Source: Methanobacteriota archaeon (GTDB lineage: Archaea; Thermoplasmatota; Poseidoniia; Poseidoniales; Poseidoniaceae). Taken from it: 64,000 nt of DNA. This document shows, one piece after another, positions 1 through 64,000 of the stretch; the stretch's first letter is position 1; the number at the start of each line of letters is the position of its first letter. A program made the translations under genes and the position numbers. Under the pieces are notes generated by a model. The model saw only the letters and a program-made list of their open reading frames with translations, had not been told where the DNA came from and made no database searches. The stretch lies in contig JAYQHX010000002.1 in NCBI GenBank assembly GCA_038141355.1, forward strand, positions 261,297 to 325,296, read 5' to 3'.

Positions 1-822
1 GGTTAGATTTCCAACTGTGTACCTTCCAGCGCCCCCAAGTCTAACAAGAATGTCAGGTGGCAATGTTACAGTTCCTGTTTCATCAACAATCAATTCTCTG
101 TCTTGGCTTAAATCTTCAACATTTACATTTTCTCCATGTTCAGCTACGAATCTTCCATCTCTTAATTCAAGTGAACGATTAGCAAAGGCTGCAACTTCTT
201 TCGAATGCGTAACAATCAAGAATGATACTCCCTCATTTATGTGTAAGTCTTTGAATAAAGCAAGAACTTCTCTACTTGTGACAGGATCTAGCGCTCCAGT
301 TGGTTCATCAGCAAGGATGAGTCTAGGTTTGGTGATTAGTGCTCGGGCAATTGCTACGCGCTGCTGCTCTCCACCGCTGAGCATTGCAGGCATTGCATGA
401 ATTCTGTGTGACATACCTAGTCTTGTTAGCATCTCATCTGCGATTGCTAATGCTTTCCTCGATCTTACACCTTGATGTCTAAGCGGCTGTGCGACGTTAT
501 CTCTTGCATTCAAATCGGGCAATAGATTTCCTTCTTGAAAAATGAATGAAACGGTTTTTTGTCTTAATTCTACTAATTCCTGACCTGTCAGTCTAGTCAT
601 GTTTTTTCCAACCAAACTCACTGAACCTGCGCTTGGTTTCATGAGCCCTCCGAGACATTTCATTAGGGTTGATTTTCCAGACCCTGAAGGCCCTACTACT
701 GCTATCGCCTCTCCTTCTTTCATGTTGATATGAAGTCCTCTCAAAGCGACTACATTTCCATCTTCGGCCTTGGATTCGTAAACATGGTAAAGTCCTTCAG
801 CTTCTAGTATACTATCAGTCAT
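1..822 (-). CDS. ABC transporter ATP-binding protein (LolD/MacB-like) with C-terminal extension; runs off the window start
   Basis: Not in the ORF track; read manually from ATG at 822: MTDSILEAEGLYHVY...GPSGSGKST (Walker A)...LSGGEQQRVAIARAL...ILADEPTGALD...IVTH; frame stays open to position 1. Confidence 0.9.
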   Translation of the reverse strand, partial: MTDSILEAEGLYHVYESKAEDGNVVALRGLHINMKEGEAIAVVGPSGSGKSTLMKCLGGLMKPSAGSVSLVGKNMTRLTGQELVELRQKTVSFIFQEGNLLPDLNARDNVAQPLRHQGVRSRKALAIADEMLTRLGMSHRIHAMPAMLSGGEQQRVAIARALITKPRLILADEPTGALDPVTSREVLALFKDLHINEGVSFLIVTHSKEVAAFANRSLELRDGRFVAEHGENVNVEDLSQDRELIVDETGTVTLPPDILVRLGGAGRYTVGNLT

Positions 823-824
823 CT

Positions 825-3800
825 TTACTCCCCCTTCAATACACTGGATAAATCAGCCTTCAGTGCCTTTCTTGTGGTTACCAATAATGCGATAACAACT
901 GCTGTAAATACCGCAAAGGAAACAAGGATAATTTGTGTCCATGGATAAATCAGAGTCCTGTCTATTACGGTAGAAGAACCGCCGAATATTTGGAATATGA
1001 ATCCGAAAATATCGAAGAAACCGTTGAACGATAATGCTAGTCCAACTCCTAGCACGATTCCTAAAGCCATTGAAACTATGACAATTGATAAAATTTCGAA
1101 TAGAACCAATCTAATTATTTGATTTGGAGATGCTCCAATTGCCTGAAGTACGGCTAGTTCTTTTTGCCTCTGACTCAATACCAATGAAAGGAATACGAAA
1201 CTAGATGCGACTGCTGCCACACTAGCAACAACGAATTGAAGTGATAGTAGACCTGGAGTTCCAAAAATCAATCCTCCATTTCTTTCAACGGTCTTGTGAG
1301 TAGATGACCAGTCTAGCACAGTCGCGACTCTAGAATCAGCTTCAATTTGCGAGGCTAGGGATTCTAGGTCATCACCAACTACTCTGTCAACTCTTACTAT
1401 CCAAGTTTTGGAACTGTAATTATCAGCATCATCACCAACCAATTCCCTCCAAGAACTCTCTCCAATGATAATTGATGATTCAATTACAGCGGCACCTACA
1501 CCAGGAATGTATTCATGAGTTCCCATGTAATACATAGATGTAGAATAAGGAGTTATGATTAATTCTACGCGTGTATCTGCAAAGAATAGGTCAGCAGCAA
1601 GCGGCGGAGGCAGGTCTGTAGGTCCTGATGCACAGGATGTTTCATCACTGTTAGAACCATCGGGACATGTTGTATTGGACAATATTGCTGACGAAAGGTC
1701 AAATAATCCGAATGTACCTTCAAGGTTAGCGTTTGTAAAGTCAGTACCGTTTAGCGAACCTCCCATGAAATTTACAATGATTGTATGATGTAGGTTTGCC
1801 CCACTTAAATCGGTATTCGTTAGGTTAACATCGAGTAAAATCGATTCACTTAGGTTAACTCCTGACAGGTCTGAATTAGATAGATTGGTTTCAGTCAGAT
1901 CCACTCTACTTAGGTTTCTATCTTCCAACGTTTGTCCAGATAAATCCAATCCAGACCAATCGCTATTCATTAATGCTGTATATGCATTAAACAAAACGAG
2001 AGGGTCTGTTTCATTGCTTCCTCCTGAAGAGAAATTAAATTCTATTTTTTCCCAGATGAAATTGATATTTTCTGATTTTTCATCACTTGGTTTTAGCAAG
2101 ATATCATCTAATCTATTTTCATCGCCGCCTCTATTAGACCCAGCTAGGCGTAAGGAGTACGCAGCATCTTCACCTGCGCTGAAACCGCCATTGCGATATG
2201 CTTTCATGGCATCATCGATATCCTCTCCGGGAATGGATTGTTCGCTCCATCTCAAAACTTCGTAATTATCATCAAAAAGAACGAAGGTCTGAAGTTTGTC
2301 TCCACCTTGTGCATCAGCGAGTGTTATTTCAGGAACGCTGGTTGCTACTGGAGAGGTTTTACTGTTTGTGAATTCACCGATTAACGACAGTAATCCGGTT
2401 TCATTGATTGGCCTTTCCATTTCAATTTGTAGGTCAGATCCTACGGTTGCATCTGCCGTTTTTTCGTCAACTAAGGTTCCAGTATAACCCTGAACCGCAG
2501 CGAGTGTCACAATGGATAACGTTAGGAGCATAATTACGGCGAGTCTGTTAACAGATTCTGTTGACCCTGAGCCCTTTAATCCCCTCTTCACGTCTTTTAG
2601 AATTGGAGAGCGGCCAAATAATAACTGCATTATTTGAGGACCTTTAGCTCCGATTCTTCCAAGCAATAACGCTCCTCCTATCCATAGTCCGAATGGTCCA
2701 AAAATACCTAGAAGACCCTCGATAAAGAAGTTGGAATTTAGGCCGTCTTCACTACCATTCATTTCTAGCCATGAATCGATTACTGCCACCATACCAAACA
2801 AGAATGCAGTCCAATGTAGCCATCTCTTAGGCTCGGTTTTTGTCGTTGTTTTTCTGACACCTTCTTCGATTTCTAGTTCAATGAATTCACGAGTTCTACT
2901 TCTTCCAAATATCATTGCAAGACCTAATGTTGTAATGGCAGTAAACAAGGTTGAGGCAATTCCTAGTGTAGGATTAACCTCGAAATCACCAGTTCTAAAT
3001 TCCATAAAGCCAACTGCAGATAATACAATTGGAACAGCCATAAGTGCTAGGATATAACCAACTAGCCAGGCTACTGACGACATAACAAATAGTTCGAGCA
3101 GTACCATGCCTTGCAAACTTCCTCCGTCTGCTCCAATAACCCTGTGTATGCTAACCTCTCTTCTTCTTTGCTCAAGTGATAATACAAGACCGTAAATGAG
3201 AACTGCAATCGATAATATCACGATTGGAATCATGATAATATAATCAAAAATTTGGATTAGGCCAAGGAAAATTTCCAAAAATAGAATCGTTCCACTTACG
3301 ATATCTGTGTAGTATAATTCAACTCCCTCATCTGTGTAATTTCCACTCTGAACTCTAGTCCCGAGGTCCTCTAGCCATTCTGCAGCATCATCAGTTGATG
3401 TAGTCGGAAGTTGCCCTCTATCAATTGTAACTCCCAGGTACATGTGGTCATAATCCATTAGCGTAGCACGTTCAGATTCCTCTAGGGCCTCCCATGTAGT
3501 GAATATGGGATTGAATGGTAAAGTAGGGTTCCCAAACGGCCATGGTTCATAGATTCCCATAACGGTGAGATTCTCTACAGTCATCCACATTCGACAGTAT
3601 ATCATTTCATTATTTTCAGGGGGTGATCTCCCCTGCACAATTTTCGTCGTTTATACTTCCTTCAAGCAGGGTAGATTCGTCAACAACGTAGGCAAATGTC
3701 AGAGTATCGAGAACATCACCCACTTTTGCTTGAGCCTGACTAGCAATTGTTGATGGTAGGATTATTCCTCTGTTTTTACTCATATTTTCAGGCGTTGGCC

Positions 3801-4443
3801 ATTCTCCGAGTCCAGAGATGATGTTAGCTCCAAGCCTGTCGGCTAATTCACCATCGAATGCTCCGGGGCCCAAGAATCGTATGGCTCTCTTATCAGAGAT
3901 TGGTGGGCCATTATCATCTGCTTCAGGATAAGCGAATGTTACAGAATCCCATAAGGGGTTTTCATTATCTGAGACCGCTCTCATTTCAAGGGGCTGGGCT
4001 ACGACAAACTCAGCATTGAAGAATCCACCACTGTGGATTCCTTGTCGCCCTAAAACGAGTGTGCAATCATTGAATTCACTAAACTCCTCGAGTAACTCAT
4101 CGCAAACACTCGTCATTGTGGTTGTATTGTTAGACCATCCTGTTGCGTTCTCAACAGGAGTTCTTGCGTATTCGATTTTGGCATCAAACGGCTCGGATTT
4201 CAATGATTCTTCAAAGAATAATTGGGACAATCCAACTCCGTATGCTAATACAGTAGTGATTACAAGAGAAGCAAGGAAAACACCAGCAATTACTGCCAAT
4301 CCTCTTTCTTTTCCTCTCCAGGCGCTTTGTCCTGCTAATCGTAATCGGCTTGGTAGTTCTGTAATTTTGTGTTTGTAAGATTGTAATCTAGAACGGTCTT
4401 TGGAAAAATCACTTGAACCCAATTCGATATCGGAATCAATCAT
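825..4443 (-). CDS. FtsX/MacB-type ABC permease (~1205 aa) with pentapeptide-repeat insert; split by a probable +1 error at G5 run 3619-3623
   Basis: ORFs 3616..4443 and 825..3638 join (CAGEIT-PENNEMIYC) if one base is removed; two FtsX-like motifs (QRRREVSIHRVIGA; QRQKELAVLQAIGA); lies between two ABC ATPases. Confidence 0.85.
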
Positions 4444-5159
4444 TCTTCCTCACCTTCCTCATCAAGTCCCCAAGCACTTCGGATATCGGATGCCTTGGTT
4501 TTACCATCGGTTAGAAGCAGCATCCTGTCGGCTTTGGATGCGAGATCTGGGTCATGTGTGACCATTAGAATAGAGATTGGATTTTCCTTGTCGTGACATA
4601 AGTTTTTGAATAATTCAAGGACCTCTGCCCCAGAAGCAATGTCGAGATTTCCAGTTGGTTCGTCTGCTAATAATAGAGGTCTATTTCCAGCGATTGCTCT
4701 CGCAATTGCAACCCTCTGTTGTTGTCCCCCAGACAATTGGTCAGGAATGTGGTGCATTCTGTCTGCGAGGTTTACTTTTTCAAGTGCGTCTATTGCTCTT
4801 TTTTCTGCTTCCTTGGGTTCACTTCCTGCAATTTCAAGCGCCATAGCAACATTGTCAAGAGCAGACAAATTATCTAGCAGATGGAAGTCTTGGAATATCC
4901 AACCTACGTAATTTCTTCGTACATCAACAATTGCTGAAGGATTTTTTGTTCCGTATTTCTTCTCATTTAGGACAATAGAACCCGAATCTGCAGGTAGCAA
5001 TCCTCCAATTATGTTGAGTAGTGTTGATTTTCCACATCCGGATGGACCCATAAGGGCAACTAACTCTCCGCTATCGATTTTCATATCAATGCCTTTCAAA
5101 ACATCAATTTTGTTTGAGCCCGAACCAAAAGATTTCGTTAAAGAATTGACCTCAATCAT
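4440..5159 (-). CDS. ABC transporter ATP-binding protein (LolD/MacB-like)
   Basis: GPSGCGKST, LSGGQQQRVAIARA, LLADEPTGNLD, MVTHD; 4-nt overlap with the permease. Confidence 0.95.
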   Translation of the reverse strand: MIEVNSLTKSFGSGSNKIDVLKGIDMKIDSGELVALMGPSGCGKSTLLNIIGGLLPADSGSIVLNEKKYGTKNPSAIVDVRRNYVGWIFQDFHLLDNLSALDNVAMALEIAGSEPKEAEKRAIDALEKVNLADRMHHIPDQLSGGQQQRVAIARAIAGNRPLLLADEPTGNLDIASGAEVLELFKNLCHDKENPISILMVTHDPDLASKADRMLLLTDGKTKASDIRSAWGLDEEGEEE

Positions 5160-5194
5160 AGGACCACGCTAATAAGCAGCATCACAAAGTTTTG

Positions 5195-5206
5195 GTATAT
5201 GAACTG
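5195..5206 (-). promoter_or_regulatory. Putative archaeal promoter element (CAGTTCATATAC) for the ABC operon
   Basis: TATA-like TTCATATA about 36 nt upstream of ATG 5159; identical 12-mer at 11161-11172 upstream of another minus-strand gene. Confidence 0.45.
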
Positions 5207-5291
5207 ATGTTTACCATGATTAAGATTAAATCATAAATTACCAATCAAGAATGGGATTAATTCCAATTACCTTCTACCATGTGGAAAGGGT

Positions 5292-7190
5292 ATGACGAAC
5301 CTTTGGGTTGTAGATTCAAATTGCTTCATTCACCTAGGTTCAATGGCTCCAGAAGGTTTTCTTTCTGATTTTAATTCGGTTCTAAAAAATCAATCCTCGG
5401 CGATTTACGTTACTCCTGGAGTTCACGGTGAAATCAAAACGGTTAGATTTCAACGCTGGAAAGGAAGTCCTAATCTTCTCGATACAATGATGGATTCATT
5501 GAAAACAATCGCTGTAGATGAGGCAGAAGTGAGAGCTCTTGCTAGCCATATCGGTGAAAATGCGTCACCGCAAGATGTTGATCTTTCACTCATGATTTTA
5601 GCCTCTAAGTTATCTCATGAAGGAAACAAAGTCACCTTAGTTTCAGATGATTACAAGATGACTACAACCGGAGAAAAAGCCAATTTAAATTTTGAAACAT
5701 GTCCACCATCAACCTTCATTCAGAGGCTAGCAGAATTTGGAAATTCGGGGCAAAGAACTAGATTTAGAAGCCTTTCAAGAAGGGTTAGAGCCGCAGAAAT
5801 GCGTTATGCAATAAGTAGGGCAGGTCAATATGATATTCAGGCAAAATTAACTTGGATGGTTGATTCATTATTATCGACAAAAGTATCTGCACCAGAACAG
5901 GAAGAAGTTTCCGGCGAGGTTGATGAAAAGAAATTGATTTCAGGCTTAATTCGGACAATAAGAGGACAACAGGTGAAAAAATCAATTTTGAACAAACTTG
6001 GAAATTTGCCAGAGATTTGTAATCCAGTTGCAAAAATTGATTCATTTTTGGAATCATTGGTCAGTGAAAGCACATCAGAGGATGTATTAGGTTCATACCA
6101 GTCTTGTGTTGAATTGCTTAGTGAAATTCTAGAGGTCACTGGCATAGGTTTAGCACCGCTTGGAGAGGATATGGCAGAAATTGCACACAGAGCAATTTCT
6201 GGACCGTTTTACAGGATGGAATCTGCTATGGGAATGTTGGCTAAGATGTCTGGAGATTTTCCGCTGTCAAGATTACATCTGACACGTGCTTTAGGGTATG
6301 CCACATTGGTTGATGACCAATCTGCTGAAATGCGTGCTATGCATCAACTTGGTTTGCTTGCACTATCGGCTGAGAATTGGAAAAGAGCCGCATCTCTATT
6401 TGAAACAGCAGATAGACAAAGTCAGATGATAAAAGCAAACAGGATTTCTAATCTTGTTCTATCTGGAATTGCGAGACATTTAGGTGGAGAAATAGAAGTT
6501 GCTGAAAACCATATTTCAACTGCAAAAAAGATAATTTCTAACGATAAATCAAGTGCGTCAGAAATCTTACACAATTTAGGAAATTCTTTACTCGCTATCG
6601 ATAGACCAGGACTTGCATTAGAAATTTTTGATGAGGCTATGGAATGCGCAATTGAAGCCGAACAAAGCGAAAAACTGGAAGCGATCGCTGAGGCAATCGT
6701 AATGGCGAATGCAGCCCTTTCTGAAAAAGAACAAATCCACTTTGATGGATTGAGGGACTTGCTTGATACCCTAGTTTCAATATCTGAGGGAAATACTGAA
6801 GAATTTGAAACGAGAATCTCTTCAATCGAAGAAAAAGTCGAAGAGATTTCCAAACCACTAAATGAATCATGGAAGGAATGGCAAGATTCGACCAATTTGA
6901 TAGAATCAGATTCTAAATTAACCATTCTTAGAATCGAGGTCGATGAAGGGAACAGAACACTGATTGTATCTCACCACCCAGAAATAGGACCTATTGGAAT
7001 TTGGCTACCTGAAGGGGGAATTTCAGCAGCTCCTGGAAATACAATTGAACTTAGCAAGACTAGAATAAAGGTAGCACCTCCTACCGAGGAGATGTCAAAT
7101 AATCACAATATCAGAGCGATACTTGCATTGGAAAATCCTGAGATGATGGAGATAACCGCTGTGACTGAGAATATTATCGACGAAGACTAA
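5292..7190 (+). CDS. PIN-domain protein with TPR-like helical repeats
   Basis: N-terminal VVDSNCFI...TPGVHGE...DVDLSL...LVSDD acidic PIN pattern; central Ala/Leu-rich TPR-like helices (e.g. ILHNLGNSLLAIDRPGLALEIFDEAM). Confidence 0.7.
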   Translation: MTNLWVVDSNCFIHLGSMAPEGFLSDFNSVLKNQSSAIYVTPGVHGEIKTVRFQRWKGSPNLLDTMMDSLKTIAVDEAEVRALASHIGENASPQDVDLSLMILASKLSHEGNKVTLVSDDYKMTTTGEKANLNFETCPPSTFIQRLAEFGNSGQRTRFRSLSRRVRAAEMRYAISRAGQYDIQAKLTWMVDSLLSTKVSAPEQEEVSGEVDEKKLISGLIRTIRGQQVKKSILNKLGNLPEICNPVAKIDSFLESLVSESTSEDVLGSYQSCVELLSEILEVTGIGLAPLGEDMAEIAHRAISGPFYRMESAMGMLAKMSGDFPLSRLHLTRALGYATLVDDQSAEMRAMHQLGLLALSAENWKRAASLFETADRQSQMIKANRISNLVLSGIARHLGGEIEVAENHISTAKKIISNDKSSASEILHNLGNSLLAIDRPGLALEIFDEAMECAIEAEQSEKLEAIAEAIVMANAALSEKEQIHFDGLRDLLDTLVSISEGNTEEFETRISSIEEKVEEISKPLNESWKEWQDSTNLIESDSKLTILRIEVDEGNRTLIVSHHPEIGPIGIWLPEGGISAAPGNTIELSKTRIKVAPPTEEMSNNHNIRAILALENPEMMEITAVTENIIDED

Positions 7191-7414
7191 TCACTAGATT
7201 GGGACTCTTCTTTGATTATTGTAAAATTTGTAGGACAGGTATTGAACCCCATTACCTTGTAGAAGGGGCACCATCCGAATACAGAAGTTGTTACACTCCA
7301 TATTCCAATTACTAGGAACACCATTTCCCAAATATTACCTGCTATGTAATCAAAAATCACGAATCCTAGGCCTGCACCCATTCGTAATAACCGATCAAAC
7401 ATACCAATGTTCAT
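7187..7414 (-). CDS. DUF2892/YgaP-like small membrane protein
   Basis: MNIGMFDRLLR...two TM helices...GWCPFYKVMGFNTCP pattern. Confidence 0.8.
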   Translation of the reverse strand: MNIGMFDRLLRMGAGLGFVIFDYIAGNIWEMVFLVIGIWSVTTSVFGWCPFYKVMGFNTCPTNFTIIKEESQSSD

Positions 7415-7509
7415 AGTTTATTCATGAATTTTTGTTGTTATATACTCCTGTAATAATCCACATGATGCAAATAACATTAGTATAAATATCGAAATGGGTT
7501 TCTAAAATC

Positions 7510-8241
7510 ATGGCAGAGTCATACTTATTGGTTGGTGGAAGCAGTGATATCGCTAGGATTGTTGCTAATGAACTATTATCAAGCGGCAACCATGTCACTC
7601 TAGTAGCACGAGATGAATCTCGAATTTCAGAATTAGTTTCAAAAGGAGCGAAGGCTGTCATCGGTGATTCATTAGATGAAAATTCAATTTTGGAAGGAAT
7701 CTCAATAGCATTGGAGCTAGGCGATGGAAGCATTAGTGGAGTAGCCCATCTAGTTGGCTCAATAGCGATTCGTCCTCCTCACGCAATGAAGATAGAAGCC
7801 TTTGAAGAGGTAATTTCAACTAACTTAACTAGCGCTTTTTTGACTTTATCACTGACAGGAAAAGCGATGCTAAAAGGTGGTGGCGGTAGAATGGTATTCA
7901 CTTCGAGTGTAGCCGCAACTCTTGGTTTAGTCAACCACGAGGCGATTGCCGCAGCAAAAGGTGGAATTGAATCGATGGTAAGGTCAGCAGCTGCTACCTA
8001 CGCTAAGAGGAGTATCAGAGTTAACGCAGTAGCACCTGGTTTAACAGATACAAGATTGGCATCATCTATACTTAGATCAGATGAAACCCGACAAGCATCA
8101 GCAGCAAAAATCCCTATCAACAGAATCAATGAAGCAGAAGAGATTGCTAAATCAATAATTTGGCTTCTTACTTCTGCCCCAGACAACTTTACCGGCCAAA
8201 TAATGCATTTAGATGGCGGTATGTCACAACTTGCAGTATGA
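7510..8241 (+). CDS. SDR family NAD(P)-dependent oxidoreductase
   Basis: VGGSSDIA Rossmann motif, FTSSVA, atypical catalytic helix (IAAAKGG), VNAVAPG, DGG C-terminus. Confidence 0.9.
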   Translation: MAESYLLVGGSSDIARIVANELLSSGNHVTLVARDESRISELVSKGAKAVIGDSLDENSILEGISIALELGDGSISGVAHLVGSIAIRPPHAMKIEAFEEVISTNLTSAFLTLSLTGKAMLKGGGGRMVFTSSVAATLGLVNHEAIAAAKGGIESMVRSAAATYAKRSIRVNAVAPGLTDTRLASSILRSDETRQASAAKIPINRINEAEEIAKSIIWLLTSAPDNFTGQIMHLDGGMSQLAV

Positions 8242-8250
8242 GGTGATATT

Positions 8251-8616
8251 TTGACTTGGCATGTAGCGATAAAACAATCAAAGTTAAAAGCAGGTAAGAA
8301 AAAAATGCTTAGTGTTGCAAAAAAGATGGTCTTAGTTGGTCAATTGGCTGATGGAAACGAATACTTTGCTACCGAAGCATTGTGTAGACACATGAGATGG
8401 CCATTGGCCTATGGTGCCAAAGTCAAAGATGGCTGTATAAGATGTCCACTACATCAAACAACTCACAAAATAGACACAGGTGAAATGGTCGAATGGTCAC
8501 CTTTTCCGCTATTCCCTCCATATGGAAAACTAGTGGGTAAAATGAGTAAACAAAAAGATCTCAAAATCTACGAAACTAGAGTCAAAGATGGTAATATCGA
8601 AATCAAAATTGATTGA
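8251..8616 (+). CDS. Rieske [2Fe-2S] ferredoxin
   Basis: CRH...CPLH Rieske ligands; TTG start preceded by GAGGTGA SD. Confidence 0.85.
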   Translation: MTWHVAIKQSKLKAGKKKMLSVAKKMVLVGQLADGNEYFATEALCRHMRWPLAYGAKVKDGCIRCPLHQTTHKIDTGEMVEWSPFPLFPPYGKLVGKMSKQKDLKIYETRVKDGNIEIKID

Positions 8617-8624
8617 TTTCCTCT

Positions 8625-9713
8625 CTAATTTTTCTTATTTAAATCCAAAGAAAGGGTTGTTTGAACTGGCTCGTTAAGTGCCTCTAAGACGATTTTTCTT
8701 CCAAGACGGTAATCAAGCCTACGCCTTCTTTTCCCATCCTTATTATTCCCTTTGAAACCAGATAGTATAATGTCTTCAGACCTTTCTCTATAAGACTCAA
8801 GAATTGAGTTCGCTCTTTCGCAAAATGACTTAATTTCTTTGTCGGATTTAAGCTCAGGTATACTTAGGTATGTCATTAAACGGGAAGACACTTTAATGCT
8901 AGAGCGAGGGTAGTCAAAATCAATTGCTGGTAAGAAATTGATGCGAACATCTGCCTTTGTTCCGTCAACCGCACGTAGCCCAATATTTCCATCAGGGTCA
9001 TTAAAAATAACTCTCTTACTTCTAGAAACATCACCTTTCAATCTGTTCATTTCAGATATTCGCATGACTTCTTTTTCATTTGAAAAAATTAGCGCATCCT
9101 GGCCAGATTGTGGCACCCAGCAAGTGACACATACAGGAAAGGTAGTGTCCTCAAAAGGATTATGTTCAAGAATTGAAATTAACGAACAGCGGTCCTTTGG
9201 ATAGTTCGAATGAAGAAATGTTTCAGGGATTATTGCGACAATATAATCGAATGATTCAAGACATTTGTCTAACGCAATTTCGTATAAATCACCCCGTCCA
9301 GATTCTTCAAAATATTTCCCGACCATTTGCCACATGGATTTTCTTTTTGCACTATAATTAGCAAGATATGGGGGATTTGTCACGCAAATCGATGAATGAT
9401 TTTTCTCAATCGATTTCAGACTATCGTTGACCGGCCAACCCAACTCTTTCTGAATGTCAAATCCTGAAATTTTCATTCCAAAGATTCCTTCACAAATTTT
9501 GAGTAAGTCTCCTTGTCCGGCAAATGGATCTATTGCAGACTTCAAATTTGAATCTTCTATGAATTTTTTAACTACAGAATTTAGCCAAGAGTCACCCTTT
9601 GTATTGAATGCTCCGTGTCCGACTTTTTTGACATCAACCTGTGTTGTATGTCCCGATTCTGCTCGGGTTAACATTTCGCCAAAACGGCGTTCTGTGTTGC
9701 CATCGTTTGCCAC
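8625..9713 (-). CDS. Amino (N6-adenine type) DNA methyltransferase-like protein, orphan
   Basis: Motif I IDPFAGQGDLL followed by motif IV VTNPPY (gamma-class order); DLY and IIPETF downstream. Confidence 0.75.
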   Translation of the reverse strand: MANDGNTERRFGEMLTRAESGHTTQVDVKKVGHGAFNTKGDSWLNSVVKKFIEDSNLKSAIDPFAGQGDLLKICEGIFGMKISGFDIQKELGWPVNDSLKSIEKNHSSICVTNPPYLANYSAKRKSMWQMVGKYFEESGRGDLYEIALDKCLESFDYIVAIIPETFLHSNYPKDRCSLISILEHNPFEDTTFPVCVTCWVPQSGQDALIFSNEKEVMRISEMNRLKGDVSRSKRVIFNDPDGNIGLRAVDGTKADVRINFLPAIDFDYPRSSIKVSSRLMTYLSIPELKSDKEIKSFCERANSILESYRERSEDIILSGFKGNNKDGKRRRRLDYRLGRKIVLEALNEPVQTTLSLDLNKKN

Positions 9714-9865
9714 TAAACATCTAAAATCGGATATCCTTTTTAGTCTTTCAAGAAATTTTCTAAGCAGAAAAAGTGGAAATTTCTGAGAAGGAAAATGTGA
9801 ATTTGATTATTTATGCCCCAAACTAAAAACAGAAAAACAAAATACAGGCATAATGAATACAAATC

Positions 9866-10132
9866 ATGGGCAGGAAAATGGATTTGCTTCTCGTTTTCGC
9901 GCTATGTTTGGTAGCAGTACCGATACTGAATTTTATGGCTGCTCAGGCTGAAAATTCCTATTACGAGGAAAATGACCTGTGCGACTCTGATGATGAAAAT
10001 CTACAACAGATTTGCGAGGATAATCGAGCAACTTGGAAAATGTATGAACTGGCTTGGAAGGCCACTTCTGGTATTGGTTTGATTTGCTTAATTGCAGCAA
10101 TTTTTCTGCCTAGAAGGGAGATAGAAGAGTAA
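9866..10132 (+). CDS. Small two-TM membrane protein
   Basis: Two hydrophobic helices flanking an acidic loop with two Cys. Confidence 0.6.
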   Translation: MGRKMDLLLVFALCLVAVPILNFMAAQAENSYYEENDLCDSDDENLQQICEDNRATWKMYELAWKATSGIGLICLIAAIFLPRREIEE

Positions 10133-10182
10133 TGGGAGGATTTAATCCATCCCATTTAGACTAGAAAACCATAGTTTTGATA

Positions 10183-11139
10183 TCAAACACGAGCCATGAT
10201 TCCAATATTCAGTGGTATTGGAGCCAGGAAATTCTTGTGAATTGGGTTGTCTTTGTCGTGTCTCTTAACATAATGACTTAGAAGAGTAATAGCCGCAGAT
10301 CTTGGCAGAAGTCCCTTCCTAAACTGGTGAATAACTTCGAGCATCTCGTGCTTGTCTTGCCTGTCGAGATTCGGCAATCTTCCAATCAATCTCTCCATAG
10401 CATGAGCGATTTGTCCTCTCTTTGTTAGTTTTGATAGGAATTTTTGGGCCTCAGTCATGTACAGCAGTGCCACGTTTTCTGGGTGTTCATCTCTATCGAA
10501 AGATTCTGCGATGATTCTACCTAGTGCTCTTTTGGAGTCCGGAGCTCTGCTGAGTAGGAACAATTTGTGTTCAGCGTGGAATTTCATAATTTTCTGGGCA
10601 GTCCAACCTTCTTTTCCGATTCTTAGCCATTCGTGGAAGAAGTGAACTCTCGCTAGGAAATGTTCTGCTTGTAATGGATCGGTCAAACGACCTTCTTCGA
10701 TTACTGGAATGTGGGGGTATAACGTGGTGAATACTTTCGCAAACATACCAACACCATCTCGAACTGCTTGCGGGTTATCACCACGATATACCTTAACGCG
10801 CTCTACACCGCATGTTGGAGAGTCCTTCTTGAAAACGAAGCCGCTGATACCTTCTGATACTAGATAGTCCGATTGCATTTCTGCAAATTCTAGCATTTTG
10901 TCGGTGTAGTCGTTTCCGTTTTTGGGGTCAATGAGCGAAATCTTTTCCCCGTTCTTGACTAACCTGATTGTTGGTCGTGGCACCCCCATGCCGATACCAA
11001 CTTCAGGGCAGACTCCGATTAGGTCAAGGTGGTCGCTCCAAACGCGGTTGAGCACCCTAAACTCTGCGGCATCGCCGTTATAGCGAACCTTTTTCCCAAG
11101 GAGACAAGAAGAAACAGCGAGTTTAGGCTTCTCGGACAT
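10183..11139 (-). CDS. DUF523 (2-thiouracil desulfidase-like) + DUF1722 (YbgA) protein
   Basis: VSSCLLGKKVRYNG, CPEVGIGMGVPR, KKDSPTCG, EEGRL, FHAEHKLFLLSR. Confidence 0.9.
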   Translation of the reverse strand: MSEKPKLAVSSCLLGKKVRYNGDAAEFRVLNRVWSDHLDLIGVCPEVGIGMGVPRPTIRLVKNGEKISLIDPKNGNDYTDKMLEFAEMQSDYLVSEGISGFVFKKDSPTCGVERVKVYRGDNPQAVRDGVGMFAKVFTTLYPHIPVIEEGRLTDPLQAEHFLARVHFFHEWLRIGKEGWTAQKIMKFHAEHKLFLLSRAPDSKRALGRIIAESFDRDEHPENVALLYMTEAQKFLSKLTKRGQIAHAMERLIGRLPNLDRQDKHEMLEVIHQFRKGLLPRSAAITLLSHYVKRHDKDNPIHKNFLAPIPLNIGIMARV

Positions 11140-11140
11140 A

Positions 11141-11181
11141 AATAAACAGTTCTCATCTGAGTATATGAACTGCCGTTTATT
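11141..11181. promoter_or_regulatory. Imperfect inverted repeat overlapping the TATA-like box of the DUF523 gene, directly after the radical SAM stop
   Basis: AATAAACAGTTC...GAACTGccGTTTATT; contains the GTATATGAACTG 12-mer 22 nt upstream of ATG 11139. Confidence 0.4.
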
Positions 11182-11814
11182 TCAAGAAAATGTTTGCATT
11201 AAAATCTTGTATAAATCGCCCTTCTTTGACCTGAAGCCAGTTTGCATAATCCCATTATCAGTCATTACCAACTCTTCTATTGGAGAATTTTGTAGCCATC
11301 TTTCTTCATCTGCGTTTGAATATTTTTTAGTTAAATAGATTAATTCTTGGTTCGAAGACCCTCTCCATAAGAGGTTTTCTTGATTCAAAGAAGCGATGTA
11401 TGGTCCTGATGACAACAAATCAGTCATGGAAAGTAATTTTTGAACGGCATGGTCATTGCTACGACTTAAGGCCTCAAATTCAAAGCCTGTGAAAATAAAT
11501 ACAGATAACGGATTTTCACGTTTTGAATTTACAATATCTATAACGGAAGATATTGCCAATGCCTGCTCAAAAGGCTCACCACCGCTAAATGTAATTCCTT
11601 CTATGCCGTCTATAGAGTTGATCCACTCGGCAATTTTTTCTGGAGATGATAATTTATTGGAGGCGTGTGGATGTGTGAAATTATTGTAGCATCCCGGGCA
11701 GCCTATTGTGCAACCTTGGACCCATATGACCGCTCGAACTCCTGGGCCATTTGCTCTACTACGAGCCATTGTCGTGGCGACATTAAGTAACAAATTTTCA
11801 TCCAAACAAATCAT
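11182..11814 (-). CDS. NrdG/activase-like radical SAM (4Fe-4S single cluster) protein
   Basis: NGPGVRAVIWVQGCTIGCPGCYN (CxxxCxxC), ITFSGGEPFEQ, FTGF, GPY, WRGSSNQ; ATGA overlap with the upstream ATPase. Confidence 0.9.
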   Translation of the reverse strand: MICLDENLLLNVATTMARSRANGPGVRAVIWVQGCTIGCPGCYNNFTHPHASNKLSSPEKIAEWINSIDGIEGITFSGGEPFEQALAISSVIDIVNSKRENPLSVFIFTGFEFEALSRSNDHAVQKLLSMTDLLSSGPYIASLNQENLLWRGSSNQELIYLTKKYSNADEERWLQNSPIEELVMTDNGIMQTGFRSKKGDLYKILMQTFS

Positions 11815-13637
11815 TCCTTCAAACTGAATCTGCTGTGTCCATCCTCACCTTTATCAATGAAAAGTGTCAATCTTCTATCTCCAATTTGGTGTAGCCTGTT
11901 GAATATGAATAGGCTCATCGGGTTGACAATTTCTTGTTCGATTATATTGATTAGTCCACGGCCACCATGGCCAACTTTTCCTTTGCCAACCAAACCTTGG
12001 ACATATACTTCATCTAACTCTAATTCGAGATTGAAATTTTCGAGAAGGTGTTGTTTTATGCCTGTTAATTTAGCATTCATGATTTTTGACCTGATTGCTG
12101 GGTTGGTAATGAAATCGAATACGATTATGTTGTCACCGAACCGATTAAGCAATTCTGGCCGTCCTAAAGTTTCGTTGAAATGACCTTGAACAGCGTTCAT
12201 GAAATGAGATTTAGTGTCATTGTAAGATTTCGAAGGATCCGCATCACTAGCTCCGATGTTTGATGTAAAAATAATCACAGTTTCAGAAAAATGTACAGTC
12301 TGTCCTCGGCCGTCGGTTAGCCTACCATCTTCCAGAATTTGTAAGAATTTGTCTAAAACACGAGGATGAGCCTTTTCGATTTCATCGAATAATAATACGC
12401 TGAAAGGCTTTTCCGCAACCGCATTAGTAAGTTGTCCACCTTCTTCAAAACCAACATAACCTGGGGGCGCACCAATCAATCTTTGATCAGCATGTTCTTG
12501 ACTGAATTCAGACATATCAAATCTGATGCAATTATTCTCATCGCCAAAAATAAATTCGGCAACGGATTTTGCTAGTTCTGTTTTCCCAACTCCAGTTGGG
12601 CCAACAAAAAATAGAGTTCCCTTTGGTTTAGTCATTTGTCTTGAATGTTGAACTCCCGCTAAACCCAGAAATGCTCTTACAATCATAGTGACTACTCTGT
12701 CTACAGCTTCGTCTTGCCCTTTCACACGTTTTTTGATTAATTCACTGGCTTGAGCAACTTTGCTTTCATCTAGTTGCGTCCAAGGGGATTCCTTCTCTCC
12801 GAATCTATACAGATTTACCAAATCATCAATACCCATGCTAGAATCACTTTGTCTAGAAAGTGCAGCCATGTTTCTAATGTCTACCATAGTTAAACCGTCT
12901 GTGATTTCGGCAAGGAGTTGTAATGAATCTCGTTCATTTGATGAATCTTTTACAATGAAGTCTCTTGACATTTTTTGTATTGTTTTCCTTCGGAATTCAA
13001 GATTTGGAGTTGGAATGTTTACTATTTTCACTCTACTATCGTGGTTGTAAAACTTAGGAGGTAATGCCCCTAAGGTTGGAGTTACGATAACTAGTAAACC
13101 GGTAGGGGAATTAAATGATGTAGAACTTAATTGCGAATCATTTAGTTCTGTAATTGCTTTCGCCAAATTGGTTAGTTGATTTCTCTCTTCTGAATCTTGC
13201 TGATTCGGTGTCGTGAGTAAGTGCTCAGTCCAATCTATGATGAACATTGAACGCTTATTTGATTCAGCAGTCAGCACCTTTCTCATGGCTGGGAAAGCAA
13301 CTAATGGGTCGATATATGCGGCTGGTGCACAACCTCCATCTTGCGCATTAGAATCAATATCGAATTCATATTCATCGCCTTCCTCTTCAATACTCGAAGT
13401 TGACTCCATCATATCGTTAAATGTAGTTAGCTGAGATGCATTTGGGAATGATAACCCGTCTATGCTATCCCATGTGCCCTGGAGATTAAATGAGTCTTGC
13501 AAAGTTTCAGTTACCAATTGTGAAAGTCTAAGATTTCGTCCATCATTTGTAGGCCACAAATCCCTAACATTTCCATATAAGATTAGACAACGTCTAAATC
13601 CTGCTTCTCTAGTAATTGTTTTCTTCCATTCCATCAT
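11811..13637 (-). CDS. ClpB/ClpA-family AAA+ ATPase: degenerate N-terminal AAA-like region plus intact NBD2 (AAA_2)
   Basis: VKGQDEAV, GPTGVGKTELAK, RFDMSEF, LIGAPPGYVGFEEGGQLT, LFDEIEKAH, GRLTDGRG, RPELLNR; N-terminal LILYGNVRD / FIIDW remnants; no Clp-N repeats or IGF loop seen. Confidence 0.9.
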   Translation of the reverse strand: MMEWKKTITREAGFRRCLILYGNVRDLWPTNDGRNLRLSQLVTETLQDSFNLQGTWDSIDGLSFPNASQLTTFNDMMESTSSIEEEGDEYEFDIDSNAQDGGCAPAAYIDPLVAFPAMRKVLTAESNKRSMFIIDWTEHLLTTPNQQDSEERNQLTNLAKAITELNDSQLSSTSFNSPTGLLVIVTPTLGALPPKFYNHDSRVKIVNIPTPNLEFRRKTIQKMSRDFIVKDSSNERDSLQLLAEITDGLTMVDIRNMAALSRQSDSSMGIDDLVNLYRFGEKESPWTQLDESKVAQASELIKKRVKGQDEAVDRVVTMIVRAFLGLAGVQHSRQMTKPKGTLFFVGPTGVGKTELAKSVAEFIFGDENNCIRFDMSEFSQEHADQRLIGAPPGYVGFEEGGQLTNAVAEKPFSVLLFDEIEKAHPRVLDKFLQILEDGRLTDGRGQTVHFSETVIIFTSNIGASDADPSKSYNDTKSHFMNAVQGHFNETLGRPELLNRFGDNIIVFDFITNPAIRSKIMNAKLTGIKQHLLENFNLELELDEVYVQGLVGKGKVGHGGRGLINIIEQEIVNPMSLFIFNRLHQIGDRRLTLFIDKGEDGHSRFSLKE

Positions 13638-14563
13638 CTGTTTCCGCCTCCTAAACTTCGAGTATTTCCTCCGGTTGGGAAGCCTTTACTTCCCTTTGAA
13701 ATGCGATCTGGGTTTTTCCAATTATGCTGGACTGGGCCACTTTCGACACCAAATTTTTTCTCAAGCGTCACTAAGACTTCATCTAAGTGGTCTGCACATT
13801 TTCGGTCTACAAAACCTTCCATATCAAATTCCATTTCACCACTTTCTGTAACATCGAATCTAATGTGTCTTCCAGATGACAACTTTCCAACGATTGCTAC
13901 CTTGCCAGATTCTTTGACCAATTTTGGTTTTCCAACCACGAATCCCAGTTCATTCATTGAATTAATTATTGATGAAACAATGTGTCTGCGAAGCTCCTCT
14001 TCAATTACAGATTTGTTGTCTTTATCTCTAATCTCTTTAGCAGATTTTCTAGTCTCATCGATGAACCTATCCAATTCTGACTCATCAGTGAATTTCATTT
14101 TTTGTACCATGTCATCTACATTGTATCTTAGATTGGAGAATGAATCTATGTTCTCTTTTTTATCTAATTCGATTTTAATAAATTTCAATTCATTTTGTAG
14201 AGATTCTAGTTTAGCTGCTTTTCTATTAAGGGTCTGAGCATGTTTCTCTTTTCTGTGGTTGGAAATTTCTTCAATTTGTTTTGCTAGAGATTTGGATTGA
14301 TTAACTTGCCTAAGCATATAGTCTACATCGGCTTCATCAATCGATTTAGCCTTCTCTAAAACATTGCTAATTTCACTGATTTCTTCAGTTGCCCATGCAG
14401 CGTTCCCAGTTCGAGTTAAGGCGGATAAATCAGATTGAATCTCCGAACAAATTTGATTGATTTGTTTCCTTACCCTTTTTCTTCGCTCAACTTCTCGCTT
14501 TCGCTCTATCTCAAGTCGTTGCTTTTCGATTACCCATGCTGGAACAGTGCCTGCTGAACTCAT
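13634..14563 (-). CDS. Coiled-coil protein with C-terminal DUF2997-like domain
   Basis: Long charged heptad region, then IRFDVTESGEMEFDMEGFVDRKC...LEKKFGV resembling DUF2997, then WKNPD and Gly-rich tail; ATGA overlaps on both sides. Confidence 0.65.
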   Translation of the reverse strand: MSSAGTVPAWVIEKQRLEIERKREVERRKRVRKQINQICSEIQSDLSALTRTGNAAWATEEISEISNVLEKAKSIDEADVDYMLRQVNQSKSLAKQIEEISNHRKEKHAQTLNRKAAKLESLQNELKFIKIELDKKENIDSFSNLRYNVDDMVQKMKFTDESELDRFIDETRKSAKEIRDKDNKSVIEEELRRHIVSSIINSMNELGFVVGKPKLVKESGKVAIVGKLSSGRHIRFDVTESGEMEFDMEGFVDRKCADHLDEVLVTLEKKFGVESGPVQHNWKNPDRISKGSKGFPTGGNTRSLGGGNR

Positions 14564-17500
14564 TTTTCATCCCCCGCTGATTTTTTCTTTTCTGCTTTCT
14601 TGCCCCTAGAAATAATTTCTTCAAAGCGAGTATTTGTTGTAGGCAACACCTCTTTATCAACTAGTGGCGAGTGTTTTTCTACCAATTTGCCTAGGGAAAT
14701 GATATCTCCCCCTTTTCGGATTTTCTCGCCACACTGCGCTCCTATGAAGCCATCTTTCTTTTTGATTATTGCACTCCATAGATCATCAGATTTGATCATG
14801 AGAATGATTCTTTCACATACCGATTTTATACCTTCAACATCGCCATCTGAAATCTTTGAGATAGTATTACGAAGTGATTTTCTGAATAACTGGTCTAAGT
14901 TATTCTTTCCAAGATGCTCCAGAACTTCAGGATTCAAATCCTCAATCGCCTCTAATTCAGATTTGAAAGTCTTCTCTGCGATTGAACGCTTCCATCGAAT
15001 GTTCAAATCAGTTGGTTTGATTGTTTTTTCTAGAGTTTTGAAATTGTTTAATTCCAGCATTAATTCTTCGATATTTTCAGGGTTTCGAATATCGGAGAGG
15101 TATAATTTGGTAATTAAGCTACCACAATCAGATGCCATCGGTTCTCCCATATCGTTAATTTCTTCAATTATTTGTTGTATCTCTTCAGGGATTTCATATA
15201 TCGTTGGTTTTTCTAATGATTTTATCCACGTTGGGATACTATTCATCAATACCGGATTAATTAGTTCCGCAAATTTTGGTTTAGTACTTAATACTGGTGC
15301 GTTCCACAACTCTCTGACAAGTAACATTGGTAAATCATCAAAAACAGTTGGTATACTTTGTTTAAGCCCACTGACCCAAATCGAACCATTACAAGGGCGA
15401 TTTTTCTCTGTTGCATCAGAAATTATCTTGCAAGATTTTGAAATATAATTCAAGACTTCTTCTAGCGACAATGTATGCTCCCACTTTATATTAGTCGGCT
15501 CCTTCCAGGAGTCATCATTTCTTTCAACACCTAGTGCCATTAATTCTCTCATCAATTTGATAACTCTTAGCGTGTAATCTAGGCTCGCATTAATTTCTGC
15601 TTCATGGATGAATGGATTACGGTCTTTTCGTACAACGTCTGCGTCTTTTTTCGTTTTCTCGTCGATAATTCCTTTGCTATGTAGACCTGCTAGAGATATT
15701 GCTACTGATTCAGTAGATATTTGATTAGCTCCGGCCAATTCTTTTACAATGTCCTCGAAGTATCTTAATGCTTCAAATTTAGTGGAATTACAATGACCGA
15801 ATCTACAAACTTCTAACCTGGCAGCATCTTCCCATGGCAATCGCTTTTGCCCGTTATTGTGTAATTGCCAAGTCTCTGCAAGATTATTCCAACTTGCGCC
15901 AGAAGCTATTGATTCAAAGACATCTTGTTGAGCATAAGGTTCGACTATGGTCCAGCACCTTTCATTTATTGATTCATCATCTCCCATTATAGAGACTAAT
16001 TTTTCACAAGTACCAATAATGTCCTTCTCAAATAAATCAAATCGTTTGTCGATTAGAACATCAACTATGACGCCTATTACGTCAAATGAACAACCTTGAG
16101 ACAACTTACGGGACTCGTTGTAAATAGAGGCCATATTGCCTATATTCTTGATTTTAGAAATTTGCTCGGTTAACCATATAGTAAAATCAGATTCACTACG
16201 ACTCAATAAAAAGCAAGTTCTTTTATCCAACTCACTTCTTAATCTTCTATCAACTTCTGTGATTGTTTTGAAGCCCATCTCACTATTGAAGCATAATACT
16301 GGCAGTTGTACATTCAGGGATGTGTTTATTTTTCCTTTAATACTAATTTGGGCAGGATAAATCGTTCCATTTGCAGTACTAATTGAACCATTGGGAATTT
16401 CAGTATTGCTTCTTGATAGATCAAATCTTAGTGGGATTTCATCTTCATCTACTAGGTTCCACCCCTTTGTGTTTGTTAGATTTACAGTAGTCCTGTTTCG
16501 GAATAATTGTTCACATGCATCTTTTGTACCTGTCAATTTTATCAAATCATTATGGCCATTAGTTACCATCATACCTCTTGAATCAGATCCTATTTCTTGA
16601 TTCAATATTCGGTGTATGTAAATAACAGGGTCAAAATCTGCAGATTTTACCTTTTCAGTTGGTAGCTTTGATTTCATCATTTCAGAGAATCTTTCAAACA
16701 ACCTTTGCTCGATTTCTTTGTCATTGTTGATCACGGCTTCAATCCATTTCAAACGTATACTGCTTCCTCGTCTATGAACAAAAAATTCGGCAGTTTTGTC
16801 TTCAATTGAAATGGCCAATGTTATGCATATATCAATGAAATCAATGTCGTTTAAATCGCTAAGGCTTTCGTAACTCTGGATTACTAGGTCGTCAAAACGG
16901 CCAGCATTTTTCAGAGCTAGTGTAATATCGTCCCTGGTAGGTACACTAGCCTTCTGTGCGAATTTAGTTAGTGGATTCCAATTCTCAGTTTTAGATAGAG
17001 TTCCTTCAAGGATTCCTTTAATGCCTACACAGATAACTTCTTCACTGCCTAAGCATCTCACTAAACTGAGATTTTCCCTTTTTGCAGGTTCTGTAATTTT
17101 ACCTGTTTGTAATTGCCTTTTACCAGATTCAGTTACTTTAGCCGTGAAGTTCATGAGACGTTTAATTGCATTAGAAACTAGTCCTTTAAAGAGTGACTTT
17201 TTTGGTGCTTCAAGTTGCTTTAACTGTTGTTTTAAGCGTTCTAATTTTCTATATTGGTTATTCTTCACAGCCCCTTTGAAAACATTATTGTTTAATTGAA
17301 ATTCAATCAAATCGATATCTTCACGAAGTTGCTGAGATTGATTTTCCGGTTCTCGCTGATGGCTATCTATAGCTTTCAGATCTATTCAGAGAGCCGAGGG
17401 CTTCTTCGATTAATTCTGGTTCTTTTAATCCTAAACGTTCTGCAATTTCTGCAGCAGAAACATTGGGTATTTCATTAAACGAACGCAGCGTATATTTTTC

Positions 17501-17662
17501 AAGCAAAGTCAAATTACGTTCACTCGATAGTTGTGCATTAACAGCACATCTTTGCATAGGCCATGATGCTTCAATGACATGGACTGGAGAGAAACCAGGG
17601 TTTGACTTCTTCGAAATCAAATTAATCGCTTGTTTAGCATCCTCAGAGCATGTCACGGCCAT
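14560..17662 (-). CDS. Large (~1033 aa) protein with N-terminal wHTH and internal HEPN-like RNase domain; split by probable +1 error at 17374-17376
   Basis: 99-aa and 916-aa ORFs fuse (NRSE-AIDSHQREPENQSQQLREDIDLIEFQL) on removing one base; HTH VSAAEIAERLGLKEPELIEEAL; HEPN pattern LRYFEDIVK...VRKDRNPFIH. Confidence 0.7.
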
Positions 17663-20600
17663 CTATCATCCCTCCTTGTCCAATAACTTCCTGGATTTGT
17701 TTGTACATTGGTTTCTTTACCTTTGAGCCATTATCTCTGATGATTTCAACATTGTTTTTACTCAATGCGAATCGGTTTCCAAGAACAATTAGCAGATTCT
17801 GTGCTCGTGAGAATGCAACGTTAATTCTTTCAGGACTTTTGACGAACGAAGTTCCTGATCTTGGTATCCCACCTTGGTCGAAACCGTTTTTGGTTTGAAC
17901 CTTTTTTGGATTATAAGAATAAGGACGCACCTTCTTTTCAAAGGCATCCCTCTTTTTTTCACTAATTTCCGGAGAAACAACCATACTGACGAATATCACA
18001 GCTCTTTCCCCACCTTGGAATTTATCGACAGTATCAACCTTTACTGATAAGTTTGGCCACCTATTTCTCATTGCAACCCAAGAGTCATTTTCGTTTGCAA
18101 TTTCTCGGAAAGCGTTCTTTTGGTCACCATAAAATGTGATGAATCCAATCGGTAATCTTCCTTCATGGTCTAGATGTTGAAGCATCGAATCTTCAGGCCA
18201 ATTCTCTTGCTGAATCTCTTCTTTACGCTCTGCAACTTGCTGTTCAAATTGGTCGATCATATATTTGGCAATCCTGACCTCTCTGACATTCCTCCTTGAA
18301 GTAGTGTTGGATGGGCTTTCCTCCGAGCAGTATCGGCCGTCTCTATCAAATGTCGAATCAATCCATACGGCATGTTGTTCCTTAACAATCAGTTCCGAGC
18401 CTTCTCTTAGCGCAGAGCCTCCAGAGTCGTTCTTTACTATTGTAAATCCATGCTGCTTCTTTTTGTATTGCTCTTCTTCAGTCAAACCGCGAGTCAATTT
18501 ACCTTCATAGAATTCGTTAGTACAACGCATGATTTGTTCATGCATTCTATATTGTACTGTTAACGTTGATTTCAGCGTTTCATCGGCCTCTTTGAAATAC
18601 TCTGCAAAGAGGGCACTGGTGACCATCCTTTCGAATTTGCCGCCTCTTGCAAATCGTTCGTCTTCCATTTCATCTGCAGTTATTTCTTCTCTAGACTTGG
18701 GGTTTTTGAACGTTGGAGGAAGTTGCCTGTGGTCGCCAACCAATATAGCCTTCCTACCAAGTAGTAATGGTAGCAATATTTCGGGAGGAGTCGCCTTACT
18801 AATTTCATCAATGATAACGAAATCAAACGGGTCTTGTAGATACGGCATGTACCACCCCTTCCTTCCTGCAAAAGATGTGGTAACGCCTTCAATATTGATC
18901 ATACGTTTATACATCTGTTCTAAATCTCTAAGAGTAGATTTCTTGGGATTTTCCAGATCTTTTAGCCAATCGCTTCTAATTTGTCTCCAAATTTCGTTTG
19001 TTTCAATTTCGCTCTGATTGGCCATTAACCAATCATTGCCCGCCTGAATTATTTTTTCAGTGTTAGCTCCTGCTATATCAGTCGAGGTGGAATCGATTAT
19101 ACCACCAGGTAAACCCTGTAATATCTCATTCCAAGATGTGATGCTATCGTTAACCTTTCTTTGGACTAAATTCTTGCTTTCGTCAAGTTGAGAAATTTGT
19201 TTTTTGTTTTGCTCTAATTTGTTCTCCAATTCTTCGATACTTTTGCGAGAATCAATTTGAATAGATTGTAATTTTGAAGAAATCTTCGAAATAATATCCT
19301 TAGAAACATCTGTAATGTTAGAGAGTTCAGACTCTATTGCAGATTTTTCTTCCCGTAATTCTTCGATTGCTGTGTCTACTATAGCACCCAAATTTTCAGG
19401 GGCTTCGAAACTCTTGGTTAACTCAAGTAATTCAGGCATAGATTCATTGTCTACGAATCTTGATAATTCTCTGGTCCAATTTGTCCAGTCGTCATCGCTT
19501 AAACTTGATGAAGAACTTAATTCACTGATTCTATTCTTCAGTTTACTGGCTAATTCGTAATCTTCTTCTTGTACAGCTTTGCCTATATCCTCTCTTAGTT
19601 TCAGGACTTCAGGATCTAAAGAGCCACCACTCGGTAACTTAGTTAGAATGTTTAGAAGTTTTCCGATTTTTTCATCTCTTTCTTGCAACGTTTTATTGTT
19701 CTTTAGCGAAGAAATAAGATCATAATCTAGTTCCATGGCACGAGCCATTTCTTGAGTAATAAGGTCTGGTCTTCCATCGTCATTCAGGTTTATCGCAGCA
19801 GAAACAGTATCTTCTTGGGACAACATTTGATTTCTTTCATAGACGAGTTCGTTTTCATCGTCAAGAATTACCTTTCTTTGTTTTTCAATTTCTAGCAACT
19901 TACTGGATTGTTCTCTCCACAGTTCCTTTACGTTGTCCAATTCATTTTTGCACCGAATAACGCTTTGTTGACCAGTTCTCAGGAGTTCAGACTCCTCAAA
20001 CACATTTCCACAATGCTCACGGATTGATGGTATGAAGAAATCAGTGATTACATTGGTTTCCAAGAAAACTTCAGCCTCTGGATCAACAGATGCACTTCTG
20101 GCGAACCTCCTTATTGGTCTTACATTTGGCGTATGGGGTAATCTTGCTAGAGCATTATCTACGGCCAAATTGGATTGACTTGCTAATAATACTTTTTTTC
20201 CATCTTCAGTTGCCTGATTGATAATCTCTGCAATGACAGTAGTTTTCCCAGTACCTGGCGGTCCTTGTATAAGGAAAACATCTGGTGCATTCAATGCTGC
20301 TCTTACCGCCGACTCTTGTTGTTCATTAAGTGGAGCTAGAGGCTTATGCTGTAGGGCAGGAGGGGTTTTCATGCCGGGTCTTGCCTTACTAATGTCGAAT
20401 AACCAATCATGAACATTATTGTGGCTTGCTTCCAAATCTTTGAGCCTTTTCAGCCCATCATTTTGTCTTTTGATTTGGAAAAGGTCTCGTGAAACATCGT
20501 TAATCAAAAAGTGACCAATATGGGAATCTTTGAGACCGGAGAAAAGGTCGTCTTGATTTGGAGGCTCCACTCTCAATCTGAACTCTTTCATTCCATCCTT

Positions 20601-21722
20601 GAGGTTTGTAGGTTTGCCGAGTAACTTAACGTAAAAACCTGCATCTGCTTCATCGTCTCTTGTTGAACCAAGTTCTTGAGATTCTTCTTTTCTTGTCCAA
20701 ATATCTTCATTCTTTGAATGGCTATTTGGTATTCCGTGTAATGTTCCGCCCCTATTTCGCTTATTTTTTACCCTATTCAACACAGCATCAGGAGCTACTA
20801 ATGTGTAAACATAGAATGGGTCATCGGTGGTTGGAATTTTGATGTCAACAATTTTTGCACCCCATTCATTTCGGCGATTGAGTTCGTACATAGTATCAAG
20901 ATAATCAATCCAATCTGACATTCTTGAGCCAATATTTTGTTTGGTACTCTCCATCGCCCTCAATTTAGTTGCGAACTCGCCAGGGATGGCAACCATGTCC
21001 CAAATTTTGACACCATCTCTTGTTTCCATGTCAATTCTGGAGTGCAAAATTAAATCATTTTCATCCAGTTCATTGATTACTTGGGATGTGAATGCGCTAA
21101 GAATTATCCATTGCACAGTTGGATCCTTGTTACTCTTCTGTATTGTAACACGCGCCACTGGTAATTCTCCGTTTGCTCCTAGAAGTTTTCTTGCTATGGC
21201 ATCTTCTGGATGAGGAAACATATCCCATTGATCACTATCTTTGAATTGAGTCGATTTTCGGAAGCAGGTTCTCACTGATGCAAGAGGATACAACTTCTCT
21301 AGAAATTGTTCAGCAAGTTGGGACCAGCGTGCTCGGTTATCTCTGTTAACCTTTCTTTCATCACCAAGCCCTTCATTTCCTAGAGCGAGTAATTCATAGT
21401 TATTTGCAACCCATTGTGTTAAGCCCAAAGTGGCTTTAATTTGTTTTTTATTCTCGTCTCTTGAAACTTCTTTGGCGTCGCGTCCAAAGTAACCAGATTG
21501 ATAGTACATTGTCATACTACCGGAATGTTGGAAAAATGGGTTTTCTACTTCAGAGGAGATATCCTGATTGTTTTCCGAAATTGCATCTGAAGCATCTGTT
21601 CCACACCAATCACACTCTTCAAATTCATACGAATTTACTTCGTTACATTCGGGACATGTCCAGCTTTGTTCACTTCTCGGAGCAAATGGATTAAACGGTT
21701 TATCTATTCTCCTTCTAGCCAC
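17643..21722 (-). CDS. Upf1/DNA2-like superfamily 1 helicase with N-terminal Zn ribbon and coiled-coil insert
   Basis: LNEQQ, IQGPPGTGKTT, ASQSNLAVDN, IIDEISK, VGDHRQLPP, QYRMH, VDKFQGGE, RINVAFSRA; WTCPEC...CDWC; GTG start with GGAGGGTGA SD. Confidence 0.92.
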   Translation of the reverse strand: MARRRIDKPFNPFAPRSEQSWTCPECNEVNSYEFEECDWCGTDASDAISENNQDISSEVENPFFQHSGSMTMYYQSGYFGRDAKEVSRDENKKQIKATLGLTQWVANNYELLALGNEGLGDERKVNRDNRARWSQLAEQFLEKLYPLASVRTCFRKSTQFKDSDQWDMFPHPEDAIARKLLGANGELPVARVTIQKSNKDPTVQWIILSAFTSQVINELDENDLILHSRIDMETRDGVKIWDMVAIPGEFATKLRAMESTKQNIGSRMSDWIDYLDTMYELNRRNEWGAKIVDIKIPTTDDPFYVYTLVAPDAVLNRVKNKRNRGGTLHGIPNSHSKNEDIWTRKEESQELGSTRDDEADAGFYVKLLGKPTNLKDGMKEFRLRVEPPNQDDLFSGLKDSHIGHFLINDVSRDLFQIKRQNDGLKRLKDLEASHNNVHDWLFDISKARPGMKTPPALQHKPLAPLNEQQESAVRAALNAPDVFLIQGPPGTGKTTVIAEIINQATEDGKKVLLASQSNLAVDNALARLPHTPNVRPIRRFARSASVDPEAEVFLETNVITDFFIPSIREHCGNVFEESELLRTGQQSVIRCKNELDNVKELWREQSSKLLEIEKQRKVILDDENELVYERNQMLSQEDTVSAAINLNDDGRPDLITQEMARAMELDYDLISSLKNNKTLQERDEKIGKLLNILTKLPSGGSLDPEVLKLREDIGKAVQEEDYELASKLKNRISELSSSSSLSDDDWTNWTRELSRFVDNESMPELLELTKSFEAPENLGAIVDTAIEELREEKSAIESELSNITDVSKDIISKISSKLQSIQIDSRKSIEELENKLEQNKKQISQLDESKNLVQRKVNDSITSWNEILQGLPGGIIDSTSTDIAGANTEKIIQAGNDWLMANQSEIETNEIWRQIRSDWLKDLENPKKSTLRDLEQMYKRMINIEGVTTSFAGRKGWYMPYLQDPFDFVIIDEISKATPPEILLPLLLGRKAILVGDHRQLPPTFKNPKSREEITADEMEDERFARGGKFERMVTSALFAEYFKEADETLKSTLTVQYRMHEQIMRCTNEFYEGKLTRGLTEEEQYKKKQHGFTIVKNDSGGSALREGSELIVKEQHAVWIDSTFDRDGRYCSEESPSNTTSRRNVREVRIAKYMIDQFEQQVAERKEEIQQENWPEDSMLQHLDHEGRLPIGFITFYGDQKNAFREIANENDSWVAMRNRWPNLSVKVDTVDKFQGGERAVIFVSMVVSPEISEKKRDAFEKKVRPYSYNPKKVQTKNGFDQGGIPRSGTSFVKSPERINVAFSRAQNLLIVLGNRFALSKNNVEIIRDNGSKVKKPMYKQIQEVIGQGGMIDGRDML

Positions 21723-21808
21723 AAAATCACCCTCCTATTTTACTTTATTTTGTTGTATTTCATTAAATGTTCGCCATCATTAAGAATTATTTACATTTGA
21801 GTCTAGTT

Positions 21809-22699
21809 TTATGAATTGAAAAGTGCGCTTCTTGCTAAAATTCCCTTGGCAAACTGATCGGCATTTTCATGTGATTTGATCCATGTTTTTATTACAGTTA
21901 TCAAATCATCAATTTTAATTCCAGATTTTCGATAATCTTTAGGTGCCTTAACACTACCATAGCAAGCCATAAAACCATCTGGATGGAAGAACCAGCCGTC
22001 TGGAAATAGACCTTCTAATTCAGTTAACAATATTCCTTTTTTCTGCATTTTTGGAGAAATGTTGACGCACTGGCCACAATCTGATTGACGAATGACGGCT
22101 TTAGCGCCTCGTTTGAAGAGATGAGATGCCTTGATTTTTGTTCCTGGCGGTATAATCGCAACGCCGCCATTAATACTAAGCGACTTGGCAGCAGTTTTTT
22201 GCTTCTTAAAACTTTTTTCGCTACGAATTTTTCCAATCAATAATTCAGCAGATCTAGAAACAATTTTTGTGTCACTGAACCCTAATCTTCGCCACGAATC
22301 AACCAATTCAGCAAGAACAACATTATCTTTACAATGTTTACCTGAATCTGTTAAATTGAGTTGTTTCGCCCAAAGTTTTAGCGCATCATAAATCGGCTTA
22401 TCTATACTTTTCATCACTTCAACAATCAATCCGAATGCGCTTCCGAACTCGAGACCTTTTACGGCTTGAGAACCGTTACTAAGGTCTATTGCTATACTTC
22501 TTTCATCATCAACTACTACATCAGCACGAGCAAAAATCCAGGCTGCATGCGGTCTCAAAATTTTCAATAACGCCGCACTAAATGCGGCATCTGCGTCAAC
22601 TATTTGATGAGTAACTATCGATATGGGGTCATCTTTCGTTAGCCAATTTTTGACTTTATTCATCTCTTTTAGCGTTTTTCGGCGGTATTTTTCTTCCAT
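21809..22699 (-). CDS. MYG1/DHH-superfamily-like protein (canonical DHH triad not visible)
   Basis: IVTHQIVDADAAFSAALL (motif I), AIDL, GSAFGLI, LTDSG and C-terminal WFFHPDGF resemble MYG1-family motifs. Confidence 0.55.
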   Translation of the reverse strand: MEEKYRRKTLKEMNKVKNWLTKDDPISIVTHQIVDADAAFSAALLKILRPHAAWIFARADVVVDDERSIAIDLSNGSQAVKGLEFGSAFGLIVEVMKSIDKPIYDALKLWAKQLNLTDSGKHCKDNVVLAELVDSWRRLGFSDTKIVSRSAELLIGKIRSEKSFKKQKTAAKSLSINGGVAIIPPGTKIKASHLFKRGAKAVIRQSDCGQCVNISPKMQKKGILLTELEGLFPDGWFFHPDGFMACYGSVKAPKDYRKSGIKIDDLITVIKTWIKSHENADQFAKGILARSALFNS

Positions 22700-22723
22700 G
22701 TTATATCCTTGGTTTGTTAGGTA

Positions 22724-22730
22724 CTTAAAT
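22724..22730 (-). promoter_or_regulatory. TATA-like box (ATTTAAG) for a probably leaderless transcript starting near 22699
   Basis: 24 nt between the box and ATG 22699, typical archaeal spacing. Confidence 0.5.
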
Positions 22731-22752
22731 GAAGGAATTTACAATCTTGCTA

Positions 22753-22811
22753 GTCAACCGCAGTCAACTCTCAAAATACTCAGATTAATGTTGACTCAAC
22801 AATTTGTCAAC
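22753..22811. promoter_or_regulatory. Cluster of four GTCAAC/GTTGAC boxes, candidate operator
   Basis: GTCAAC at 22753 and 22763 (10-bp period); GTTGAC 22790 + GTCAAC 22806 form an inverted repeat with 10-nt spacer. Confidence 0.5.
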
Positions 22812-22816
22812 TTAGA

Positions 22817-23519
22817 TTATTCTTCTTCGAATGCCATTAATGCTAGAAGTGCTCTACCTACATTTGTTGTAACTCCATCCGTAATCTGTCTTGATTATTA
22901 GTGATGCATCCTTCAATGGCTTTCGTCCAGAGGATTCATTTTGTTTAGTTCCATTTAGGTGTTTGATTATTGCATCTGTTTGTACAGGACCATTAGCTGC
23001 AATAAACCTCATGATCTTCATACTTCGTGGTTTTTGTAATGCTTCAAATCCAGGTCCTAAGTTAGTGAATAAGTCAACTTCTATTGCCAATTCATCTGCT
23101 TCTAAGGTTGGGTTGTGCGCGGAATCTAGAGAAGTGTAGACTGGGAATCTGTGAGTAAATCCGCTTATTGCTGAGGCGATAGCCATCAAATTTGTTCCAC
23201 CGGCTGTACCTACGTGAAATTCAATTGACGATTTTGAATATTTAGATCTAATTTCAGATACTGCTTCATCAAATAGTTCCATATATCTATCAACGGTATC
23301 ACTAGTCCATGGTTGATTAATAATTTTTACAATTACTTCAGATATTCTACGAGTGTGTTTTCTCCAAGCATTCTCCATATGGCTGATTGTAATATCGGCA
23401 AATGATTGGTCACTTGTAAATAAAACAACAATTTGAGGCTTGTATTTGGCTAGAGGTGCTTCCAAAACGCCAGGTGTTCTACCAATAGGCTGTAATACAA
23501 CTTCAATTGCTTCGGGCAT
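22817..23519 (-). CDS. CARF + winged-HTH transcriptional regulator (Csa3-like, ~233 aa); probable +1 error near 22871
   Basis: CARF-like motifs QPIGRTP, VVLFTS, FHVGTAGGTNLMAIAS; wHTH KIMRFIAANGPV...LKDASLI; removing one base restores WSTTNVGRALL...EEE*. Confidence 0.7.
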
Positions 23520-23543
23520 GTATATCCCATAACTCGCTAGTAC

Positions 23544-24348
23544 TTAGATACAATACGGGCAAGAAACCCCCGCGCACAAATTCTGGGCTTTCTGCCTGTT
23601 CGGGAGTTAGAGGCTCTCTGCACGCCCAGCAAACCTCAGAAGTCGTTTCTTTCAATTCTCCATCAACTCCAACCCTTCTATCGAAGACGAAGCATTCTCC
23701 ATTCCAGTGGGCACCGCCTGTTTGTTCGAAATAATTCAATATTCCACCATGGATTTGGTATACTTCTTGATAGCCTTGGTTTAGCATTACAACGCTTGCT
23801 TTCTCACAGCGTATACCTCCGGTACAGAACATTACAACAGGCTTGTCTTTCGGAATATCAGAATTTGCGACCGCATCGGGGAACGCTCTGAAGGTTTCAA
23901 TATCCAAGTCAACCGCTCCTTCGAAAGTACCCATTCTGACCTCGTAATCGTTTCTAGTGTCAAGAATAGTAACTTCTTTTCCTTCATCGAGCCATTGTTT
24001 GAATTCGTTCGGGTCTAATGGTGTGCCGGTGAATTCATGGGGTTTCACGCCAGGAACTCCTAGTGAGATGATTTCTTTTTTCAGACGAACGTTCATTTTT
24101 CTGAAAGCGCAATCTTCTGATTCAGAATATTTGACCCAGATGTCGCCGAACCTCTCATCGGATTTGATATGTTCAACGAAGATATCGATTTTGTCTCTAG
24201 GTGCTGAAAGAAAAATGTTGATTCCTTCAGGAGAAAGTAGGATTGTGCCGTAAATTCCGTGAGAGTCACACAGAGACTTCAGGGGTTCTTGCAACTCTTC
24301 AAACTCAGGCATATCAAGGAACTTGTATGCTGAGATATTGGTCCAGAT
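23544..24348 (-). CDS. trhO: tRNA uridine(34) hydroxylase, rhodanese family (UPF0176/YceA); probable +1 error at 23567-23571; apparent ATC start
   Basis: NISAYKF, GTILLSPEGIN, DTRNDYE, FCTGGIRCEK, GGILNY, CFVFDRRV; corrected C-terminus GVSCPYCI*. Confidence 0.85.
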
Positions 24349-24357
24349 ATTATCACC

Positions 24358-24720
24358 TCAAGCCGCTTTCACGCCTTCAGGCCACAATACGAGAATCAGT
24401 GTTTGTCCTCGGGTGCGTGGAGTGTGAGTAGACTCCCTGTCCATCCATACAATAGATCCCTCTGGATAGATGCCGTCTTCATCCCAAACTTCTCCTTCGA
24501 GTACGAGATAGCATTCTCCACCTGGGTGAGAATGAGGCATGAAAGCATCGATGTCTACATCGCTTACTACATCATAAAGAACCAAAGAAATTGCATCCTC
24601 TCTTGCCAACTTGCCAAGGCGCACTCCTGTTCCAAAGTCACGCCACTTGACATTCTCGTCAATCCAATCTCTGTCAACATTGAAGCTGAGCCAATCCGCT
24701 AGTCCGTGCCAGAACGGCAT
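24358..24720 (-). CDS. ChrR-like cupin domain protein
   Basis: PHSHPGGECYLVLEG...DEDGIYPEGS...HTP cupin motifs. Confidence 0.8.
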   Translation of the reverse strand: MPFWHGLADWLSFNVDRDWIDENVKWRDFGTGVRLGKLAREDAISLVLYDVVSDVDIDAFMPHSHPGGECYLVLEGEVWDEDGIYPEGSIVWMDRESTHTPRTRGQTLILVLWPEGVKAA

Positions 24721-24794
24721 GAACTAGGCGAATTATCACTTAGGCATGAACCCTACGGCTCTTATTTGAAAAACTATGATAAAAACGCATTGTT

Positions 24795-25598
24795 GTGGCC
24801 CAACCTCTAGGTTTAGCAGAAATCCCACCAAACGATGTTTGGGATTTGTATATCTGGATGCTGTTTATTCCTGGAATTCTGAGTCTCATGCTATTAGCAA
24901 AACCATTTCTTCGGGTTTCCAAGCAATTATCTCCTCACGGTGGATGGATACTGAAACGATTGAAAGAGTTGCCAGTAAAAGGATATACCTTGCTTGCAGT
25001 GAATGAGATACTTGCCTTTTTACTTCCGATAATTCTTGCATTAGGTGTTCGAATAATGGTAGACCCATTAGGTTGGAATTCTTGGCAAGAAACCAATTGG
25101 TTAGGTTTCTTGGTACTTTTCATTCTAGGATTTTTTTGGATTTTTATCGACACAGTTCGAATTCTGAAGGTCCGTGCGATGTTGAAAACCATCGAAAAAC
25201 AAAATATCGAGAGATTGAGAAAAATAGCAGATAAAGGATTCAAACTGCGTGAATTGTTGCGTAAGTTCGCAAGAAAAGATAAGCCGGAGCAAGAACAAGA
25301 AACAGTCACAAAATCCGTGGCCAAAGCCTCTCTTTTTACTTGGGGTGCCATGGCATTAAAGGCGAGAAAATTGACTCCTGCGGGATTATTGGGCTCCGTT
25401 GCAACAGGAGCGGCTATTGAATTATCTAGAAGGGGTGCCGGAGTTGTTTCTGATAAAATAGATGAAAAAATGCAGAAAGAATTTGATAAAATTTCAATTT
25501 CAAATACGCGAACAGTAATGCAATCTTTTGCTCGTGATTTGGCAATGGCGCTACTGCCTTTGGTAGCATTGTGGCTAATTCCAATGCTACTTCCTTGA
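24795..25598 (+). CDS. Hypothetical multi-pass membrane protein
   Basis: Several TM segments and a basic cytoplasmic coil; fills the gap between neighbours. Confidence 0.7.
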   Translation: MAQPLGLAEIPPNDVWDLYIWMLFIPGILSLMLLAKPFLRVSKQLSPHGGWILKRLKELPVKGYTLLAVNEILAFLLPIILALGVRIMVDPLGWNSWQETNWLGFLVLFILGFFWIFIDTVRILKVRAMLKTIEKQNIERLRKIADKGFKLRELLRKFARKDKPEQEQETVTKSVAKASLFTWGAMALKARKLTPAGLLGSVATGAAIELSRRGAGVVSDKIDEKMQKEFDKISISNTRTVMQSFARDLAMALLPLVALWLIPMLLP

Positions 25599-25631
25599 GA
25601 AGATTGAAGGGTAATAGCCAACGCCCCCTAC

Positions 25632-26330
25632 ATGAGAGAAATGTCTCTTCTAATCCTAATGCGCCATGGCCAATCGATGTGGAATGCTGCAAATTTGTTC
25701 ACTGGGTGGGCTGATGTTCCTCTGTCAAGTAAAGGAATAGACGAAGCAATTTCAGCCGGAAAGGAAATTTCCTCACTGCCAATTGATGAGATACACGTGT
25801 CAGCATTAATTCGTGCACAAATGACAGCAATGCTGGCAATTTCACAACACGAAAGCGGCGCTACACCAGTTTTTCAATACGGAAGCAATGATGGAGAAAT
25901 GAGTGAAAATGAGAGAAAGATGGCAGCTTGGTCAGTAGCCAATTCAGATTCAAATCAAATTCCAGTCAAGGTATCTTGGAAGTTGAATGAGAGGATGTAC
26001 GGAGATCTTCAGGGCCTAAACAAACAGGAAACTCGAGAAAAATATGGTGATGAACAAGTACACATTTGGAGGCGCTCTTTTGATGTGCCTCCACCAAATG
26101 GAGAATCACTAGAAATGACTGCAGCGAGAACCATTCCATACCTAAAAGAATCAATTTTGCCCTCCCTAGATTCTGGAAACAATATCTTTGTTGCAGCACA
26201 TGGAAACAGCCTTCGCTCAGTAATCATGGAAATAGAAGGACTGTCAAAAGAAGAAGTTCTCAATCTAGAAGTTCCTACTGGTAAACCAATAATTTACGAT
26301 TGGGATGGTGTAAATTTCACCAAGGTGTGA
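25632..26330 (+). CDS. gpmA: 2,3-bisphosphoglycerate-dependent phosphoglycerate mutase
   Basis: RHGQSMWN, FTGWADV, LNERMYGDLQG, WRRS, AAHGNSLR, PTG. Confidence 0.95.
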   Translation: MREMSLLILMRHGQSMWNAANLFTGWADVPLSSKGIDEAISAGKEISSLPIDEIHVSALIRAQMTAMLAISQHESGATPVFQYGSNDGEMSENERKMAAWSVANSDSNQIPVKVSWKLNERMYGDLQGLNKQETREKYGDEQVHIWRRSFDVPPPNGESLEMTAARTIPYLKESILPSLDSGNNIFVAAHGNSLRSVIMEIEGLSKEEVLNLEVPTGKPIIYDWDGVNFTKV

Positions 26331-26333
26331 CCG

Positions 26334-26747
26334 ATGGAAAAGTCATGGCAGTGGCTACCTGCAATTTATCTTGCAGCACTACTTTTGATGAATCTCATGA
26401 GTACGCCCTTTGCGACCACAGTAATGCCTGACGAATGCCCAGATGGGTCTATGAATTGCGAATTTAGGATAATTGCGCTTGATGTTTCAGATGAAGAATT
26501 ACATCAAGCAATGTATGAATGGCAGGAATCAAGAGGATTCACTACTACATTTAGCGAGGGACACATAGTGGATAGAACACTATTCATGCAATTTCCCGAT
26601 GATGTTCATTATTCAAACGAATGTGGCACCATTGAATTATTCAGCAAGTCTAGATTAGGACGTTCAGATTATGGTGTCAATAAAGATAGAGTGGACGAAT
26701 TAGTTGATTTCTTGATGGATTACGATTTTCAATCAAGTTGTCAATAA
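26334..26747 (+). CDS. DUF1499-family protein
   Basis: CP...NC, FPDDV, SKSRLGRSDYGVNKDRV. Confidence 0.8.
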   Translation: MEKSWQWLPAIYLAALLLMNLMSTPFATTVMPDECPDGSMNCEFRIIALDVSDEELHQAMYEWQESRGFTTTFSEGHIVDRTLFMQFPDDVHYSNECGTIELFSKSRLGRSDYGVNKDRVDELVDFLMDYDFQSSCQ

Positions 26748-27433
26748 GCCTCGCCTTCATCATTCACGAATACAACGTTAACCCCAAATCCTGCCTTGTG
26801 AAATGCGATTAATTCTAACGAGTAAATCATGTGACCAGTAGGCGCATATCCGAGAATCTTACGTTTGTCCCTCTTGGTAAACCAGGACTTTTTCTCACCG
26901 ATTACTCTTCTTTCTCCTTCGATATCATCAAACCAAGGTAGAGGGCCAGAAGGTGAAAACTCAATCCCTAGAATTAGGTCAACCCCGTCTGTAGATTGGG
27001 CGGCGTCAGCATCGGCTTCGCTCGGGATTGCAGGAGCATTCGGGTGTGTGTGAAGCCAATGAGTAAATCTGCCAGCTCTTGGACCTCTATCACTTCCAAA
27101 AATTTCGTCAGTCCATTCTTCAGGAAGGTGATGTACCGAATATGAATCTCCTCTGTTTACCATTTTTGCTTCATTGATTTTGTACCCTTGGCCAGCAAAG
27201 AGGTTTTCTTGGTGATTTTCACCTTGATACATTGCAAAAATTTCAGGGTCTATTCTTTCATCCTTTACATCGATACCAACCAATATTTCGTCTGGCAGAG
27301 ATTTGAATGCCCATCCAAGGATTTGTTCAAGAATTGAAACTGGGAAATGTATCTGTGCAACATATTCCTCTCGACGATTAAATGATTCGTCGTTGTATTC
27401 AGCGACAGCCTGTTCTAGCCAATCGCTTGCCAT
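26741..27433 (-). CDS. JAB/MPN (JAMM) metalloprotease-domain protein
   Basis: PDEIL...HTHP...PSEAD JAMM motif; start taken at MASDW. Confidence 0.75.
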   Translation of the reverse strand: MASDWLEQAVAEYNDESFNRREEYVAQIHFPVSILEQILGWAFKSLPDEILVGIDVKDERIDPEIFAMYQGENHQENLFAGQGYKINEAKMVNRGDSYSVHHLPEEWTDEIFGSDRGPRAGRFTHWLHTHPNAPAIPSEADADAAQSTDGVDLILGIEFSPSGPLPWFDDIEGERRVIGEKKSWFTKRDKRKILGYAPTGHMIYSLELIAFHKAGFGVNVVFVNDEGEAY

Positions 27434-27523
27434 GTTCTGAGCCAAACAGTTCTCAATCATCAATGCCTCGCGTATGAGATTATTTCAGTAAGTCTTGAAT
27501 ATATCCGTGAAAACTAATACATC

Positions 27524-28219
27524 ATGGCGAAGAAGAAAGGTGGCTTTGGTCGATTTCTCGGTGCTATTGCTGGAAGCCCTTACGAGAGAATGCAAAAGCA
27601 AATCGATAAGGCAATTGATGAAGCCGAAAGCGACAGGGCTTTGGCAAAGACTCTCAAGAAAATGGTAAAGGCCATCGGCGACCAGTATGAAGAAGAAAAT
27701 ATTGACGAAGAAGAACACGATCTTCTCATTGAGGCTATTGAAGATGCGGACCCAGAAGGAAGAACATTTGGAAAGTTAACCGATAGTAGCGATGCATTCT
27801 ATGATTCAGGGGATATGCCCGATTCACCAAAACTAAACTTGGGCAAGAGAAAGAACCTCGATGAATTGATGAAAGCCCAAGGAAATGAATTCACAGGTTC
27901 TTTTGGTCGTGATGAATTCGACGATTTCAAGCGAACAATGGCTGCGGATTTCTATGCAGATTCAGACGACGCAATCGCCGCTGGTGACCACCAAGCAGAA
28001 ATCAGAACCCAAAACAGAGTTTTCGCTGATGCAGAAGATGGTATTGACCAACTTAAGCGGAAAATGGCAGAAGAAAGTGGCCTAGAGCACCATGTCGAAG
28101 AGGAAGAGGATGAGAATTACTACGTTGACGATGACGATGTCGAATGGTGGAAAGACGACGAAGGTTATTGGTGGTATAGAGAACCAGGCGAAGAAGAATG
28201 GCAACCTCATGAAGAGTAA
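27524..28219 (+). CDS. Acidic hypothetical protein with C-terminal Trp-rich module
   Basis: 231-aa ORF; ends YYVDDDDVEWWKDDEGYWWYREPGEEEWQPHEE. Confidence 0.75.
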   Translation: MAKKKGGFGRFLGAIAGSPYERMQKQIDKAIDEAESDRALAKTLKKMVKAIGDQYEEENIDEEEHDLLIEAIEDADPEGRTFGKLTDSSDAFYDSGDMPDSPKLNLGKRKNLDELMKAQGNEFTGSFGRDEFDDFKRTMAADFYADSDDAIAAGDHQAEIRTQNRVFADAEDGIDQLKRKMAEESGLEHHVEEEEDENYYVDDDDVEWWKDDEGYWWYREPGEEEWQPHEE

Positions 28220-28557
28220 TTATCCCAAATACTCAACATCGGTAGGTCAAACTTAGTTATTCCAATATCTGCTCCAGCGCTTAGCATAGCGTTATTTGCC
28301 ATAGTTGAGGAACTCATTGCAATAATTGTTTGTGGGCGCTTCACATCAGATTTTAGTAAATCGACCAATAATTCAAGTCCCTTTGTTGGAGGCATGAAGT
28401 GGTCTAGGAGCAAAATGTCAGGGTTGAATTGTCTGATTATTTCAAGATAATTTTCTGAGTTCCACCTCTGCTCGAAATGGATATCAAGAATTTGAACTCC
28501 TCCGCTAATCAATAGCGCTTCTATGTCAACCGAATCCTCGAATGCGAGAATTTTCAT
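28207..28557 (-). CDS. Stand-alone response-regulator receiver domain
   Basis: ILAFEDS, LLLDHFMPPTKG (phospho-Asp), AMSS, TKF. Confidence 0.8.
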   Translation of the reverse strand: MKILAFEDSVDIEALLISGGVQILDIHFEQRWNSENYLEIIRQFNPDILLLDHFMPPTKGLELLVDLLKSDVKRPQTIIAMSSSTMANNAMLSAGADIGITKFDLPMLSIWDNYSS

Positions 28558-30410
28558 TCTTCAACATCCCACCAATTTGGTACGTCAAACCATTGTGGCG
28601 CATCATCGTCTCTGACGATTAAAGGCAATCCCAATTCAGATGATTCGTCGATGTTCACATTTAATCCGATTTGAGCACATGGGCTTGGCAGGTAGTCTTC
28701 TCCACTTTCGGTAAGCTCTATCCTTATTTCATTTCCAGCAGGAATAATAGCATCGATTGGATTGAATTCCATTTTCATCAGGTAGGTTTCGAAAACAGGA
28801 TTTACGGTTTTAGCATCATATCCACCATCTCTGTATCTAACATCCATTGTAGCATGCCCGATTCTGAGGTTCTGAGTAGCATCAAACATTGTAGCGAAGA
28901 CTTGACCTCCATCGCAACCTCTTGTTGTCACAGAAAGATGCAATGTAGGCAATCCTGAGATGAATCTATCTTCACTTGAAGCAGGTATAGTAATTGTAGT
29001 ATCTGCATTGAGGCTGACTGTGCTTCCGCTCGCAGTTGCTTGGTCAAGAGTGATTTTCTCCCAGAGAACATCTCTAGGTGGCCAGGTATCTTCCACGTGC
29101 CACTTTCCATCATTTCTCTGCATTTGCACATGCAAATCAGGCATTGGTCCATTGTCCTTCAGCCAATATTCAAACCAAGCATACAAATCAACAGCCCAAT
29201 CCATTCTTGACATTTCAGGATATGCTTCTGCACCATAACCGGAGGTTAATCCACCATGGACTGTTGGTTGGTCTGGGTAATTGTGAGCCCACTGGCCCAT
29301 GATCCCTCTTGCAGGAATTCCAGCATCTCTCATCAATTGATATGTAGGAAAGGCATGGTATGGGTCTACATTCCAATCTTGCATTCCCCAAACGAGGTAT
29401 ACGCTGCCTCGATAATTCTGTAAAACATCAGGGAGATGTCTTCTTTCATCCCAGTAATCATTCCATTCCGCTCCACCATAGTGTGCCCACATTTGGGTAG
29501 TGAACGGATTTAGAGGACCTTGTAAATCATCTTGGCATACTCTCAATTCATCAGAGGTCAAATCACTTGTTGCAGCCTGGTATGCTGCGTCGTATCCAAG
29601 TGCTCTCGCTTCGCTTGAACCATTTCTGTAGAACATTTCTTGAACGCCAATGGAACCGGAAATAGGGACAATGGTTTTGAGATATTGCGATGGGTTTTGT
29701 GCCGCCTCCCAATTTGTTGTTCCAGCATATGATTTGCCCATAAGTCCAACCTTTCCATTCGACCATTCTTGCTGACCGAGCCATTCGACAACCGCCTGAA
29801 TTCCTGTCTGTTCTCCAAGGCCTTTGACATCTTGGCAGTGAGTGGATTTACCGGAACCGAATGTGGATGCTTGTGCAAGGGCGTATCCATGAGAAATGAA
29901 GTTGTCATATACCCACTTACCTATTCCACCATCTGGAACAGTATTCGGGTTTGAATCAGGGCCAACACCTGGCATTCCTTCTCCTCCAAAATCATAGTAG
30001 GGGTGGATGGACATGATTACTGGAACTTTTACCCCTTCAGGAACATCTGGTAGCCACAAAGCAACGTGCATCAAATCTTCTTCAGGGAAGCCAACGTCTT
30101 CCTCCGAAGCCGGAAGATCGACTGTGACATAGTGTTCAGTGTAAGTCAAGACGCCATAGGTACCATTCACAGGAAGAACAGACCTCGTTTGGGTGAGGTC
30201 TAGTTCCATCGCATGTCTTTCATGCAGAGGGGTCAACCACCACTCAGTAATCGATTCAGCTTCATTGGTTTCCGTTAGAACATGTCCAATGCTCGAACCT
30301 AGAATTAGGAAAATGATTGAAACCGCAATAGTCGCTCCCAGTGTGATATTCAAAACATTATCATCGGATGGTTGGAAAATTTCCGCTTCGAAAACTTCGT
30401 CCTCCATCAT
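28554..30410 (-). CDS. CocE/NonD family hydrolase (Xaa-Pro dipeptidyl-peptidase S15-like), membrane-anchored
   Basis: WSNGKVGLMGKSYAG nucleophile elbow, DWNV, GQWAH; N-terminal TM. Confidence 0.88.
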   Translation of the reverse strand: MMEDEVFEAEIFQPSDDNVLNITLGATIAVSIIFLILGSSIGHVLTETNEAESITEWWLTPLHERHAMELDLTQTRSVLPVNGTYGVLTYTEHYVTVDLPASEEDVGFPEEDLMHVALWLPDVPEGVKVPVIMSIHPYYDFGGEGMPGVGPDSNPNTVPDGGIGKWVYDNFISHGYALAQASTFGSGKSTHCQDVKGLGEQTGIQAVVEWLGQQEWSNGKVGLMGKSYAGTTNWEAAQNPSQYLKTIVPISGSIGVQEMFYRNGSSEARALGYDAAYQAATSDLTSDELRVCQDDLQGPLNPFTTQMWAHYGGAEWNDYWDERRHLPDVLQNYRGSVYLVWGMQDWNVDPYHAFPTYQLMRDAGIPARGIMGQWAHNYPDQPTVHGGLTSGYGAEAYPEMSRMDWAVDLYAWFEYWLKDNGPMPDLHVQMQRNDGKWHVEDTWPPRDVLWEKITLDQATASGSTVSLNADTTITIPASSEDRFISGLPTLHLSVTTRGCDGGQVFATMFDATQNLRIGHATMDVRYRDGGYDAKTVNPVFETYLMKMEFNPIDAIIPAGNEIRIELTESGEDYLPSPCAQIGLNVNIDESSELGLPLIVRDDDAPQWFDVPNWWDVEE

Positions 30411-30497
30411 ATCGTCGAGATGCTACACCCTCATCAGTCTTACTTTCAACCGTCTATCTCCCCAAACCCTCAAAGGTCTTGTTATCCAGCACACCAC

Positions 30498-30881
30498 ATG
30501 GCAGAACATTTTACGGTAGCCGGCAAATCAATCCCCGATTTGTCAACATTTTATGGTGGATTTCTAATCGTTTGGGGAATCGCAATTTCAGTAATTTCTG
30601 ATTCGGATTCAATCACTTCTTATTTCCCAAGTTTCCTTGGAATTCCTCTATTGTTATCTGGAATACTCGCAAATAAAATACCTGAAAAGAGAGCGCTATG
30701 GATGCATATCTCAGCGACTTTTGGACTACTTTGTGCCCTTGGCGGTACTAGATTCTTCATGGTGATGGGTGATGGAATCAATTATGCTTCAGGTTCTATG
30801 CTGATGTTGTTAATCACCGGTTCAGTTTACACTTATTTCTGTGTTCAATCATTCAGATTTGCACGCCAAAATAGAGACTAA
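30498..30881 (+). CDS. Small four-TM membrane protein
   Basis: Start taken at MAEHF (30498); four hydrophobic segments; WMHI and VQSF..AR motifs. Confidence 0.7.
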   Translation: MAEHFTVAGKSIPDLSTFYGGFLIVWGIAISVISDSDSITSYFPSFLGIPLLLSGILANKIPEKRALWMHISATFGLLCALGGTRFFMVMGDGINYASGSMLMLLITGSVYTYFCVQSFRFARQNRD

Positions 30882-30922
30882 TCATCCCTACTTTGATTTG
30901 GTTTGAGTTCATGGGATTGTAC

Positions 30923-31858
30923 ATGCGAGCAATTGCCATTCTTCTGGGATTGCTCATATTCTGTCCAATTTCTGGAGTTAGTTATGAAACTGGAGATGAA
31001 GATTGGCGGGATATCGAAGTCGACATGACAATGTGGAATGATGGACCTGAATTAGAGGGTTCACCAATGGATGAACCTCGTCCCGGCGATGCGGTATTGA
31101 TGATTGAAGTTGAGTATACTCCGGGACATTTAGCTTCTAGTGTGAGAGGTGAAATCATCATTGAATTATTCGAAGAGTGGGCTCCGAACACTACAACGAA
31201 CATGATCATGCATGTTGAAAGTGACATCTATGATGGGATATTTTTCCACCGTGTAATAGATGACTTCGTCACTCAGGCAGGAGACCCAACATGCCGAACT
31301 ATCGGAATCTATCCTGCCACTAGCCTTGAATGTGGAAGTGGAGGCGATGGCCATACATTGGACCTGGAGCATAATGAGAACTTGTCTCATGTAGACGGTG
31401 CAATCGGAATGGCTAGAAGCGCTGACCCAAATAGTGCTGATACTCAATGGTATATCGCTGAAACAGAGGCGCATGGACTTGACCCAGAAAATAGGGATGA
31501 CGAAGGGTATGCCACATTTGGAATAGTAAGGCATGGCATGAGTCACGTCAGAGCAATCGCAACAGTCCCAACTACAGATGACCCATCCGGCGAAGAGATA
31601 GTGGTCAATCCAGCATCGACAGCAGGACGACCACTATACGAAGTTCACATTTCAAACATTGACATGATAGGAGTCATTCCGAGTCCTGCGAATGATTTGG
31701 TTGCAACTTCAGATGAATCCTTTGTTGAAAAATACAAACTTGCAATAGGTGTAGTTCTAATAGTTGTTCTTTCGTGGTTCCTATTGCCTACATTAATCAA
31801 CAAAGATGAAATTCAAGATGTGATTTTGTTAGAAGAAGGTGAAGAAAATGAAAACTAA
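30923..31858 (+). CDS. Cyclophilin-type peptidyl-prolyl isomerase, exported and membrane-anchored
   Basis: APNT, YDGIFFHRVIDDFVTQAGDP, GAIGMAR, YATFG; signal peptide and C-terminal TM. Confidence 0.9.
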   Translation: MRAIAILLGLLIFCPISGVSYETGDEDWRDIEVDMTMWNDGPELEGSPMDEPRPGDAVLMIEVEYTPGHLASSVRGEIIIELFEEWAPNTTTNMIMHVESDIYDGIFFHRVIDDFVTQAGDPTCRTIGIYPATSLECGSGGDGHTLDLEHNENLSHVDGAIGMARSADPNSADTQWYIAETEAHGLDPENRDDEGYATFGIVRHGMSHVRAIATVPTTDDPSGEEIVVNPASTAGRPLYEVHISNIDMIGVIPSPANDLVATSDESFVEKYKLAIGVVLIVVLSWFLLPTLINKDEIQDVILLEEGEENEN

Positions 31859-32357
31859 GGCTATATTTCTAATCAGTTTATTGTTAGTACTTGCTGGTTG
31901 TATAGATGAAGAAACGGTAATTGATGAGCCAACCCCAGAGTTTGAAAGTTTTCCACAATTTACTCTTACCGCACATGATGGCTCTAACAATACACTTGAA
32001 GACATGAGTGATACATACTGGTTAGCATACTTTTCAGCACCTTGGTGTACACATTGTGAAACCACACTAGACTCTTACGACCAAGTAATTCCTGCTGGAA
32101 AATTGTTGGTCTTTTCAAAAGATTCTAGCGATGAATATTCTGATATGAGTGCATGGCATAATGACACAGAAGAGAACCTAAATCGCACTGTTTCACGTCC
32201 TTTCATGCTTGCTCCTGAATTAGCAGAAAGTCTCGAAGTAGGTGGTATTCCTCATGCAATTATTGTTGACAGCGATGGAAATATGATCACCGAAAAGGTA
32301 GGCAAAAGTCCAGATGTCAATGAGACTACCGATTGGTGGAATTTCTTTACTAACTGA
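31848..32357 (+). CDS. Thioredoxin-like (TlpA/redoxin) lipoprotein
   Basis: Lipobox LAGC, APWCTHC, GIP cis-Pro motif. Confidence 0.85.
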   Translation: MKTKAIFLISLLLVLAGCIDEETVIDEPTPEFESFPQFTLTAHDGSNNTLEDMSDTYWLAYFSAPWCTHCETTLDSYDQVIPAGKLLVFSKDSSDEYSDMSAWHNDTEENLNRTVSRPFMLAPELAESLEVGGIPHAIIVDSDGNMITEKVGKSPDVNETTDWWNFFTN

Positions 32358-33324
32358 TTTTCAAATCCAAAACCACATGCTGGATATGTGGGCAGTAAGA
32401 TTTCACATCTTCTAGGTGCATCGCCTCAACATTTTTTCCACTAACAGTCGAAAACCAAGTCACAGTCTTCTCTTTCCATTCCTCAATCTCATCCTCATGT
32501 ACATTCATGTGCACATGAATTATTCCTCCGGAAGGCTTCAAGCATCTTATCGCATTACCCCACGAATTTAGTGAGGAAGGTATGAGTCCTAATATCACCC
32601 TATCAGCGATACCAACTAAATCTCTCATCGAGTTTTTATTGTCGCCTGGATAAATTGTGCATCTTTCCTCTACTCCATTTCGAATCAGGCCTCTCTCTAA
32701 GCATTCAACGCTCTTTGGATTAATTTCACAAGCATGGACGTGTTTTGCATTTCCTCTCTTGAGGAATTGTAGTGTATAGTATCCTATGCCACAGTAAGCG
32801 TCGATAATTATCTCGCCTTCACAATCTATTTCACCCATTCGTCCACGCTCGGTAATATTTCCAGATGAAAACATGACCTCTGATGCGTCAAATTCGTAGT
32901 CAACGAAATTTTCTCTGTGAATAACCCAAGCATCACTACCTAAGATTAGTTTCAATCGCGATTTTCTCTCAACTCCAGAATCGATTTCATCTTGTATTGC
33001 TATTCTAGATGCTCCCAAGGCTTCAGCCACATCAGAGAGAGGCCAATTATCTGTATTTGTACCGTTTGGGAAAATTATCAAATCTCCCAATTTTTCCCAT
33101 TTTTTTGGAGGATTGTTCAATAATCTCTCCAACAAAAAGTGAGGGTCTGTTCTTTCAACCTCTTCGAATTCAATTTCGATGCTGCCTTCGAATACAGGAA
33201 TAGCAATTCCATCACCATATGGTCTTGGTTTTAGGTTGGTATTTACCTTACCAGACAATTTTAAATTTTCATATTCTGAACTGGCCTCAGCACGACTACA
33301 GATGTGCGCAAATGCTGTTGGCAT
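32350..33324 (-). CDS. taw2: tRNA wyosine-pathway aminocarboxypropyltransferase Taw2/TYW2 (Trm5/Met-10 family)
   Basis: MFSSGNITERGRM, DAYCGIGYY, CEINP, ADRVILG, HVH, VKSYCP. Confidence 0.75.
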   Translation of the reverse strand: MPTAFAHICSRAEASSEYENLKLSGKVNTNLKPRPYGDGIAIPVFEGSIEIEFEEVERTDPHFLLERLLNNPPKKWEKLGDLIIFPNGTNTDNWPLSDVAEALGASRIAIQDEIDSGVERKSRLKLILGSDAWVIHRENFVDYEFDASEVMFSSGNITERGRMGEIDCEGEIIIDAYCGIGYYTLQFLKRGNAKHVHACEINPKSVECLERGLIRNGVEERCTIYPGDNKNSMRDLVGIADRVILGLIPSSLNSWGNAIRCLKPSGGIIHVHMNVHEDEIEEWKEKTVTWFSTVSGKNVEAMHLEDVKSYCPHIQHVVLDLKIS

Positions 33325-33382
33325 TATTTATGCCTGAGGCAAAAGCATGTTAAATCTCCCCGTATACAGGTATACTGTTAGC

Positions 33383-36376
33383 ATGAAGTCGAGACTCGCA
33401 ATTTTTCTGATTTTATTGTTTGGAATTTCAATTTGGCTTCCTTTCGCCAGCGCCGCAGAGATGCCTGCTTGTAATGCTGTGAACGGAGGTCATTGTGATG
33501 GCTGGGATAGTGCTGATGATGGCACTCCTAATCAACAAGATTGGATTGAAGGTGTTTACGAATTTAATTTGGTTGACACTTCTACAATAGAAATGGAAAT
33601 GACTTGGGCCCTTAGAGAATTTAATCGTTCAATGCTTGGATTTGATGATGACCCAAACATCGCAGCAGCACTTTCTGCAATGGGTTTTTCTGGCAAGGAC
33701 GGAGCTCCTGCAGATCTGATTAGAAATTTCTTTGACGAGAATACAGGAGGTCCTGGAACACCGACGGTTAGACAAAAACTAATACTTGAGGTAAATGATA
33801 CAATAGAAGAATTACTCAGTTCAGGATTTGGTTCTGTCAATTCAATAAATTCTGCATATACTAATTCTATTACCGAATCAGGAGTCCTTACAGAATGTAG
33901 TGATGACCCTGGTGATGACTCAATTTACGGGGGCGAAGGTGCCAGTAGTGAGAATGCGTTTGAACCTCCTATTTGTTTTTCAGTAACTGCAAATGTCTCA
34001 TTATCTACTTCGACATTTAATCTTGGTTCAGTCAATCCATTGACCTTGGAAAGAGTATACAAAGGAATGCTTTCAATGGGTTCCGAAATCACATCAGAAT
34101 TCGATTTATTCAGTGAACCAGGTCACAAATCAGTATTCGTCATAAATCCGCCTGATTTTGCTACAATCAAAGGAGTAGATGCGAACGGAATTCAGGTCAT
34201 AAAGTCAGGGCCACCTTCCTATATGGCTGCTCAGTGGACAATTAATCATTTAGATGCGCCATTGAACGGTCAAAGAATCGAGCAAGGAGTAAGCATAGAC
34301 ATTGGCCACAGAAATTCTACTCAAACTAGTAGTGTTGTTGTCGGTCCAGATGACACCGGTATTACGCTAGGTGTAACACTTGATATGTCAGATGAAGATG
34401 CTGTTTATCTTGAAATTCTAGCTGGCATAAATCACATAGATGAATCGACCATGAATGATTGGGGAATCTCCATGGTCGATGTCACAGATAACGCAAGAGT
34501 GCCCTGGATCACCTCGGATGGAATAAGATTAGCATATCATAATGATTTAGTGAATTTAGATGATTTCACTTCTAACTTCCCTATGGATACTGTTGGGGAT
34601 GCTATTGAAGATGCGGTTTCGGGAGTTTCAGATATCACAATGGGTGATATGAGCTGGGTTTCAGATTCTCAAATAATTGGAATTTCAGAGGCACCAGGTG
34701 GCCTGAATTACTCTCATCCAGATTGCCCCGAGAGTTTACCTCCTGGTATGGATGCATACTACTGTATTGAAGGGCAATCTGCTATGAATGGTGAGCACCC
34801 AATTTATCTCCGTTCTGTTTCATCCTCATTCGAACTTAGGATATTGGACTTAATCAAGGAACAAGTTGATGACCCAACAGGATTACTAGATGTCATACAA
34901 GAAAGTGATTTCCACGATATACTGGATTCTGGTTTAACCATCGATACGAAATTTGGCCAGGACCTATTACAAGATATGATACCGAGTGATTTACCTCCAT
35001 CAGAATTGAAACTAGAAATCATTCTCCCTTCATGGATGCAAACTGCGACTGGACAACAATCATTTGAATTGATAGAGAGAACAAACGCCGAAGACCAGAT
35101 TGAAATCTCAATAGCAAAGCCCGGGGCATATGACCCGAGACATGCGATCCTAGATGAAGACGGAATTGAGATATGTTCCTCAGATGAAGCCGATTGGTCA
35201 TGTGTTGAATTGGACGTTGAGCTTGATGTAAGCGAGTTAAATTTCAATGAATGGGGCCCAAGTATTGATTTAACTGCGTCATTCAGTGCTAAAATCGACC
35301 TTTACAGGATTAAGATACCAGACGAAGTTCTAGACGAATTAAGGTCTGAGAATACTACAATAGCCATGGAAGTAATACCTTCAGATTTAATCCGATTAGG
35401 TTTTGAAATCGGTGGCCGCCTCGCCGACCCTGTGACTAGAGAGGTCAACGTGACTGAAGGAAATCCGACTGAGCTAGAATTTACAGCAGAAGGGTTCGAG
35501 GCATTTGTTGATAACCTTGGAATAGAAATTACTGAGGAAATGCACAAGGCAGCAGACGAAGCATCTCAACAAGAAGAAATGTTAGAAATCGACCTATCCG
35601 GAATTCAGATAATCACCAACCTCGACAACCTTGGCGGAATCGGCACATCAATGGATGATAACACTCCAATCACATTTGAAATTATTATTCCGGAATTTAC
35701 TTTTGAGGCAGGGGTGACTAACGGCTGGAGTGGTATTCTAGATGGTGAGCCAACAGTAGGAGTCACTACTGCTTTGACTAATCCAATAATCAATGCTGCA
35801 AATAAATTCAGAAACCTCTTCCAAATCTTCGGCCTTCAATTCTTACAGATGAGTGGAAGTGGTCTGACTCTAGATAATAACGGAGAACCGGTCAAATTCC
35901 AAACCGACCCAGTCAATGTAGAATTAAGCAGCGAAACCGATACCGATCTTCGTGGAGATGTGACTTTTGTAATGCCTGATGGTATTGTTTTGGAAGATTT
36001 CCAAACCGCTAATGGCTGGGAGAAAATTGAGTACCTTGATGATGGAAGGCAACAAATTACAATTTCTCTGGAATCACTATACGCCGGAGAAGATGTTGAA
36101 TTTAGATTAGTTGTTACGTGGTTGTACATTCTTTCGCAAATTTGGATATATCCAACAATCTTGCTTGCATTGATTGTTTGGAGAGTTCGAGCAAGAAGAA
36201 AGAAGAAGAGACGAATCAGAGAAGCAAAGGCTGCCGAGGCAATGGCTGTGACCAGTCCATCTAAAGGCGGATTATCTGATTCAGACTTTGCATCACTAAG
36301 TGCGGGCCGAGACCCAACAATGGGTGGTCATTCTTCGGATTTTGACCTGTATGCTGACGATATGTGGGATCAGTGA
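33383..36376 (+). CDS. Large acidic exported protein with C-terminal TM anchor
   Basis: Signal peptide (MKSRLAIF...ASA), ~1000 aa acidic body, TM + RRKKKRR stop-transfer. Confidence 0.8.
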   Translation: MKSRLAIFLILLFGISIWLPFASAAEMPACNAVNGGHCDGWDSADDGTPNQQDWIEGVYEFNLVDTSTIEMEMTWALREFNRSMLGFDDDPNIAAALSAMGFSGKDGAPADLIRNFFDENTGGPGTPTVRQKLILEVNDTIEELLSSGFGSVNSINSAYTNSITESGVLTECSDDPGDDSIYGGEGASSENAFEPPICFSVTANVSLSTSTFNLGSVNPLTLERVYKGMLSMGSEITSEFDLFSEPGHKSVFVINPPDFATIKGVDANGIQVIKSGPPSYMAAQWTINHLDAPLNGQRIEQGVSIDIGHRNSTQTSSVVVGPDDTGITLGVTLDMSDEDAVYLEILAGINHIDESTMNDWGISMVDVTDNARVPWITSDGIRLAYHNDLVNLDDFTSNFPMDTVGDAIEDAVSGVSDITMGDMSWVSDSQIIGISEAPGGLNYSHPDCPESLPPGMDAYYCIEGQSAMNGEHPIYLRSVSSSFELRILDLIKEQVDDPTGLLDVIQESDFHDILDSGLTIDTKFGQDLLQDMIPSDLPPSELKLEIILPSWMQTATGQQSFELIERTNAEDQIEISIAKPGAYDPRHAILDEDGIEICSSDEADWSCVELDVELDVSELNFNEWGPSIDLTASFSAKIDLYRIKIPDEVLDELRSENTTIAMEVIPSDLIRLGFEIGGRLADPVTREVNVTEGNPTELEFTAEGFEAFVDNLGIEITEEMHKAADEASQQEEMLEIDLSGIQIITNLDNLGGIGTSMDDNTPITFEIIIPEFTFEAGVTNGWSGILDGEPTVGVTTALTNPIINAANKFRNLFQIFGLQFLQMSGSGLTLDNNGEPVKFQTDPVNVELSSETDTDLRGDVTFVMPDGIVLEDFQTANGWEKIEYLDDGRQQITISLESLYAGEDVEFRLVVTWLYILSQIWIYPTILLALIVWRVRARRKKKRRIREAKAAEAMAVTSPSKGGLSDSDFASLSAGRDPTMGGHSSDFDLYADDMWDQ

Positions 36377-38094
36377 AGCGAATCATAGATTCTCTTCGCT
36401 AGGGAAGGACCAATTCCTGGGACGGTCTTCAAATCATTCACCGTTGCGTGTGTAATCCCTTGCCTTCCACCAAAATGACGGATTAGAGATTGCATCTTTT
36501 TCGCACCTAAACCTTCAACGCCTTCCAATGGGTCAGTCAGTTTCTTCTTCGCTCTAGATTTGCGATGGAATTTATTCACAAATCTATGTGCTTCATCTCT
36601 AGCATGAATCAAGATTCTACCTCTTCTATCAAGGATTAAGTCATCTTGCTCTTTCCTGTAAATGGTTTCTTCTCTTTTTGCTAGGCTAGCCAATTTCATT
36701 CTATCTTGAACCCCGTGCTTTTCAAGCACTTTTGCGATAATCGCTAGGTGAGTCAGCCCTCCGTCTATCAAAAGCAAATCAGGCCAATCATCGACCTTTT
36801 TTATCCAACGCTCGACAACCTCTGCCATCATTCTCAAATCATCGATTGCCTCACCTTTGATGGTATAAGTCCTGTATTCTTTCTTGGCAGGCCTACCATT
36901 TCTCAAGCAAACGCTAGCACCGACTCTGGAATTTCCTGATAATTGAGCCATGTCAAAACAAACGATATGGTCTAATGACTTCATCCCAAGTAAGTTTGCT
37001 CCTTCATCAGCGGCTCTCTGTTCCAATGAACCGCTACTTTTGTTGGCTAGTCGTTCAACTTGTATGTTCGCATTTTGTTTTGCTAATGTTGATAATGTAG
37101 CAAAATCTCCTCTCGACGGTATTCGATTTTCCACTACACTACCTCTTTTGTCAGATAGCCAATCGATGATTGTATCACTGAGGGGTGTTGGAGTCAAGAG
37201 AATTTTTGGAGGCCGTCTATTGGAATAATGGTCGACAACGAACATTGCGATAGATTCACCTTCATCACCTCGATGAATGACAGGCCAATTTTCTTGACCT
37301 TTGATAACACCATCATCTGCATGCAAAACGACAATCGATGCTAAGTCGCCCTTGATACCAATTCCCAGAGCATCACAATCTCGGTAAATGGTTGAAGAAA
37401 TAACTTGCTGGCTGGTGACGCTTCTTACAGATTTTATCATATCTCTAACATTTGCAGCCATTTCATATTCCATATCATTCGAGTAATCATCCATCTGCAC
37501 GGCTAATTCTTCGATCAATTCAGTTGCATCACCATCCAAAATTCTTCTTACGTTTTGAACACGTTCTGCATAATCTCCTGCATTGATACAGGGTCCAGCA
37601 CAAAGTCCGATATGCATCGATAAACATCCTTGTGGTAGTAATTCATTACAATCTCGAATGCCAAAATTTCTTCTCAATAATTGCACTACTTGTTTCGCAG
37701 CACCAGCATTTGGAAATGGTCCCCATCTCCAAGCATCCTCGGGTGGATTTCTAGTGTACATTATTTTGGGAAATTCTTCCTTGGTTAAGGCTAGGAATGG
37801 GAATGATTTGTCATCTTTCAGCATTGAATTATATCTTGGCCTGTGTTGCCTAATCAATTGTCTTTCAAGGACCAATGCCTCTTGTGGAGAGTTCGTGACT
37901 ATACATTCGATTCCATCGGCTCTTCTAACAAGTTCAGGAATCATTGCACGGTCGGGGTTTGAAGAAAAATAAGACCGAATTCTTTGTGATAATACCGTTG
38001 CCTTACCAACATACAGAACCCTGCCTGCATTGGTTTTGAAGAGATAAACTCCTGGATTCGGAGGCAAATCAACCGAATCAGGGTCTACCGGCAT
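36370..38094 (-). CDS. uvrC: Excinuclease ABC subunit C
   Basis: GIY-YIG PGVY...YVGKA, PRYN, UVR coil, CFD, DGG, RDEAHRF, HhH motifs. Confidence 0.97.
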   Translation of the reverse strand: MPVDPDSVDLPPNPGVYLFKTNAGRVLYVGKATVLSQRIRSYFSSNPDRAMIPELVRRADGIECIVTNSPQEALVLERQLIRQHRPRYNSMLKDDKSFPFLALTKEEFPKIMYTRNPPEDAWRWGPFPNAGAAKQVVQLLRRNFGIRDCNELLPQGCLSMHIGLCAGPCINAGDYAERVQNVRRILDGDATELIEELAVQMDDYSNDMEYEMAANVRDMIKSVRSVTSQQVISSTIYRDCDALGIGIKGDLASIVVLHADDGVIKGQENWPVIHRGDEGESIAMFVVDHYSNRRPPKILLTPTPLSDTIIDWLSDKRGSVVENRIPSRGDFATLSTLAKQNANIQVERLANKSSGSLEQRAADEGANLLGMKSLDHIVCFDMAQLSGNSRVGASVCLRNGRPAKKEYRTYTIKGEAIDDLRMMAEVVERWIKKVDDWPDLLLIDGGLTHLAIIAKVLEKHGVQDRMKLASLAKREETIYRKEQDDLILDRRGRILIHARDEAHRFVNKFHRKSRAKKKLTDPLEGVEGLGAKKMQSLIRHFGGRQGITHATVNDLKTVPGIGPSLAKRIYDSLH

Positions 38095-38180
38095 GATGTG
38101 TTTGTGGAATCAATATTTCAATAATACATCGACAATCAGATTAGGGGAAAGAAAATGATTGATGAGGTATAGGGGTAGGC

Positions 38181-40224
38181 ATGTTGAGGGGGCCGCAAGT
38201 TAGGATTCTCTCACGTCTATCCCATTTTCCAAGGAGTTTAGAAACAGCGTGGGATGTTCCCAGAGACATCTGTTTGCCCGGAATTGCTGAGTATCTAGGT
38301 GTTGTTCGTTCAGCTTTACATGGACCAATAAATGATTTAGTCGAGAAAGGATTTCTAATCGAGAGAAAAGCCCATGTTATCGGTGGTGGCTCAAGAAAAA
38401 GGAAAGTATACCATATCACAGATGAAGGTAGAGAAATCTCAGCAAATACTCATCTATCAAAGAAGGAAAAGAAGGGTAAATTGTTTGGAAAAGTTCCCGA
38501 TAGGGCAGAATTAATCGGTCGAAAAGAGTTTATTGAGAAAGTTTTGACTAATGAAAAAACAATATTAACAGGGCTCCCCGGAATAGGAAAAACCTCAATT
38601 TTGCATGAAATTTCTAGTATTTTAGTTTCCAAAGGGAAGACAGTTCGGTTTTGTACAGTACAATCATTTTCCGATGTCGAAGAAATTTTTTCGGAGTGGG
38701 GTTTCGAATATACTGATGAAGAAGCTGTCCTCAACGCTTCAAAAAATAGTCTCTTGATATTAGATGAATTTCAAGAAATTAACCCAAGACACTTGAAAAG
38801 AATTCAAAATTTCCTGAAGAATGCAAGGAATGTCATTATTGCAAGTCGTCCACCATTATTATTCTCAGATGGATTCGAAATACTTGATGTGCCTCCATTG
38901 ACAATCGATTCCGCAGTTCAATTACTACCTGATGAAATTCAAGAAAAAGAGTTAGTTGCTTCGAGATTGGGTTGTCATCCTCTCGCATTGTTGATGCATG
39001 ATATATCTACTAGTTTACCAGAGGAAGGAGGAGACCTTCAAACCTGGGTTAGAGATGTAATATTACAAGGTTTGAATGCTGAAATGAATGCGATTAATGA
39101 ACTATCAATTTTACCAATTCCAGTTGATGTAGAAAACTTACAAACGCAAGAATACATTCCTGATTTAGATGATTACGCATTACTAAGATGGTTTGATCAT
39201 GGAGTTGAATTACATCATTTAATTAGAAATGTTAGGTCATTATCTATGACGGAAAATGATTACAAAAATGCAGCAGAATATTGGGCTAAAATTGATGGTG
39301 ATAATGCCCGATTAGTCGAAATGTACCTCCGGTTGAAATGTGGAGAAAATATTGAATCTTATCTACTTACAAACTCCGAATCTTTGATGGTTCGTTCCAG
39401 TGCAGGACTTGCAACTTTGATAGGAGATGCGCTGATGAGATATCCTAGTGAAAATTTACACAGAATCGGAGCAATAGTGGCGATAGAAAGAGGCGAGGCT
39501 GAAATTGCAATCGAACATCTTGACAACATAAACGCTCCAGATTTAAGATATGCTGTAGATTTACTAAGTGGAAGAGATACTACATTTATTCCAAAAGATT
39601 CAGGTGTCAAAGCAATAATTTCAGAGGCGTCAAGATTGATTGACGATAGGCTCCCAGATGCTCATATTGTGGCTGATGTTGATGAATTACTTGACCATAT
39701 TAATCTCAGTGAGTTAGATGGCGAATTAAAGAAAGTAGTATTGGTCGCTATTGCGAAAATTAGGCATTCATGGTACATCGCAAATAAAAAAGTGGAACGA
39801 GGCTAGTGAAATTAGAGAGCAATTAGCATCTATTTCCACTGAAAAAGATCCACAAATCATCCAATTGAAATTAAGGGCTGAGATTGCAGAAACACCCCAA
39901 AATTCTCCAACTTTTGATAAATTGGTGGAGGAAGTATTTGCGTTAGATGGGCTCAAAGGAACGATGCTGAAAATTGCCTTAATCTCAAGATGTGATGATG
40001 ATAGAGCTGTGAAACTACTGAACGAAGTAAAACTTCCAAACATAGAGGAGCAAACCAATCTTAATTCCGCAAGGAGATTAGCAGCATCAATATGGTATCT
40101 ACGTGCAAAATACAAGACTCATAATAGCTATTCATCTATTGCAGAGTCTATTTCTCTTTGGAAAAAAGCACTCTGCCCAAACGCAAGCAAGAGCGCCTCA
40201 GAAATGCTTCACAAAATGCTTTGA
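38181..40224 (+). CDS. wHTH + STAND/NB-ARC-like P-loop NTPase with helical C-terminus (~680 aa); probable +1 error at A6 39786-39791
   Basis: N-terminal wHTH (IAEYLGVVRS...YHITDEG), LIGR, GLPGIGKT, ILDEFQ, GCHPLAL, LHHLIR; 541-aa and 157-aa ORFs join as ANKKWNEASE. Confidence 0.75.
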
Positions 40225-40299
40225 TAGAATAATTTGGACCCTTTTTTGGATAATCGAATTATGACAACAATCAAATGCAATCACGCGAAGGTCATTCGT

Positions 40300-43200
40300 A
40301 TGGTGAGGGGTCGTACCTACACGGTTTTCATAATTCTCACCTTGATGGTTGCATACCCGTTTACTCCGATGGTTGAGTTGCATGACTCTGAAAACAATGA
40401 AACTTCAGGGCGTGCTCAAACTGTTTGGTCTGGGAGTATGGTTTTGAATAATCATTTCACTGTACCTGTGACTGATGAATTAATCATCTCATCTTGCACC
40501 AATGTCACGATGTCTAGTGGTGTTAGAATATACGTTGAGGGCAGATTAACTGTTGAAGGAACAAAGTCCTGTCCCGTATATTTTGATTATGCGGGCGGAG
40601 GAGACCACATGGGAATACAGTTCAATACCTCATCTAATGGGCGTGGAAGCAGGATTGATAATGCCTCGATAATACACTCTACTTATGGTATCACAATTTA
40701 CGGTTCAAATCCACATATCGCCAATGTCACAATTTTCGATGCTGATGATGTAGCAATTGATATGTTCAATTCTGCAACTCCAACAATTAGGGACTTAGAA
40801 ATCAATGAAGCAGGTCAAGACTGGGTAGTTCCAACATATTGGAGATATGGAATCGGTTTGTCAGTTGGAGCAGGTTCAGCACCAAATGTAGATGGTCTGA
40901 AGGTAAGTAATGCGGTCACTCGTGGGTTGAATATGTGGGGTAATTCTGGAGGATTATTCCGAAATATATCGATAGACAATATTTCAGGCGCCACACTGGC
41001 CATATCTGCTGGAATCTGGGTTGAAGACAGTATTCCATTAATCCAATTCGCTCAGGTAGACAGGTCTGACCACGGGGTTTTTGTTAGACACATCACTGAT
41101 GGTGCTACGACCAGAGCTGTCATCAAAGACATGGAAATTACAAATTCAATGTACAAGGCGATGGTTTTGGACAAAGAAGATCATACAAATTACACAAATT
41201 ACCAGAGCGCAGTCATCAATGGATTGAATATTTCAGGAACCGGAGGCCCAGGGGCTAAAACATCTGGAATCGCTACGGCTACACTTGAGATAAATGCTAC
41301 AGGAGCCTGGATTGAAAATGCTCATCTCGAGGATAATACAGCAGTTGGAATCAAAATGTATTTTGTTGATTCGACAACCATTTTTTCGAATCTATCAATT
41401 AACAATACTGGAGGTTCAGGTAACGGTGCTAACGCAGCAGGAATTTCAGTTCGTTCATCTTATTTCGCCCCTACTTTCAACAATTTAGAGGTTTCAAACT
41501 CACCAGGGCCAGGTGTCTATGCAAGAAGCGGCGGAGCAATTCAAGGAATGGATTGGAACTTACATGATAATGGCCAAGAAGGCTTCTACTTGGAGAGTGC
41601 TGCAACGATAGTTGATGGGATAATAACTTACAATAATTCAGATTCAGGTGTACACATTAATGATGCAAGATATGTGTTCTTGTATAATGTCACTTCACAT
41701 GATAACGGCGATTCAGGCCTGTTGTTTGAAAAAGCGAATGATATTGAATCTACATCAGGTGATGTTGTTTGTGTAAATTGTTCTTCGACTAACGACACGA
41801 AAGGTGTGACAATAATCGATTCCGTCGACCTATTTTTAGAGGGACTTCATGTTAACGACCCTGTCACTGGCCCAGCTATTATTGCTGATAATGGTGGACT
41901 AAACATTGGTGTGCAAGGAGGTCTATTCCATCTAAAGAATGTACAAACATGGTTGAATAGTACAGAGCCTGCAATAGAAATTACATCAGCGGAAGCAGAA
42001 ATCGATGGCTTGGAAATGTTAGGTTCTCATGCTGGATTACATTGGGATGCAGACCATAATCAAGAGAGAAATAGCATACTGTCGAATGCTACTTTATCCG
42101 GTGCAGATTGTTTGATTTTGTCAAACCACGACCAATTATATGGAACAAATAATACCATTTCCAATGATTGTACTGGAGAATTGAATTTTACTTCGGTTAA
42201 ACTCAATTGGACTGACTTTGAAGATTTGGGCGCTCACGTACTGAACGTGGATACTAACTCTAATCTTCATCTGCATCAACCTGTGAATATCGATTATCAA
42301 TCAGCGGTTATTTCGGGTAGTGGTTGGATAGAAGAAGCATGGGACTTACATGTATGGGTGCCAAACAATAACAGCAACGGTATTCCTTCAGCGTTTGTAG
42401 AACTGGATTTTGACCAATTAGAGTCATCAATAAATGACGATACTGACGATTACGGTTGGACATCTTTCCTAGACCTAAGAGGTAAGAAATTCACCACTTT
42501 AGGCGAGAGTCCTTACACGACTGTGACCATTGATTGTTCATATGATGGAGTTTCTAATACTACGACTACAAGCTTGGACCAGGACCAAATAATAACTTGC
42601 CATCTTCCACTATCCAATCAACCACCATTCTTAATCTGGGATACTCCAATCGACCAGACAGTTTATCCTTCAAAATCTGAGGTAATTTTTGATGCATCTA
42701 GGTCTTGGGATTTGGACAATGATACTTTGACAATCAAATGGACATCTTCGATAGATGGGATTTTACTCGAAGGAGGAATATCAACATTTGCTGCAAACGA
42801 AGTAGATAACCCAAACCCATTGGTGAATCTTTCAGACGGAATTCACGATATTGAGTTAGAAGTATGCGATGGCGATTTTTGTGTCTCGGAAATTAGGACT
42901 ATTGAACTAGCCAACCAAGCGCCAGTAATTGTAATTTCAACAGACCCTACCCTAAACCCATGGGGAGAACTCATCTCTCCGATTACCCAGTCTGTCCATT
43001 ACGACCTGAACGGAACTTATGACCCTGAAAACGATGCTATGACCTGTTCATGGTCATGGCTATCCTCTTCAGTCACGATTCCAGATTGCACAGGAGAAGG
43101 AAATCTTTCATTTGCTAGCGCACCATCAAATATTTTTGACCTGACATTGCTTGTTAGTGATGGAATTAATCCTCCATCAGAATACATCATACCCGTTGAA

Positions 43201-44862
43201 TTGTATAATGAAATGCCAATCGCATCATTCGAGGTTTTGAGAGATAATAACAATTCAGAAGACGAAACTACTCTCCTCAGTACTAGTGTAGACCCTGAAG
43301 GTGATACGATAGAATATTTGTGGATTAGCAATTTAGATGGGATCTTATCTAACGATAGCTCTTGGACAGGATATCTATCAAGGGGTGTACATGTAATCAC
43401 ATTGTCAGTTAACGATGGAAGAATGGAACATATAAATTTGACAAGTTCTAATCAAACTTTGGTTGAGGTAGGAAATAGTAAACCAAGAGCGATTATCAAT
43501 GAGCCAAGTGAAGGAGAGATTTTTGATTCAAGCATGCTTATCGAATTCAATTCATCAGGATCCGGAGATTGGGATAGTGCTTGTTCGACATTCCCAACAG
43601 GAATCGATTGGTTTTGTTCTCCCGTAGAACCTGCATCAGGTTCTGAATATTTGGTTTACAAATGGGAGTCTAACTTGGATGGAATCCTTCGAGAGGATGG
43701 TTCTGATTGGTTGATTTTTGAATCTAGATTAAGTGCTGGAAACCACGTCATAACTCTCACAATGGATGATGGAATAAATCCTGTATCGACTCATTCAATC
43801 AATGTTTCAGTAAATGAATCAGCACCTGTTATGGGCTTACTCAGCCCAAACCTTGAGACTGGATATTTTTCAAGCGACCTCATCTTATTCGATATTAGAG
43901 ATAGTGTTGATTATGACAATGACGATTTCCTCTTTGATTTATCAAGTAACATCAGCGGTACGATTCTATCTGCAAAGGACCCATATGAGGTTCATCCGAT
44001 TTATTTAGAAGCAGGGAATCACCTTTTAGAAGTGACATTAACTGATGATTATGGCTTGTCTCGAACCGAACTCATTGAATTAGTTGTAGTTGAATCAGAC
44101 CCAGTGGCAGAAATATATTATCCAACAAATAATCAATTCTTTGAGCCAGGTGAACTCGTGATTTTAGACTCAAATGGTACATTTGATGCTGATGGTGATA
44201 TCACTATTCGAGAGTGGAGGCATCATTTGCCAAACGAAAATTATCCATTGTTACTATCTACAGATTCGTACCATGAAATTCTACTTACTCCAGGTGTTCA
44301 TCATATCTCGCTTTATGTTGAGGATAGAAGAGGTGGATCTGATGAATTCCACGTTAACATTACAATTGCATCAAGTAATCCCGATTTATCTAACCTAACT
44401 ATTTCGCAGAACCAAATTGAAATTGGTCAACTTACAGAAATCATAGTTTCAGTGAAGCTAGATGACCCCGATGGAACTACTACTGAGGTATTCGCAACTG
44501 TGAAGAAGAATATCCAGGATTGGACCTTCAATCTTACAGATGAAGATGGAGATGGGACTTGGGTGGGTCGTATTGAAGTTGTTTCTAGTGAAACTGGAAA
44601 AGCCCAAGTCAAGGTCACTGCCGTTGATGGTCAGATAATTGATTACATTACCAAAGATATCGATTTCATAGAAATTGAATCGGATAATTCAGCAATTATG
44701 ACTGTAGTCGGAGGTATTGCAGGATTTATCGGAATTGCAGTTCTGATAGCCTACCTTGTAACTAAACGCAGACAGAGACTTGCAGATATCGATTTGATAG
44801 ATTCTTGGGGCGTCTTTGGCGGTGAACAAAAAGAGTACATCGATGATGACACAAAATTCTAA
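40300..44862 (+). CDS. Large surface protein: parallel beta-helix plus PKD/Ig-like repeats, C-terminal TM
   Basis: Beta-helix-type repeats (GIxx, Nxxx), repeated DPE/DLD-x-Y-x-W-x-S-x-LDG...G-x-H-x-ITL PKD-like units, TM + KRRQR. Confidence 0.8.
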   Translation: MVRGRTYTVFIILTLMVAYPFTPMVELHDSENNETSGRAQTVWSGSMVLNNHFTVPVTDELIISSCTNVTMSSGVRIYVEGRLTVEGTKSCPVYFDYAGGGDHMGIQFNTSSNGRGSRIDNASIIHSTYGITIYGSNPHIANVTIFDADDVAIDMFNSATPTIRDLEINEAGQDWVVPTYWRYGIGLSVGAGSAPNVDGLKVSNAVTRGLNMWGNSGGLFRNISIDNISGATLAISAGIWVEDSIPLIQFAQVDRSDHGVFVRHITDGATTRAVIKDMEITNSMYKAMVLDKEDHTNYTNYQSAVINGLNISGTGGPGAKTSGIATATLEINATGAWIENAHLEDNTAVGIKMYFVDSTTIFSNLSINNTGGSGNGANAAGISVRSSYFAPTFNNLEVSNSPGPGVYARSGGAIQGMDWNLHDNGQEGFYLESAATIVDGIITYNNSDSGVHINDARYVFLYNVTSHDNGDSGLLFEKANDIESTSGDVVCVNCSSTNDTKGVTIIDSVDLFLEGLHVNDPVTGPAIIADNGGLNIGVQGGLFHLKNVQTWLNSTEPAIEITSAEAEIDGLEMLGSHAGLHWDADHNQERNSILSNATLSGADCLILSNHDQLYGTNNTISNDCTGELNFTSVKLNWTDFEDLGAHVLNVDTNSNLHLHQPVNIDYQSAVISGSGWIEEAWDLHVWVPNNNSNGIPSAFVELDFDQLESSINDDTDDYGWTSFLDLRGKKFTTLGESPYTTVTIDCSYDGVSNTTTTSLDQDQIITCHLPLSNQPPFLIWDTPIDQTVYPSKSEVIFDASRSWDLDNDTLTIKWTSSIDGILLEGGISTFAANEVDNPNPLVNLSDGIHDIELEVCDGDFCVSEIRTIELANQAPVIVISTDPTLNPWGELISPITQSVHYDLNGTYDPENDAMTCSWSWLSSSVTIPDCTGEGNLSFASAPSNIFDLTLLVSDGINPPSEYIIPVELYNEMPIASFEVLRDNNNSEDETTLLSTSVDPEGDTIEYLWISNLDGILSNDSSWTGYLSRGVHVITLSVNDGRMEHINLTSSNQTLVEVGNSKPRAIINEPSEGEIFDSSMLIEFNSSGSGDWDSACSTFPTGIDWFCSPVEPASGSEYLVYKWESNLDGILREDGSDWLIFESRLSAGNHVITLTMDDGINPVSTHSINVSVNESAPVMGLLSPNLETGYFSSDLILFDIRDSVDYDNDDFLFDLSSNISGTILSAKDPYEVHPIYLEAGNHLLEVTLTDDYGLSRTELIELVVVESDPVAEIYYPTNNQFFEPGELVILDSNGTFDADGDITIREWRHHLPNENYPLLLSTDSYHEILLTPGVHHISLYVEDRRGGSDEFHVNITIASSNPDLSNLTISQNQIEIGQLTEIIVSVKLDDPDGTTTEVFATVKKNIQDWTFNLTDEDGDGTWVGRIEVVSSETGKAQVKVTAVDGQIIDYITKDIDFIEIESDNSAIMTVVGGIAGFIGIAVLIAYLVTKRRQRLADIDLIDSWGVFGGEQKEYIDDDTKF

Positions 44863-44911
44863 TTTTTTTGCAGCCCATAGATTGATAAAATACCGGATTA
44901 CACATACATCT

Positions 44912-47191
44912 ATGACTAAGACTAGAAGCAACTTAGGCGCCCTATTTCTGACTGCAATACTCTGTGTATCACTACTTCCAGCGGGAGTAGCTGCTGAAGA
45001 TCCTTCAACAGAACACTTTGCGTTCGGAATGGAGTACGATTGGACTAACTTGAACACTGATATGGAATCGATGACAGGACTACCACTAGACGAAATCTTG
45101 CTTGACATCATGCAATCCGCTGATGATGCAGGTATCGGTCTGGTAATTCTTGAAGAACTAACAGGAGTATCTTCAATGGTAGTTGACCAGTACGAAGATG
45201 GAACTTCAATGTTTGATGCAGTTGACGGAACATCTGTTGAGGTCACAAATCACGTCACAGAACTTACTGTTCGTCACGGCTCTTTACAGGATTTCGCAAT
45301 CATCACTGATTGGGGTGATTCTTTTGCAGGATGGGAATTGACTGTTTCTGCTTCTTCAGAATCTATGTTCAATCTTGATGCAATGTATATTGAATACAGA
45401 GATGCTGATAATCTAGTTCATGGACACGATCTAGAACTTACTTTGAGCGCAGATGTGACAAACGAGTTAGGACTAGTTGGGCACTTGGAATCCGAAGACG
45501 GTGACAATGTCCTTCCATTAGACATTGGAGTTGCAATGTCAATCGGTTATGAAATTGTTAACTCTGAAAGCACAGTAGTTTATGAAGAGCCCAGCACGAT
45601 TCATCAGAGACTTTCTGATATGAACCCAGGCGAAGAAATCGAGTGGGAAGCAGGCACTGAATCAGATAGCAATGTATGGTGGGATGAATATAGTTCATGG
45701 GATTGGACCTGTGAATGGAGTTCAGTAGACGTTTATTACGAGTGCATAAATAATGAATGGGGCTACTCTGATTGGTGGTATTATTGTGAATACTACTCTG
45801 ATGTTGACACCTATTATTGTACTGATGATTTTGGACAAGATCCAGATTGGCAGAATGCTTTGACTGAAGATTGGACTCATCATGATTCTGGTACTACTCC
45901 TGAAGGAGTTTCAAACTTCGAATGGGTCGAATCTCATGCAGGTTCCTTCAGCACATCCACCTCTTTCGATTTCGAACTAACTGGAATTCCAGTTGAGGAG
46001 TTCGGACTTCCTGCAGGAGACTGGGACGTTTCTGTCACCGACTCAGTCACAGATGCAGGTACCTTTGATGAGGATTATGAATGCGAAATGTGGATGGAAT
46101 TGTTTGATGAAACTCAAATGATTACCACAGATAGCGGTGATTTGGAAGTTCTGAGTGGATACGGTTCTCCAATGCCATTCGGAATGACTTGCCATGTTGC
46201 AAATCTAATTGCATACTCATTCTTGGGTACAGATGATGCAGCAAATATTGCAGATTTGTTCGAGGACAGTTTCAGTGAAATTGAGGAATCAATGGGCACT
46301 GATACATATGACAGCACAGAAACAGAGCATCTATATCTAAGCGCAGATGCTTACAGCATGGATGAAATTGATGTTTCAATTAACGCATGGGACATTGATT
46401 ATGATACAAATTACGAAATTGACTTTGTGATGGTTGATGAAGGTGGAACTGTAATTGACGTACATTCAATGTCCTTTACAAATGAGTATTACTTCTGGGA
46501 TTCAGTATACATGTCAGCAAATGCATACGGTTCACACTGTATAACTGCTACTTTGAAATATGCAGATAACAATACTGAATTAGATTCCGCTGAAGTTTGT
46601 TTCTCAGTACCAAAGGATATGGACCCAAGTGACTTGTTGGTAAGCATAGGCGAAGGATTTGAACAATCAACTTTAGAAAATGCTTTGGAAATGTTCGGGA
46701 CTAATCTAGAAAACAGACTATCAGATTATGAAGGAGATTCTGCTTATCATGATGCTGACATGAGAGTTTTGTGGGACCCTGCTACCAACAGAGCAGTTGG
46801 TTTCCAAATGCTAGTTTACGATGAAGATGTTGACTCCTGGTATACAATGGTTGGTCCTGAATCAGATGAATATCCAGAAGCCCCAATCTTAATGTCTTTC
46901 GAGTATTTCTCAGGACAATCGGCTATTGACCAAGAAGCGGATCTTGACCAAGAAACTACTCTAGATACCTTGGTAGACCTGACTCAACACGATGTTTCTG
47001 ACCTTGAAGAAGCAGTGGGAGAAGCTCTTGGTGAAGAAACCACCAACGAAGAAACCACCAATGAGGAAGGTACTGAAGAAGCAGAAGGCGAGGAAGATGG
47101 TCTGCTTCCATTCGTATCACCAACTTTGACAGTGATGGTAATCGCTCTTGCTGGAATAGTCGCAGGCATGCGCTCTCGAGAAGAAGAGTGA
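44912..47191 (+). CDS. Acidic exported protein with PGF-CTERM-like anchor
   Basis: Signal peptide; acidic linker; C-terminal GLLPFVSP + TM + RSREEE. Confidence 0.75.
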   Translation: MTKTRSNLGALFLTAILCVSLLPAGVAAEDPSTEHFAFGMEYDWTNLNTDMESMTGLPLDEILLDIMQSADDAGIGLVILEELTGVSSMVVDQYEDGTSMFDAVDGTSVEVTNHVTELTVRHGSLQDFAIITDWGDSFAGWELTVSASSESMFNLDAMYIEYRDADNLVHGHDLELTLSADVTNELGLVGHLESEDGDNVLPLDIGVAMSIGYEIVNSESTVVYEEPSTIHQRLSDMNPGEEIEWEAGTESDSNVWWDEYSSWDWTCEWSSVDVYYECINNEWGYSDWWYYCEYYSDVDTYYCTDDFGQDPDWQNALTEDWTHHDSGTTPEGVSNFEWVESHAGSFSTSTSFDFELTGIPVEEFGLPAGDWDVSVTDSVTDAGTFDEDYECEMWMELFDETQMITTDSGDLEVLSGYGSPMPFGMTCHVANLIAYSFLGTDDAANIADLFEDSFSEIEESMGTDTYDSTETEHLYLSADAYSMDEIDVSINAWDIDYDTNYEIDFVMVDEGGTVIDVHSMSFTNEYYFWDSVYMSANAYGSHCITATLKYADNNTELDSAEVCFSVPKDMDPSDLLVSIGEGFEQSTLENALEMFGTNLENRLSDYEGDSAYHDADMRVLWDPATNRAVGFQMLVYDEDVDSWYTMVGPESDEYPEAPILMSFEYFSGQSAIDQEADLDQETTLDTLVDLTQHDVSDLEEAVGEALGEETTNEETTNEEGTEEAEGEEDGLLPFVSPTLTVMVIALAGIVAGMRSREEE

Positions 47192-47228
47192 AGCAAGACT
47201 TGATATTAACGATTTGAGTAATACAAAC

Positions 47229-48074
47229 ATGGCGGAAGATAGGAACTATCCAAGGATGGTTCTATATCTAATCCAACTATTCTGCCTTGTGTTGTTGCTT
47301 AATGCTGTTGAAACACAGAATTGGTATTCTGGTGATCTAGACCTAGATTATACAGAAGGATTACCAGCAGGAACTTCAATGGATATCGAGTTAAATGTCG
47401 ATAAAGAAAGTGCTGATGGGAAACTAAAGATCGACGGTTTTTTGAAATTCATGAATTGGCAATCTATCAGGAATGACACAACGATTCCCAGCGAGGAGAT
47501 TCAGAGGGACTCTGATTTTGAAGTTAAACCACTATCAGAAATTCAGCAAATGCTTCCTGTTCTAGTAAAAATAGCAATTTCGATAACAATTGTCCTAGTA
47601 ATTTTGTCATATTTCCAAGTGAATTACAAGTCAATTCTAGGAGTGGTTAATTCATCATTAGCACTGTACATTCTCTTCACCATCCTAATCTTAGCTCCTA
47701 TAGGCTATCTCGGGGATTTTGATTTCACTTCGGGAATGGCAAATCAAGACAATGGAGAATCGACAGTACACCAATCATTTGATGGGTCTCCTGAGATCAA
47801 GTTAGGTGAAAATTTAGAACTTAATTACATATTTACCATAGATGGTTATGATTTGGGATTAGTTAATACTTCCCAACTTACAGATGTAATTGAGAATGAA
47901 CCAGGAGAAGGTCACCGCTCTTATTTCAAGATCGAAGGAAAAACAGGAATTACTTACAGCGCATTCGTTACTGAATATCTTTGGGTTTGTGTTTTAGTAT
48001 TCATTTCAACGCCGTTCTTTATGACATTCAGAGATTGGACGAAAATTAGCAAGCCTAAATCATTACATGACTAG
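47229..48074 (+). CDS. Hypothetical membrane protein
   Basis: Four hydrophobic segments; co-oriented with surface-protein genes. Confidence 0.7.
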   Translation: MAEDRNYPRMVLYLIQLFCLVLLLNAVETQNWYSGDLDLDYTEGLPAGTSMDIELNVDKESADGKLKIDGFLKFMNWQSIRNDTTIPSEEIQRDSDFEVKPLSEIQQMLPVLVKIAISITIVLVILSYFQVNYKSILGVVNSSLALYILFTILILAPIGYLGDFDFTSGMANQDNGESTVHQSFDGSPEIKLGENLELNYIFTIDGYDLGLVNTSQLTDVIENEPGEGHRSYFKIEGKTGITYSAFVTEYLWVCVLVFISTPFFMTFRDWTKISKPKSLHD

Positions 48075-48844
48075 GATTGCTCAGGAATATCTCCGTTTAA
48101 TGAATCAGGGTTATCTGGTAGAGGGCCCCATTCAGTTCGAGTTCTGTTTAATCCGAATCTCTTTGCCCAGATGAATTTCAAGTTCTTCCAGCCATCTCCC
48201 CAAGTGTGTATCTCAGCTTCACCAACTCTGGGGCGGTATGGTACTGAAATTTCGATGGCTTTCTTCTTTCCTAGAACTCTCCTTGCAAGTATTTTCATTT
48301 CCTCAGAAAGCGGCATACCGTCGTTGGTAGGTCTCATTTTTTCGTTATCAAAAATAGATTTTCTGAATACCCACATTCCTGATTGTGAGTCCTTAATGCC
48401 ATAGCCAAATGCTAATCTTGCATTGAACGATAACATCCAATTTCCAAATCCATGTAATCCTGACATTGAACCTTCTTCTGCTAATGTCAATCTATCACAT
48501 GTTATGAAATCTAAGTCTTCTTCAATTAATTTCTTGACCAAATCAGGAACTACTTCTGCAGGGTAGGTACAATCTGCATCCATTGTGACTATGATGTCTC
48601 CTTTAGCAACCACAAATCCGGTTCTGTATGCTCTTCCGTAGCCTTTTCTAGGTTCAAGATGAACTCTAACTCCTTTTTGTAGCGCGATTTCTCTTGTCTT
48701 ATCACTTGAATTACCATCAACAATCATGATTTCTAATTCATCGCACCAGTCCTTTGGAATTGCATCAACGGTTGGGCCAAGCGCTTCTTCCTCATTTCTA
48801 GTTGGAAGAATGATGGTGACTGAGACAGGCAACTTGTCCGCCAT
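48071..48844 (-). CDS. Glycosyltransferase family 2 (DPM1-like)
   Basis: ILPTRNEE, VDGNSSD, GYGRA, MDADCTYP, DSQSG; start at MADKLP. Confidence 0.92.
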   Translation of the reverse strand: MADKLPVSVTIILPTRNEEEALGPTVDAIPKDWCDELEIMIVDGNSSDKTREIALQKGVRVHLEPRKGYGRAYRTGFVVAKGDIIVTMDADCTYPAEVVPDLVKKLIEEDLDFITCDRLTLAEEGSMSGLHGFGNWMLSFNARLAFGYGIKDSQSGMWVFRKSIFDNEKMRPTNDGMPLSEEMKILARRVLGKKKAIEISVPYRPRVGEAEIHTWGDGWKNLKFIWAKRFGLNRTRTEWGPLPDNPDSLNGDIPEQS

Positions 48845-48928
48845 ACTCACTCGACAGAAACTTTCGTTTTGAAGCCACCTATACATTGAATTATTATGAA
48901 AGCGCCATAGTCGCTGTAATCGTTGGCC

Positions 48929-50200
48929 ATGCATATTGCCATAGTTTCCGGTGAATATCCTCCTAGATGGGGAGGTATTGGGTCAGTGGTTTTCCATTTA
49001 GCAAGCCATTTAGTTCAACTAGGTCATGAAATTTCAATCATTACACGTTCCCACAAAGGAAAGATACCGACTCAGGAAGGGGTTGAGGTAATAGAAGTAC
49101 CATGGGCTAAATTACCGATGGCATTCACCCGATCGTACGGAAAGAGCGCAATAAAAGCACTGAAGAGATTACATTCCAGAAAAAGTATAGATGTAATCAA
49201 TGCTCATCTTCCATTGGTATCCTGGAAAAGAAAAGAATTCAGATGGTTAGAAGAAAATATTTCTCCGGTTGTATCCTGCTTGCACGGTTCTTGGATTGGC
49301 GAGAGAGAAGGGGTAAAAAGAGCGGCGGCTGCAAGAGAATCTGCTACCTGGAAAAACCCTAATGACTTAGCAATTTTAACCACTGCTGGATATTATGCAG
49401 GGTATGAAAGAGCTGGAGTACTAGAATCAACAATTTGTGTAGCAAATTCTCAATCTACATTAAAAGAATTTCAAAGATGGTATAATCCGGATGAAAATTT
49501 TGATTGTGAAGTTGTATTATGGGGTTGTGACCATAAAGTGTTCAGGCCTCCAAATATTGATGATGAATCTGAGCAATTATTACATGAGAAAATAAGGATG
49601 GATTATTCATGTGGAGACGAACCTGCCCTGAATTATTCTAACGAGACCTCAACTCCAATGTTATTGGCTGTTGGTCGTTTAGTGGCACGAAAAGGATACA
49701 TGACTCTACTTCGAGCATTCCCAGAAATTCTAGCATCAAATCCGAATGCGAAATTGGTAATTGTCGGAAGAGGCCACATGAAAAAGAGCATGGAAAAAGC
49801 AGCAAAGAAATTAGGAGTTTCTGAATCTATTTTTATTCAAAGTAGCCTTTCATTCGATGAATTGTCTCAACATTTTAGGTCCGCGGATTTAGTGATATAT
49901 CCTTCATATTACGAAGGTCAAGGCTTGATTCCGTTAGAATCTCTAGCAAGTGGAACGCCTGTAGCGACGGTTGACCAAGAACCATTAACTGAAATGATTG
50001 ACGAAACTGTCGGTGGTTTATTCAAGCGAGGTGACCCTGCTGATTTAGCTCGGTGTGTCAATGATATGTTGTCCTCTGATGAAACTCAGAAAAAGGCTAT
50101 CATAGGGCGCAATAGAGTATTAGAAAAGTACACCTATGAGCATAATGCTTCGGACTATGAGAGAATATTCAAGCGTGCTATTTCCAAAAAATCCCAATAA
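48929..50200 (+). CDS. Glycosyltransferase family 4
   Basis: EYPPRWGG, VGRLVARKG, PSYYEGQGLIPLESLASGTP. Confidence 0.92.
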   Translation: MHIAIVSGEYPPRWGGIGSVVFHLASHLVQLGHEISIITRSHKGKIPTQEGVEVIEVPWAKLPMAFTRSYGKSAIKALKRLHSRKSIDVINAHLPLVSWKRKEFRWLEENISPVVSCLHGSWIGEREGVKRAAAARESATWKNPNDLAILTTAGYYAGYERAGVLESTICVANSQSTLKEFQRWYNPDENFDCEVVLWGCDHKVFRPPNIDDESEQLLHEKIRMDYSCGDEPALNYSNETSTPMLLAVGRLVARKGYMTLLRAFPEILASNPNAKLVIVGRGHMKKSMEKAAKKLGVSESIFIQSSLSFDELSQHFRSADLVIYPSYYEGQGLIPLESLASGTPVATVDQEPLTEMIDETVGGLFKRGDPADLARCVNDMLSSDETQKKAIIGRNRVLEKYTYEHNASDYERIFKRAISKKSQ

Positions 50201-50244
50201 CGAATAATCGTTGTTTTCAAAACTGAACCCTATCATGCACAGCC

Positions 50245-52694
50245 ATGCGGGGCTGTAAATTGCTTGCAATTTTCCTCGCGATATCGCTTCTTTCTTTCGC
50301 TCCAATCGCACAAGCAGACAATGATGCTAATTCTGCAAACGGTTTGATAAACGGCGTTTCATCTAACGGTTATGTTTGCTCAAATGATGGATGCGCTCCT
50401 ACTGATGAAACCGATTGGTGGAAGATTTATGGCTACAAAGGAGACATAGTTCAGATTGGATTTTCGGGCTCGATGAACAATCCTGCATGGTGGTGTCCTG
50501 GTGACGGATGGGAAGCAGATTTCTCGATTCACGACTCATCTGGATCGCAACTCTCAATACAAGCCCTAGACGATTCAAGTTCCTCTACTACATTGTCAAC
50601 AACACTTTCCTCAGCAGGTTGGGTTTATGCGAAGATTAAAGGAAAAAATTCATGGTGCAATGATGGATTAGATTACACTCTAACTCCATCCATAAATCAG
50701 GCAAATAGAGATACTGATGAAGACGGATTTATCGATACAGACGATGCGTGTGATTTGGTTCCAGGTACTTCTACTAACGATAGAAAAGGTTGCCCAGATC
50801 AAGATTTAGATGGTTGGTCTGACCCAGATGGAGGCTGGGGTCCAAACAATGGTGCAGACGCATTCCCAACAACTCCAAGTCAGTGGCTAGACTCTGACAA
50901 TGACGGCTATGGAGATAATCTCAACGGATTTCAAGGAGATCATTGTCCATACAGAAGAGGATATTCATCTGAGGACCGTTTTGGTTGTCTAGATTCAGAT
51001 GGTGACGGCTGGTCAGATGAGGACCCTGGTGGTTTGGACGGAGTGGAAGCTTGGTACGCACATCCTATTGGAATGGGAGATGCTTTCCCGTTCGAGGCCA
51101 GTCAATGGAATGATACAGATTCAGATGGATATGGCGACAATTGGGCTAACGGGAATTGGAATGAGACAAGGGAAAATTGGTCAATAGGAATTTGGTATGA
51201 AAATGCTAGTGAACCAGATTCATGTCCTTTTATCACTGGATATTCTAACCAAGACAGATTTGGTTGTCCTGATACAGATTCTGATGGCTGGTCCGACCCA
51301 GATTTGAATTGGACCTCTAGAGAGGGTGCTGATGCATTCCCTGAAAACCCTACTCAATGGGCAGATAGAGATGGAGATGGTTGGGGGATAACCAGTCTGA
51401 AGGAGCTTTACAAGTAGACGATTTCCCAGATAATCCAACTCAATGGCTGGATACGGATGGAGATGGCTGGGGAGACAATCAATCATATGGAGCAACACAA
51501 GTAGATGATTTCCCTCTTGTTCCTAGTCAATATAAGGATACAGATGGCGATGGCTATGGTGACAATATTACCGGATTTGAAGCAGATGTTTGCCCCAATA
51601 GCAGTGTGGAAGAAGTCGAAAGTGGCTGGATAAGTTGGGCGGATAGACTTGGATGCCTTGATTCAGACATGGACGGATATTCTAATCCAGATACATGGTG
51701 GGTTGCCCATCCAAACGGTTTTGCGGATGCATTCCCAGATGATTTGAGTCAGTGGCACGATACAGATAGCGATGGCTATGGAGATAATTCAGAGTATTTT
51801 GATGGAGAAACATGGCGAGAAGCATGGCGTCCTGACGGATGTGTTGCTACTGCTGGTGAGTCTACTATGGACAGATGGGGTTGTCCAGATTTCGATACCG
51901 ACGGTTGGTCTGACCCAACAACGCATTGGTTAGCAAGTCCAGGTGGGATAGCAGATGCTTGGCCAGAAGACGAAACTCAATGGCATGACAGGGATGGTGA
52001 CGGCAGAGGAGATAACCCGGTTGGAACCACTGCAGATATCTGTCCGGATACGCCAGGTACGTCACTTGGTCCAACAGCTGGAGGTGACCGTTGGGGCTGT
52101 GCGGATACCGATGGTGATGGTTGGTCTGACCTAGGTGATGCTTTCCCGCACGAACCTACTCAATGGCGTGATTCAGATGGTGACAAATTCGGTGACAACT
52201 CAGAAGGACATGAAGGAGATTCATGTCCAAATGAAAGAGGAAACTCGTTCTTCGACAGGCTTGGTTGTAGAGACTCTGATGGTGATGGATGGTCAGACCC
52301 AACCCAAAATTGGCCAGCATCTCCTTGGGGAGTTGCAGATGCTTTCCCTACCGATAGACTGCAATGGGAAGATAGCGACGAAGATGGATTTGGCGATGTC
52401 CCTATGGGTGCAAAGAGAGATGATTGCCCAGAAGTTAGTGGAACCTCAACCAAAGACCTCCAAGGCTGTCCAGATGCTGATGGGGATGGGTGGTCAGATG
52501 AATACGGCGGTTGGTCAGCAGCGATTGCAACCTTGGGTGAGAACCCAGCCGGAAGTTGGATCACATATCTCGCTCTTGGCTTGGTAATGTTCATTTCTTC
52601 AGGCCTTGCAATAGCATTGCGTTCGTCAAAATCTGCAGATTCATTTGTTCGAGAAATTGGAGGAAATAGACAGGGAGGTGAAGGCAATGCGTAA
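50245..52694 (+). CDS. Surface protein with thrombospondin type-3-like Ca-binding repeats (~816 aa); probable -1 error at G5 51383-51387
   Basis: Repeated DAFP..PTQW.DxDGDG(Y/W)GDN and GCxDxDxDGWSD; two ORFs join as DGDGWG-DNQ if one G is added; C-terminal TM. Confidence 0.85.
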
Positions 52695-53940
52695 TTGGCT
52701 AGTGTTGATTCTAATTATGACAAGCACCTTTTCACTATCCGCAAGCGCGGAGATGGATGATGACCCATTTACTTCCGAAGGCCTCAATTTAGTTGCTATC
52801 AGAAATGATACATTAGATTCAAATCAAGACGGTATGATGGATGCGGTTAGGGTTGTAATCGTAATCAATTCAACTCAAGGCGACGTAGATTTACTTCTAA
52901 CATTGATTGGAGACCATCAAGGTATCTCAGTTAAGGAAGATTTGTTCATTCATGTTGAAAATCAAGAAAATGCAACCTTAACTTACGATTCATGGGTTGA
53001 GGGTGAACACTATCTAGCCTTAGAAATCAGCGATTCAGAAGGTAGGCTCCTGAAATCTATCAACATTGGATTTTTCGACCTAAGTCCAGCCTTGAAGATA
53101 CCTCACATCGATTTACAACTCTCTGGAAATCAGGTAATGGAAACTGGCGATGAATGTCAAATAACTAGAGAATTCTATGATGAGACCGGGCCTAGGTGGG
53201 GATATTCTGGTACAAGGTCGATTACTGGAACACCATTCAAGGTACTAGATTCAGATGTAACGCTTGACTGTAGCCACTGGCCCGCTGGCAATTACGAAAT
53301 AACAGAAACATACCAAAACGGTTTAGGTCAAACCACTTCAGATGTATTGGAGATAAGAATTGACAACAAACCTCCGCCGAAATTCAAAATTTCCTTGAGT
53401 GGAGATGGTGACCTAACCAACACACCTTGTACAATTTCTCATATCCCTGAAGAAAATGAAAACCACGATACATTTGCCAAGCAATGGATAATTTCTCCAT
53501 CTATGGGAGTGATGGGAAATACGAGTTATATTGATTGTTCAAATTGGCAACCTGGCGTGTACAAGATTCTGTTAACAGTCACAAATTCAGAAGAGATAAG
53601 CACAACTGAAGGTGAAATGCTGATTAGATTGACCGATGGCACTAACGAGGTTGAAAATTCTGATGCGCCTACAATTTCAAAAGGACAAAACACCACAACG
53701 ACAAAAGTTGGATTCTATGGAGTGATCGGAATCTCTTTGTTGATGGGAATAATTGTCTTCGTAATAATGTCAAGAGGTCGTGCGGACGAACTTCTCTCTG
53801 GGATTATTGGTGAAGAGGTACAACCAGATTCGGAAGGCTTACCTACTCATGTAGATGAAAGCGGAATACTTTGGAGAAGACATGCTGATGGTGAGGTAGA
53901 TTGGTGGGACCGTCTAACCGATTCATGGAAGAGGTGGTAA
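52687..53940 (+). CDS. Exported Ig-like protein with TM and Trp-rich cytoplasmic tail
   Basis: Signal peptide, two CSxWxxGxY units, TM, tail LWRRHADGEVDWWD. Confidence 0.7.
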   Translation: MRNWLVLILIMTSTFSLSASAEMDDDPFTSEGLNLVAIRNDTLDSNQDGMMDAVRVVIVINSTQGDVDLLLTLIGDHQGISVKEDLFIHVENQENATLTYDSWVEGEHYLALEISDSEGRLLKSINIGFFDLSPALKIPHIDLQLSGNQVMETGDECQITREFYDETGPRWGYSGTRSITGTPFKVLDSDVTLDCSHWPAGNYEITETYQNGLGQTTSDVLEIRIDNKPPPKFKISLSGDGDLTNTPCTISHIPEENENHDTFAKQWIISPSMGVMGNTSYIDCSNWQPGVYKILLTVTNSEEISTTEGEMLIRLTDGTNEVENSDAPTISKGQNTTTTKVGFYGVIGISLLMGIIVFVIMSRGRADELLSGIIGEEVQPDSEGLPTHVDESGILWRRHADGEVDWWDRLTDSWKRW

Positions 53941-53968
53941 TCTGCTACGTGATATTGCCTTTTGGACA

Positions 53969-54802
53969 ATGTTAGTAAGCGGAATTTCACTTTTATTTGT
54001 AATAATCAGAATTGCTTGGGACAAGTACAAATCAGTTAAAATCGAAAATCCAGAACTTGATAGGGAATGGGTCTCGGATTGTGCTAAACTTACCACAGCG
54101 ACTTACAAAGGTAGCACTGTAAATCTAAAAAATGTTAGAGATTTTACTTGGCTAAGTAAAAGAGAGCATGAAAACAAGTGGAGCAATCTTGAGGTAAAAC
54201 TCGACGATCTTGTCGACATATGGTTCGTAATTGACCATTTCCACAAAATAAGAGGCATGGCTCACACAATGCTGACTTTTGAATTCAAGGATGGGCAATA
54301 CATTACCTTCTCATTCGAGACTAGGAGGGAAGTCGGAGAAAGGTACAATCCTTGGAACGGCTTATGGAGAGCATATGAGTTGTATCTACTCGTAGCTACC
54401 GAATCAGATGCTTTGCACCTTAGGACCAATATCAGGGGCAATAAGGTCCATCTTTTCAGAGTTCAGGCTCCACCAGGAAAAGACAAGGCACTGTTCAATG
54501 CCCTTTGTGATAGAGCGAACCAACTTGCAGAGAAGCCAGAATGGTATCACACTATTTCCAAGACATGCACCACGTCAATTGTTGACCAGGTTAATCTGAT
54601 CACTCCCGGTAGAATACCAAGAATGTGGAGAACTCTACTTCCGGGGCATTCAGCAAGGGCTGCTTGGAAATTAAAATTGATAGAAGATTGGGGTGGATAC
54701 GAATCAACTCTTGAGGCTTCGAGGGTCGATATTAGAGCAAAGAAATGGAATGGAAAAGAAGATTTTTCCAGTTTCATTCGTGCCCATTTTCCTCCCAAAT
54801 GA
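53969..54802 (+). CDS. DUF4105 (Lnb N-terminal-like) protein
   Basis: NVRDF, AHTMLTFEF, SFETRRE, YEL, PEWYHTISKTCTT. Confidence 0.8.
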   Translation: MLVSGISLLFVIIRIAWDKYKSVKIENPELDREWVSDCAKLTTATYKGSTVNLKNVRDFTWLSKREHENKWSNLEVKLDDLVDIWFVIDHFHKIRGMAHTMLTFEFKDGQYITFSFETRREVGERYNPWNGLWRAYELYLLVATESDALHLRTNIRGNKVHLFRVQAPPGKDKALFNALCDRANQLAEKPEWYHTISKTCTTSIVDQVNLITPGRIPRMWRTLLPGHSARAAWKLKLIEDWGGYESTLEASRVDIRAKKWNGKEDFSSFIRAHFPPK

Positions 54803-55355
54803 ACAAAAGGTCGCCCTTTGATTTAGTGATTTCAACCACTCGATTTTTTACTCTGTTTCCTAGTCCTAATGTGCCTGTTTCTAAGTTCTGATTTTTTAGT
54901 TCAAATTCAGTTCCACTAATCGTCACCGATTCAACAATGCCGAATGCAAATAGCGCACAATTTGACTCCGTATTTAGATTCATTTTAAGGCCAGAATCTT
55001 GCACTCTACACGCTCTCCATCCATCGAAATATAGAATTGCATCAGACTTGGTTTCAAACAAAGAAGTGAATGCTCCGATCCTGTGGTCGAGTCGCCCGCC
55101 ATCTATTCCAAAAACCGTGGTTACTTTGTACTTTGAAAGAGCCTTAGATAGATCGGAATTATCTTGAGATTCATCCTTGAATAAACCCTTAGAATTTTTG
55201 ATGCTATCCATGTCTCCAATAACCTCATGCCAACCATCAAATCTATCAGCAGCCCCATCTAATGCGATGACAAAATCTGAATTGGATAATAGGTCATGGA
55301 AGAGTTGATTTTTTTCCCAATGGCCATTCCCAACAACTAGGATTTTTTCGCCCAT
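54774..55355 (-). CDS. thiN: Thiamine pyrophosphokinase
   Basis: ALDGAA, IGDMDS, QDNSDLSKAL, GGRLDH, LGLGN. Confidence 0.85.
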   Translation of the reverse strand: MGEKILVVGNGHWEKNQLFHDLLSNSDFVIALDGAADRFDGWHEVIGDMDSIKNSKGLFKDESQDNSDLSKALSKYKVTTVFGIDGGRLDHRIGAFTSLFETKSDAILYFDGWRACRVQDSGLKMNLNTESNCALFAFGIVESVTISGTEFELKNQNLETGTLGLGNRVKNRVVEITKSKGDLLFIWEENGHE

Positions 55356-55407
55356 GTTTATCCCACAAAGTTTGATTTTTCAAGCAGTTTGGTTAGGGGA
55401 AAAATAA

Positions 55408-55427
55408 CGGCCCCCTAAAGGGGGCCG
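55408..55427. other. Perfect GC-rich hairpin in divergent intergenic region
   Basis: CGGCCCCC-TAAA-GGGGGCCG (8-bp stem, 4-nt loop) with A-rich flanks. Confidence 0.7.
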
Positions 55428-55478
55428 AAAAAGCATTTGTTGGCAATAGTTTTGTAGGTTAGGGAACCTGACTGAGTC

Positions 55479-58400
55479 ATGCCTCGGCAGAATCGCAAAA
55501 TTCCAATTGCGGTTTTGGCTTTATTTTTGATTCAATTACTGTCTCCAATGGCTCTCGATTTTGCAACTTCAATCAGTCTAAGTGATGGCGCGAAATCGAA
55601 CACAGTTGGCTTTTCATCAGGTTCTGGGCATGAATTAGCTGGCGACTCAATATCCGTGGACGGTAAGAGTTGGAATGTGAGAGGAGAATCGATTTTAGAT
55701 TTCTGGAATTTAGAAAGTCAAGGAATTTCTAGCAACAAGCCAGTAGATTTGTTTGTCAGTGATGATGGAATTGGATATGGTTGTTCTATTAATGGCTCTC
55801 AAATCAACATGCATACCTTGCACCTAAACGGCAGTTTTGACACTTTGGAGATTGAAACTCTTCAAGGCGCAGATGTTCCAGATGAATGTGCAATTTCAGT
55901 TGCAGACCAACATAGAATTCAAGTTGCCTACAACGTTGGTGATGATTTGCGTTTAGCAAGACTAGCGGAGAAGAATGTAGTCTACCAACAAAGAACATGG
56001 CATTTGAGAACCATCGTAGAAGATGTTTTTTCTGAAGGCCTCAAATTGGAATTTGATTCAGAATACAGGACACATATTTTGTTCAAAGATTCTGATATGG
56101 CATTGAGACATGTATGGTTCAACAAAGCATTCTGGAACCAAACTATACTCGACCAAGGTCCAATTGGCGGAGATATTGAAATCAAAATCGATGAAAATGA
56201 TTGGTTCCATGTAGTCTACACTCACACCTCTGAAGGGGAATTAAGACTGTTAAAGTTCAATGAAACTCAAGAGTTTAGACAAGTATTGGCCCGAAGTACC
56301 ACAATTGGAGAAGCAATAGGAATGGATTTGGATTCAAACAACATAGAGCAGATAGTTTACTCAAAATCAGACGGAATGGGTAATAATTCAATATCACTAC
56401 TTCGCAGTTTGGTTGGAAAAGATACTGGAAGATTAGAACCTGCTCCAAAATACCAAATTCAGTACGATGACGATTCTCCTGAAGGAACAATCGTTTCAGG
56501 CGATTTCAATGGAGATGGAAAATCGGATTTAGCGTATTCAGATCCTGTCGGCAATGGAACAATTTCAATTCACTACGGCTCATCAGCCGGAATAAATTCC
56601 AATGTTGATGATATGCTAGTGGGTTTATTCAGTAATTCGAATCTTGGAACAGGACTCGCTGCTGGAGATTTCAACTGTGATGGATTCGATGACCTAGCAT
56701 CTAGCGAGCCAGGTAATTCAGTTAACAATTCAGGACATGTTTCAATAAGATTGGGAACAAGCGCCGGCATCGATTCTAATGAGTGGTGGTCAATGAATGG
56801 AAGCGAACAAGACTTCCTAGGTTGGTCCTTGACATCTTTAGGAGATGTAGAGTCCGATGGTTGTACTGATTTGGCAGTAGTTTCAAACAAAACCATTGTT
56901 GAAAATATTCCAGCAACTCTGTCACAAATAGGTTTAATCATGATTTTGCAGGGTAATTCAACAACAATGATACACCAAGCAAATATTACTCAATCCGATT
57001 ACGGTCCAATGTTTGGCAGACAAATCGCAGCGGGAGGAGACGTAAATGGAGACGGTTATCTCGATATGGTAGTCTCTAACACTGGAACTGAAGATTCTCC
57101 AACAGGTTATTCTAGCATTGAGTTCTTCCACGGTGATGCAAATGGAATAAACACAACTGCAATCAACACCTTCTCAATTGCAACTCAAGGAAGACTGTAC
57201 GGCGTTTCAATGGCCTTTGTCGGTGACGTCGAAGGTGATGGATTCGATGACATCATCGTAAGTGAACTATATGCAGATACAGGATTATACCATTCTGGAA
57301 AGGTACACATGTGGTCTGGTTCGGAGAATGGTTCGGCTACGAGTTGGAGTACCAAGGGTTCATTCTCAAATGCTTTACTTGGGTCTAATATTGCACCCGC
57401 TGGAGACATCAACGAAGACGGATATGATGATTTCATGTTAGTTTCACCAACTGCCCAAAAATCTGGTAAAATTGAGTTATACCTTGGTTCAGCAAACGGG
57501 CCAAGAACCGATATACAAACAATAGCTCAAGGGGATGCACAGGAGTACGTTGGAGTCAACATTATCTCAGGAATCGATGTTGATGGCGATGGTATGAATG
57601 AGATTCTTTATTCGGAAAGAGACCTGACACAAGGTGAAGATTTCGCACCAATTTTGTCATTAGTTTCGGAAAGAGATTGGGAATTCGTAGAATTTGATTT
57701 CGATAATCCTGTGGCCGAATTAGAGTTGTTTACACCACTAAGAGGGTCTCCATCAATTATGACAATTTTAGAGGATAACAAAATATCGATGACAGATTTC
57801 ATCATCGACGGCACACCATCTGGAAGATGGGATACGAGAGAGTTGGGAACTGTTAGTGACGCTAGTTTTGGAATTTCTAATTCAGGTTATCCAATCGTAT
57901 TATTGCAATCCAATAATGAAATAAAAACGCTGACTGTTGAAGGCCATACTGGACTTGATTTTACATTAAACACAGGTACAGGATTAGGCAAGAACATGGA
58001 CACTGCCCTTGATTCTGATGGATACTTACGATTTGGACATTATACCCCTTCATTTTCATCGATTTTCTACACGAATGAACTTTCCAACGGATTTGCCACT
58101 ACAACTACGATTGTAAGTTCGGTTAACGTTGTACACCCAATCGATATTTTCGTTGATTCAAGCGATGAAAGCAGATTGGTATATGTTGAATCCTCGGGAG
58201 AAGTCCACCTGATGACTTCAGGCTCATCTTGGACAGATGAAACAATATCTAATACAAGCATTGGATATGATTTTGATAGCATTTGGACATCTGGTGACGA
58301 ATTAATTTATGCCCAGATCTCAGAAGTAAGTGGCATCAAGACATTACAAGTTGTCAAGCACAATTCGACAAATACTACCTTTTCAAACATAACAGCTGCT

Positions 58401-61400
58401 AATCTAACATCAGAGTTTGAAATTGGATTAGTAGGTGACCAAATCGTGGTATCTCTGATTGATGGTGGCCGAATGAAAATCTTTGAATCTAATTTAACCG
58501 GAGGTAATTGGACTGAAGTTGCAGATTCTTGGATGCTAGGTGAAACTAGTGAGTTCACCCTAGAAATGAGCGGTAATGTTGTATTATTCGACGCTAATAA
58601 TTCCGTTCAAGGTTTCATGATAAGAAATTCAACAGGTTCATGGAATCAGCAATCTGCTTCGATTCCAGATACTAATTCAAGTATCGAATTTTTGGTCGAT
58701 GGAGATAGATGGCACGTCACTTCAACAAATGATAACAACCTAATGGTTTGGACCACTGGAATTGTTGAGGATATGCTCAGTCCAACAACCTCGGTAATCT
58801 TCCCTGCAGTAGAAACATACGATCCAATTCCAATAGATTTAGCAGGTGGGAAACTTATGCTTTCTTATTCTCAAACTCTTGCTAACAGTTTCAAGACGAT
58901 GAGGTTGATTGCAGACCAGGATAAAGATTTGATACCAGACATTCATGATGACATGTCAACAACTCCTAACCAGTGGAAAGATACGGATTCAGATGGCTAT
59001 GGAGACAATCCAGATGGTGCATCACCTGATGCATGTGTTTCAACCTTCGGAACATCATCCATTGAAGACTTGGGCTGCACTGACTTCGATGATGACGGAT
59101 GGTCTGATGCAACAGATGATTGTGCAAATGAAGATGGTACCTCGTGGTGGGGAAGGTTCGGTTGTGATGATGTTGACCAAGATGGATGGTCAGATAATGG
59201 AGTAACTTTCGTTGGTGGTGACAGATACCCAACTAACTGGAAACAAGCATTGGATTCCGACGGTGATACATACGGTGATAATCACGGTCCAGATTGCTGT
59301 GATGTCATTGTTCTTGGGGAATTGGAATCAAGTACTCCAGATGTTTTCCCATACAACAGGAAACAATGGGAAGATGATGATAACGACGGATACGGAGATA
59401 ACGAATCTGACCAAGAAACTGGTGACAAATGTTGGTGGGTGCAAGGATTCTCTTGGAGAGATAGGCTTGGTTGTGTAGATTCTGATGGAGATGGCGCATC
59501 GGATCCATCCGACTTTGGAACTTTCAGAGAATGGACTGAAGAAGACGGTGCTGATTGGTGGCCACAAGACCCTACTCAATGGGCCGATTCAGACCTAGAT
59601 GGATTCGGTGACAATTCATCCGATGATGCAACACTTCCAGATAAATTCCCTACTAACCCTTCAGCTGCTAATGATACGGATAACGATGGATATCCAAATA
59701 ATTGGACTGCACTCGAGAACGGAACCAATCGAGGAGGATTATTCCTCGACAATTGTCCTAACGTGGTAGGAAATTCCACTAGCGCAATGGATGGGTCAGG
59801 TAATTTGGTTCCCTACTATGGCTGCATCGATAGTGACGGTGATGGCCGTGAAGATGGTTCAGATGATTTCCCACTTGACCCTACACAAGTCGCCGACACA
59901 GATGGCGATGGTTGGGGAGATAATCAAAATGGAAACGACCCTGATGCTTGTCCATATGATGCCGGAGTAATCAACGGTACAAAACCAAACGGAGACCCTG
60001 GTGTTGGTTGTCCAATTGTTGGAGAAGAGTCCGATTATGACAACGACGGCATACCTGATGATTATGATGATTGTAATAATACCGAAGCAGGTCATAGTGT
60101 AGATGAAATTGGTTGTTCAGAATATCAAAAAGACGACGACCAAGATGGTGTGTCTAACGCTGAGGATTCCTGCCCTGAAACACCAATTTCTGAACTAGCC
60201 GATGACATTGGATGTTCAGATTCGCAACGAGATACAGATACAGACGGTGACGGCATAACAGATCCATTTGACAAATGTCCAGGAACAGAACAAGACCTCA
60301 TGATTGATTTAGATGGATGCGCATTAAACCAACTGGACAGTGATAACGATGGTGTCACCGATAACTTAGACCTATGTCCAGATACAGAAGAAGATATGCC
60401 GGTTCTTTCAAACGGTTGTTTAGATGAAACTGCCCTGTTGGAAGATATAGATGGAGACGGCTACAAAGGTCCATACACGTACTACCCTGACAATGGAACC
60501 CATGTGGGAGATGCTTTCCCGCTGGATTCATCACAATGGGAAGATAGAGATGGGGATGGTTATGGTGATTCTATCTCCGGTAATAATTCTGATTTCTGTC
60601 CTGATGAGTTTGGTAATTCAACGAAGAAAGGTAAACTTGGCTGTATCGATACAGATGGAGATGGGTACAGAGATATCGGTGATGATAAATTCCCAACCGA
60701 GCCAACTCAATGGGATGATAACGATTTAGATGGCTGGGGAGATAACCCTGATGGAAGAGACCCTGACAAATGTTTGGGAACAAGTACAGCTGGAGATTAT
60801 ACTGCACAAGCTAGAGCGAATTTCGGTTGTGCAGATTATGAATCGGATAGTGATGGAGATGGTGTCACTGATGACATTGATGCATGTATGAATACTGAGC
60901 CAGGAGTTCCAGTCTACCCAAGTGGCTGTAAAATGATCATCGAAGAAACCGATGACGGTGATGCACAGTTAATCATGGGAATGGAACCAATGATGTTCTA
61001 CATTGCAGCAGGAGGCGGAGGATTATTCGCAATCCTGTTGATTGTTTTCGTCGTTTCTAAACTAAGAGGCGGAGGATCTAGTGATGATTGGTTCGATGAT
61101 GACGATGATGACGACGATTATTACGACGATGATGATGAAGACGATTTCATGGCAGGAATCCTAGGTGGGGGGCAATCTAGAGGGCCACCACGCTCTGGAG
61201 GACCTGCATCAGGCCCATCAAGAGGTCCTTCAGGAGCAGGTCCTTCTCGAGGACCCCCGGGAGCTGGCCCATCGAGTGGCCCAAGTAGGGGGCCACCAGG
61301 AGCAGGACCTTCACGAGGGCCACCAGGAGCCGGTCCGTCACGAGGGCCACCAGGAGCTGCACCACCTACAGGCAGGCCACCATCTGGTCCAACAATGCCA

Positions 61401-61643
61401 GATCCAAGAGGCCCTGCCAGAGGAAAGAAGGTCTCGAAGCGCAAACCGATTGGAAAACCAGCAGTCGAAATTGACCCTGACCTGTTTTCAAATGACGAGA
61501 TAGGAGATAGAGATGCTGCCATAGATTGGACAAAGGGTGCACTAAAAGGCGGAGAAAATGAGAGAAGCATTCTGATGCAATTACAAACAACAGGATGGTC
61601 TGCACCTCAATCAAGAGCTATTATTGAATTATCAAAAAGGTGA
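55479..61643 (+). CDS. Giant surface protein (2054 aa): FG-GAP repeats, TSP3-like repeats, TM, acidic and Gly/Pro-rich cytoplasmic tail
   Basis: GDFNGDGKSDL, GDVNGDGYLD, GDINEDGYDD FG-GAP units; many DxDxDG/CP repeats; TM about 61000-61060. Confidence 0.88.
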   Translation: MPRQNRKIPIAVLALFLIQLLSPMALDFATSISLSDGAKSNTVGFSSGSGHELAGDSISVDGKSWNVRGESILDFWNLESQGISSNKPVDLFVSDDGIGYGCSINGSQINMHTLHLNGSFDTLEIETLQGADVPDECAISVADQHRIQVAYNVGDDLRLARLAEKNVVYQQRTWHLRTIVEDVFSEGLKLEFDSEYRTHILFKDSDMALRHVWFNKAFWNQTILDQGPIGGDIEIKIDENDWFHVVYTHTSEGELRLLKFNETQEFRQVLARSTTIGEAIGMDLDSNNIEQIVYSKSDGMGNNSISLLRSLVGKDTGRLEPAPKYQIQYDDDSPEGTIVSGDFNGDGKSDLAYSDPVGNGTISIHYGSSAGINSNVDDMLVGLFSNSNLGTGLAAGDFNCDGFDDLASSEPGNSVNNSGHVSIRLGTSAGIDSNEWWSMNGSEQDFLGWSLTSLGDVESDGCTDLAVVSNKTIVENIPATLSQIGLIMILQGNSTTMIHQANITQSDYGPMFGRQIAAGGDVNGDGYLDMVVSNTGTEDSPTGYSSIEFFHGDANGINTTAINTFSIATQGRLYGVSMAFVGDVEGDGFDDIIVSELYADTGLYHSGKVHMWSGSENGSATSWSTKGSFSNALLGSNIAPAGDINEDGYDDFMLVSPTAQKSGKIELYLGSANGPRTDIQTIAQGDAQEYVGVNIISGIDVDGDGMNEILYSERDLTQGEDFAPILSLVSERDWEFVEFDFDNPVAELELFTPLRGSPSIMTILEDNKISMTDFIIDGTPSGRWDTRELGTVSDASFGISNSGYPIVLLQSNNEIKTLTVEGHTGLDFTLNTGTGLGKNMDTALDSDGYLRFGHYTPSFSSIFYTNELSNGFATTTTIVSSVNVVHPIDIFVDSSDESRLVYVESSGEVHLMTSGSSWTDETISNTSIGYDFDSIWTSGDELIYAQISEVSGIKTLQVVKHNSTNTTFSNITAANLTSEFEIGLVGDQIVVSLIDGGRMKIFESNLTGGNWTEVADSWMLGETSEFTLEMSGNVVLFDANNSVQGFMIRNSTGSWNQQSASIPDTNSSIEFLVDGDRWHVTSTNDNNLMVWTTGIVEDMLSPTTSVIFPAVETYDPIPIDLAGGKLMLSYSQTLANSFKTMRLIADQDKDLIPDIHDDMSTTPNQWKDTDSDGYGDNPDGASPDACVSTFGTSSIEDLGCTDFDDDGWSDATDDCANEDGTSWWGRFGCDDVDQDGWSDNGVTFVGGDRYPTNWKQALDSDGDTYGDNHGPDCCDVIVLGELESSTPDVFPYNRKQWEDDDNDGYGDNESDQETGDKCWWVQGFSWRDRLGCVDSDGDGASDPSDFGTFREWTEEDGADWWPQDPTQWADSDLDGFGDNSSDDATLPDKFPTNPSAANDTDNDGYPNNWTALENGTNRGGLFLDNCPNVVGNSTSAMDGSGNLVPYYGCIDSDGDGREDGSDDFPLDPTQVADTDGDGWGDNQNGNDPDACPYDAGVINGTKPNGDPGVGCPIVGEESDYDNDGIPDDYDDCNNTEAGHSVDEIGCSEYQKDDDQDGVSNAEDSCPETPISELADDIGCSDSQRDTDTDGDGITDPFDKCPGTEQDLMIDLDGCALNQLDSDNDGVTDNLDLCPDTEEDMPVLSNGCLDETALLEDIDGDGYKGPYTYYPDNGTHVGDAFPLDSSQWEDRDGDGYGDSISGNNSDFCPDEFGNSTKKGKLGCIDTDGDGYRDIGDDKFPTEPTQWDDNDLDGWGDNPDGRDPDKCLGTSTAGDYTAQARANFGCADYESDSDGDGVTDDIDACMNTEPGVPVYPSGCKMIIEETDDGDAQLIMGMEPMMFYIAAGGGGLFAILLIVFVVSKLRGGGSSDDWFDDDDDDDDYYDDDDEDDFMAGILGGGQSRGPPRSGGPASGPSRGPSGAGPSRGPPGAGPSSGPSRGPPGAGPSRGPPGAGPSRGPPGAAPPTGRPPSGPTMPDPRGPARGKKVSKRKPIGKPAVEIDPDLFSNDEIGDRDAAIDWTKGALKGGENERSILMQLQTTGWSAPQSRAIIELSKR
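61180..61390 (+). repeat. Coding tandem repeat (GPSRGPPGA)n
   Basis: Imperfect 27-nt units in the tail of the 2054-aa protein. Confidence 0.85.
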
Positions 61644-61703
61644 TTTTTTTAGACATCACACTCAAGAACTGTAAGAAATTGGGCCGGAAAGGGGAGAGAA
61701 AAA

Positions 61704-63179
61704 ATGTCAACTGATGCTGCAGATGTTTCGATGCCAGAAGGTATTGAAGTTGACGAAGCAGCAGCATATTTTGGTGTTTTCGAATCATCTGATGCTCTCC
61801 ATCAAATGATGGAAATGGGACGCTATGAAGCGTATGAAAGATTTTTCCAACTAGTTTCAGATTTGGTTTTGAAACCGGGAGATTTCGATTTTGAAGAAGC
61901 GAGTGAAAGATTGAATTGTGAGGGCGGAGAAATTTATTTCTTGGTAGCAGGCCATTTAGGTGTAATGTCTTTACCAGAAAAACTTCTCCTAGAAATCGAA
62001 GATGGTAGAATCACATCAGATGAAGCATCCAAACTTAGTGATTTGACTGACCCAATGAGATTGATGAAATTATTTGCAATAGCATCTCAAACCGGTGGAG
62101 ATGGAGAGACTACAAAATATGTAAAAGGCTTAGAAAACTTATTTTCTAATCCATCCGGAAACAAAGAATCCTTAATCAAATTAGCACAAGAATTCCAAGG
62201 AGCATTCGATGTTGCAGGGCACGTCACTCCCATACCTAGCCTCGCTAGCCCAAGCGCGCAAGCTAAGGAGGTTGAAGCATCAATCATCACTCCAGTATCT
62301 GAGCCAATACCTGAGGCTGCAAAATCCGAACCTGCACCTCCTCCAGTTGTAGAGGCAACTCCGGAACCAGTGGTTGAAGAAACAGTCCCTCTCCCTATGG
62401 AAGTCGAAGAAGAGACCATTCCTCTTCCTAAACTTGAACCTGTGAAAGTTGAAGAAGATACTAGAAAAGAATCTGAGAAAACCGAAGATGCGTTTTCCGG
62501 GGCATTCGCAGTCATGGCTCCCGAACCGGAACCGGAACCAGAACCGGAACCGGAACCAGAACCTGAACCCGAACCAGAACCGGAACCGGAACCAGAACCG
62601 GAACCAGAACCGGAAACTGAACCTGAACCAGAACCAGAACCGGAACCAGAAACCGAAGGAGAAGAGTCACTGGAAGAAGCCTTTGCTGCTGCAGATACGG
62701 ATAGTAGCGGAGGACTATCAATTCAAGAAGTTGCAGATGCAACGGGATTAGATATTGAAGAGGCTGCTAAATTACATGCTGAAGCGGATGTAGATGGTGA
62801 TGGTCAAGTCACGCTTGAAGAATTAAAATCAAGACCTGAAGTTGCAGAAAAGATGGCTCTGCCAAAACCAGTCAAACCAATTAGGGCAGGAATCCAACCT
62901 CAGCAACAACCTGCTCAGCAAACACAGGTAAACCAACAAGAACAGTGGCAACAGCAGCAACAACAGCAACAGTGGCAACAACAGCAACAGTGGCAACAGC
63001 AGCAACAACAGCAGCAATGGCAACAGCAACAGTGGCAACAACAGCAACAACAACAAAACTGGAATCAAATGCAGCCGATTCAACCGACTATAAGGTCAGG
63101 ATTCCACTGCAGAGGTTGTAGAATTGGACTAGATCTTAGCTGGAGATTTTGTCCTATTTGTGGAACACAAAACAGATAA
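61704..63179 (+). CDS. Low-complexity protein with (PE)n linker, EF-hand pair, Gln/Trp tract and C-terminal Zn ribbon
   Basis: [12 protein letters not shown] and [14 protein letters not shown]-hands; CRGC...CPIC. Confidence 0.8.
62520..62657 (+). repeat. Coding hexamer repeat (CCRGAA)n encoding Pro-Glu
   Basis: About 20 PE units visible directly. Confidence 0.95.
62935..63063 (+). repeat. Coding CAA/CAG repeat encoding poly-Gln punctuated by Trp
   Basis: [17 protein letters not shown]... Confidence 0.95.
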
Positions 63180-64000
63180 TCAGCCAATAAATTCGCCATT
63201 ATCAAGTAATTGGGAATCATCTAACCAAACAGATGGCTTGGTAATTACTCCTGGAATGTGAATGCCAACGGAAGCAGTTCCTCCAAGACTAGTATTATCT
63301 CCGATTGAAAAGTAGCAAGTTCCTTGTCTCTTTTCGTCTTCTAAAACGTGCCCAGTCAGTCTAGCATTAGGATTCATACCAAAGCCAAATTCAGCCACAG
63401 TCCAAACCGATTCTCTATCTCTTGACCTAAGTCTTGAAGCTGCTTCTCCAAATTGTTGACGTATTTGTGCAGCGGTTGAATCACCTTTTATGTCAATAAC
63501 AATTCCGTTTTCAATCGTTAATTCAAGAGGCTCTTCTAATAATGTCGATTCCCAAGTTCCATCGATTACAATCGTGCCATTCATCGTGCCTTCTTTTGGC
63601 ATAACGAATGCCTTTCCTGCAGGAAGGTTCGTAATCATCCTTGGACGATTACATATTCCGTTATCATCCAACTTCCAATCTTTTGAAGATATTTCAAACT
63701 CGACGTCGGTTCCATTAGAATCTTTTACGTGTACCAATTTCTTTCTTCTTAGAACTCCAGAAAGATTCGACAGATTTTTCTTTATTTCTTCAAAATCTGC
63801 TGTCATTCCACCATTGATGAACATCTCATTTGTTAGGCCAGGCATTGTGGCGACCCTTGCTCCTTCTTTTAGAGCAGTTCTTATCGCTCTAGTATGGGTA
63901 AGAGAATATCTTGTTGGAGCGATAACAATCTGTTGTTGTCGCATTAGGTTTGCTACAGGTGATGGTGGCTCTTCTCCGTGGTGTCTGCCTTTTGGCATAA
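63180..64000 (-). CDS. M29-like (thermophilic) aminopeptidase; N-terminus beyond window end
   Basis: SLTHT, ATMPG, NLPAG, IVIDG, VAEFGFGMNP, LEDEK, GDN, GIH. Confidence 0.85.
   Translation of the reverse strand, partial: MPKGRHHGEEPPSPVANLMRQQQIVIAPTRYSLTHTRAIRTALKEGARVATMPGLTNEMFINGGMTADFEEIKKNLSNLSGVLRRKKLVHVKDSNGTDVEFEISSKDWKLDDNGICNRPRMITNLPAGKAFVMPKEGTMNGTIVIDGTWESTLLEEPLELTIENGIVIDIKGDSTAAQIRQQFGEAASRLRSRDRESVWTVAEFGFGMNPNARLTGHVLEDEKRQGTCYFSIGDNTSLGGTASVGIHIPGVITKPSVWLDDSQLLDNGEFIG

Follow-up and report, generated by a model that had tools for sequence, protein, structure and literature searches.

Which kind of system is encoded by the seven co-oriented genes, g1 to g7, on the minus strand at 11182-23519 of the window, the 64-kb stretch of DNA analysed here? 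A first-pass annotation had regarded them as an undescribed defence or conflict system. We consider it likely that the seven genes make up a horizontally mobile conflict system that is related to Mokosh and acts on RNA, probably against viruses or plasmids. It has the look of an antiviral system of a kind not yet characterised, whose unfoldase/radical-SAM module is unexplained. An action on RNA is suggested by the Upf1/IGHMBP2/SEN1-like helicase, the invariant RNxxxH motif of the HEPN protein, the PIN domain of plasmid versions and neighbouring RNase III and Piwi genes. The assignment as a conflict system is based on mobility and patchiness, coupling of the genes, the relation to Mokosh, the defence neighbourhood and a conserved operator.

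All seven genes lie on an inserted minus-strand island of 12,368 bp (11179..23546). L057, a same-genus relative, aligns to the window through 11178 and resumes at 23547 with 13 nt between, and flank comparison shows that in 7 relatives of the same genus the genes bordering the island are separated by about 58 nt. GC content is 0.382 in the island, 0.407 and 0.418 in its flanks. The flanking genes are ordinary, as first described, and encode a 2-thiouracil desulfurase/DUF1722 protein (10183-11139) and a UPF0176/rhodanese protein (23503-24312). The block is patchy and not core: an orthologue of the helicase was found in 0/40 relatives, and the g5 profile matches 6/401 genomes of the window's phylum, the window's own genome included. 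In the phylum of a carrier labelled Rhodothermales it matches 1/401, which is the carrier itself; since this contig (L010) holds the island alone, binning gives it no firm host. Among 185,579 species, represented by one genome each, 4 loci were found. The block thus appears to be horizontally acquired or mobile.

A neighbourhood survey found the genes syntenic elsewhere, beyond what chance would give. Anchored on g4, the arrangement recurs in order and orientation in 37 other loci, each gene being scored only where the contig leaves it 200 nt or more: g1 in 17/17, g2 in 22/23, g3 in 33/33, g5 in 29/30, g6 in 25/25 and g7 in 18/18. In L044, the locus scored without g5, a 690-nt insert precedes a diverged ORF that begins MSSWGSF; in L021, scored without g2, the upstream ORF is a different one. 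A core of helicase, nuclease protein, coiled-coil protein, ClpB-D2-type AAA+ ATPase and NrdG/PflA-like radical SAM protein persists in 4 distant archaeal loci, where identity is 19-39%, and in 5/5 inspected proteobacterial plasmid genera, there with PIN in place of HEPN; g1 and g2 are missing from distant and plasmid versions. Judged by sequence, the unit conserved over large distances comprises five genes, not seven. The overlaps noticed at first pass are present: the stop of g3 and the start of g4 share 20 nt (17643-17662), and ATGA overlaps join g4/g5 (14560-14563), g5/g6 (13634-13637) and g6/g7 (11811-11814). Through these overlapping stop and start codons, g3 to g7 are predicted to be translationally coupled.

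Known defence genes are found around the variants. Viperin adjoins the L054 variant (2.3e-69), VakA and a pVip-like gene are carried by the Acinetobacter plasmid, and DarT, Phd/YefM, an HsdR fragment and ArdA occur near others. RNase III adjoins two variants and a Piwi protein (pAgo) one. We infer a defence role from context and mobility only. Such a neighbourhood would also suit independent systems lying side by side, namely a two-gene Mokosh variant g3-g4, a separate g5-g7 module and g1 and g2 as a third, regulatory unit, because defence genes cluster in islands and viperin, DarT and pAgo do adjoin variants. Distant and plasmid versions do without g1 and g2, and g6 matches the ATPases of other candidate defence systems, PDC-M37B (6.6e-33) and DolB (4e-21), in PADLOC, over the AAA core only. 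We nevertheless regard separate systems as unlikely: wherever a locus leaves room, the g5-g7 trio comes after an MkoA-like helicase and a nuclease protein (37 marine loci, 4 distant archaeal loci and 5 plasmid genera, the contexts inspected covering a minority of the 554 g5-family representatives), the linkage is kept despite the HEPN/PIN difference and identities down to about 20-40%, and stop and start codons overlap throughout.

The core is carried by 10/72,556 plasmids, 7 of them conjugative, and integrases and toxin-antitoxin genes lie near plasmid copies. Together with the nearby antirestriction gene ardA, this would fit a weapon or addiction module that targets rival plasmids or viruses of its element, or stabilises the element, to the benefit of the element and not of the host. 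However, ORF calls and domain searches revealed no integrase, transposase or replication gene in the window's island, and the patterns used retrieved no copy from 50,697 phage records or from IMG/VR. We consider such a module improbable; it overlaps with the reading as a conflict system, since the block would still be one.

Concerning the helicase, g3 (17643..21722) encodes a 1359-aa Upf1-like SF1 protein of the MkoA family. It has an N-terminal region of its own and contains a long coiled-coil insertion; Walker A is found at 20241-20264 and motif II at 18792-18809. The SF1 assignment made at first pass is borne out by PADLOC MkoA matches (6.7e-85 and 9.1e-76), Pfam AAA_11 (2.1e-34) and AAA_12 (9.9e-30), and the PDB relatives DNA2, IGHMBP2, UPF1 and SEN1. 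The helicase of a Polaromonas plasmid matches MkoA at 7.6e-102 (PADLOC). The adjoining g4 (14560..17662; ORFs 17363-17662 and 14560-17385) encodes a protein of about 1030 aa whose N-terminus is a LexA/MkoB-like wHTH and which also has a HEPN domain (DUF4145); DUF4145 is one of the HEPN families (PMC3710099). Its RNPFIH motif is located at 15604-15621. That g4 is a wHTH-HEPN protein agrees with the invariance of R681, N682 and H686 (RNxxxH) in 24/24 sequences and with matches to DUF4145 in 19/24 members (best E 3e-4, below the gathering score in the window's clade) and to LexA_DNA_bind in 17/24; in the L054 variant DUF4145 reaches 30.5 bits vs a gathering score of 23.1. The 99-aa N-terminal piece of g4, 97% identical to the start of P0001 (1032 aa), matches the MkoB N-terminus at 1.2e-7 in PADLOC, and a second such match (1.4e-4) comes from Polaromonas. 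In hhalign the HEPN family did not resemble the PIN protein of Polaromonas (probability 0.3), so the shared MkoB-like N-terminus rests on these two weak PADLOC matches.

These features relate the core to type I Mokosh, in which MkoA, a COG1112-type Upf1-like SF1 helicase, pairs with the nuclease MkoB and RNA is the likely target (Millman et al. 2022, 10.1101/2022.05.11.491447). Mokosh as published includes a PLD nuclease and, for type I, a kinase domain on the helicase (10.1101/2022.05.11.491447); domain searches detected neither in the block. The common ground of g4 and MkoB appears to be the N-terminus only, HEPN (PIN on plasmids) standing where Mokosh has PLD. Moreover, the block has three more obligate genes, for the coiled-coil protein, the ClpB-D2-type AAA+ ATPase and the NrdG-like radical SAM protein, to which the marine clade adds the CARF-wHTH and DHH/MYG1-like genes. 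Type II/III CoCoNuTs likewise combine a Upf1-like helicase with HEPN-type RNases and coiled-coil proteins, and RNA is their predicted target (Bell et al., eLife 2024, PMC11090510). In contrast to them, the block lacks a McrB GTPase and an McrC homologue, and its CARF protein is a small CARF-wHTH instead of an RtcR-like CARF-ATPase-HTH; CoCoNuTs as described there have no ClpB-type ATPase, and that paper does not mention radical SAM (PMC11090510). No named system of this composition was found in PADLOC (2023), NCBIfam (2026) or the literature searched: PADLOC matches strongly for MkoA only, and for g2, g4 and g5 NCBIfam yields no specific match. The claim of an unnamed combination holds in so far as no system matches in full, but the core is a relative of Mokosh and not wholly unrelated to known systems.

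The g1 gene (22817..23519; assembled ORF 22854-23519) encodes the CARF plus winged-HTH regulator recognised at first pass, with PADLOC matches to CARF3 (1.2e-8), CARF1 (2.9e-7) and Csx1 (1.2e-4); distant positional homologues match HFX_2341_N (2e-13), CARF_Card1 and HTH_24. Its architecture resembles that of Csa3, the CARF-HTH regulator of CRISPR loci: CARF followed by winged HTH in about 220-240 aa, next to the operon that it presumably controls and beside a palindromic site. A candidate operator, GTTGAC-N10-GTCAAC (22790..22811, assigned to neither strand), lies in the g1-g2 spacer (22700-22816), followed there by more GTTGAC copies. It is the sole match in the window (0.01 expected) and is kept in 10/14 distinct g1-g2 spacers, themselves variable in sequence; the hexamer reaches 17.0 per kb in these spacers vs 0.79 per kb elsewhere in the loci. 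Unlike Csa3, g1 has no detected CRISPR-Cas or Cas10 partner: neither was found in 5 carrier genomes, where control families were detected in the same search as the Cas10 families, a result that does not equal absence because these MAGs are incomplete (G000 79.7%).

The failure to find Cas10 in these incomplete MAGs would also suit a non-immune cellular operon for RNA surveillance or stress, that is RNA quality control or repair plus a chaperone, analogous to RtcR-RtcAB and regulated by damaged-RNA ends via the CARF protein. RtcR-type CARF regulators do sense cyclic-phosphate RNA ends (PMC11090510), Upf1-type helicases act in RNA quality control and ClpB-type proteins are stress chaperones. Yet sporadic distribution, clean insertion into a conserved locus, carriage on conjugative plasmids, an interchangeable nuclease domain and known defence genes as neighbours make an operon of this kind very unlikely.

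The second gene, g2 (21809..22699), encodes a 296-aa protein of a family of 234 clusters, all unnamed, without matches in Pfam, PADLOC or NCBIfam. It is possibly a DHH/MYG1-like phosphoesterase. The MYG1 likeness proposed at first pass is weak; it draws on weak PDB matches (E 0.5) to DHH-type 4py9/3w5w across the family's invariant THxxVDADAAFSAALL motif, on DHH in 1/15 members (E 0.068) and on a MYG1 cluster at Atlas rank 20 (score 0.93).

The g5 gene (13634..14563) encodes a coiled-coil protein of 309 aa whose C-terminal alpha/beta domain is conserved, with R192, C256, W282 and P285 invariant in the alignments. Its family counts 554 representatives at E<=1e-3 among 1.84 billion. No Pfam match was obtained in 18 close members; the DUF2997 likeness suggested earlier is absent from these (0/18) and shows faintly in 2/42 distant members (best E 0.005). 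In the window's clade the protein ends in a Gly-rich tail, GPVQHNWKNPDRISKGSKGFPTGGN..GG, that does not vary among 18 sequences, although their identity is otherwise 45-87%. Such a tail could be the precursor part of a RiPP-like cluster, with g7 as maturase and g6 as handling ATPase, and a radical SAM enzyme has been proposed to modify a peptide effector in other conflict systems (PMC7159879). We hold peptide maturation to be highly improbable, as neither the distant archaeal loci nor the plasmids keep the tail, g7 belongs to the small activase type and lacks a SPASM-type extension, the cluster has no protease or exporter, and helicase and nuclease are invariably present.

The AAA+ protein g6 (11811..13637) is of Clp type, as first annotated. 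Its single ClpB/ClpC D2-type module (residues ~291-580) is preceded by an N-terminal region of 290 aa that has no match. It matches Pfam AAA_2 (3.2e-53), ClpB_D2-small (3.3e-4) and, over residues 291-579 only, ClpB D2 in the PDB (6.7e-79); against TIGR03346 it scores 275 bits (cut-off 1232). Walker A (12579-12602) and Walker B (12369-12395) are intact and the GYVG pore loop lies at 12450-12461, as in the D2-type modules of ClpB/ClpC Hsp100, DolB (Dodola) and PDC-M37B. Unlike ClpB/ClpC, g6 has a single recognisable AAA+ module, and sequence searches found neither N-domain nor middle domain in it. Partner proteins of Dodola and PDC-M37 had no PADLOC match among the eight island proteins scanned.

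The last gene, g7 (11182..11814), encodes a 210-aa radical SAM protein, specifically NrdG/PflA-like, with CxxxCxxC at 11689-11712. It matches Pfam Fer4_12 (2.3e-32) and TIGR02491 NrdG (2.9e-31; 108.5 bits, below the cut-off of 126.1), and its PDB relatives are pyruvate formate-lyase activating enzyme only (7.3e-13). GCxxxCxGC, GGEP and GSxNQ are invariant in 16/16 sequences. Small size, GGEP and the cluster motif GCxxxCxGC(Y/C)N are shared with NrdG/PflA, whereas the locus has no NrdD/PFL-type substrate and g7 is always coupled to the AAA+ protein and g5. g7 resembles activases of glycyl-radical enzymes, yet its locus holds no such enzyme, and several carriers are labelled as aerobic organisms.

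In the conflict system that we favour, the helicase would load on foreign RNA or RNA-DNA intermediates and bring or license the RNase. g1 may bind the palindrome and tune g2-g7 transcription according to a ligand, either a nucleotide or an RNA end. The HEPN RNase might supply this ligand as a product with a 2',3'-cyclic phosphate, a source suggested because Cas10 was not found in the carrier genomes; g2 might trim or remove the ligand. The role of g5 to g7 is a matter of speculation. They could assemble into a complex whose unfoldase remodels a protein, or presents it, so that g7 can carry out radical chemistry on it; the protein might be g5 itself, the nuclease or one of viral origin. Such a complex might serve as activation switch or second effector arm.

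The assembled window carries one 1-nt insertion each in g4 (near 17374; AAA vs AA in relatives) and in g1 (near 22874). Because of the latter, the assembled g1 ORF stops at 22854 and its C-terminus runs on in another frame as VTTNVGRALLALMAFEEE; g1 homologues have 236-243 aa. Both frameshifts are probably MAG errors, since contigs from two runs, X1 and X3, lack the extra bases but are identical otherwise. The g4 insertion is also missing from the X6 contig; depth in this comparison was low (3-10). In the loci, each of the 29 complete homologues of g4 is encoded by one ORF, 1025-1048 aa in length.

The first-pass annotation had described seven co-oriented genes at 11182-23519 of the window, overlapping in their last five members and lying between ordinary metabolic genes. 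We located all seven ORFs (g1 to g7) on the minus strand: g1 (22854-23519 as assembled), a CARF-wHTH protein; g2 (21809-22699), a member of an unnamed family; g3 (17643-21722), an MkoA-family helicase of 1359 aa; g4 (in two pieces, 17363-17662 and 14560-17385), a wHTH-HEPN protein; g5 (13634-14563), a family-less coiled-coil protein; g6 (11811-13637), a ClpB-D2-type AAA+ protein; and g7 (11182-11814), an NrdG/PflA-like radical SAM protein. The overlaps are real. Twenty nucleotides are common to g3 and g4, and ATGA junctions join g4 to g5, g5 to g6 and g6 to g7. The overlap between helicase stop and g4 start (17643-17662) is kept in other loci carrying relatives (L009 to L043, e.g. L009 4354/4373, L010 5753/5772 and L011 5983/6002), which suggests coupled translation of the helicase/g4 pair. 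As claimed, the neighbours are ordinary, a gene for a 2-thiouracil-desulfurase/DUF1722 protein on one side and one for a UPF0176/rhodanese protein on the other, the latter overlapping the start of g1 by 17 nt. Coding in the window is normal and dense, with a greedy ORF map covering 97.8%; Rfam gave 0 matches at E<=0.1 between 10500 and 24500.

The block is not core housekeeping. A helicase orthologue is present in 0 of 40 relatives, 24 of them from the same genus and 16 from the same order. The 38 'matches' seen among them are partial, have E values of at least 1.3e-10 and lie mostly in open frames of about 560-890 aa. In seven same-genus genomes the flanking genes adjoin each other at a distance of ~58 nt. 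In one of these genomes the alignment to the window stops at 11178 and resumes at 23547, the two parts being only 13 nt apart there, and this break defines an island of 12,368 bp (11179-23546), cleanly inserted between adjacent genes and containing the seven genes and almost nothing besides. The island junction falls within the last codons of the rhodanese gene (window 23503-23560); relatives match residues 1-253 of its 269 only, and the last ~16 residues come from island DNA. GC content is 0.382 in the island as compared to 0.407 and 0.418 in the flanks. No integrase, transposase or obvious target duplication was seen at the island.

Two of the island genes are interrupted as assembled. The 99-aa ORF of g4 shares 97% identity with the N-terminus of P0001, a homologue of 1032 aa; database homologues measure 998-1048 aa in 34 of 36 cases, and each of the 29 complete copies in the retrieved loci is one uninterrupted ORF (1025-1048 aa). 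Near 17374 the window reads AAA, its closest relatives AA. Likewise, g1 has 221 aa in the window versus 236-243 aa in homologues, and its missing C-terminus continues in another frame past one extra base near 22874. Contigs of four public sequencing runs were aligned to window 17000-23000. Those of runs X1 and X3, otherwise identical to the window, have one letter fewer at both 17374 and 22874, and a contig of run X6, with 79 differences from the window in about 1,970 aligned letters, is also without the letter at 17374. Programmed frameshifting in g4 was considered and rejected, since the extra base is simply missing from other contigs. Both frameshifts are probably assembly errors, a strong though not final conclusion drawn from contigs rather than reads at a depth of 3-10. 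Because the extra bases are absent in other contigs, g1 and g4 are treated as intact genes in the population. Both single-base insertions fall inside the island, and none is evident elsewhere in the ORF map of the window.

Searching one genome each of 185,579 species with a g4 profile yielded four loci, in records labelled Thermoplasmatota, Methanobacteriota, Poseidoniaceae and Rhodothermales; 33 metagenome loci were found besides. Among loci leaving at least 200 nt of room at the position of a given gene, the same order and orientation around g4 was found for g1 in 17/17, g2 in 22/23, g3 in 33/33, g5 in 29/30, g6 in 25/25 and g7 in 18/18. The genes are therefore syntenic elsewhere wherever the contig leaves room. 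The two exceptions are L021, with another upstream ORF at the g2 position, and L044, where an unrelated stretch of 690 nt (1606-2299), GC-rich by eye, separates g4 from a diverged g5-like ORF. A further locus, L016 (1180-3704), also holds extra DNA within the operon: its g1-g2 spacer measures 530 nt, and ~1 kb separates g2 from a shortened match to the helicase. The 'Rhodothermales' contig of 12.4 kb consists of the island alone, so its binning does not assign a host firmly; g5 was detected in none of 400 sampled other genomes of that carrier's phylum.

The helicase and its partner relate the island to Mokosh. In line with the proposed SF1/Upf1-like assignment, g3 matches PADLOC MkoA (6.7e-85 and 9.1e-76) and AAA_11/AAA_12 in Pfam, and its PDB relatives are UPF1, IGHMBP2, DNA2 and SEN1. 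The MkoA profile aligns to g3 from profile position 417 onward only; the N-terminal ~400 residues of g3 have no match, and its motifs I and II are separated by a long insert. No kinase family is among 21 Pfam hits at E<=0.01. For g4, the wHTH-HEPN description was supported by a LexA-type wHTH in 17 of 24 family members and by R681, N682 and H686 (RNxxxH), invariant in 24 sequences and present in the window copy as RNPFIH (15604-15621). The hallmark of HEPN proteins is an Rx4-6H motif within an alpha-helical domain, the R mostly being followed by a polar residue. The motif region matches DUF4145 (PF13643), listed as a HEPN family in the available text of PMC3710099, in 19 of the 24 members, with a best E of 3e-4 in the window clade. 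P0001 reaches 15.6 bits at a gathering score of 23.1, and the protein at the g4 position in L054, a distant variant, passes with 30.5 bits. The N-terminal wHTH of g4 matches the N-terminus of MkoB at 1.2e-7, over the N-terminal 70 of the 610 positions of that profile and no more. The Pfam hits of g4 and its 24 relatives include no PLD family.

Mokosh, in the available text of its description, consists of a COG1112 helicase and a PLD nuclease, with a kinase domain on the type I helicase (10.1101/2022.05.11.491447). The helicase family MkoA and the MkoB N-terminus are common to Mokosh type I and the present system. However, the PLD nuclease of type I was not found here, a HEPN/DUF4145 motif being present instead, its helicase kinase domain was not found either, and the present system has three obligate extra genes, g5-g7. 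On these grounds we class the system within the Mokosh family as a variant; the unexplained g5-g7 module could prove new in kind. A 2025 preprint, in its available text, still divides Mokosh into types I and II only. The statement that no named system has this combination held for PADLOC-DB 2.0, NCBIfam 20.0 and the literature searched. Neither database has a model for g2, g4 or g5, and the literature, supplementary tables aside, yielded no helicase-HEPN/PIN-AAA+-radical SAM operon and no 'type III Mokosh' or 'Mokosh-like' system.

A g5 profile, which matches 6 of 401 genomes of the phylum including that of the window, delineates the conserved part of the system. Four of these genomes hold distant variants (~19-39% identity), in each of which the order helicase, nuclease-position protein, g5, g6, g7 is preserved; a fifth (L056) has a contig of 2.8 kb with the end of g5 followed by g6 and g7. 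The nuclease position is occupied by a 993-aa protein with tblastn matches to both g4 pieces in L052, by DUF4145 proteins of 399 aa in L054 (above the Pfam cut-off) and 693 aa in L055, and by a 680-aa protein with no Pfam hit in L053. By tblastn of g5 against 72,556 plasmids, relatives were found in Polaromonas, Leisingera, Acinetobacter and Photobacterium, and using the Polaromonas g5 as a query added six Moellerella plasmids. In all five plasmid genera the annotated operon reads AAA domain-containing, PIN domain-containing, hypothetical, AAA family ATPase and 4Fe-4S single cluster domain-containing protein, and the RefSeq names of these copies are generic. The Polaromonas helicase is an MkoA (7.6e-102), and the accompanying PIN protein has an N-terminus with a weak match to MkoB (1.4e-4), apart from which hhalign of the HEPN family against this PIN protein revealed no relation. 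The conserved unit is five genes with an exchangeable nuclease, predicted to be of HEPN or PIN type. A scan of IMG/VR with g4 patterns detected no relative, and tblastn of g5 against 50,697 phage records no match.

Several of these loci carry further genes of defence or mobility, a neighbourhood that speaks for a role in conflict. L054 has a bona fide prokaryotic viperin (pVip; 933-1766, 2.3e-69) beside the system. On the Acinetobacter plasmid a VakA-like kinase and a pVip-like gene lie directly downstream of the operon (L061:15424-16928) and DarT upstream, and the Photobacterium plasmid carries two pVip-like radical SAM genes (L062:1917-3985) as well as an HsdR fragment near the operon. Viperin-type radical SAM genes recur beside the system in L054, Acinetobacter and Photobacterium. 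Near the operon we also found Phd/YefM on the Polaromonas plasmid and ArdA with an integrase on the Moellerella plasmid. In L052 (4295-7334), genes for an RNase III with dsRNA-binding motif (256 aa) and a 758-aa Piwi-domain protein (pAgo) come directly after the radical SAM gene and run in its direction; an ordinary aspartate carbamoyltransferase gene comes next. L053 has a 351-aa RNase III-RNase T (DEDD) fusion (18268-19323) upstream of its helicase, separated from it by a single 184-aa ORF, and a DDE transposase on the downstream side of its radical SAM gene.

The remaining two island genes are g1 and g2. The CARF-wHTH claim for g1 agrees with its matches to PADLOC CARF3 (1.2e-8; a PADLOC model name only), CARF1 (2.9e-7) and Csx1 (1.2e-4), the match to Csm6 TIGR02672 (3e-4) lying far under the cut-off. 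Positional homologues of g1 exceed the cut-offs of CARF_Card1 (26.4 bits vs 24.6) and HFX_2341_N (51.2 vs 30). For g2, a family of 234 clusters, the proposed MYG1-like label stays weak. It has a DHH-motif-I-like signature (THxxVDADAAFSAALL) and faint leads, namely PF01368 in 1 of 15 members (E 0.068) and, by feature-based comparison of a homologue, an Atlas MYG1 cluster (rank 20, score 0.93). PF03690 gave no hit at E<=10 in 15 members; a search for it in 151 genomes of the phylum also came back empty, but so did its controls, and it carries no weight. PDB profile searches of g1, g2, g4 and g5 returned weak or compositional hits only.

The spacer between g1 and g2 (117 nt) contains the palindrome GTTGAC-N10-GTCAAC at 22790-22811 followed by further GTTGAC copies. 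No other match occurs in the window, where 0.01 would be expected. Of 14 distinct g1-g2 spacers from other loci, 10 contain the palindrome, with variable spacer sequence, and by eye the other four have one-mismatch or shifted variants. Moreover, the density of the GTTGAC hexamer in the spacers is 21 times that elsewhere in those loci. Such a pattern is that of a protein operator, which could be bound by g1 or by the wHTH of g4. Cas10 (TIGR02578, TIGR02577), a source of cyclic oligoadenylate, was found in 0 of 5 carrier genomes, all incomplete, with controls found in 6 of 14 and 5 of 14. This lends no support to a type III CRISPR origin of the CARF ligand.

Within the g5-g7 module, g5 comprises a helical/coiled-coil half, whose PDB hits are compositional only, and a conserved C-terminal domain. 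The coiled-coil part of its earlier description stood, but the DUF2997-like label is weak: PF11211 matches 0 of 18 close members and 2 of 42 diverse members (best E 0.005). R192, C256, W282 and P285 are invariant across the 42 diverse members. G250, ahead of an F or Y, is also an invariant residue of g5. In the marine clade there is hardly any variation over the last 30 residues; an invariant tail as a universal feature was rejected, since distant versions do not keep it. The family is rare but diversified, with 554 representatives at E<=1e-3 among 1.84 billion, and Pfam found no fused domain in ten longer members. The Clp-type assignment of g6 was corroborated by one ClpB/ClpC D2-type AAA+ module (residues 291-579, ~291-580; 6.7e-79 to ClpB D2) with intact Walker A, GYVG pore loop and Walker B, the N-terminal 290 residues being unmatched. 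ClpB/Hsp100 has two AAA+ modules, an N-domain and a middle domain, whereas g6 matches ClpB D2 alone, and its 275.5 bits to TIGR03346 compare with an equivalog cut-off of 1232.1. Matches to DolB (4e-21) and PDC-M37B (6.6e-33) cover the AAA core only, and none of the eight island proteins scanned matched a partner protein of Dodola or PDC-M37.

As proposed, g7 is a radical SAM protein with the CxxxCxxC cluster motif and a SAM-binding GGEP. It is small and of glycyl-radical-activase type (Fer4_12, 2.3e-32), with PflA as its sole PDB relative; the match to NrdG TIGR02491 (2.9e-31, 108.5 bits) is under the cut-off of 126.1. GCxxxCxGC, GGEP and GSxNQ are invariant in 16 sequences. No PFL- or NrdD-like partner enzyme is present among the island proteins. 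RVxG[YF] is the canonical glycyl-radical motif, and a role of g5 as a canonical glycyl-radical protein was rejected, as g5 is without it. G250-F/Y and C256 nevertheless make g5 a candidate substrate of g7, as a lead only.

Overall, the system was first interpreted as a signal-induced antiviral or stress system coupling RNA unwinding and cleavage to protein remodelling and radical chemistry. Our analysis supports this and refines it by the Mokosh-related core, the five-gene unit and the probable frameshift artefacts. Its composition, coupling, mobility and operator are matters of observation. From family knowledge, the 5'-3' Upf1-like helicase would engage foreign RNA or replication/transcription intermediates, and the HEPN (or PIN) partner would cleave RNA. 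On the same knowledge, g1 would respond to a nucleotide or RNA-end ligand and regulate g2-g7 via the palindrome, and g2 may process this ligand. Candidate ligands are cyclic-phosphate ends from HEPN cleavage, by analogy with the RtcR-type proposal for RNA-end sensing in the available text on CoCoNuTs (PMC11090510). More speculatively, g5, g6 and g7 might together form a switch or second effector, in which the GYVG unfoldase g6 would hand a protein over to g7, the activase-like radical SAM enzyme.

In a bolder version, which we regard as rather unlikely, this trio would be a new immune effector or switch, the Hsp100-type unfoldase feeding protein to the radical SAM enzyme, tied to a prokaryotic small-RNA-type pathway. 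The protein fed would be g5, with its invariant Gly-aromatic pair and Cys, or a viral protein, and radical installation, cross-linking or backbone cleavage would arm or execute the RNA-targeting helicase-RNase system. The recurring neighbours RNase III and pAgo would link the trio to this pathway, akin to piRNA biogenesis in its MOV10L1/PLD6 branch; the available text of 10.1101/2022.12.12.520048 links the Mokosh helicase and nuclease to these animal piRNA proteins. Our main reading continues to be a Mokosh-related, RNA-targeting conflict system.

Mokosh is a common defence family whose mechanism is unsolved. The system described here represents a branch of this family in which the nuclease domain is exchangeable (PLD, HEPN or PIN) and in which helicase and nuclease come obligately with a protein unfoldase and a radical SAM enzyme other than viperin, activities absent from published Mokosh and from the PADLOC/NCBIfam models matched here. 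It spans the boundary between archaea and bacteria and rides on conjugative plasmids, and with related loci labelled Poseidoniaceae and Thermoplasmatota it is a candidate immune system for a group of marine planktonic archaea. The plasmid versions in culturable bacteria make the question directly testable. Elsewhere in the window, the large ORFs scanned encode surface or transport proteins. Two are very large, one of 1542 aa with beta-helix and PKD domains (40234-44862) and one of 2054 aa with FG-GAP repeats (55479-61643); both are probably surface proteins not related to the island.

Follow-up and report, generated by a model that had tools for sequence, protein, structure and literature searches.

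A single HEPN domain in a protein with an MkoB-type N-terminus, encoded beside an MkoA-type helicase in a seven-gene operon

On the minus strand of a 64,000-nucleotide stretch of archaeal DNA (the window), a gene that is broken in the assembly follows the gene of an SF1 helicase. An earlier note had described its product, after repair of one frameshift, as a protein of about 1033 residues with an N-terminal winged helix-turn-helix (wHTH) and an Rx4H word of the HEPN/DUF4145 pattern, and had compared the layout with the Mokosh gene pairs. The question is whether the gene is intact, whether the HEPN domain is real, and in which system the protein could act. Taken as a whole, we consider it rather probable that the gene is intact, with an MkoB-type N-terminus, and that its HEPN domain has a nuclease role with the helicase in a seven-gene operon. 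The coordinates of the features are collected in Table 1.

Table 1 Features of the gene and its operon in the window
Feature	Positions	Strand	Basis
N-terminal piece, 99-aa ORF with premature stop	17363..17662	-	beta-hairpin and helix-turn-helix core
Remainder of the gene (P0001), 941 codons, with stop	14560..17385	-	translation
Three-base homopolymer run with one extra base, giving the frameshift	17374..17376	.	homologues, run contigs
Helical, coiled-coil-like insertion between HTH core and wing, residues ~108-170	17152..17340	-	model
Alpha/beta region, residues ~173-460, whose first strands form the rest of the winged helix	16282..17145	-	model secondary structure
HEPN domain, residues 608-713 of the intact protein	15523..15840	-	translation, models, hhalign
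EDAAR, E-x3-R word in the first HEPN helix	15817..15831	-	translation, conservation
RNPFIH, catalytic-type R-N-x3-H HEPN motif	15604..15621	-	translation, conservation, DUF4145 alignment
All-helical C-terminal region, residues ~714-1033, no recognised family	14563..15522	-	model
CARF-like domain and C-terminal wHTH, 221 aa	22854..23519	-	PADLOC CARF, E 1.2e-8 to 2.6e-3
Conserved 296-aa protein, no family	21809..22699	-	22/22 loci
MkoA-type SF1 helicase, 1359 aa, upstream	17643..21722	-	PADLOC, Pfam
Coiled-coil protein, 309 aa, 4-base overlaps with its neighbours	13634..14563	-	alignment A7
ClpB-D2-like AAA+ ATPase, 608 aa	11811..13637	-	Pfam AAA_2, 3.2e-53
NrdG-like radical-SAM activase, 210 aa	11182..11814	-	Pfam Fer4_12, 2.3e-32

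One gene with a one-base break

A single gene, split by one extra base, accounts for both the 99-aa minus-strand ORF at 17662..17363 and the open frame that runs from 17385 to 14560. The 99-aa ORF ends in ...SLNRSESYR and a stop, while the 14 close homologues read in frame through this site as ...SL(T/N)RSEAIDSH...; all 14 are single ORFs of 1028-1036 aa, with 34-89% identity, and cover 97-100% of the 941-codon frame. Uninterrupted ORFs of 1022-1119 aa are also present at 46 related loci. When one base is dropped from the run at 17374-17376, the window gene encodes the product of about 1033 residues that the earlier note had proposed. Of four public runs, X8 gave no contig here, and the contigs of the three that span the site (X1, X5 and X7, from three studies) all have one letter fewer at 17374. 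The X1 contig, with a depth of 3, is the same as the window over 405 bases apart from the missing letter. Since the contigs of three public runs lack the extra base, the break in the window copy is probably an assembly error, and the gene in nature is most likely intact. Single-base differences in short homopolymers are a frequent error of assembly. It is improbable that this copy has truly decayed into a pseudogene, or into two genes encoding a 99-aa wHTH protein and one of 916 aa, and no longer works as described. The assembled frameshift, the stop at 17365-17363, a possible TTG start at 17310 and the low depth of the only otherwise-identical contig without the base would fit such a reading, but no related locus is split, and the downstream frame is free of decay and of further stops, with 89% identity to an intact homologue over 941 residues.

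A single DUF4145-type HEPN domain

The region within 15840..15523 encodes LRYFEDIVKEL...VVRKDRNPFIH, and 15621..15604 translates to RNPFIH, which agrees with the coordinates and strand given for the motif in the earlier note. Each family member contains between one and seven Rx4-6H words, and a lone Rx4H word is within chance, whereas the conservation of this one exceeds chance. In alignment A3, with 35 rows and a mean column identity of 31%, no more than three columns are invariant (H686, I701 and R705) and eight are nearly so (E611, T627, E636, L660, R681, N682, L694 and T697), and the 11 best-conserved columns of the whole protein all lie within residues 611-705. The R and H of the word are conserved in all relatives: H686 is invariant and R681 nearly invariant in these rows, and every one of the 54 loci covering the site, from genomes and metagenomes, has RNxxxH (43 distinct domain sequences), down to about 24% identity. 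The R, N and H of the motif are likewise invariant in alignment A4. E611 is retained in at least 90% of the 35 rows; for R615 the corresponding figure, in the 14 close homologues, is likewise at least 90%. Passages of PMC3710099 give a polar residue after the R and an Ex3[KR] motif as HEPN hallmarks, and describe the non-catalytic HEPN families as those that lost Rx4-6H.

The fold points in the same direction. AlphaFold modelled a 201-aa region around the motif with a pLDDT of 85.2 and a pTM of 0.74, and its best structural matches are HEPN. The VIA search placed 1wwp at the top (Z 9.0, rmsd 2.9, 106 aligned, model 49..154), followed by 2hsb (Z 8.2), the HEPN toxin 8xdj (Z 8.0) and 5yep (Z 7.8), with MtlR, Csm6, sacsin HEPN, HepS and RnlA lower down. 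These absolute scores are middling: helical bundles often give Z values below about 13. The same HEPN structures match the full-length model at 608..713 (Z 8.5/8.1). With the domain model, Foldseek has MntA-HepT or SO_3166 HEPN toxin entries in all of its first 11 rows (probability 0.93-0.99), but E lies at only 0.07-0.25, with nothing at or below 0.001. Pfam DUF4145 gives sub-threshold matches in 27 of 35 members (best E 1.4e-5), with HepT-like in 6, HepT-like_2 in 4 and HEPN_Apea in 2, and the domain of the window reaches 17.1 bits on DUF4145, against a curated score of 23.1. Comparison by hhalign with nine bona fide DUF4145 domains yielded probabilities of 90.9% and 93.0%, with RNxxxH lying on the DUF4145 motif, whereas six other segments of the protein gave at most 1.1%; a second HEPN was not detected in two C-terminal segments (<=1.1%). 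RNPFIH is a real HEPN motif, and the protein holds a single DUF4145-type HEPN domain, as the HEPN/DUF4145 assignment of the earlier note had it.

The domain has in common with DUF4145 (PF13643, HEPN clan CL0291) the motif layout [IV]R..[RG]N...H. Unlike the usual DUF4145, it falls below the gathering score and sits deep within a large multi-domain protein whose N-terminus is of the MkoB type. Fusion or linkage of this family to helicases and restriction enzymes is described in part of PMC3710099; the combination of an MkoB-type N-terminus with HEPN does not appear in a passage of Table 1 of that paper. The best structural neighbours are HepT/HEPN toxins and Csm6/Csx1 (8xdj Z 8.0, 5yep 7.8, 7ae2 6.5; Csm6 6tug Z 6.4 and 8jbc Z 6.3), with which it shares R-x4-H near the end of the bundle, at a sequence identity to the matched structures of only 6-19%. 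HepT toxins and Csm6/Csx1 work as dimers with a composite site. As only one HEPN domain is present, the predicted RNase activity of the protein would need self-association.

The order of domains is an MkoB-type beta-hairpin and winged helix with a helical insertion, an alpha/beta region, and a helical body with HEPN; the wHTH and the helix after the motif that had been described are both present in the models. The 99-aa piece matches two PADLOC MkoB profiles (E 1.2e-7 and 1.7e-6) over profile positions 3-70/74 only, and the match, found in 22 of 35 family members, is confined to about 75 N-terminal profile positions. This piece is 66-70% identical in relatives, and the rest of the protein 33-41%. 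In the full-length AlphaFold model, made for the 89%-identical homologue P0002, the helices of the insertion are 108-124, 131-151 and 157-170. The alpha/beta region has no match in Pfam, NCBIfam, PADLOC or PDB sequences, and the ESM Atlas gave no usable match. MarR-type structures match across model residues 49..188 with Z up to 10.0 and only 66-79 residues aligned, and LexA wHTH matches are weak (PDB profile E 0.032; Pfam LexA_DNA_bind in 10 of 35 members). Together with MtlR/YggD (Z 6.3-6.8), these matches would suit a protein that is mainly a MarR/LexA-like transcription factor of the operon, with the HEPN-like bundle serving, as in MtlR, to bind a ligand or to dimerise. We regard this as highly improbable, as 1033 aa and translational coupling to a helicase would be unusual for a repressor, MkoB nucleases begin with this N-terminal module as well, the cassette has a separate CARF-wHTH candidate regulator, and the catalytic-type residues are invariant.

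The helicase partner and the obligate seven-gene operon

The helicase matches the PADLOC MkoA profiles at E 6.7e-85 and 9.1e-76, Pfam AAA_11 (2.1e-34) and AAA_12 (9.9e-30), and NCBIfam TIGR00376 (Upf1/IGHMBP2-like) at E 7e-49, below the cut-off. Its gene end overlaps the start of the HEPN gene by 20 bases, and the HEPN gene is translationally coupled to it. Mokosh is described, in parts of two preprints, as an RNA helicase with PLD (10.1101/2022.12.12.520048; 10.1101/2025.07.10.664194). With Mokosh type I, our pair shares the order of helicase then partner with overlapping gene ends, the logic of a helicase with a nuclease-type partner, and the MkoB N-terminal module. The partner differs in having HEPN and no PLD, in matching MkoB profiles over only the first ~75 positions, and in its length of about 1033 aa against the 454-610 positions of those profiles; the HxKx4D (HKD/PLD) word is absent from all 16 family members checked. 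The MkoA-like helicase, the MkoB-type N-terminus and the absence of an HKD/PLD motif support the description "Mokosh-like, HEPN instead of PLD". The simple gene pair of the earlier note does not stand, since helicase and HEPN gene are always embedded in a strictly conserved seven-gene operon, so that this is not a plain two-gene Mokosh. In addition, it is in bacteria that Mokosh was shown to function, while the cassette, with its predicted role, lies mostly in archaeal MAGs.

The predicted complex of helicase residues 230-1025 with residues 1-200 of P0002, used as partner chain in place of the window protein, scored 0.57 (runs 0.57, 0.58, 0.53), compared with 0.00 for the best of three controls; the runs share at least 74% of contacts, and the partner pLDDT is at least 68. 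Of 157 solved complexes used for calibration, 116 reached the mark, as did 2 of 215 mismatched pairs, and passes at 0.60 or under comprised only 18 of those 157 solved complexes and both passing mismatches. The association that the earlier note had proposed to model thus separates from the controls, but in a weak band and with a homologous chain, and weakly suggests that the N-terminal module may bind the helicase. The 20-base gene overlap and the higher identity of the N-terminal piece among relatives point the same way.

The operon runs in the order CARF-wHTH protein, 296-aa protein, helicase, HEPN protein, coiled-coil protein, ClpB-like AAA+ and NrdG-like radical-SAM enzyme. With the 309-aa coiled-coil protein as query, 67 metagenome loci were fetched. 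Where the contig reaches far enough, the HEPN gene is present at 49 of 49 loci, the helicase at 34/34, the 296-aa gene at 22/22, the CARF gene at 19/19, the AAA+ gene at 55/55 and the radical-SAM gene at 47/47, all genes being on one strand. This linkage is obligate.

Residues ~165-235 of the CARF protein weakly match wHTH (IclR E 0.0058; Csa3 6w11/2wte E ~1). Its size and CARF/wHTH layout are those of Csa3, to which the matches (E ~1) are far from significant. Unlike in Csm6/Csx1, the CARF-like domain is not fused to HEPN but lies in this separate 221-aa protein and, unlike in MNT-HEPN pairs, the cassette has no MNT antitoxin gene. Csm1/Cas10 and a SMODS cyclase were not found in the three carrier genomes searched (80-90% complete). 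For the 296-aa protein, which has no Pfam match even at E 10, the ESM Atlas rank-18 cluster contains MYG1 in 16% of its members (score 0.93) and the PDB profile 4py9 matches at E 2 only; a MYG1/DHH-type phosphoesterase is a lead only. The 309-aa protein, with no family match in profile searches, combines a variable coiled coil with a very conserved C-terminal 120 residues (A7). The AAA+ protein matches NCBIfam ClpB at 1e-81, below the cut-off, and PADLOC PDC-M37B (6.6e-33) and DolB (4e-21) in the core only (residues ~280-466), its N-terminal 290 residues having no family match. It thus shares the ATPase core of Dodola DolB and PDC-M37B, ClpB-like ATPases from candidate defence systems, and none of the cassette's proteins was recognised as a DolA or PDC-M37A partner. 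The radical-SAM protein scores 108.5 bits on NCBIfam NrdG (cut-off 126.1), and NrdD was not found in any of the five genomes searched.

The true effector could be one of the five other co-inherited genes, and another active site could be hidden in the ~900 of 1033 residues that have no assigned function. In such a reading the HEPN domain would sense or regulate by binding RNA or a nucleotide without cutting it, and the killing or blocking activity would lie elsewhere, for example in the AAA+/radical-SAM module or the alpha/beta region. The invariable co-inheritance of these genes, with the AAA+ as the most conserved (70-94% identity), and the large unassigned part of the protein are in its favour, as are structural matches to MtlR-type regulators and nucleotidyltransferase substrate-binding domains, which are non-catalytic according to a part of PMC3710099. 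We consider it unlikely nonetheless, because the non-catalytic families of that account lost Rx4-6H, while here R, N and H are kept at every locus covering the site, together with E-x3-R, and the best-conserved columns all surround the motif.

Proposed mechanism and distribution

In a nuclease mechanism, the conserved N-terminal module would dock the HEPN protein on the helicase, which would engage foreign, probably viral, RNA or a replication/transcription intermediate. Two copies of the partner would be brought together, and their single HEPN domains would form a composite, metal-independent RNase site; its cleavage products would carry 2',3'-cyclic phosphate ends, and loss of the RNA would halt either the invader or the cell it has infected. 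HEPN would thereby fill the nuclease role held by PLD in Mokosh type I. The CARF-wHTH protein and the possible phosphoesterase may form a regulatory or signal-clearing arm, and the coiled-coil, ClpB-like AAA+ and NrdG-like radical-SAM proteins a second module of the system, both suggested by invariant linkage only.

The seven-gene cluster looks like an undescribed antiviral system, with a defence function that is predicted from its gene content and occurrence. No known defence genes adjoin the cassette within the window, so there is no defence-island support, and searches of viral contigs and of the PHROGs library did not find the cassette. This leaves some room for a cellular RNA-surveillance, RNA-processing or stress-response module that is not immune, whose helicase and HEPN protein would serve the turnover of cellular RNAs. 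Upf1/IGHMBP2-like helicases and HEPN RNases also occur in housekeeping RNA decay, according to passages of PMC3710099, and ClpB-like ATPases are stress proteins. Such a role is nevertheless doubtful, since the gene is accessory in character and very patchily distributed, being carried by 4 of 401 genomes of the order, the window's own included, and by none of the 28 other genomes of the genus. The GC content drops to 0.365-0.366 at 14-18 kb, compared with about 0.40-0.45 in more distant parts, the flanking genes vary among loci, and the best family matches (MkoA, the MkoB N-terminus and CARF) are anti-phage. The HEPN gene is also the fastest-evolving of the cassette, with 24-25% identity where the AAA+ keeps 70-72%.

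Reading frame of the gene

In the window, the gene is broken into an N-terminal open reading frame and a second, longer open frame (P0001), which are listed in the table together with the other features discussed here. Among 5.8 billion clustered proteins, 14 relatives of P0001 were found, each encoded as one protein of 1028-1036 aa, with 34-89% identity and 97-100% coverage. Aligned relatives read through the junction as ...SLTRSEAIDSH..., while the window reads ...SLNRSE, changes frame and continues as ...AIDSH..., the break being due to one extra base in a three-base run at 17374-17376. We compared the contigs of four public sequencing runs over 16900-17900. Three of the four, coming from three studies, cover the break, and one letter at 17374 is absent from all three contigs (X1, X5 and X7); the fourth run, X8, gave no contig on this stretch. 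Apart from this letter, the X1 contig (depth 3) is identical to the window over 405 bases, and the X5 and X7 contigs show 62 and 35 other differences, respectively. The related loci hold 46 uninterrupted ORFs of 1022-1119 aa and no split one. The window genome is a MAG of 54 contigs, 79.7% complete, with the gene in single copy. From these sequence comparisons we conclude that the window gene is one unit of about 1033 codons, as an earlier note had proposed after repairing one frameshift, and an assembly error or a rare variant is the most likely cause of the frameshift. Programmed frameshifting was rejected, as the relatives and the three public contigs over the site are all in frame.

The X7 contig also differs from the window in another place, matching it on both sides of 17530-17616 and being diverged across 85 bases of the same length (depth 2.4). 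This segment lies in the region coding for the N-terminal wHTH, and its divergence suggests strain-level variation or recombination in the adaptor module.

Features of the gene, its cassette and the encoded protein. Positions are those of the window, except where residues of P0002, an intact homologue 89% identical to P0001, are given.
Feature	Position	Strand	Basis or description
TrhO-like flanking gene (UPF0176_N + Rhodanese)	24312..23503	-	ends 17 bases inside the CARF gene start
(i) CARF-like domain + C-terminal wHTH, 221 aa	first gene; (i) and (ii) in 21809-23519	-	Csa3 layout; PADLOC CARF, best E 1.2e-8
(ii) 296-aa protein, no family	second gene	-	weak MYG1/DHH phosphoesterase lead
(iii) MkoA-type SF1 helicase, 1359 aa	third gene, upstream of (iv); 21722..17643	-	Pfam AAA_11 + AAA_12
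(iv) HEPN protein	fourth gene	-	
N-terminal ORF of (iv), 99 aa, ends ...SLNRSESYR*	17662..17363	-	ORF list and translation
Second open frame of (iv), P0001, 941 codons	17385 to stop at 14560	-	translation
EDAAR, Ex3[KR] word, first HEPN helix	15831..15817	-	translation
RNPFIH, R-N-x3-H HEPN motif	15621..15604	-	translation
(v) 309-aa protein	fifth gene, 13634-14563	-	variable coiled coil + extremely conserved C-terminal 120 residues
(vi) ClpB-D2-like AAA+, 608 aa	sixth gene; (vi) and (vii) in 11182-13637	-	AAA_2 3.2e-53
(vii) NrdG-like radical-SAM activase, 210 aa	last gene	-	TIGR02491 108.5 bits vs cut-off 126.1
2-thiouracil desulfurase flanking gene	11139..10183	-	flank of the cassette in the window
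Beta-hairpin	residues 24-50		P0002 model
Helix-turn-helix	residues 53-100		P0002 model; wing completed by strands at 173-190
Helical insertion within winged helix	residues 108-170		P0002 model
Alpha/beta region	residues 173-460		P0002 model
All-helical remainder	rest of the protein		P0002 model; holds HEPN bundle at 608-713

The HEPN motif, its fold and its relation to DUF4145

The motif RNPFIH, which the earlier note had read as a HEPN RNase signature, and the peptide quoted with it were confirmed by translation exactly where the note had placed them. An Rx4-6H word alone is not beyond chance, because each family member carries between 1 and 7 such words, and the case depends on conservation. 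Among 1.84 billion representatives searched with a profile, only 83 proteins scored at E up to 0.001; about a dozen were full-length, with identity reaching down to about 20%. In the 35-row family alignment, whose mean column identity is 31%, the only invariant columns are H686, I701 and R705 (P0002 numbering). Eight more are conserved to at least 90% (E611, T627, E636, L660, R681, N682, L694 and T697), and all eleven best-kept columns fall within residues 611-705. RNxxxH is found in 54 of 54 genome and metagenome loci covering the site, with 43 distinct domain sequences, and in 34 of the 35 alignment rows, the sole exception (P0043) being a short fragment garbled at that place. The arginine and histidine on which the earlier reading depended are thus kept in the homologues.

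The accessible part of PMC3710099 gives as HEPN hallmarks an Rx4-6H motif in which the R is followed by a polar residue (N, D or H), and a further conserved residue that is acidic and usually lies in an Ex3[KR] motif. RNPFIH has an asparagine next to its R, and the acidic residue is present as E611 of EDAAR, kept in at least 90% of the 35 rows. R615 of the same word is shared by at least 90% of the 14 close homologues and is variable in distant relatives. The four-helix up-and-down bundle of HEPN domains is seen in the domain model and its structure matches.

This model, obtained with AlphaFold for 201 residues (window 15984..15382, 35-row alignment), has a pLDDT of 85.2 and a pTM of 0.74. The top 11 rows of a Foldseek search with it are all MntA-HepT or SO_3166 HEPN toxin entries, at probabilities of 0.93-0.99 and E-values of 0.07-0.25, with no row reaching 0.001. 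A VIA structure search of 48,161 chains gave 1wwp (Z 9.0, rmsd 2.9 A, 106 aligned), 2hsb (Z 8.2) and the HEPN toxins 8xdj (Z 8.0) and 5yep (Z 7.8), Z values in the range that the tool calls common for helical bundles, followed by MtlR/YggD, Csm6, sacsin HEPN, HepS and RnlA. All the HEPN matches lie over domain-model residues 49..154, and they return in the full-length P0002 model (1wwp Z 8.5, 2hsb Z 8.1). We give this result weight because HEPN entries fill the top of the list and an independent profile match agrees with it. Among the entries that PMC3710099, in its accessible part, counts in the HEPN superfamily are 1wwp, 2hsb, 3l0i, 1v4a, 2pbe and MtlR.

The window domain scores 17.1 bits (E 0.0059) against Pfam DUF4145 (PF13643) and P0002 scores 15.6 bits, both under the gathering cut-off of 23.1 bits. 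When the 35 members were scanned singly, 27 matched DUF4145 at E up to 1 (best E 1.4e-5), and other HEPN families were matched by 6 (HepT-like), 4 (HepT-like_2) and 2 (HEPN_Apea). The hhalign comparison used a profile built from nine bona fide DUF4145 domains, all above the cut-off and taken from genomes of the phylum. The family domain profile matched them at 90.9% (E 1.1e-6), or 93.0% with another trimming, with R-N-x3-H exactly on the DUF4145 [RG]-N-x3-H and the upstream R678 on a DUF4145 arginine. Six other segments of the protein, used as controls, reached no more than 1.1% with DUF4145 and 12.8% with the HEPN profile; because these scores are low, no second, degenerate HEPN copy was detected in the protein, and the number of HEPN domains found per chain is one.

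We read the domain, on its profile scores, as a divergent relative of DUF4145 that is not a member by Pfam's own rule. Fold, sequence and profile comparison together make us highly confident of its HEPN fold and homology, and the HEPN/DUF4145 pattern read in the earlier note is supported both by the model and by the alignment of motif on motif. Catalytic RNase activity, which in HEPN enzymes needs no metal and arises at a composite site of a dimer, is a likely prediction for this domain.

The N-terminal module, the helicase and Mokosh

The full-length AlphaFold model of P0002 has a pLDDT of 85.3 and a pTM of 0.56. MarR-type winged helices match its residues 49..188 with Z up to 10.0, and together with the helix-turn-helix and wing of the model this agrees with the N-terminal wHTH that had been recognised from the sequence. 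Searched against all PDB sequences, the family profile gave only a weak LexA wHTH match (E 0.032) and none for the HEPN region, and the 941-aa part matches no family in Pfam, NCBIfam or PADLOC at normal thresholds. For the alpha/beta region and the C-terminal 320 residues there was no match from sequence profiles or from Foldseek with the full-length model, which returned generic helical-repeat proteins only, nor was there a usable ESM Atlas match for residues 170-462.

Mokosh ranks among the commoner helicase-nuclease defence systems, and its mechanism is still poorly known. In the accessible parts of two papers (10.1101/2022.12.12.520048; 10.1101/2025.07.10.664194) it is described as an RNA helicase with a PLD nuclease; the first of them links it to the animal piRNA factors MOV10L1 and PLD6 (10.1101/2022.12.12.520048), and in the survey of the second type I was not purifiable (10.1101/2025.07.10.664194). 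The helicase encoded upstream of the HEPN protein matches the PADLOC MkoA profiles PDLC03920 (E 6.7e-85) and PDLC03921 (E 9.1e-76), so that the MkoA-type SF1 helicase gene of Mokosh type I is present. Two MkoB profiles match the 99-aa N-terminal piece (E 1.2e-7 and 1.7e-6), through their first 70-74 positions only, and an MkoB N-terminal match is found in 22 of the 35 family members (best E 1.2e-9). The PLD word HxKx4D occurs in 0 of the 16 family members checked, and no Pfam PLD match was obtained in the window protein or the family members; the PLD nuclease domain of MkoB is therefore not found here. The HEPN protein thus has the MkoB N-terminal module and the MkoA partnership in common with Mokosh type I, whereas its body is different, with HEPN where MkoB has PLD. 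In addition, the two genes do not form a two-gene system, since the pair always lies within a seven-gene cassette on one strand.

Because the PLD domain and the two-gene layout are both absent, the system is not a strict member of Mokosh type I, and it is best described as a Mokosh-like core of helicase and nuclease in which HEPN replaces PLD. The Mokosh-like gene pair of the earlier note stands as regards the MkoA-type helicase, the MkoB N-terminus and the lack of PLD, but the two genes belong to a seven-gene operon. Literature searches, with most subscription journals and supplements outside their scope, found no HEPN-bearing Mokosh partner and no such cassette; the seven-gene context, described in no paper that they reached, is the more novel part.

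The genes of the helicase and the HEPN protein share a 20-base overlap. The N-terminal 99 residues are 66-70% identical in relatives whose remaining protein is 33-41% identical, a degree of conservation that fits a putative conserved docking surface. For a prediction of the complex, helicase residues 230-1025 were entered with a 51-row alignment and residues 1-200 of P0002 with a 14-row one, the partner chain being taken from this homologue because the window copy is split. The prediction falls in the class "weak support", with a score of 0.57 (runs 0.57, 0.58 and 0.53) against 0.00 for the best of three controls; at least 74% of the contacts agree between runs, and the partner pLDDT is at least 68. 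In the calibration, the mark is reached by 116 of 157 solved complexes and by 2 of 215 mismatched pairs, and at scores up to 0.60 by only 18 of the 157 solved complexes but by both passing mismatches. Since the prior from gene linkage is already good, we take the score as modest support for binding of the N-terminal module to the helicase. The modelled contact of the two proteins, which the earlier note had put forward as a check, is clear of its controls, but it stays in the weak band and relies on the homologue's chain.

The seven-gene cassette and its proposed role

Four genome contigs carry the same seven genes in the same order, three from MAGs labelled Poseidoniaceae, Thermoplasmatota or Methanobacteriota and one labelled Rhodothermales. 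We also gathered 67 metagenome contigs with the downstream 309-aa gene and counted its neighbours where the contig reaches far enough. The HEPN protein is linked on one strand in 49/49, the helicase in 34/34, the 296-aa gene in 22/22, CARF in 19/19, AAA+ in 55/55 and radical-SAM in 47/47, which shows that the seven genes are an obligate operon. Overlaps of 4-20 bases join the last five genes in the window, and the first two are followed by gaps of 154 and 86 bases. The genes that flank the cassette in the window do not accompany it in other loci, except for a short desulfurase match at the very end of one contig (L082). The TrhO-like gene, being absent beside the cassette in the other loci, marks the upstream border of the insertion here.

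The contig labelled Rhodothermales (L004, CAZEHJ010000089.1) has the full cassette in a bacterial MAG, the other contigs being archaeal (Poseidoniaceae/Thermoplasmatota), and its proteins are the nearest to the window's among the four (HEPN protein 40%, helicase 55%). It is either a mis-binned contig or a transfer between domains.

The AAA+ protein matches PDC-M37B (6.6e-33) and DolB (4e-21), in both cases by its core alone. The 309-aa gene gave only coiled-coil noise in family searches, and a PDB profile search with the 296-aa gene gave only rows at E 1-2. The radical-SAM protein scores under the NrdG equivalog cut-off, and NrdD (PF13597), the substrate of NrdG, was found in 0 of 5 genomes searched (80-93% complete), with 6 of 14 control genomes positive. 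No SMODS cyclase and no Csm1/Cas10 was found in the three carrier genomes searched, and the CARF-wHTH protein resembles a CARF sensor for which no signal source is known. Inspection of the cassette proteins by eye showed no glycyl-radical motif (RVxG[YF]-like). Candidates for the activase substrate are the conserved tail of the 309-aa protein and an invariant glycine pair, G1350 and G1351, at the helicase C-terminus.

The gene is present in 4 of the 401 genomes of the order, the window's own included, and in 0 of the 28 other genomes of its genus. GC content is 0.365-0.366 at 14-18 kb and about 0.40-0.45 at greater distance. Viral contigs yielded no relative of the 309-aa gene, PHROGs has no family for the HEPN protein, 309-aa, 296-aa or CARF gene, and no other defence genes flank the cassette in the window. 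Identity to the most distant loci rises from the HEPN protein (24-25%) through CARF (27-33%), the helicase (34-36%), the 309-aa (40-43%) and 296-aa (46-49%) proteins and radical-SAM (50-60%) to AAA+ (70-72%). A rare, patchy cassette with a nuclease-type component that evolves fastest is what would be expected of a defence system.

These comparisons establish that there is one gene, that its protein has a single HEPN domain whose catalytic-type motif is intact, and that this protein has an N-terminus of the MkoB type and a helicase partner of the MkoA type, within an obligate seven-gene operon. Taken as a whole, we lean towards the following mechanism and system. The N-terminal module would dock the HEPN protein on the helicase, which would sense or translocate on foreign RNA or an RNA-containing intermediate. 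Two HEPN domains would in this way be brought together into a composite RNase site, and RNA cleavage would block either the invader or the cell. Regulation of the operon, or removal of a signal, would fall to the CARF-wHTH protein and the possible phosphoesterase.

A wider reading, which we offer tentatively and hold to be rather doubtful, makes all seven genes one hitherto undescribed type of archaeal immune system, with the helicase-HEPN RNase pair as sensor and effector, a remodelling/radical module and a nucleotide-signal arm. The module would consist of the ClpB-like AAA+, the NrdG-like enzyme without NrdD and the coiled-coil protein, whose ultra-conserved C-terminal tail may be the substrate of the radical-SAM enzyme. 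The signal arm would be formed by the CARF-wHTH protein with a putative DHH/MYG1 phosphoesterase; the carrier genomes searched showed no known cyclase, and fragments cut by HEPN, ending in 2',3'-cyclic phosphates, could serve as the signal.

If correct, this would be the first Mokosh relative with an RNase in place of PLD, as well as the first case of a defence system in which a glycyl-radical-type activase is coupled to an unfoldase. The operon unites parts not known to cooperate, namely a ClpB-like unfoldase, an NrdG-like enzyme and a CARF regulator. The exchange of PLD for HEPN suggests that the N-terminal module is a portable helicase adaptor and that RNA is the target of the system. The operon occurs in Marine Group II-type archaea; these microbes are abundant in the ocean, and their antiviral defences are, to our knowledge, barely described. 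As a defence system, the cassette would enlarge the archaeal repertoire and provide a new HEPN RNase with a trigger that can be studied.

Elsewhere in the window, 825-5159 on the minus strand encodes a 937-aa FtsX-type permease of unusual architecture, with pentapeptide repeats in mid-protein (Pfam Pentapeptide 1.7e-14); on its flanks lie two ABC ATPase genes and a 275-aa gene that belongs to no family. The plus strand carries, at 38181-47191 and 55479-63179, a run of very large secreted-type proteins of 1542 aa (beta-helix, PKD), 791 aa (no family), 2054 aa (FG-GAP repeats) and 491 aa (EF-hand, acidic repeats), together with an AAA_5 ATPase gene at 38181-39806. The large secreted-type proteins are probably archaeal cell-surface proteins.
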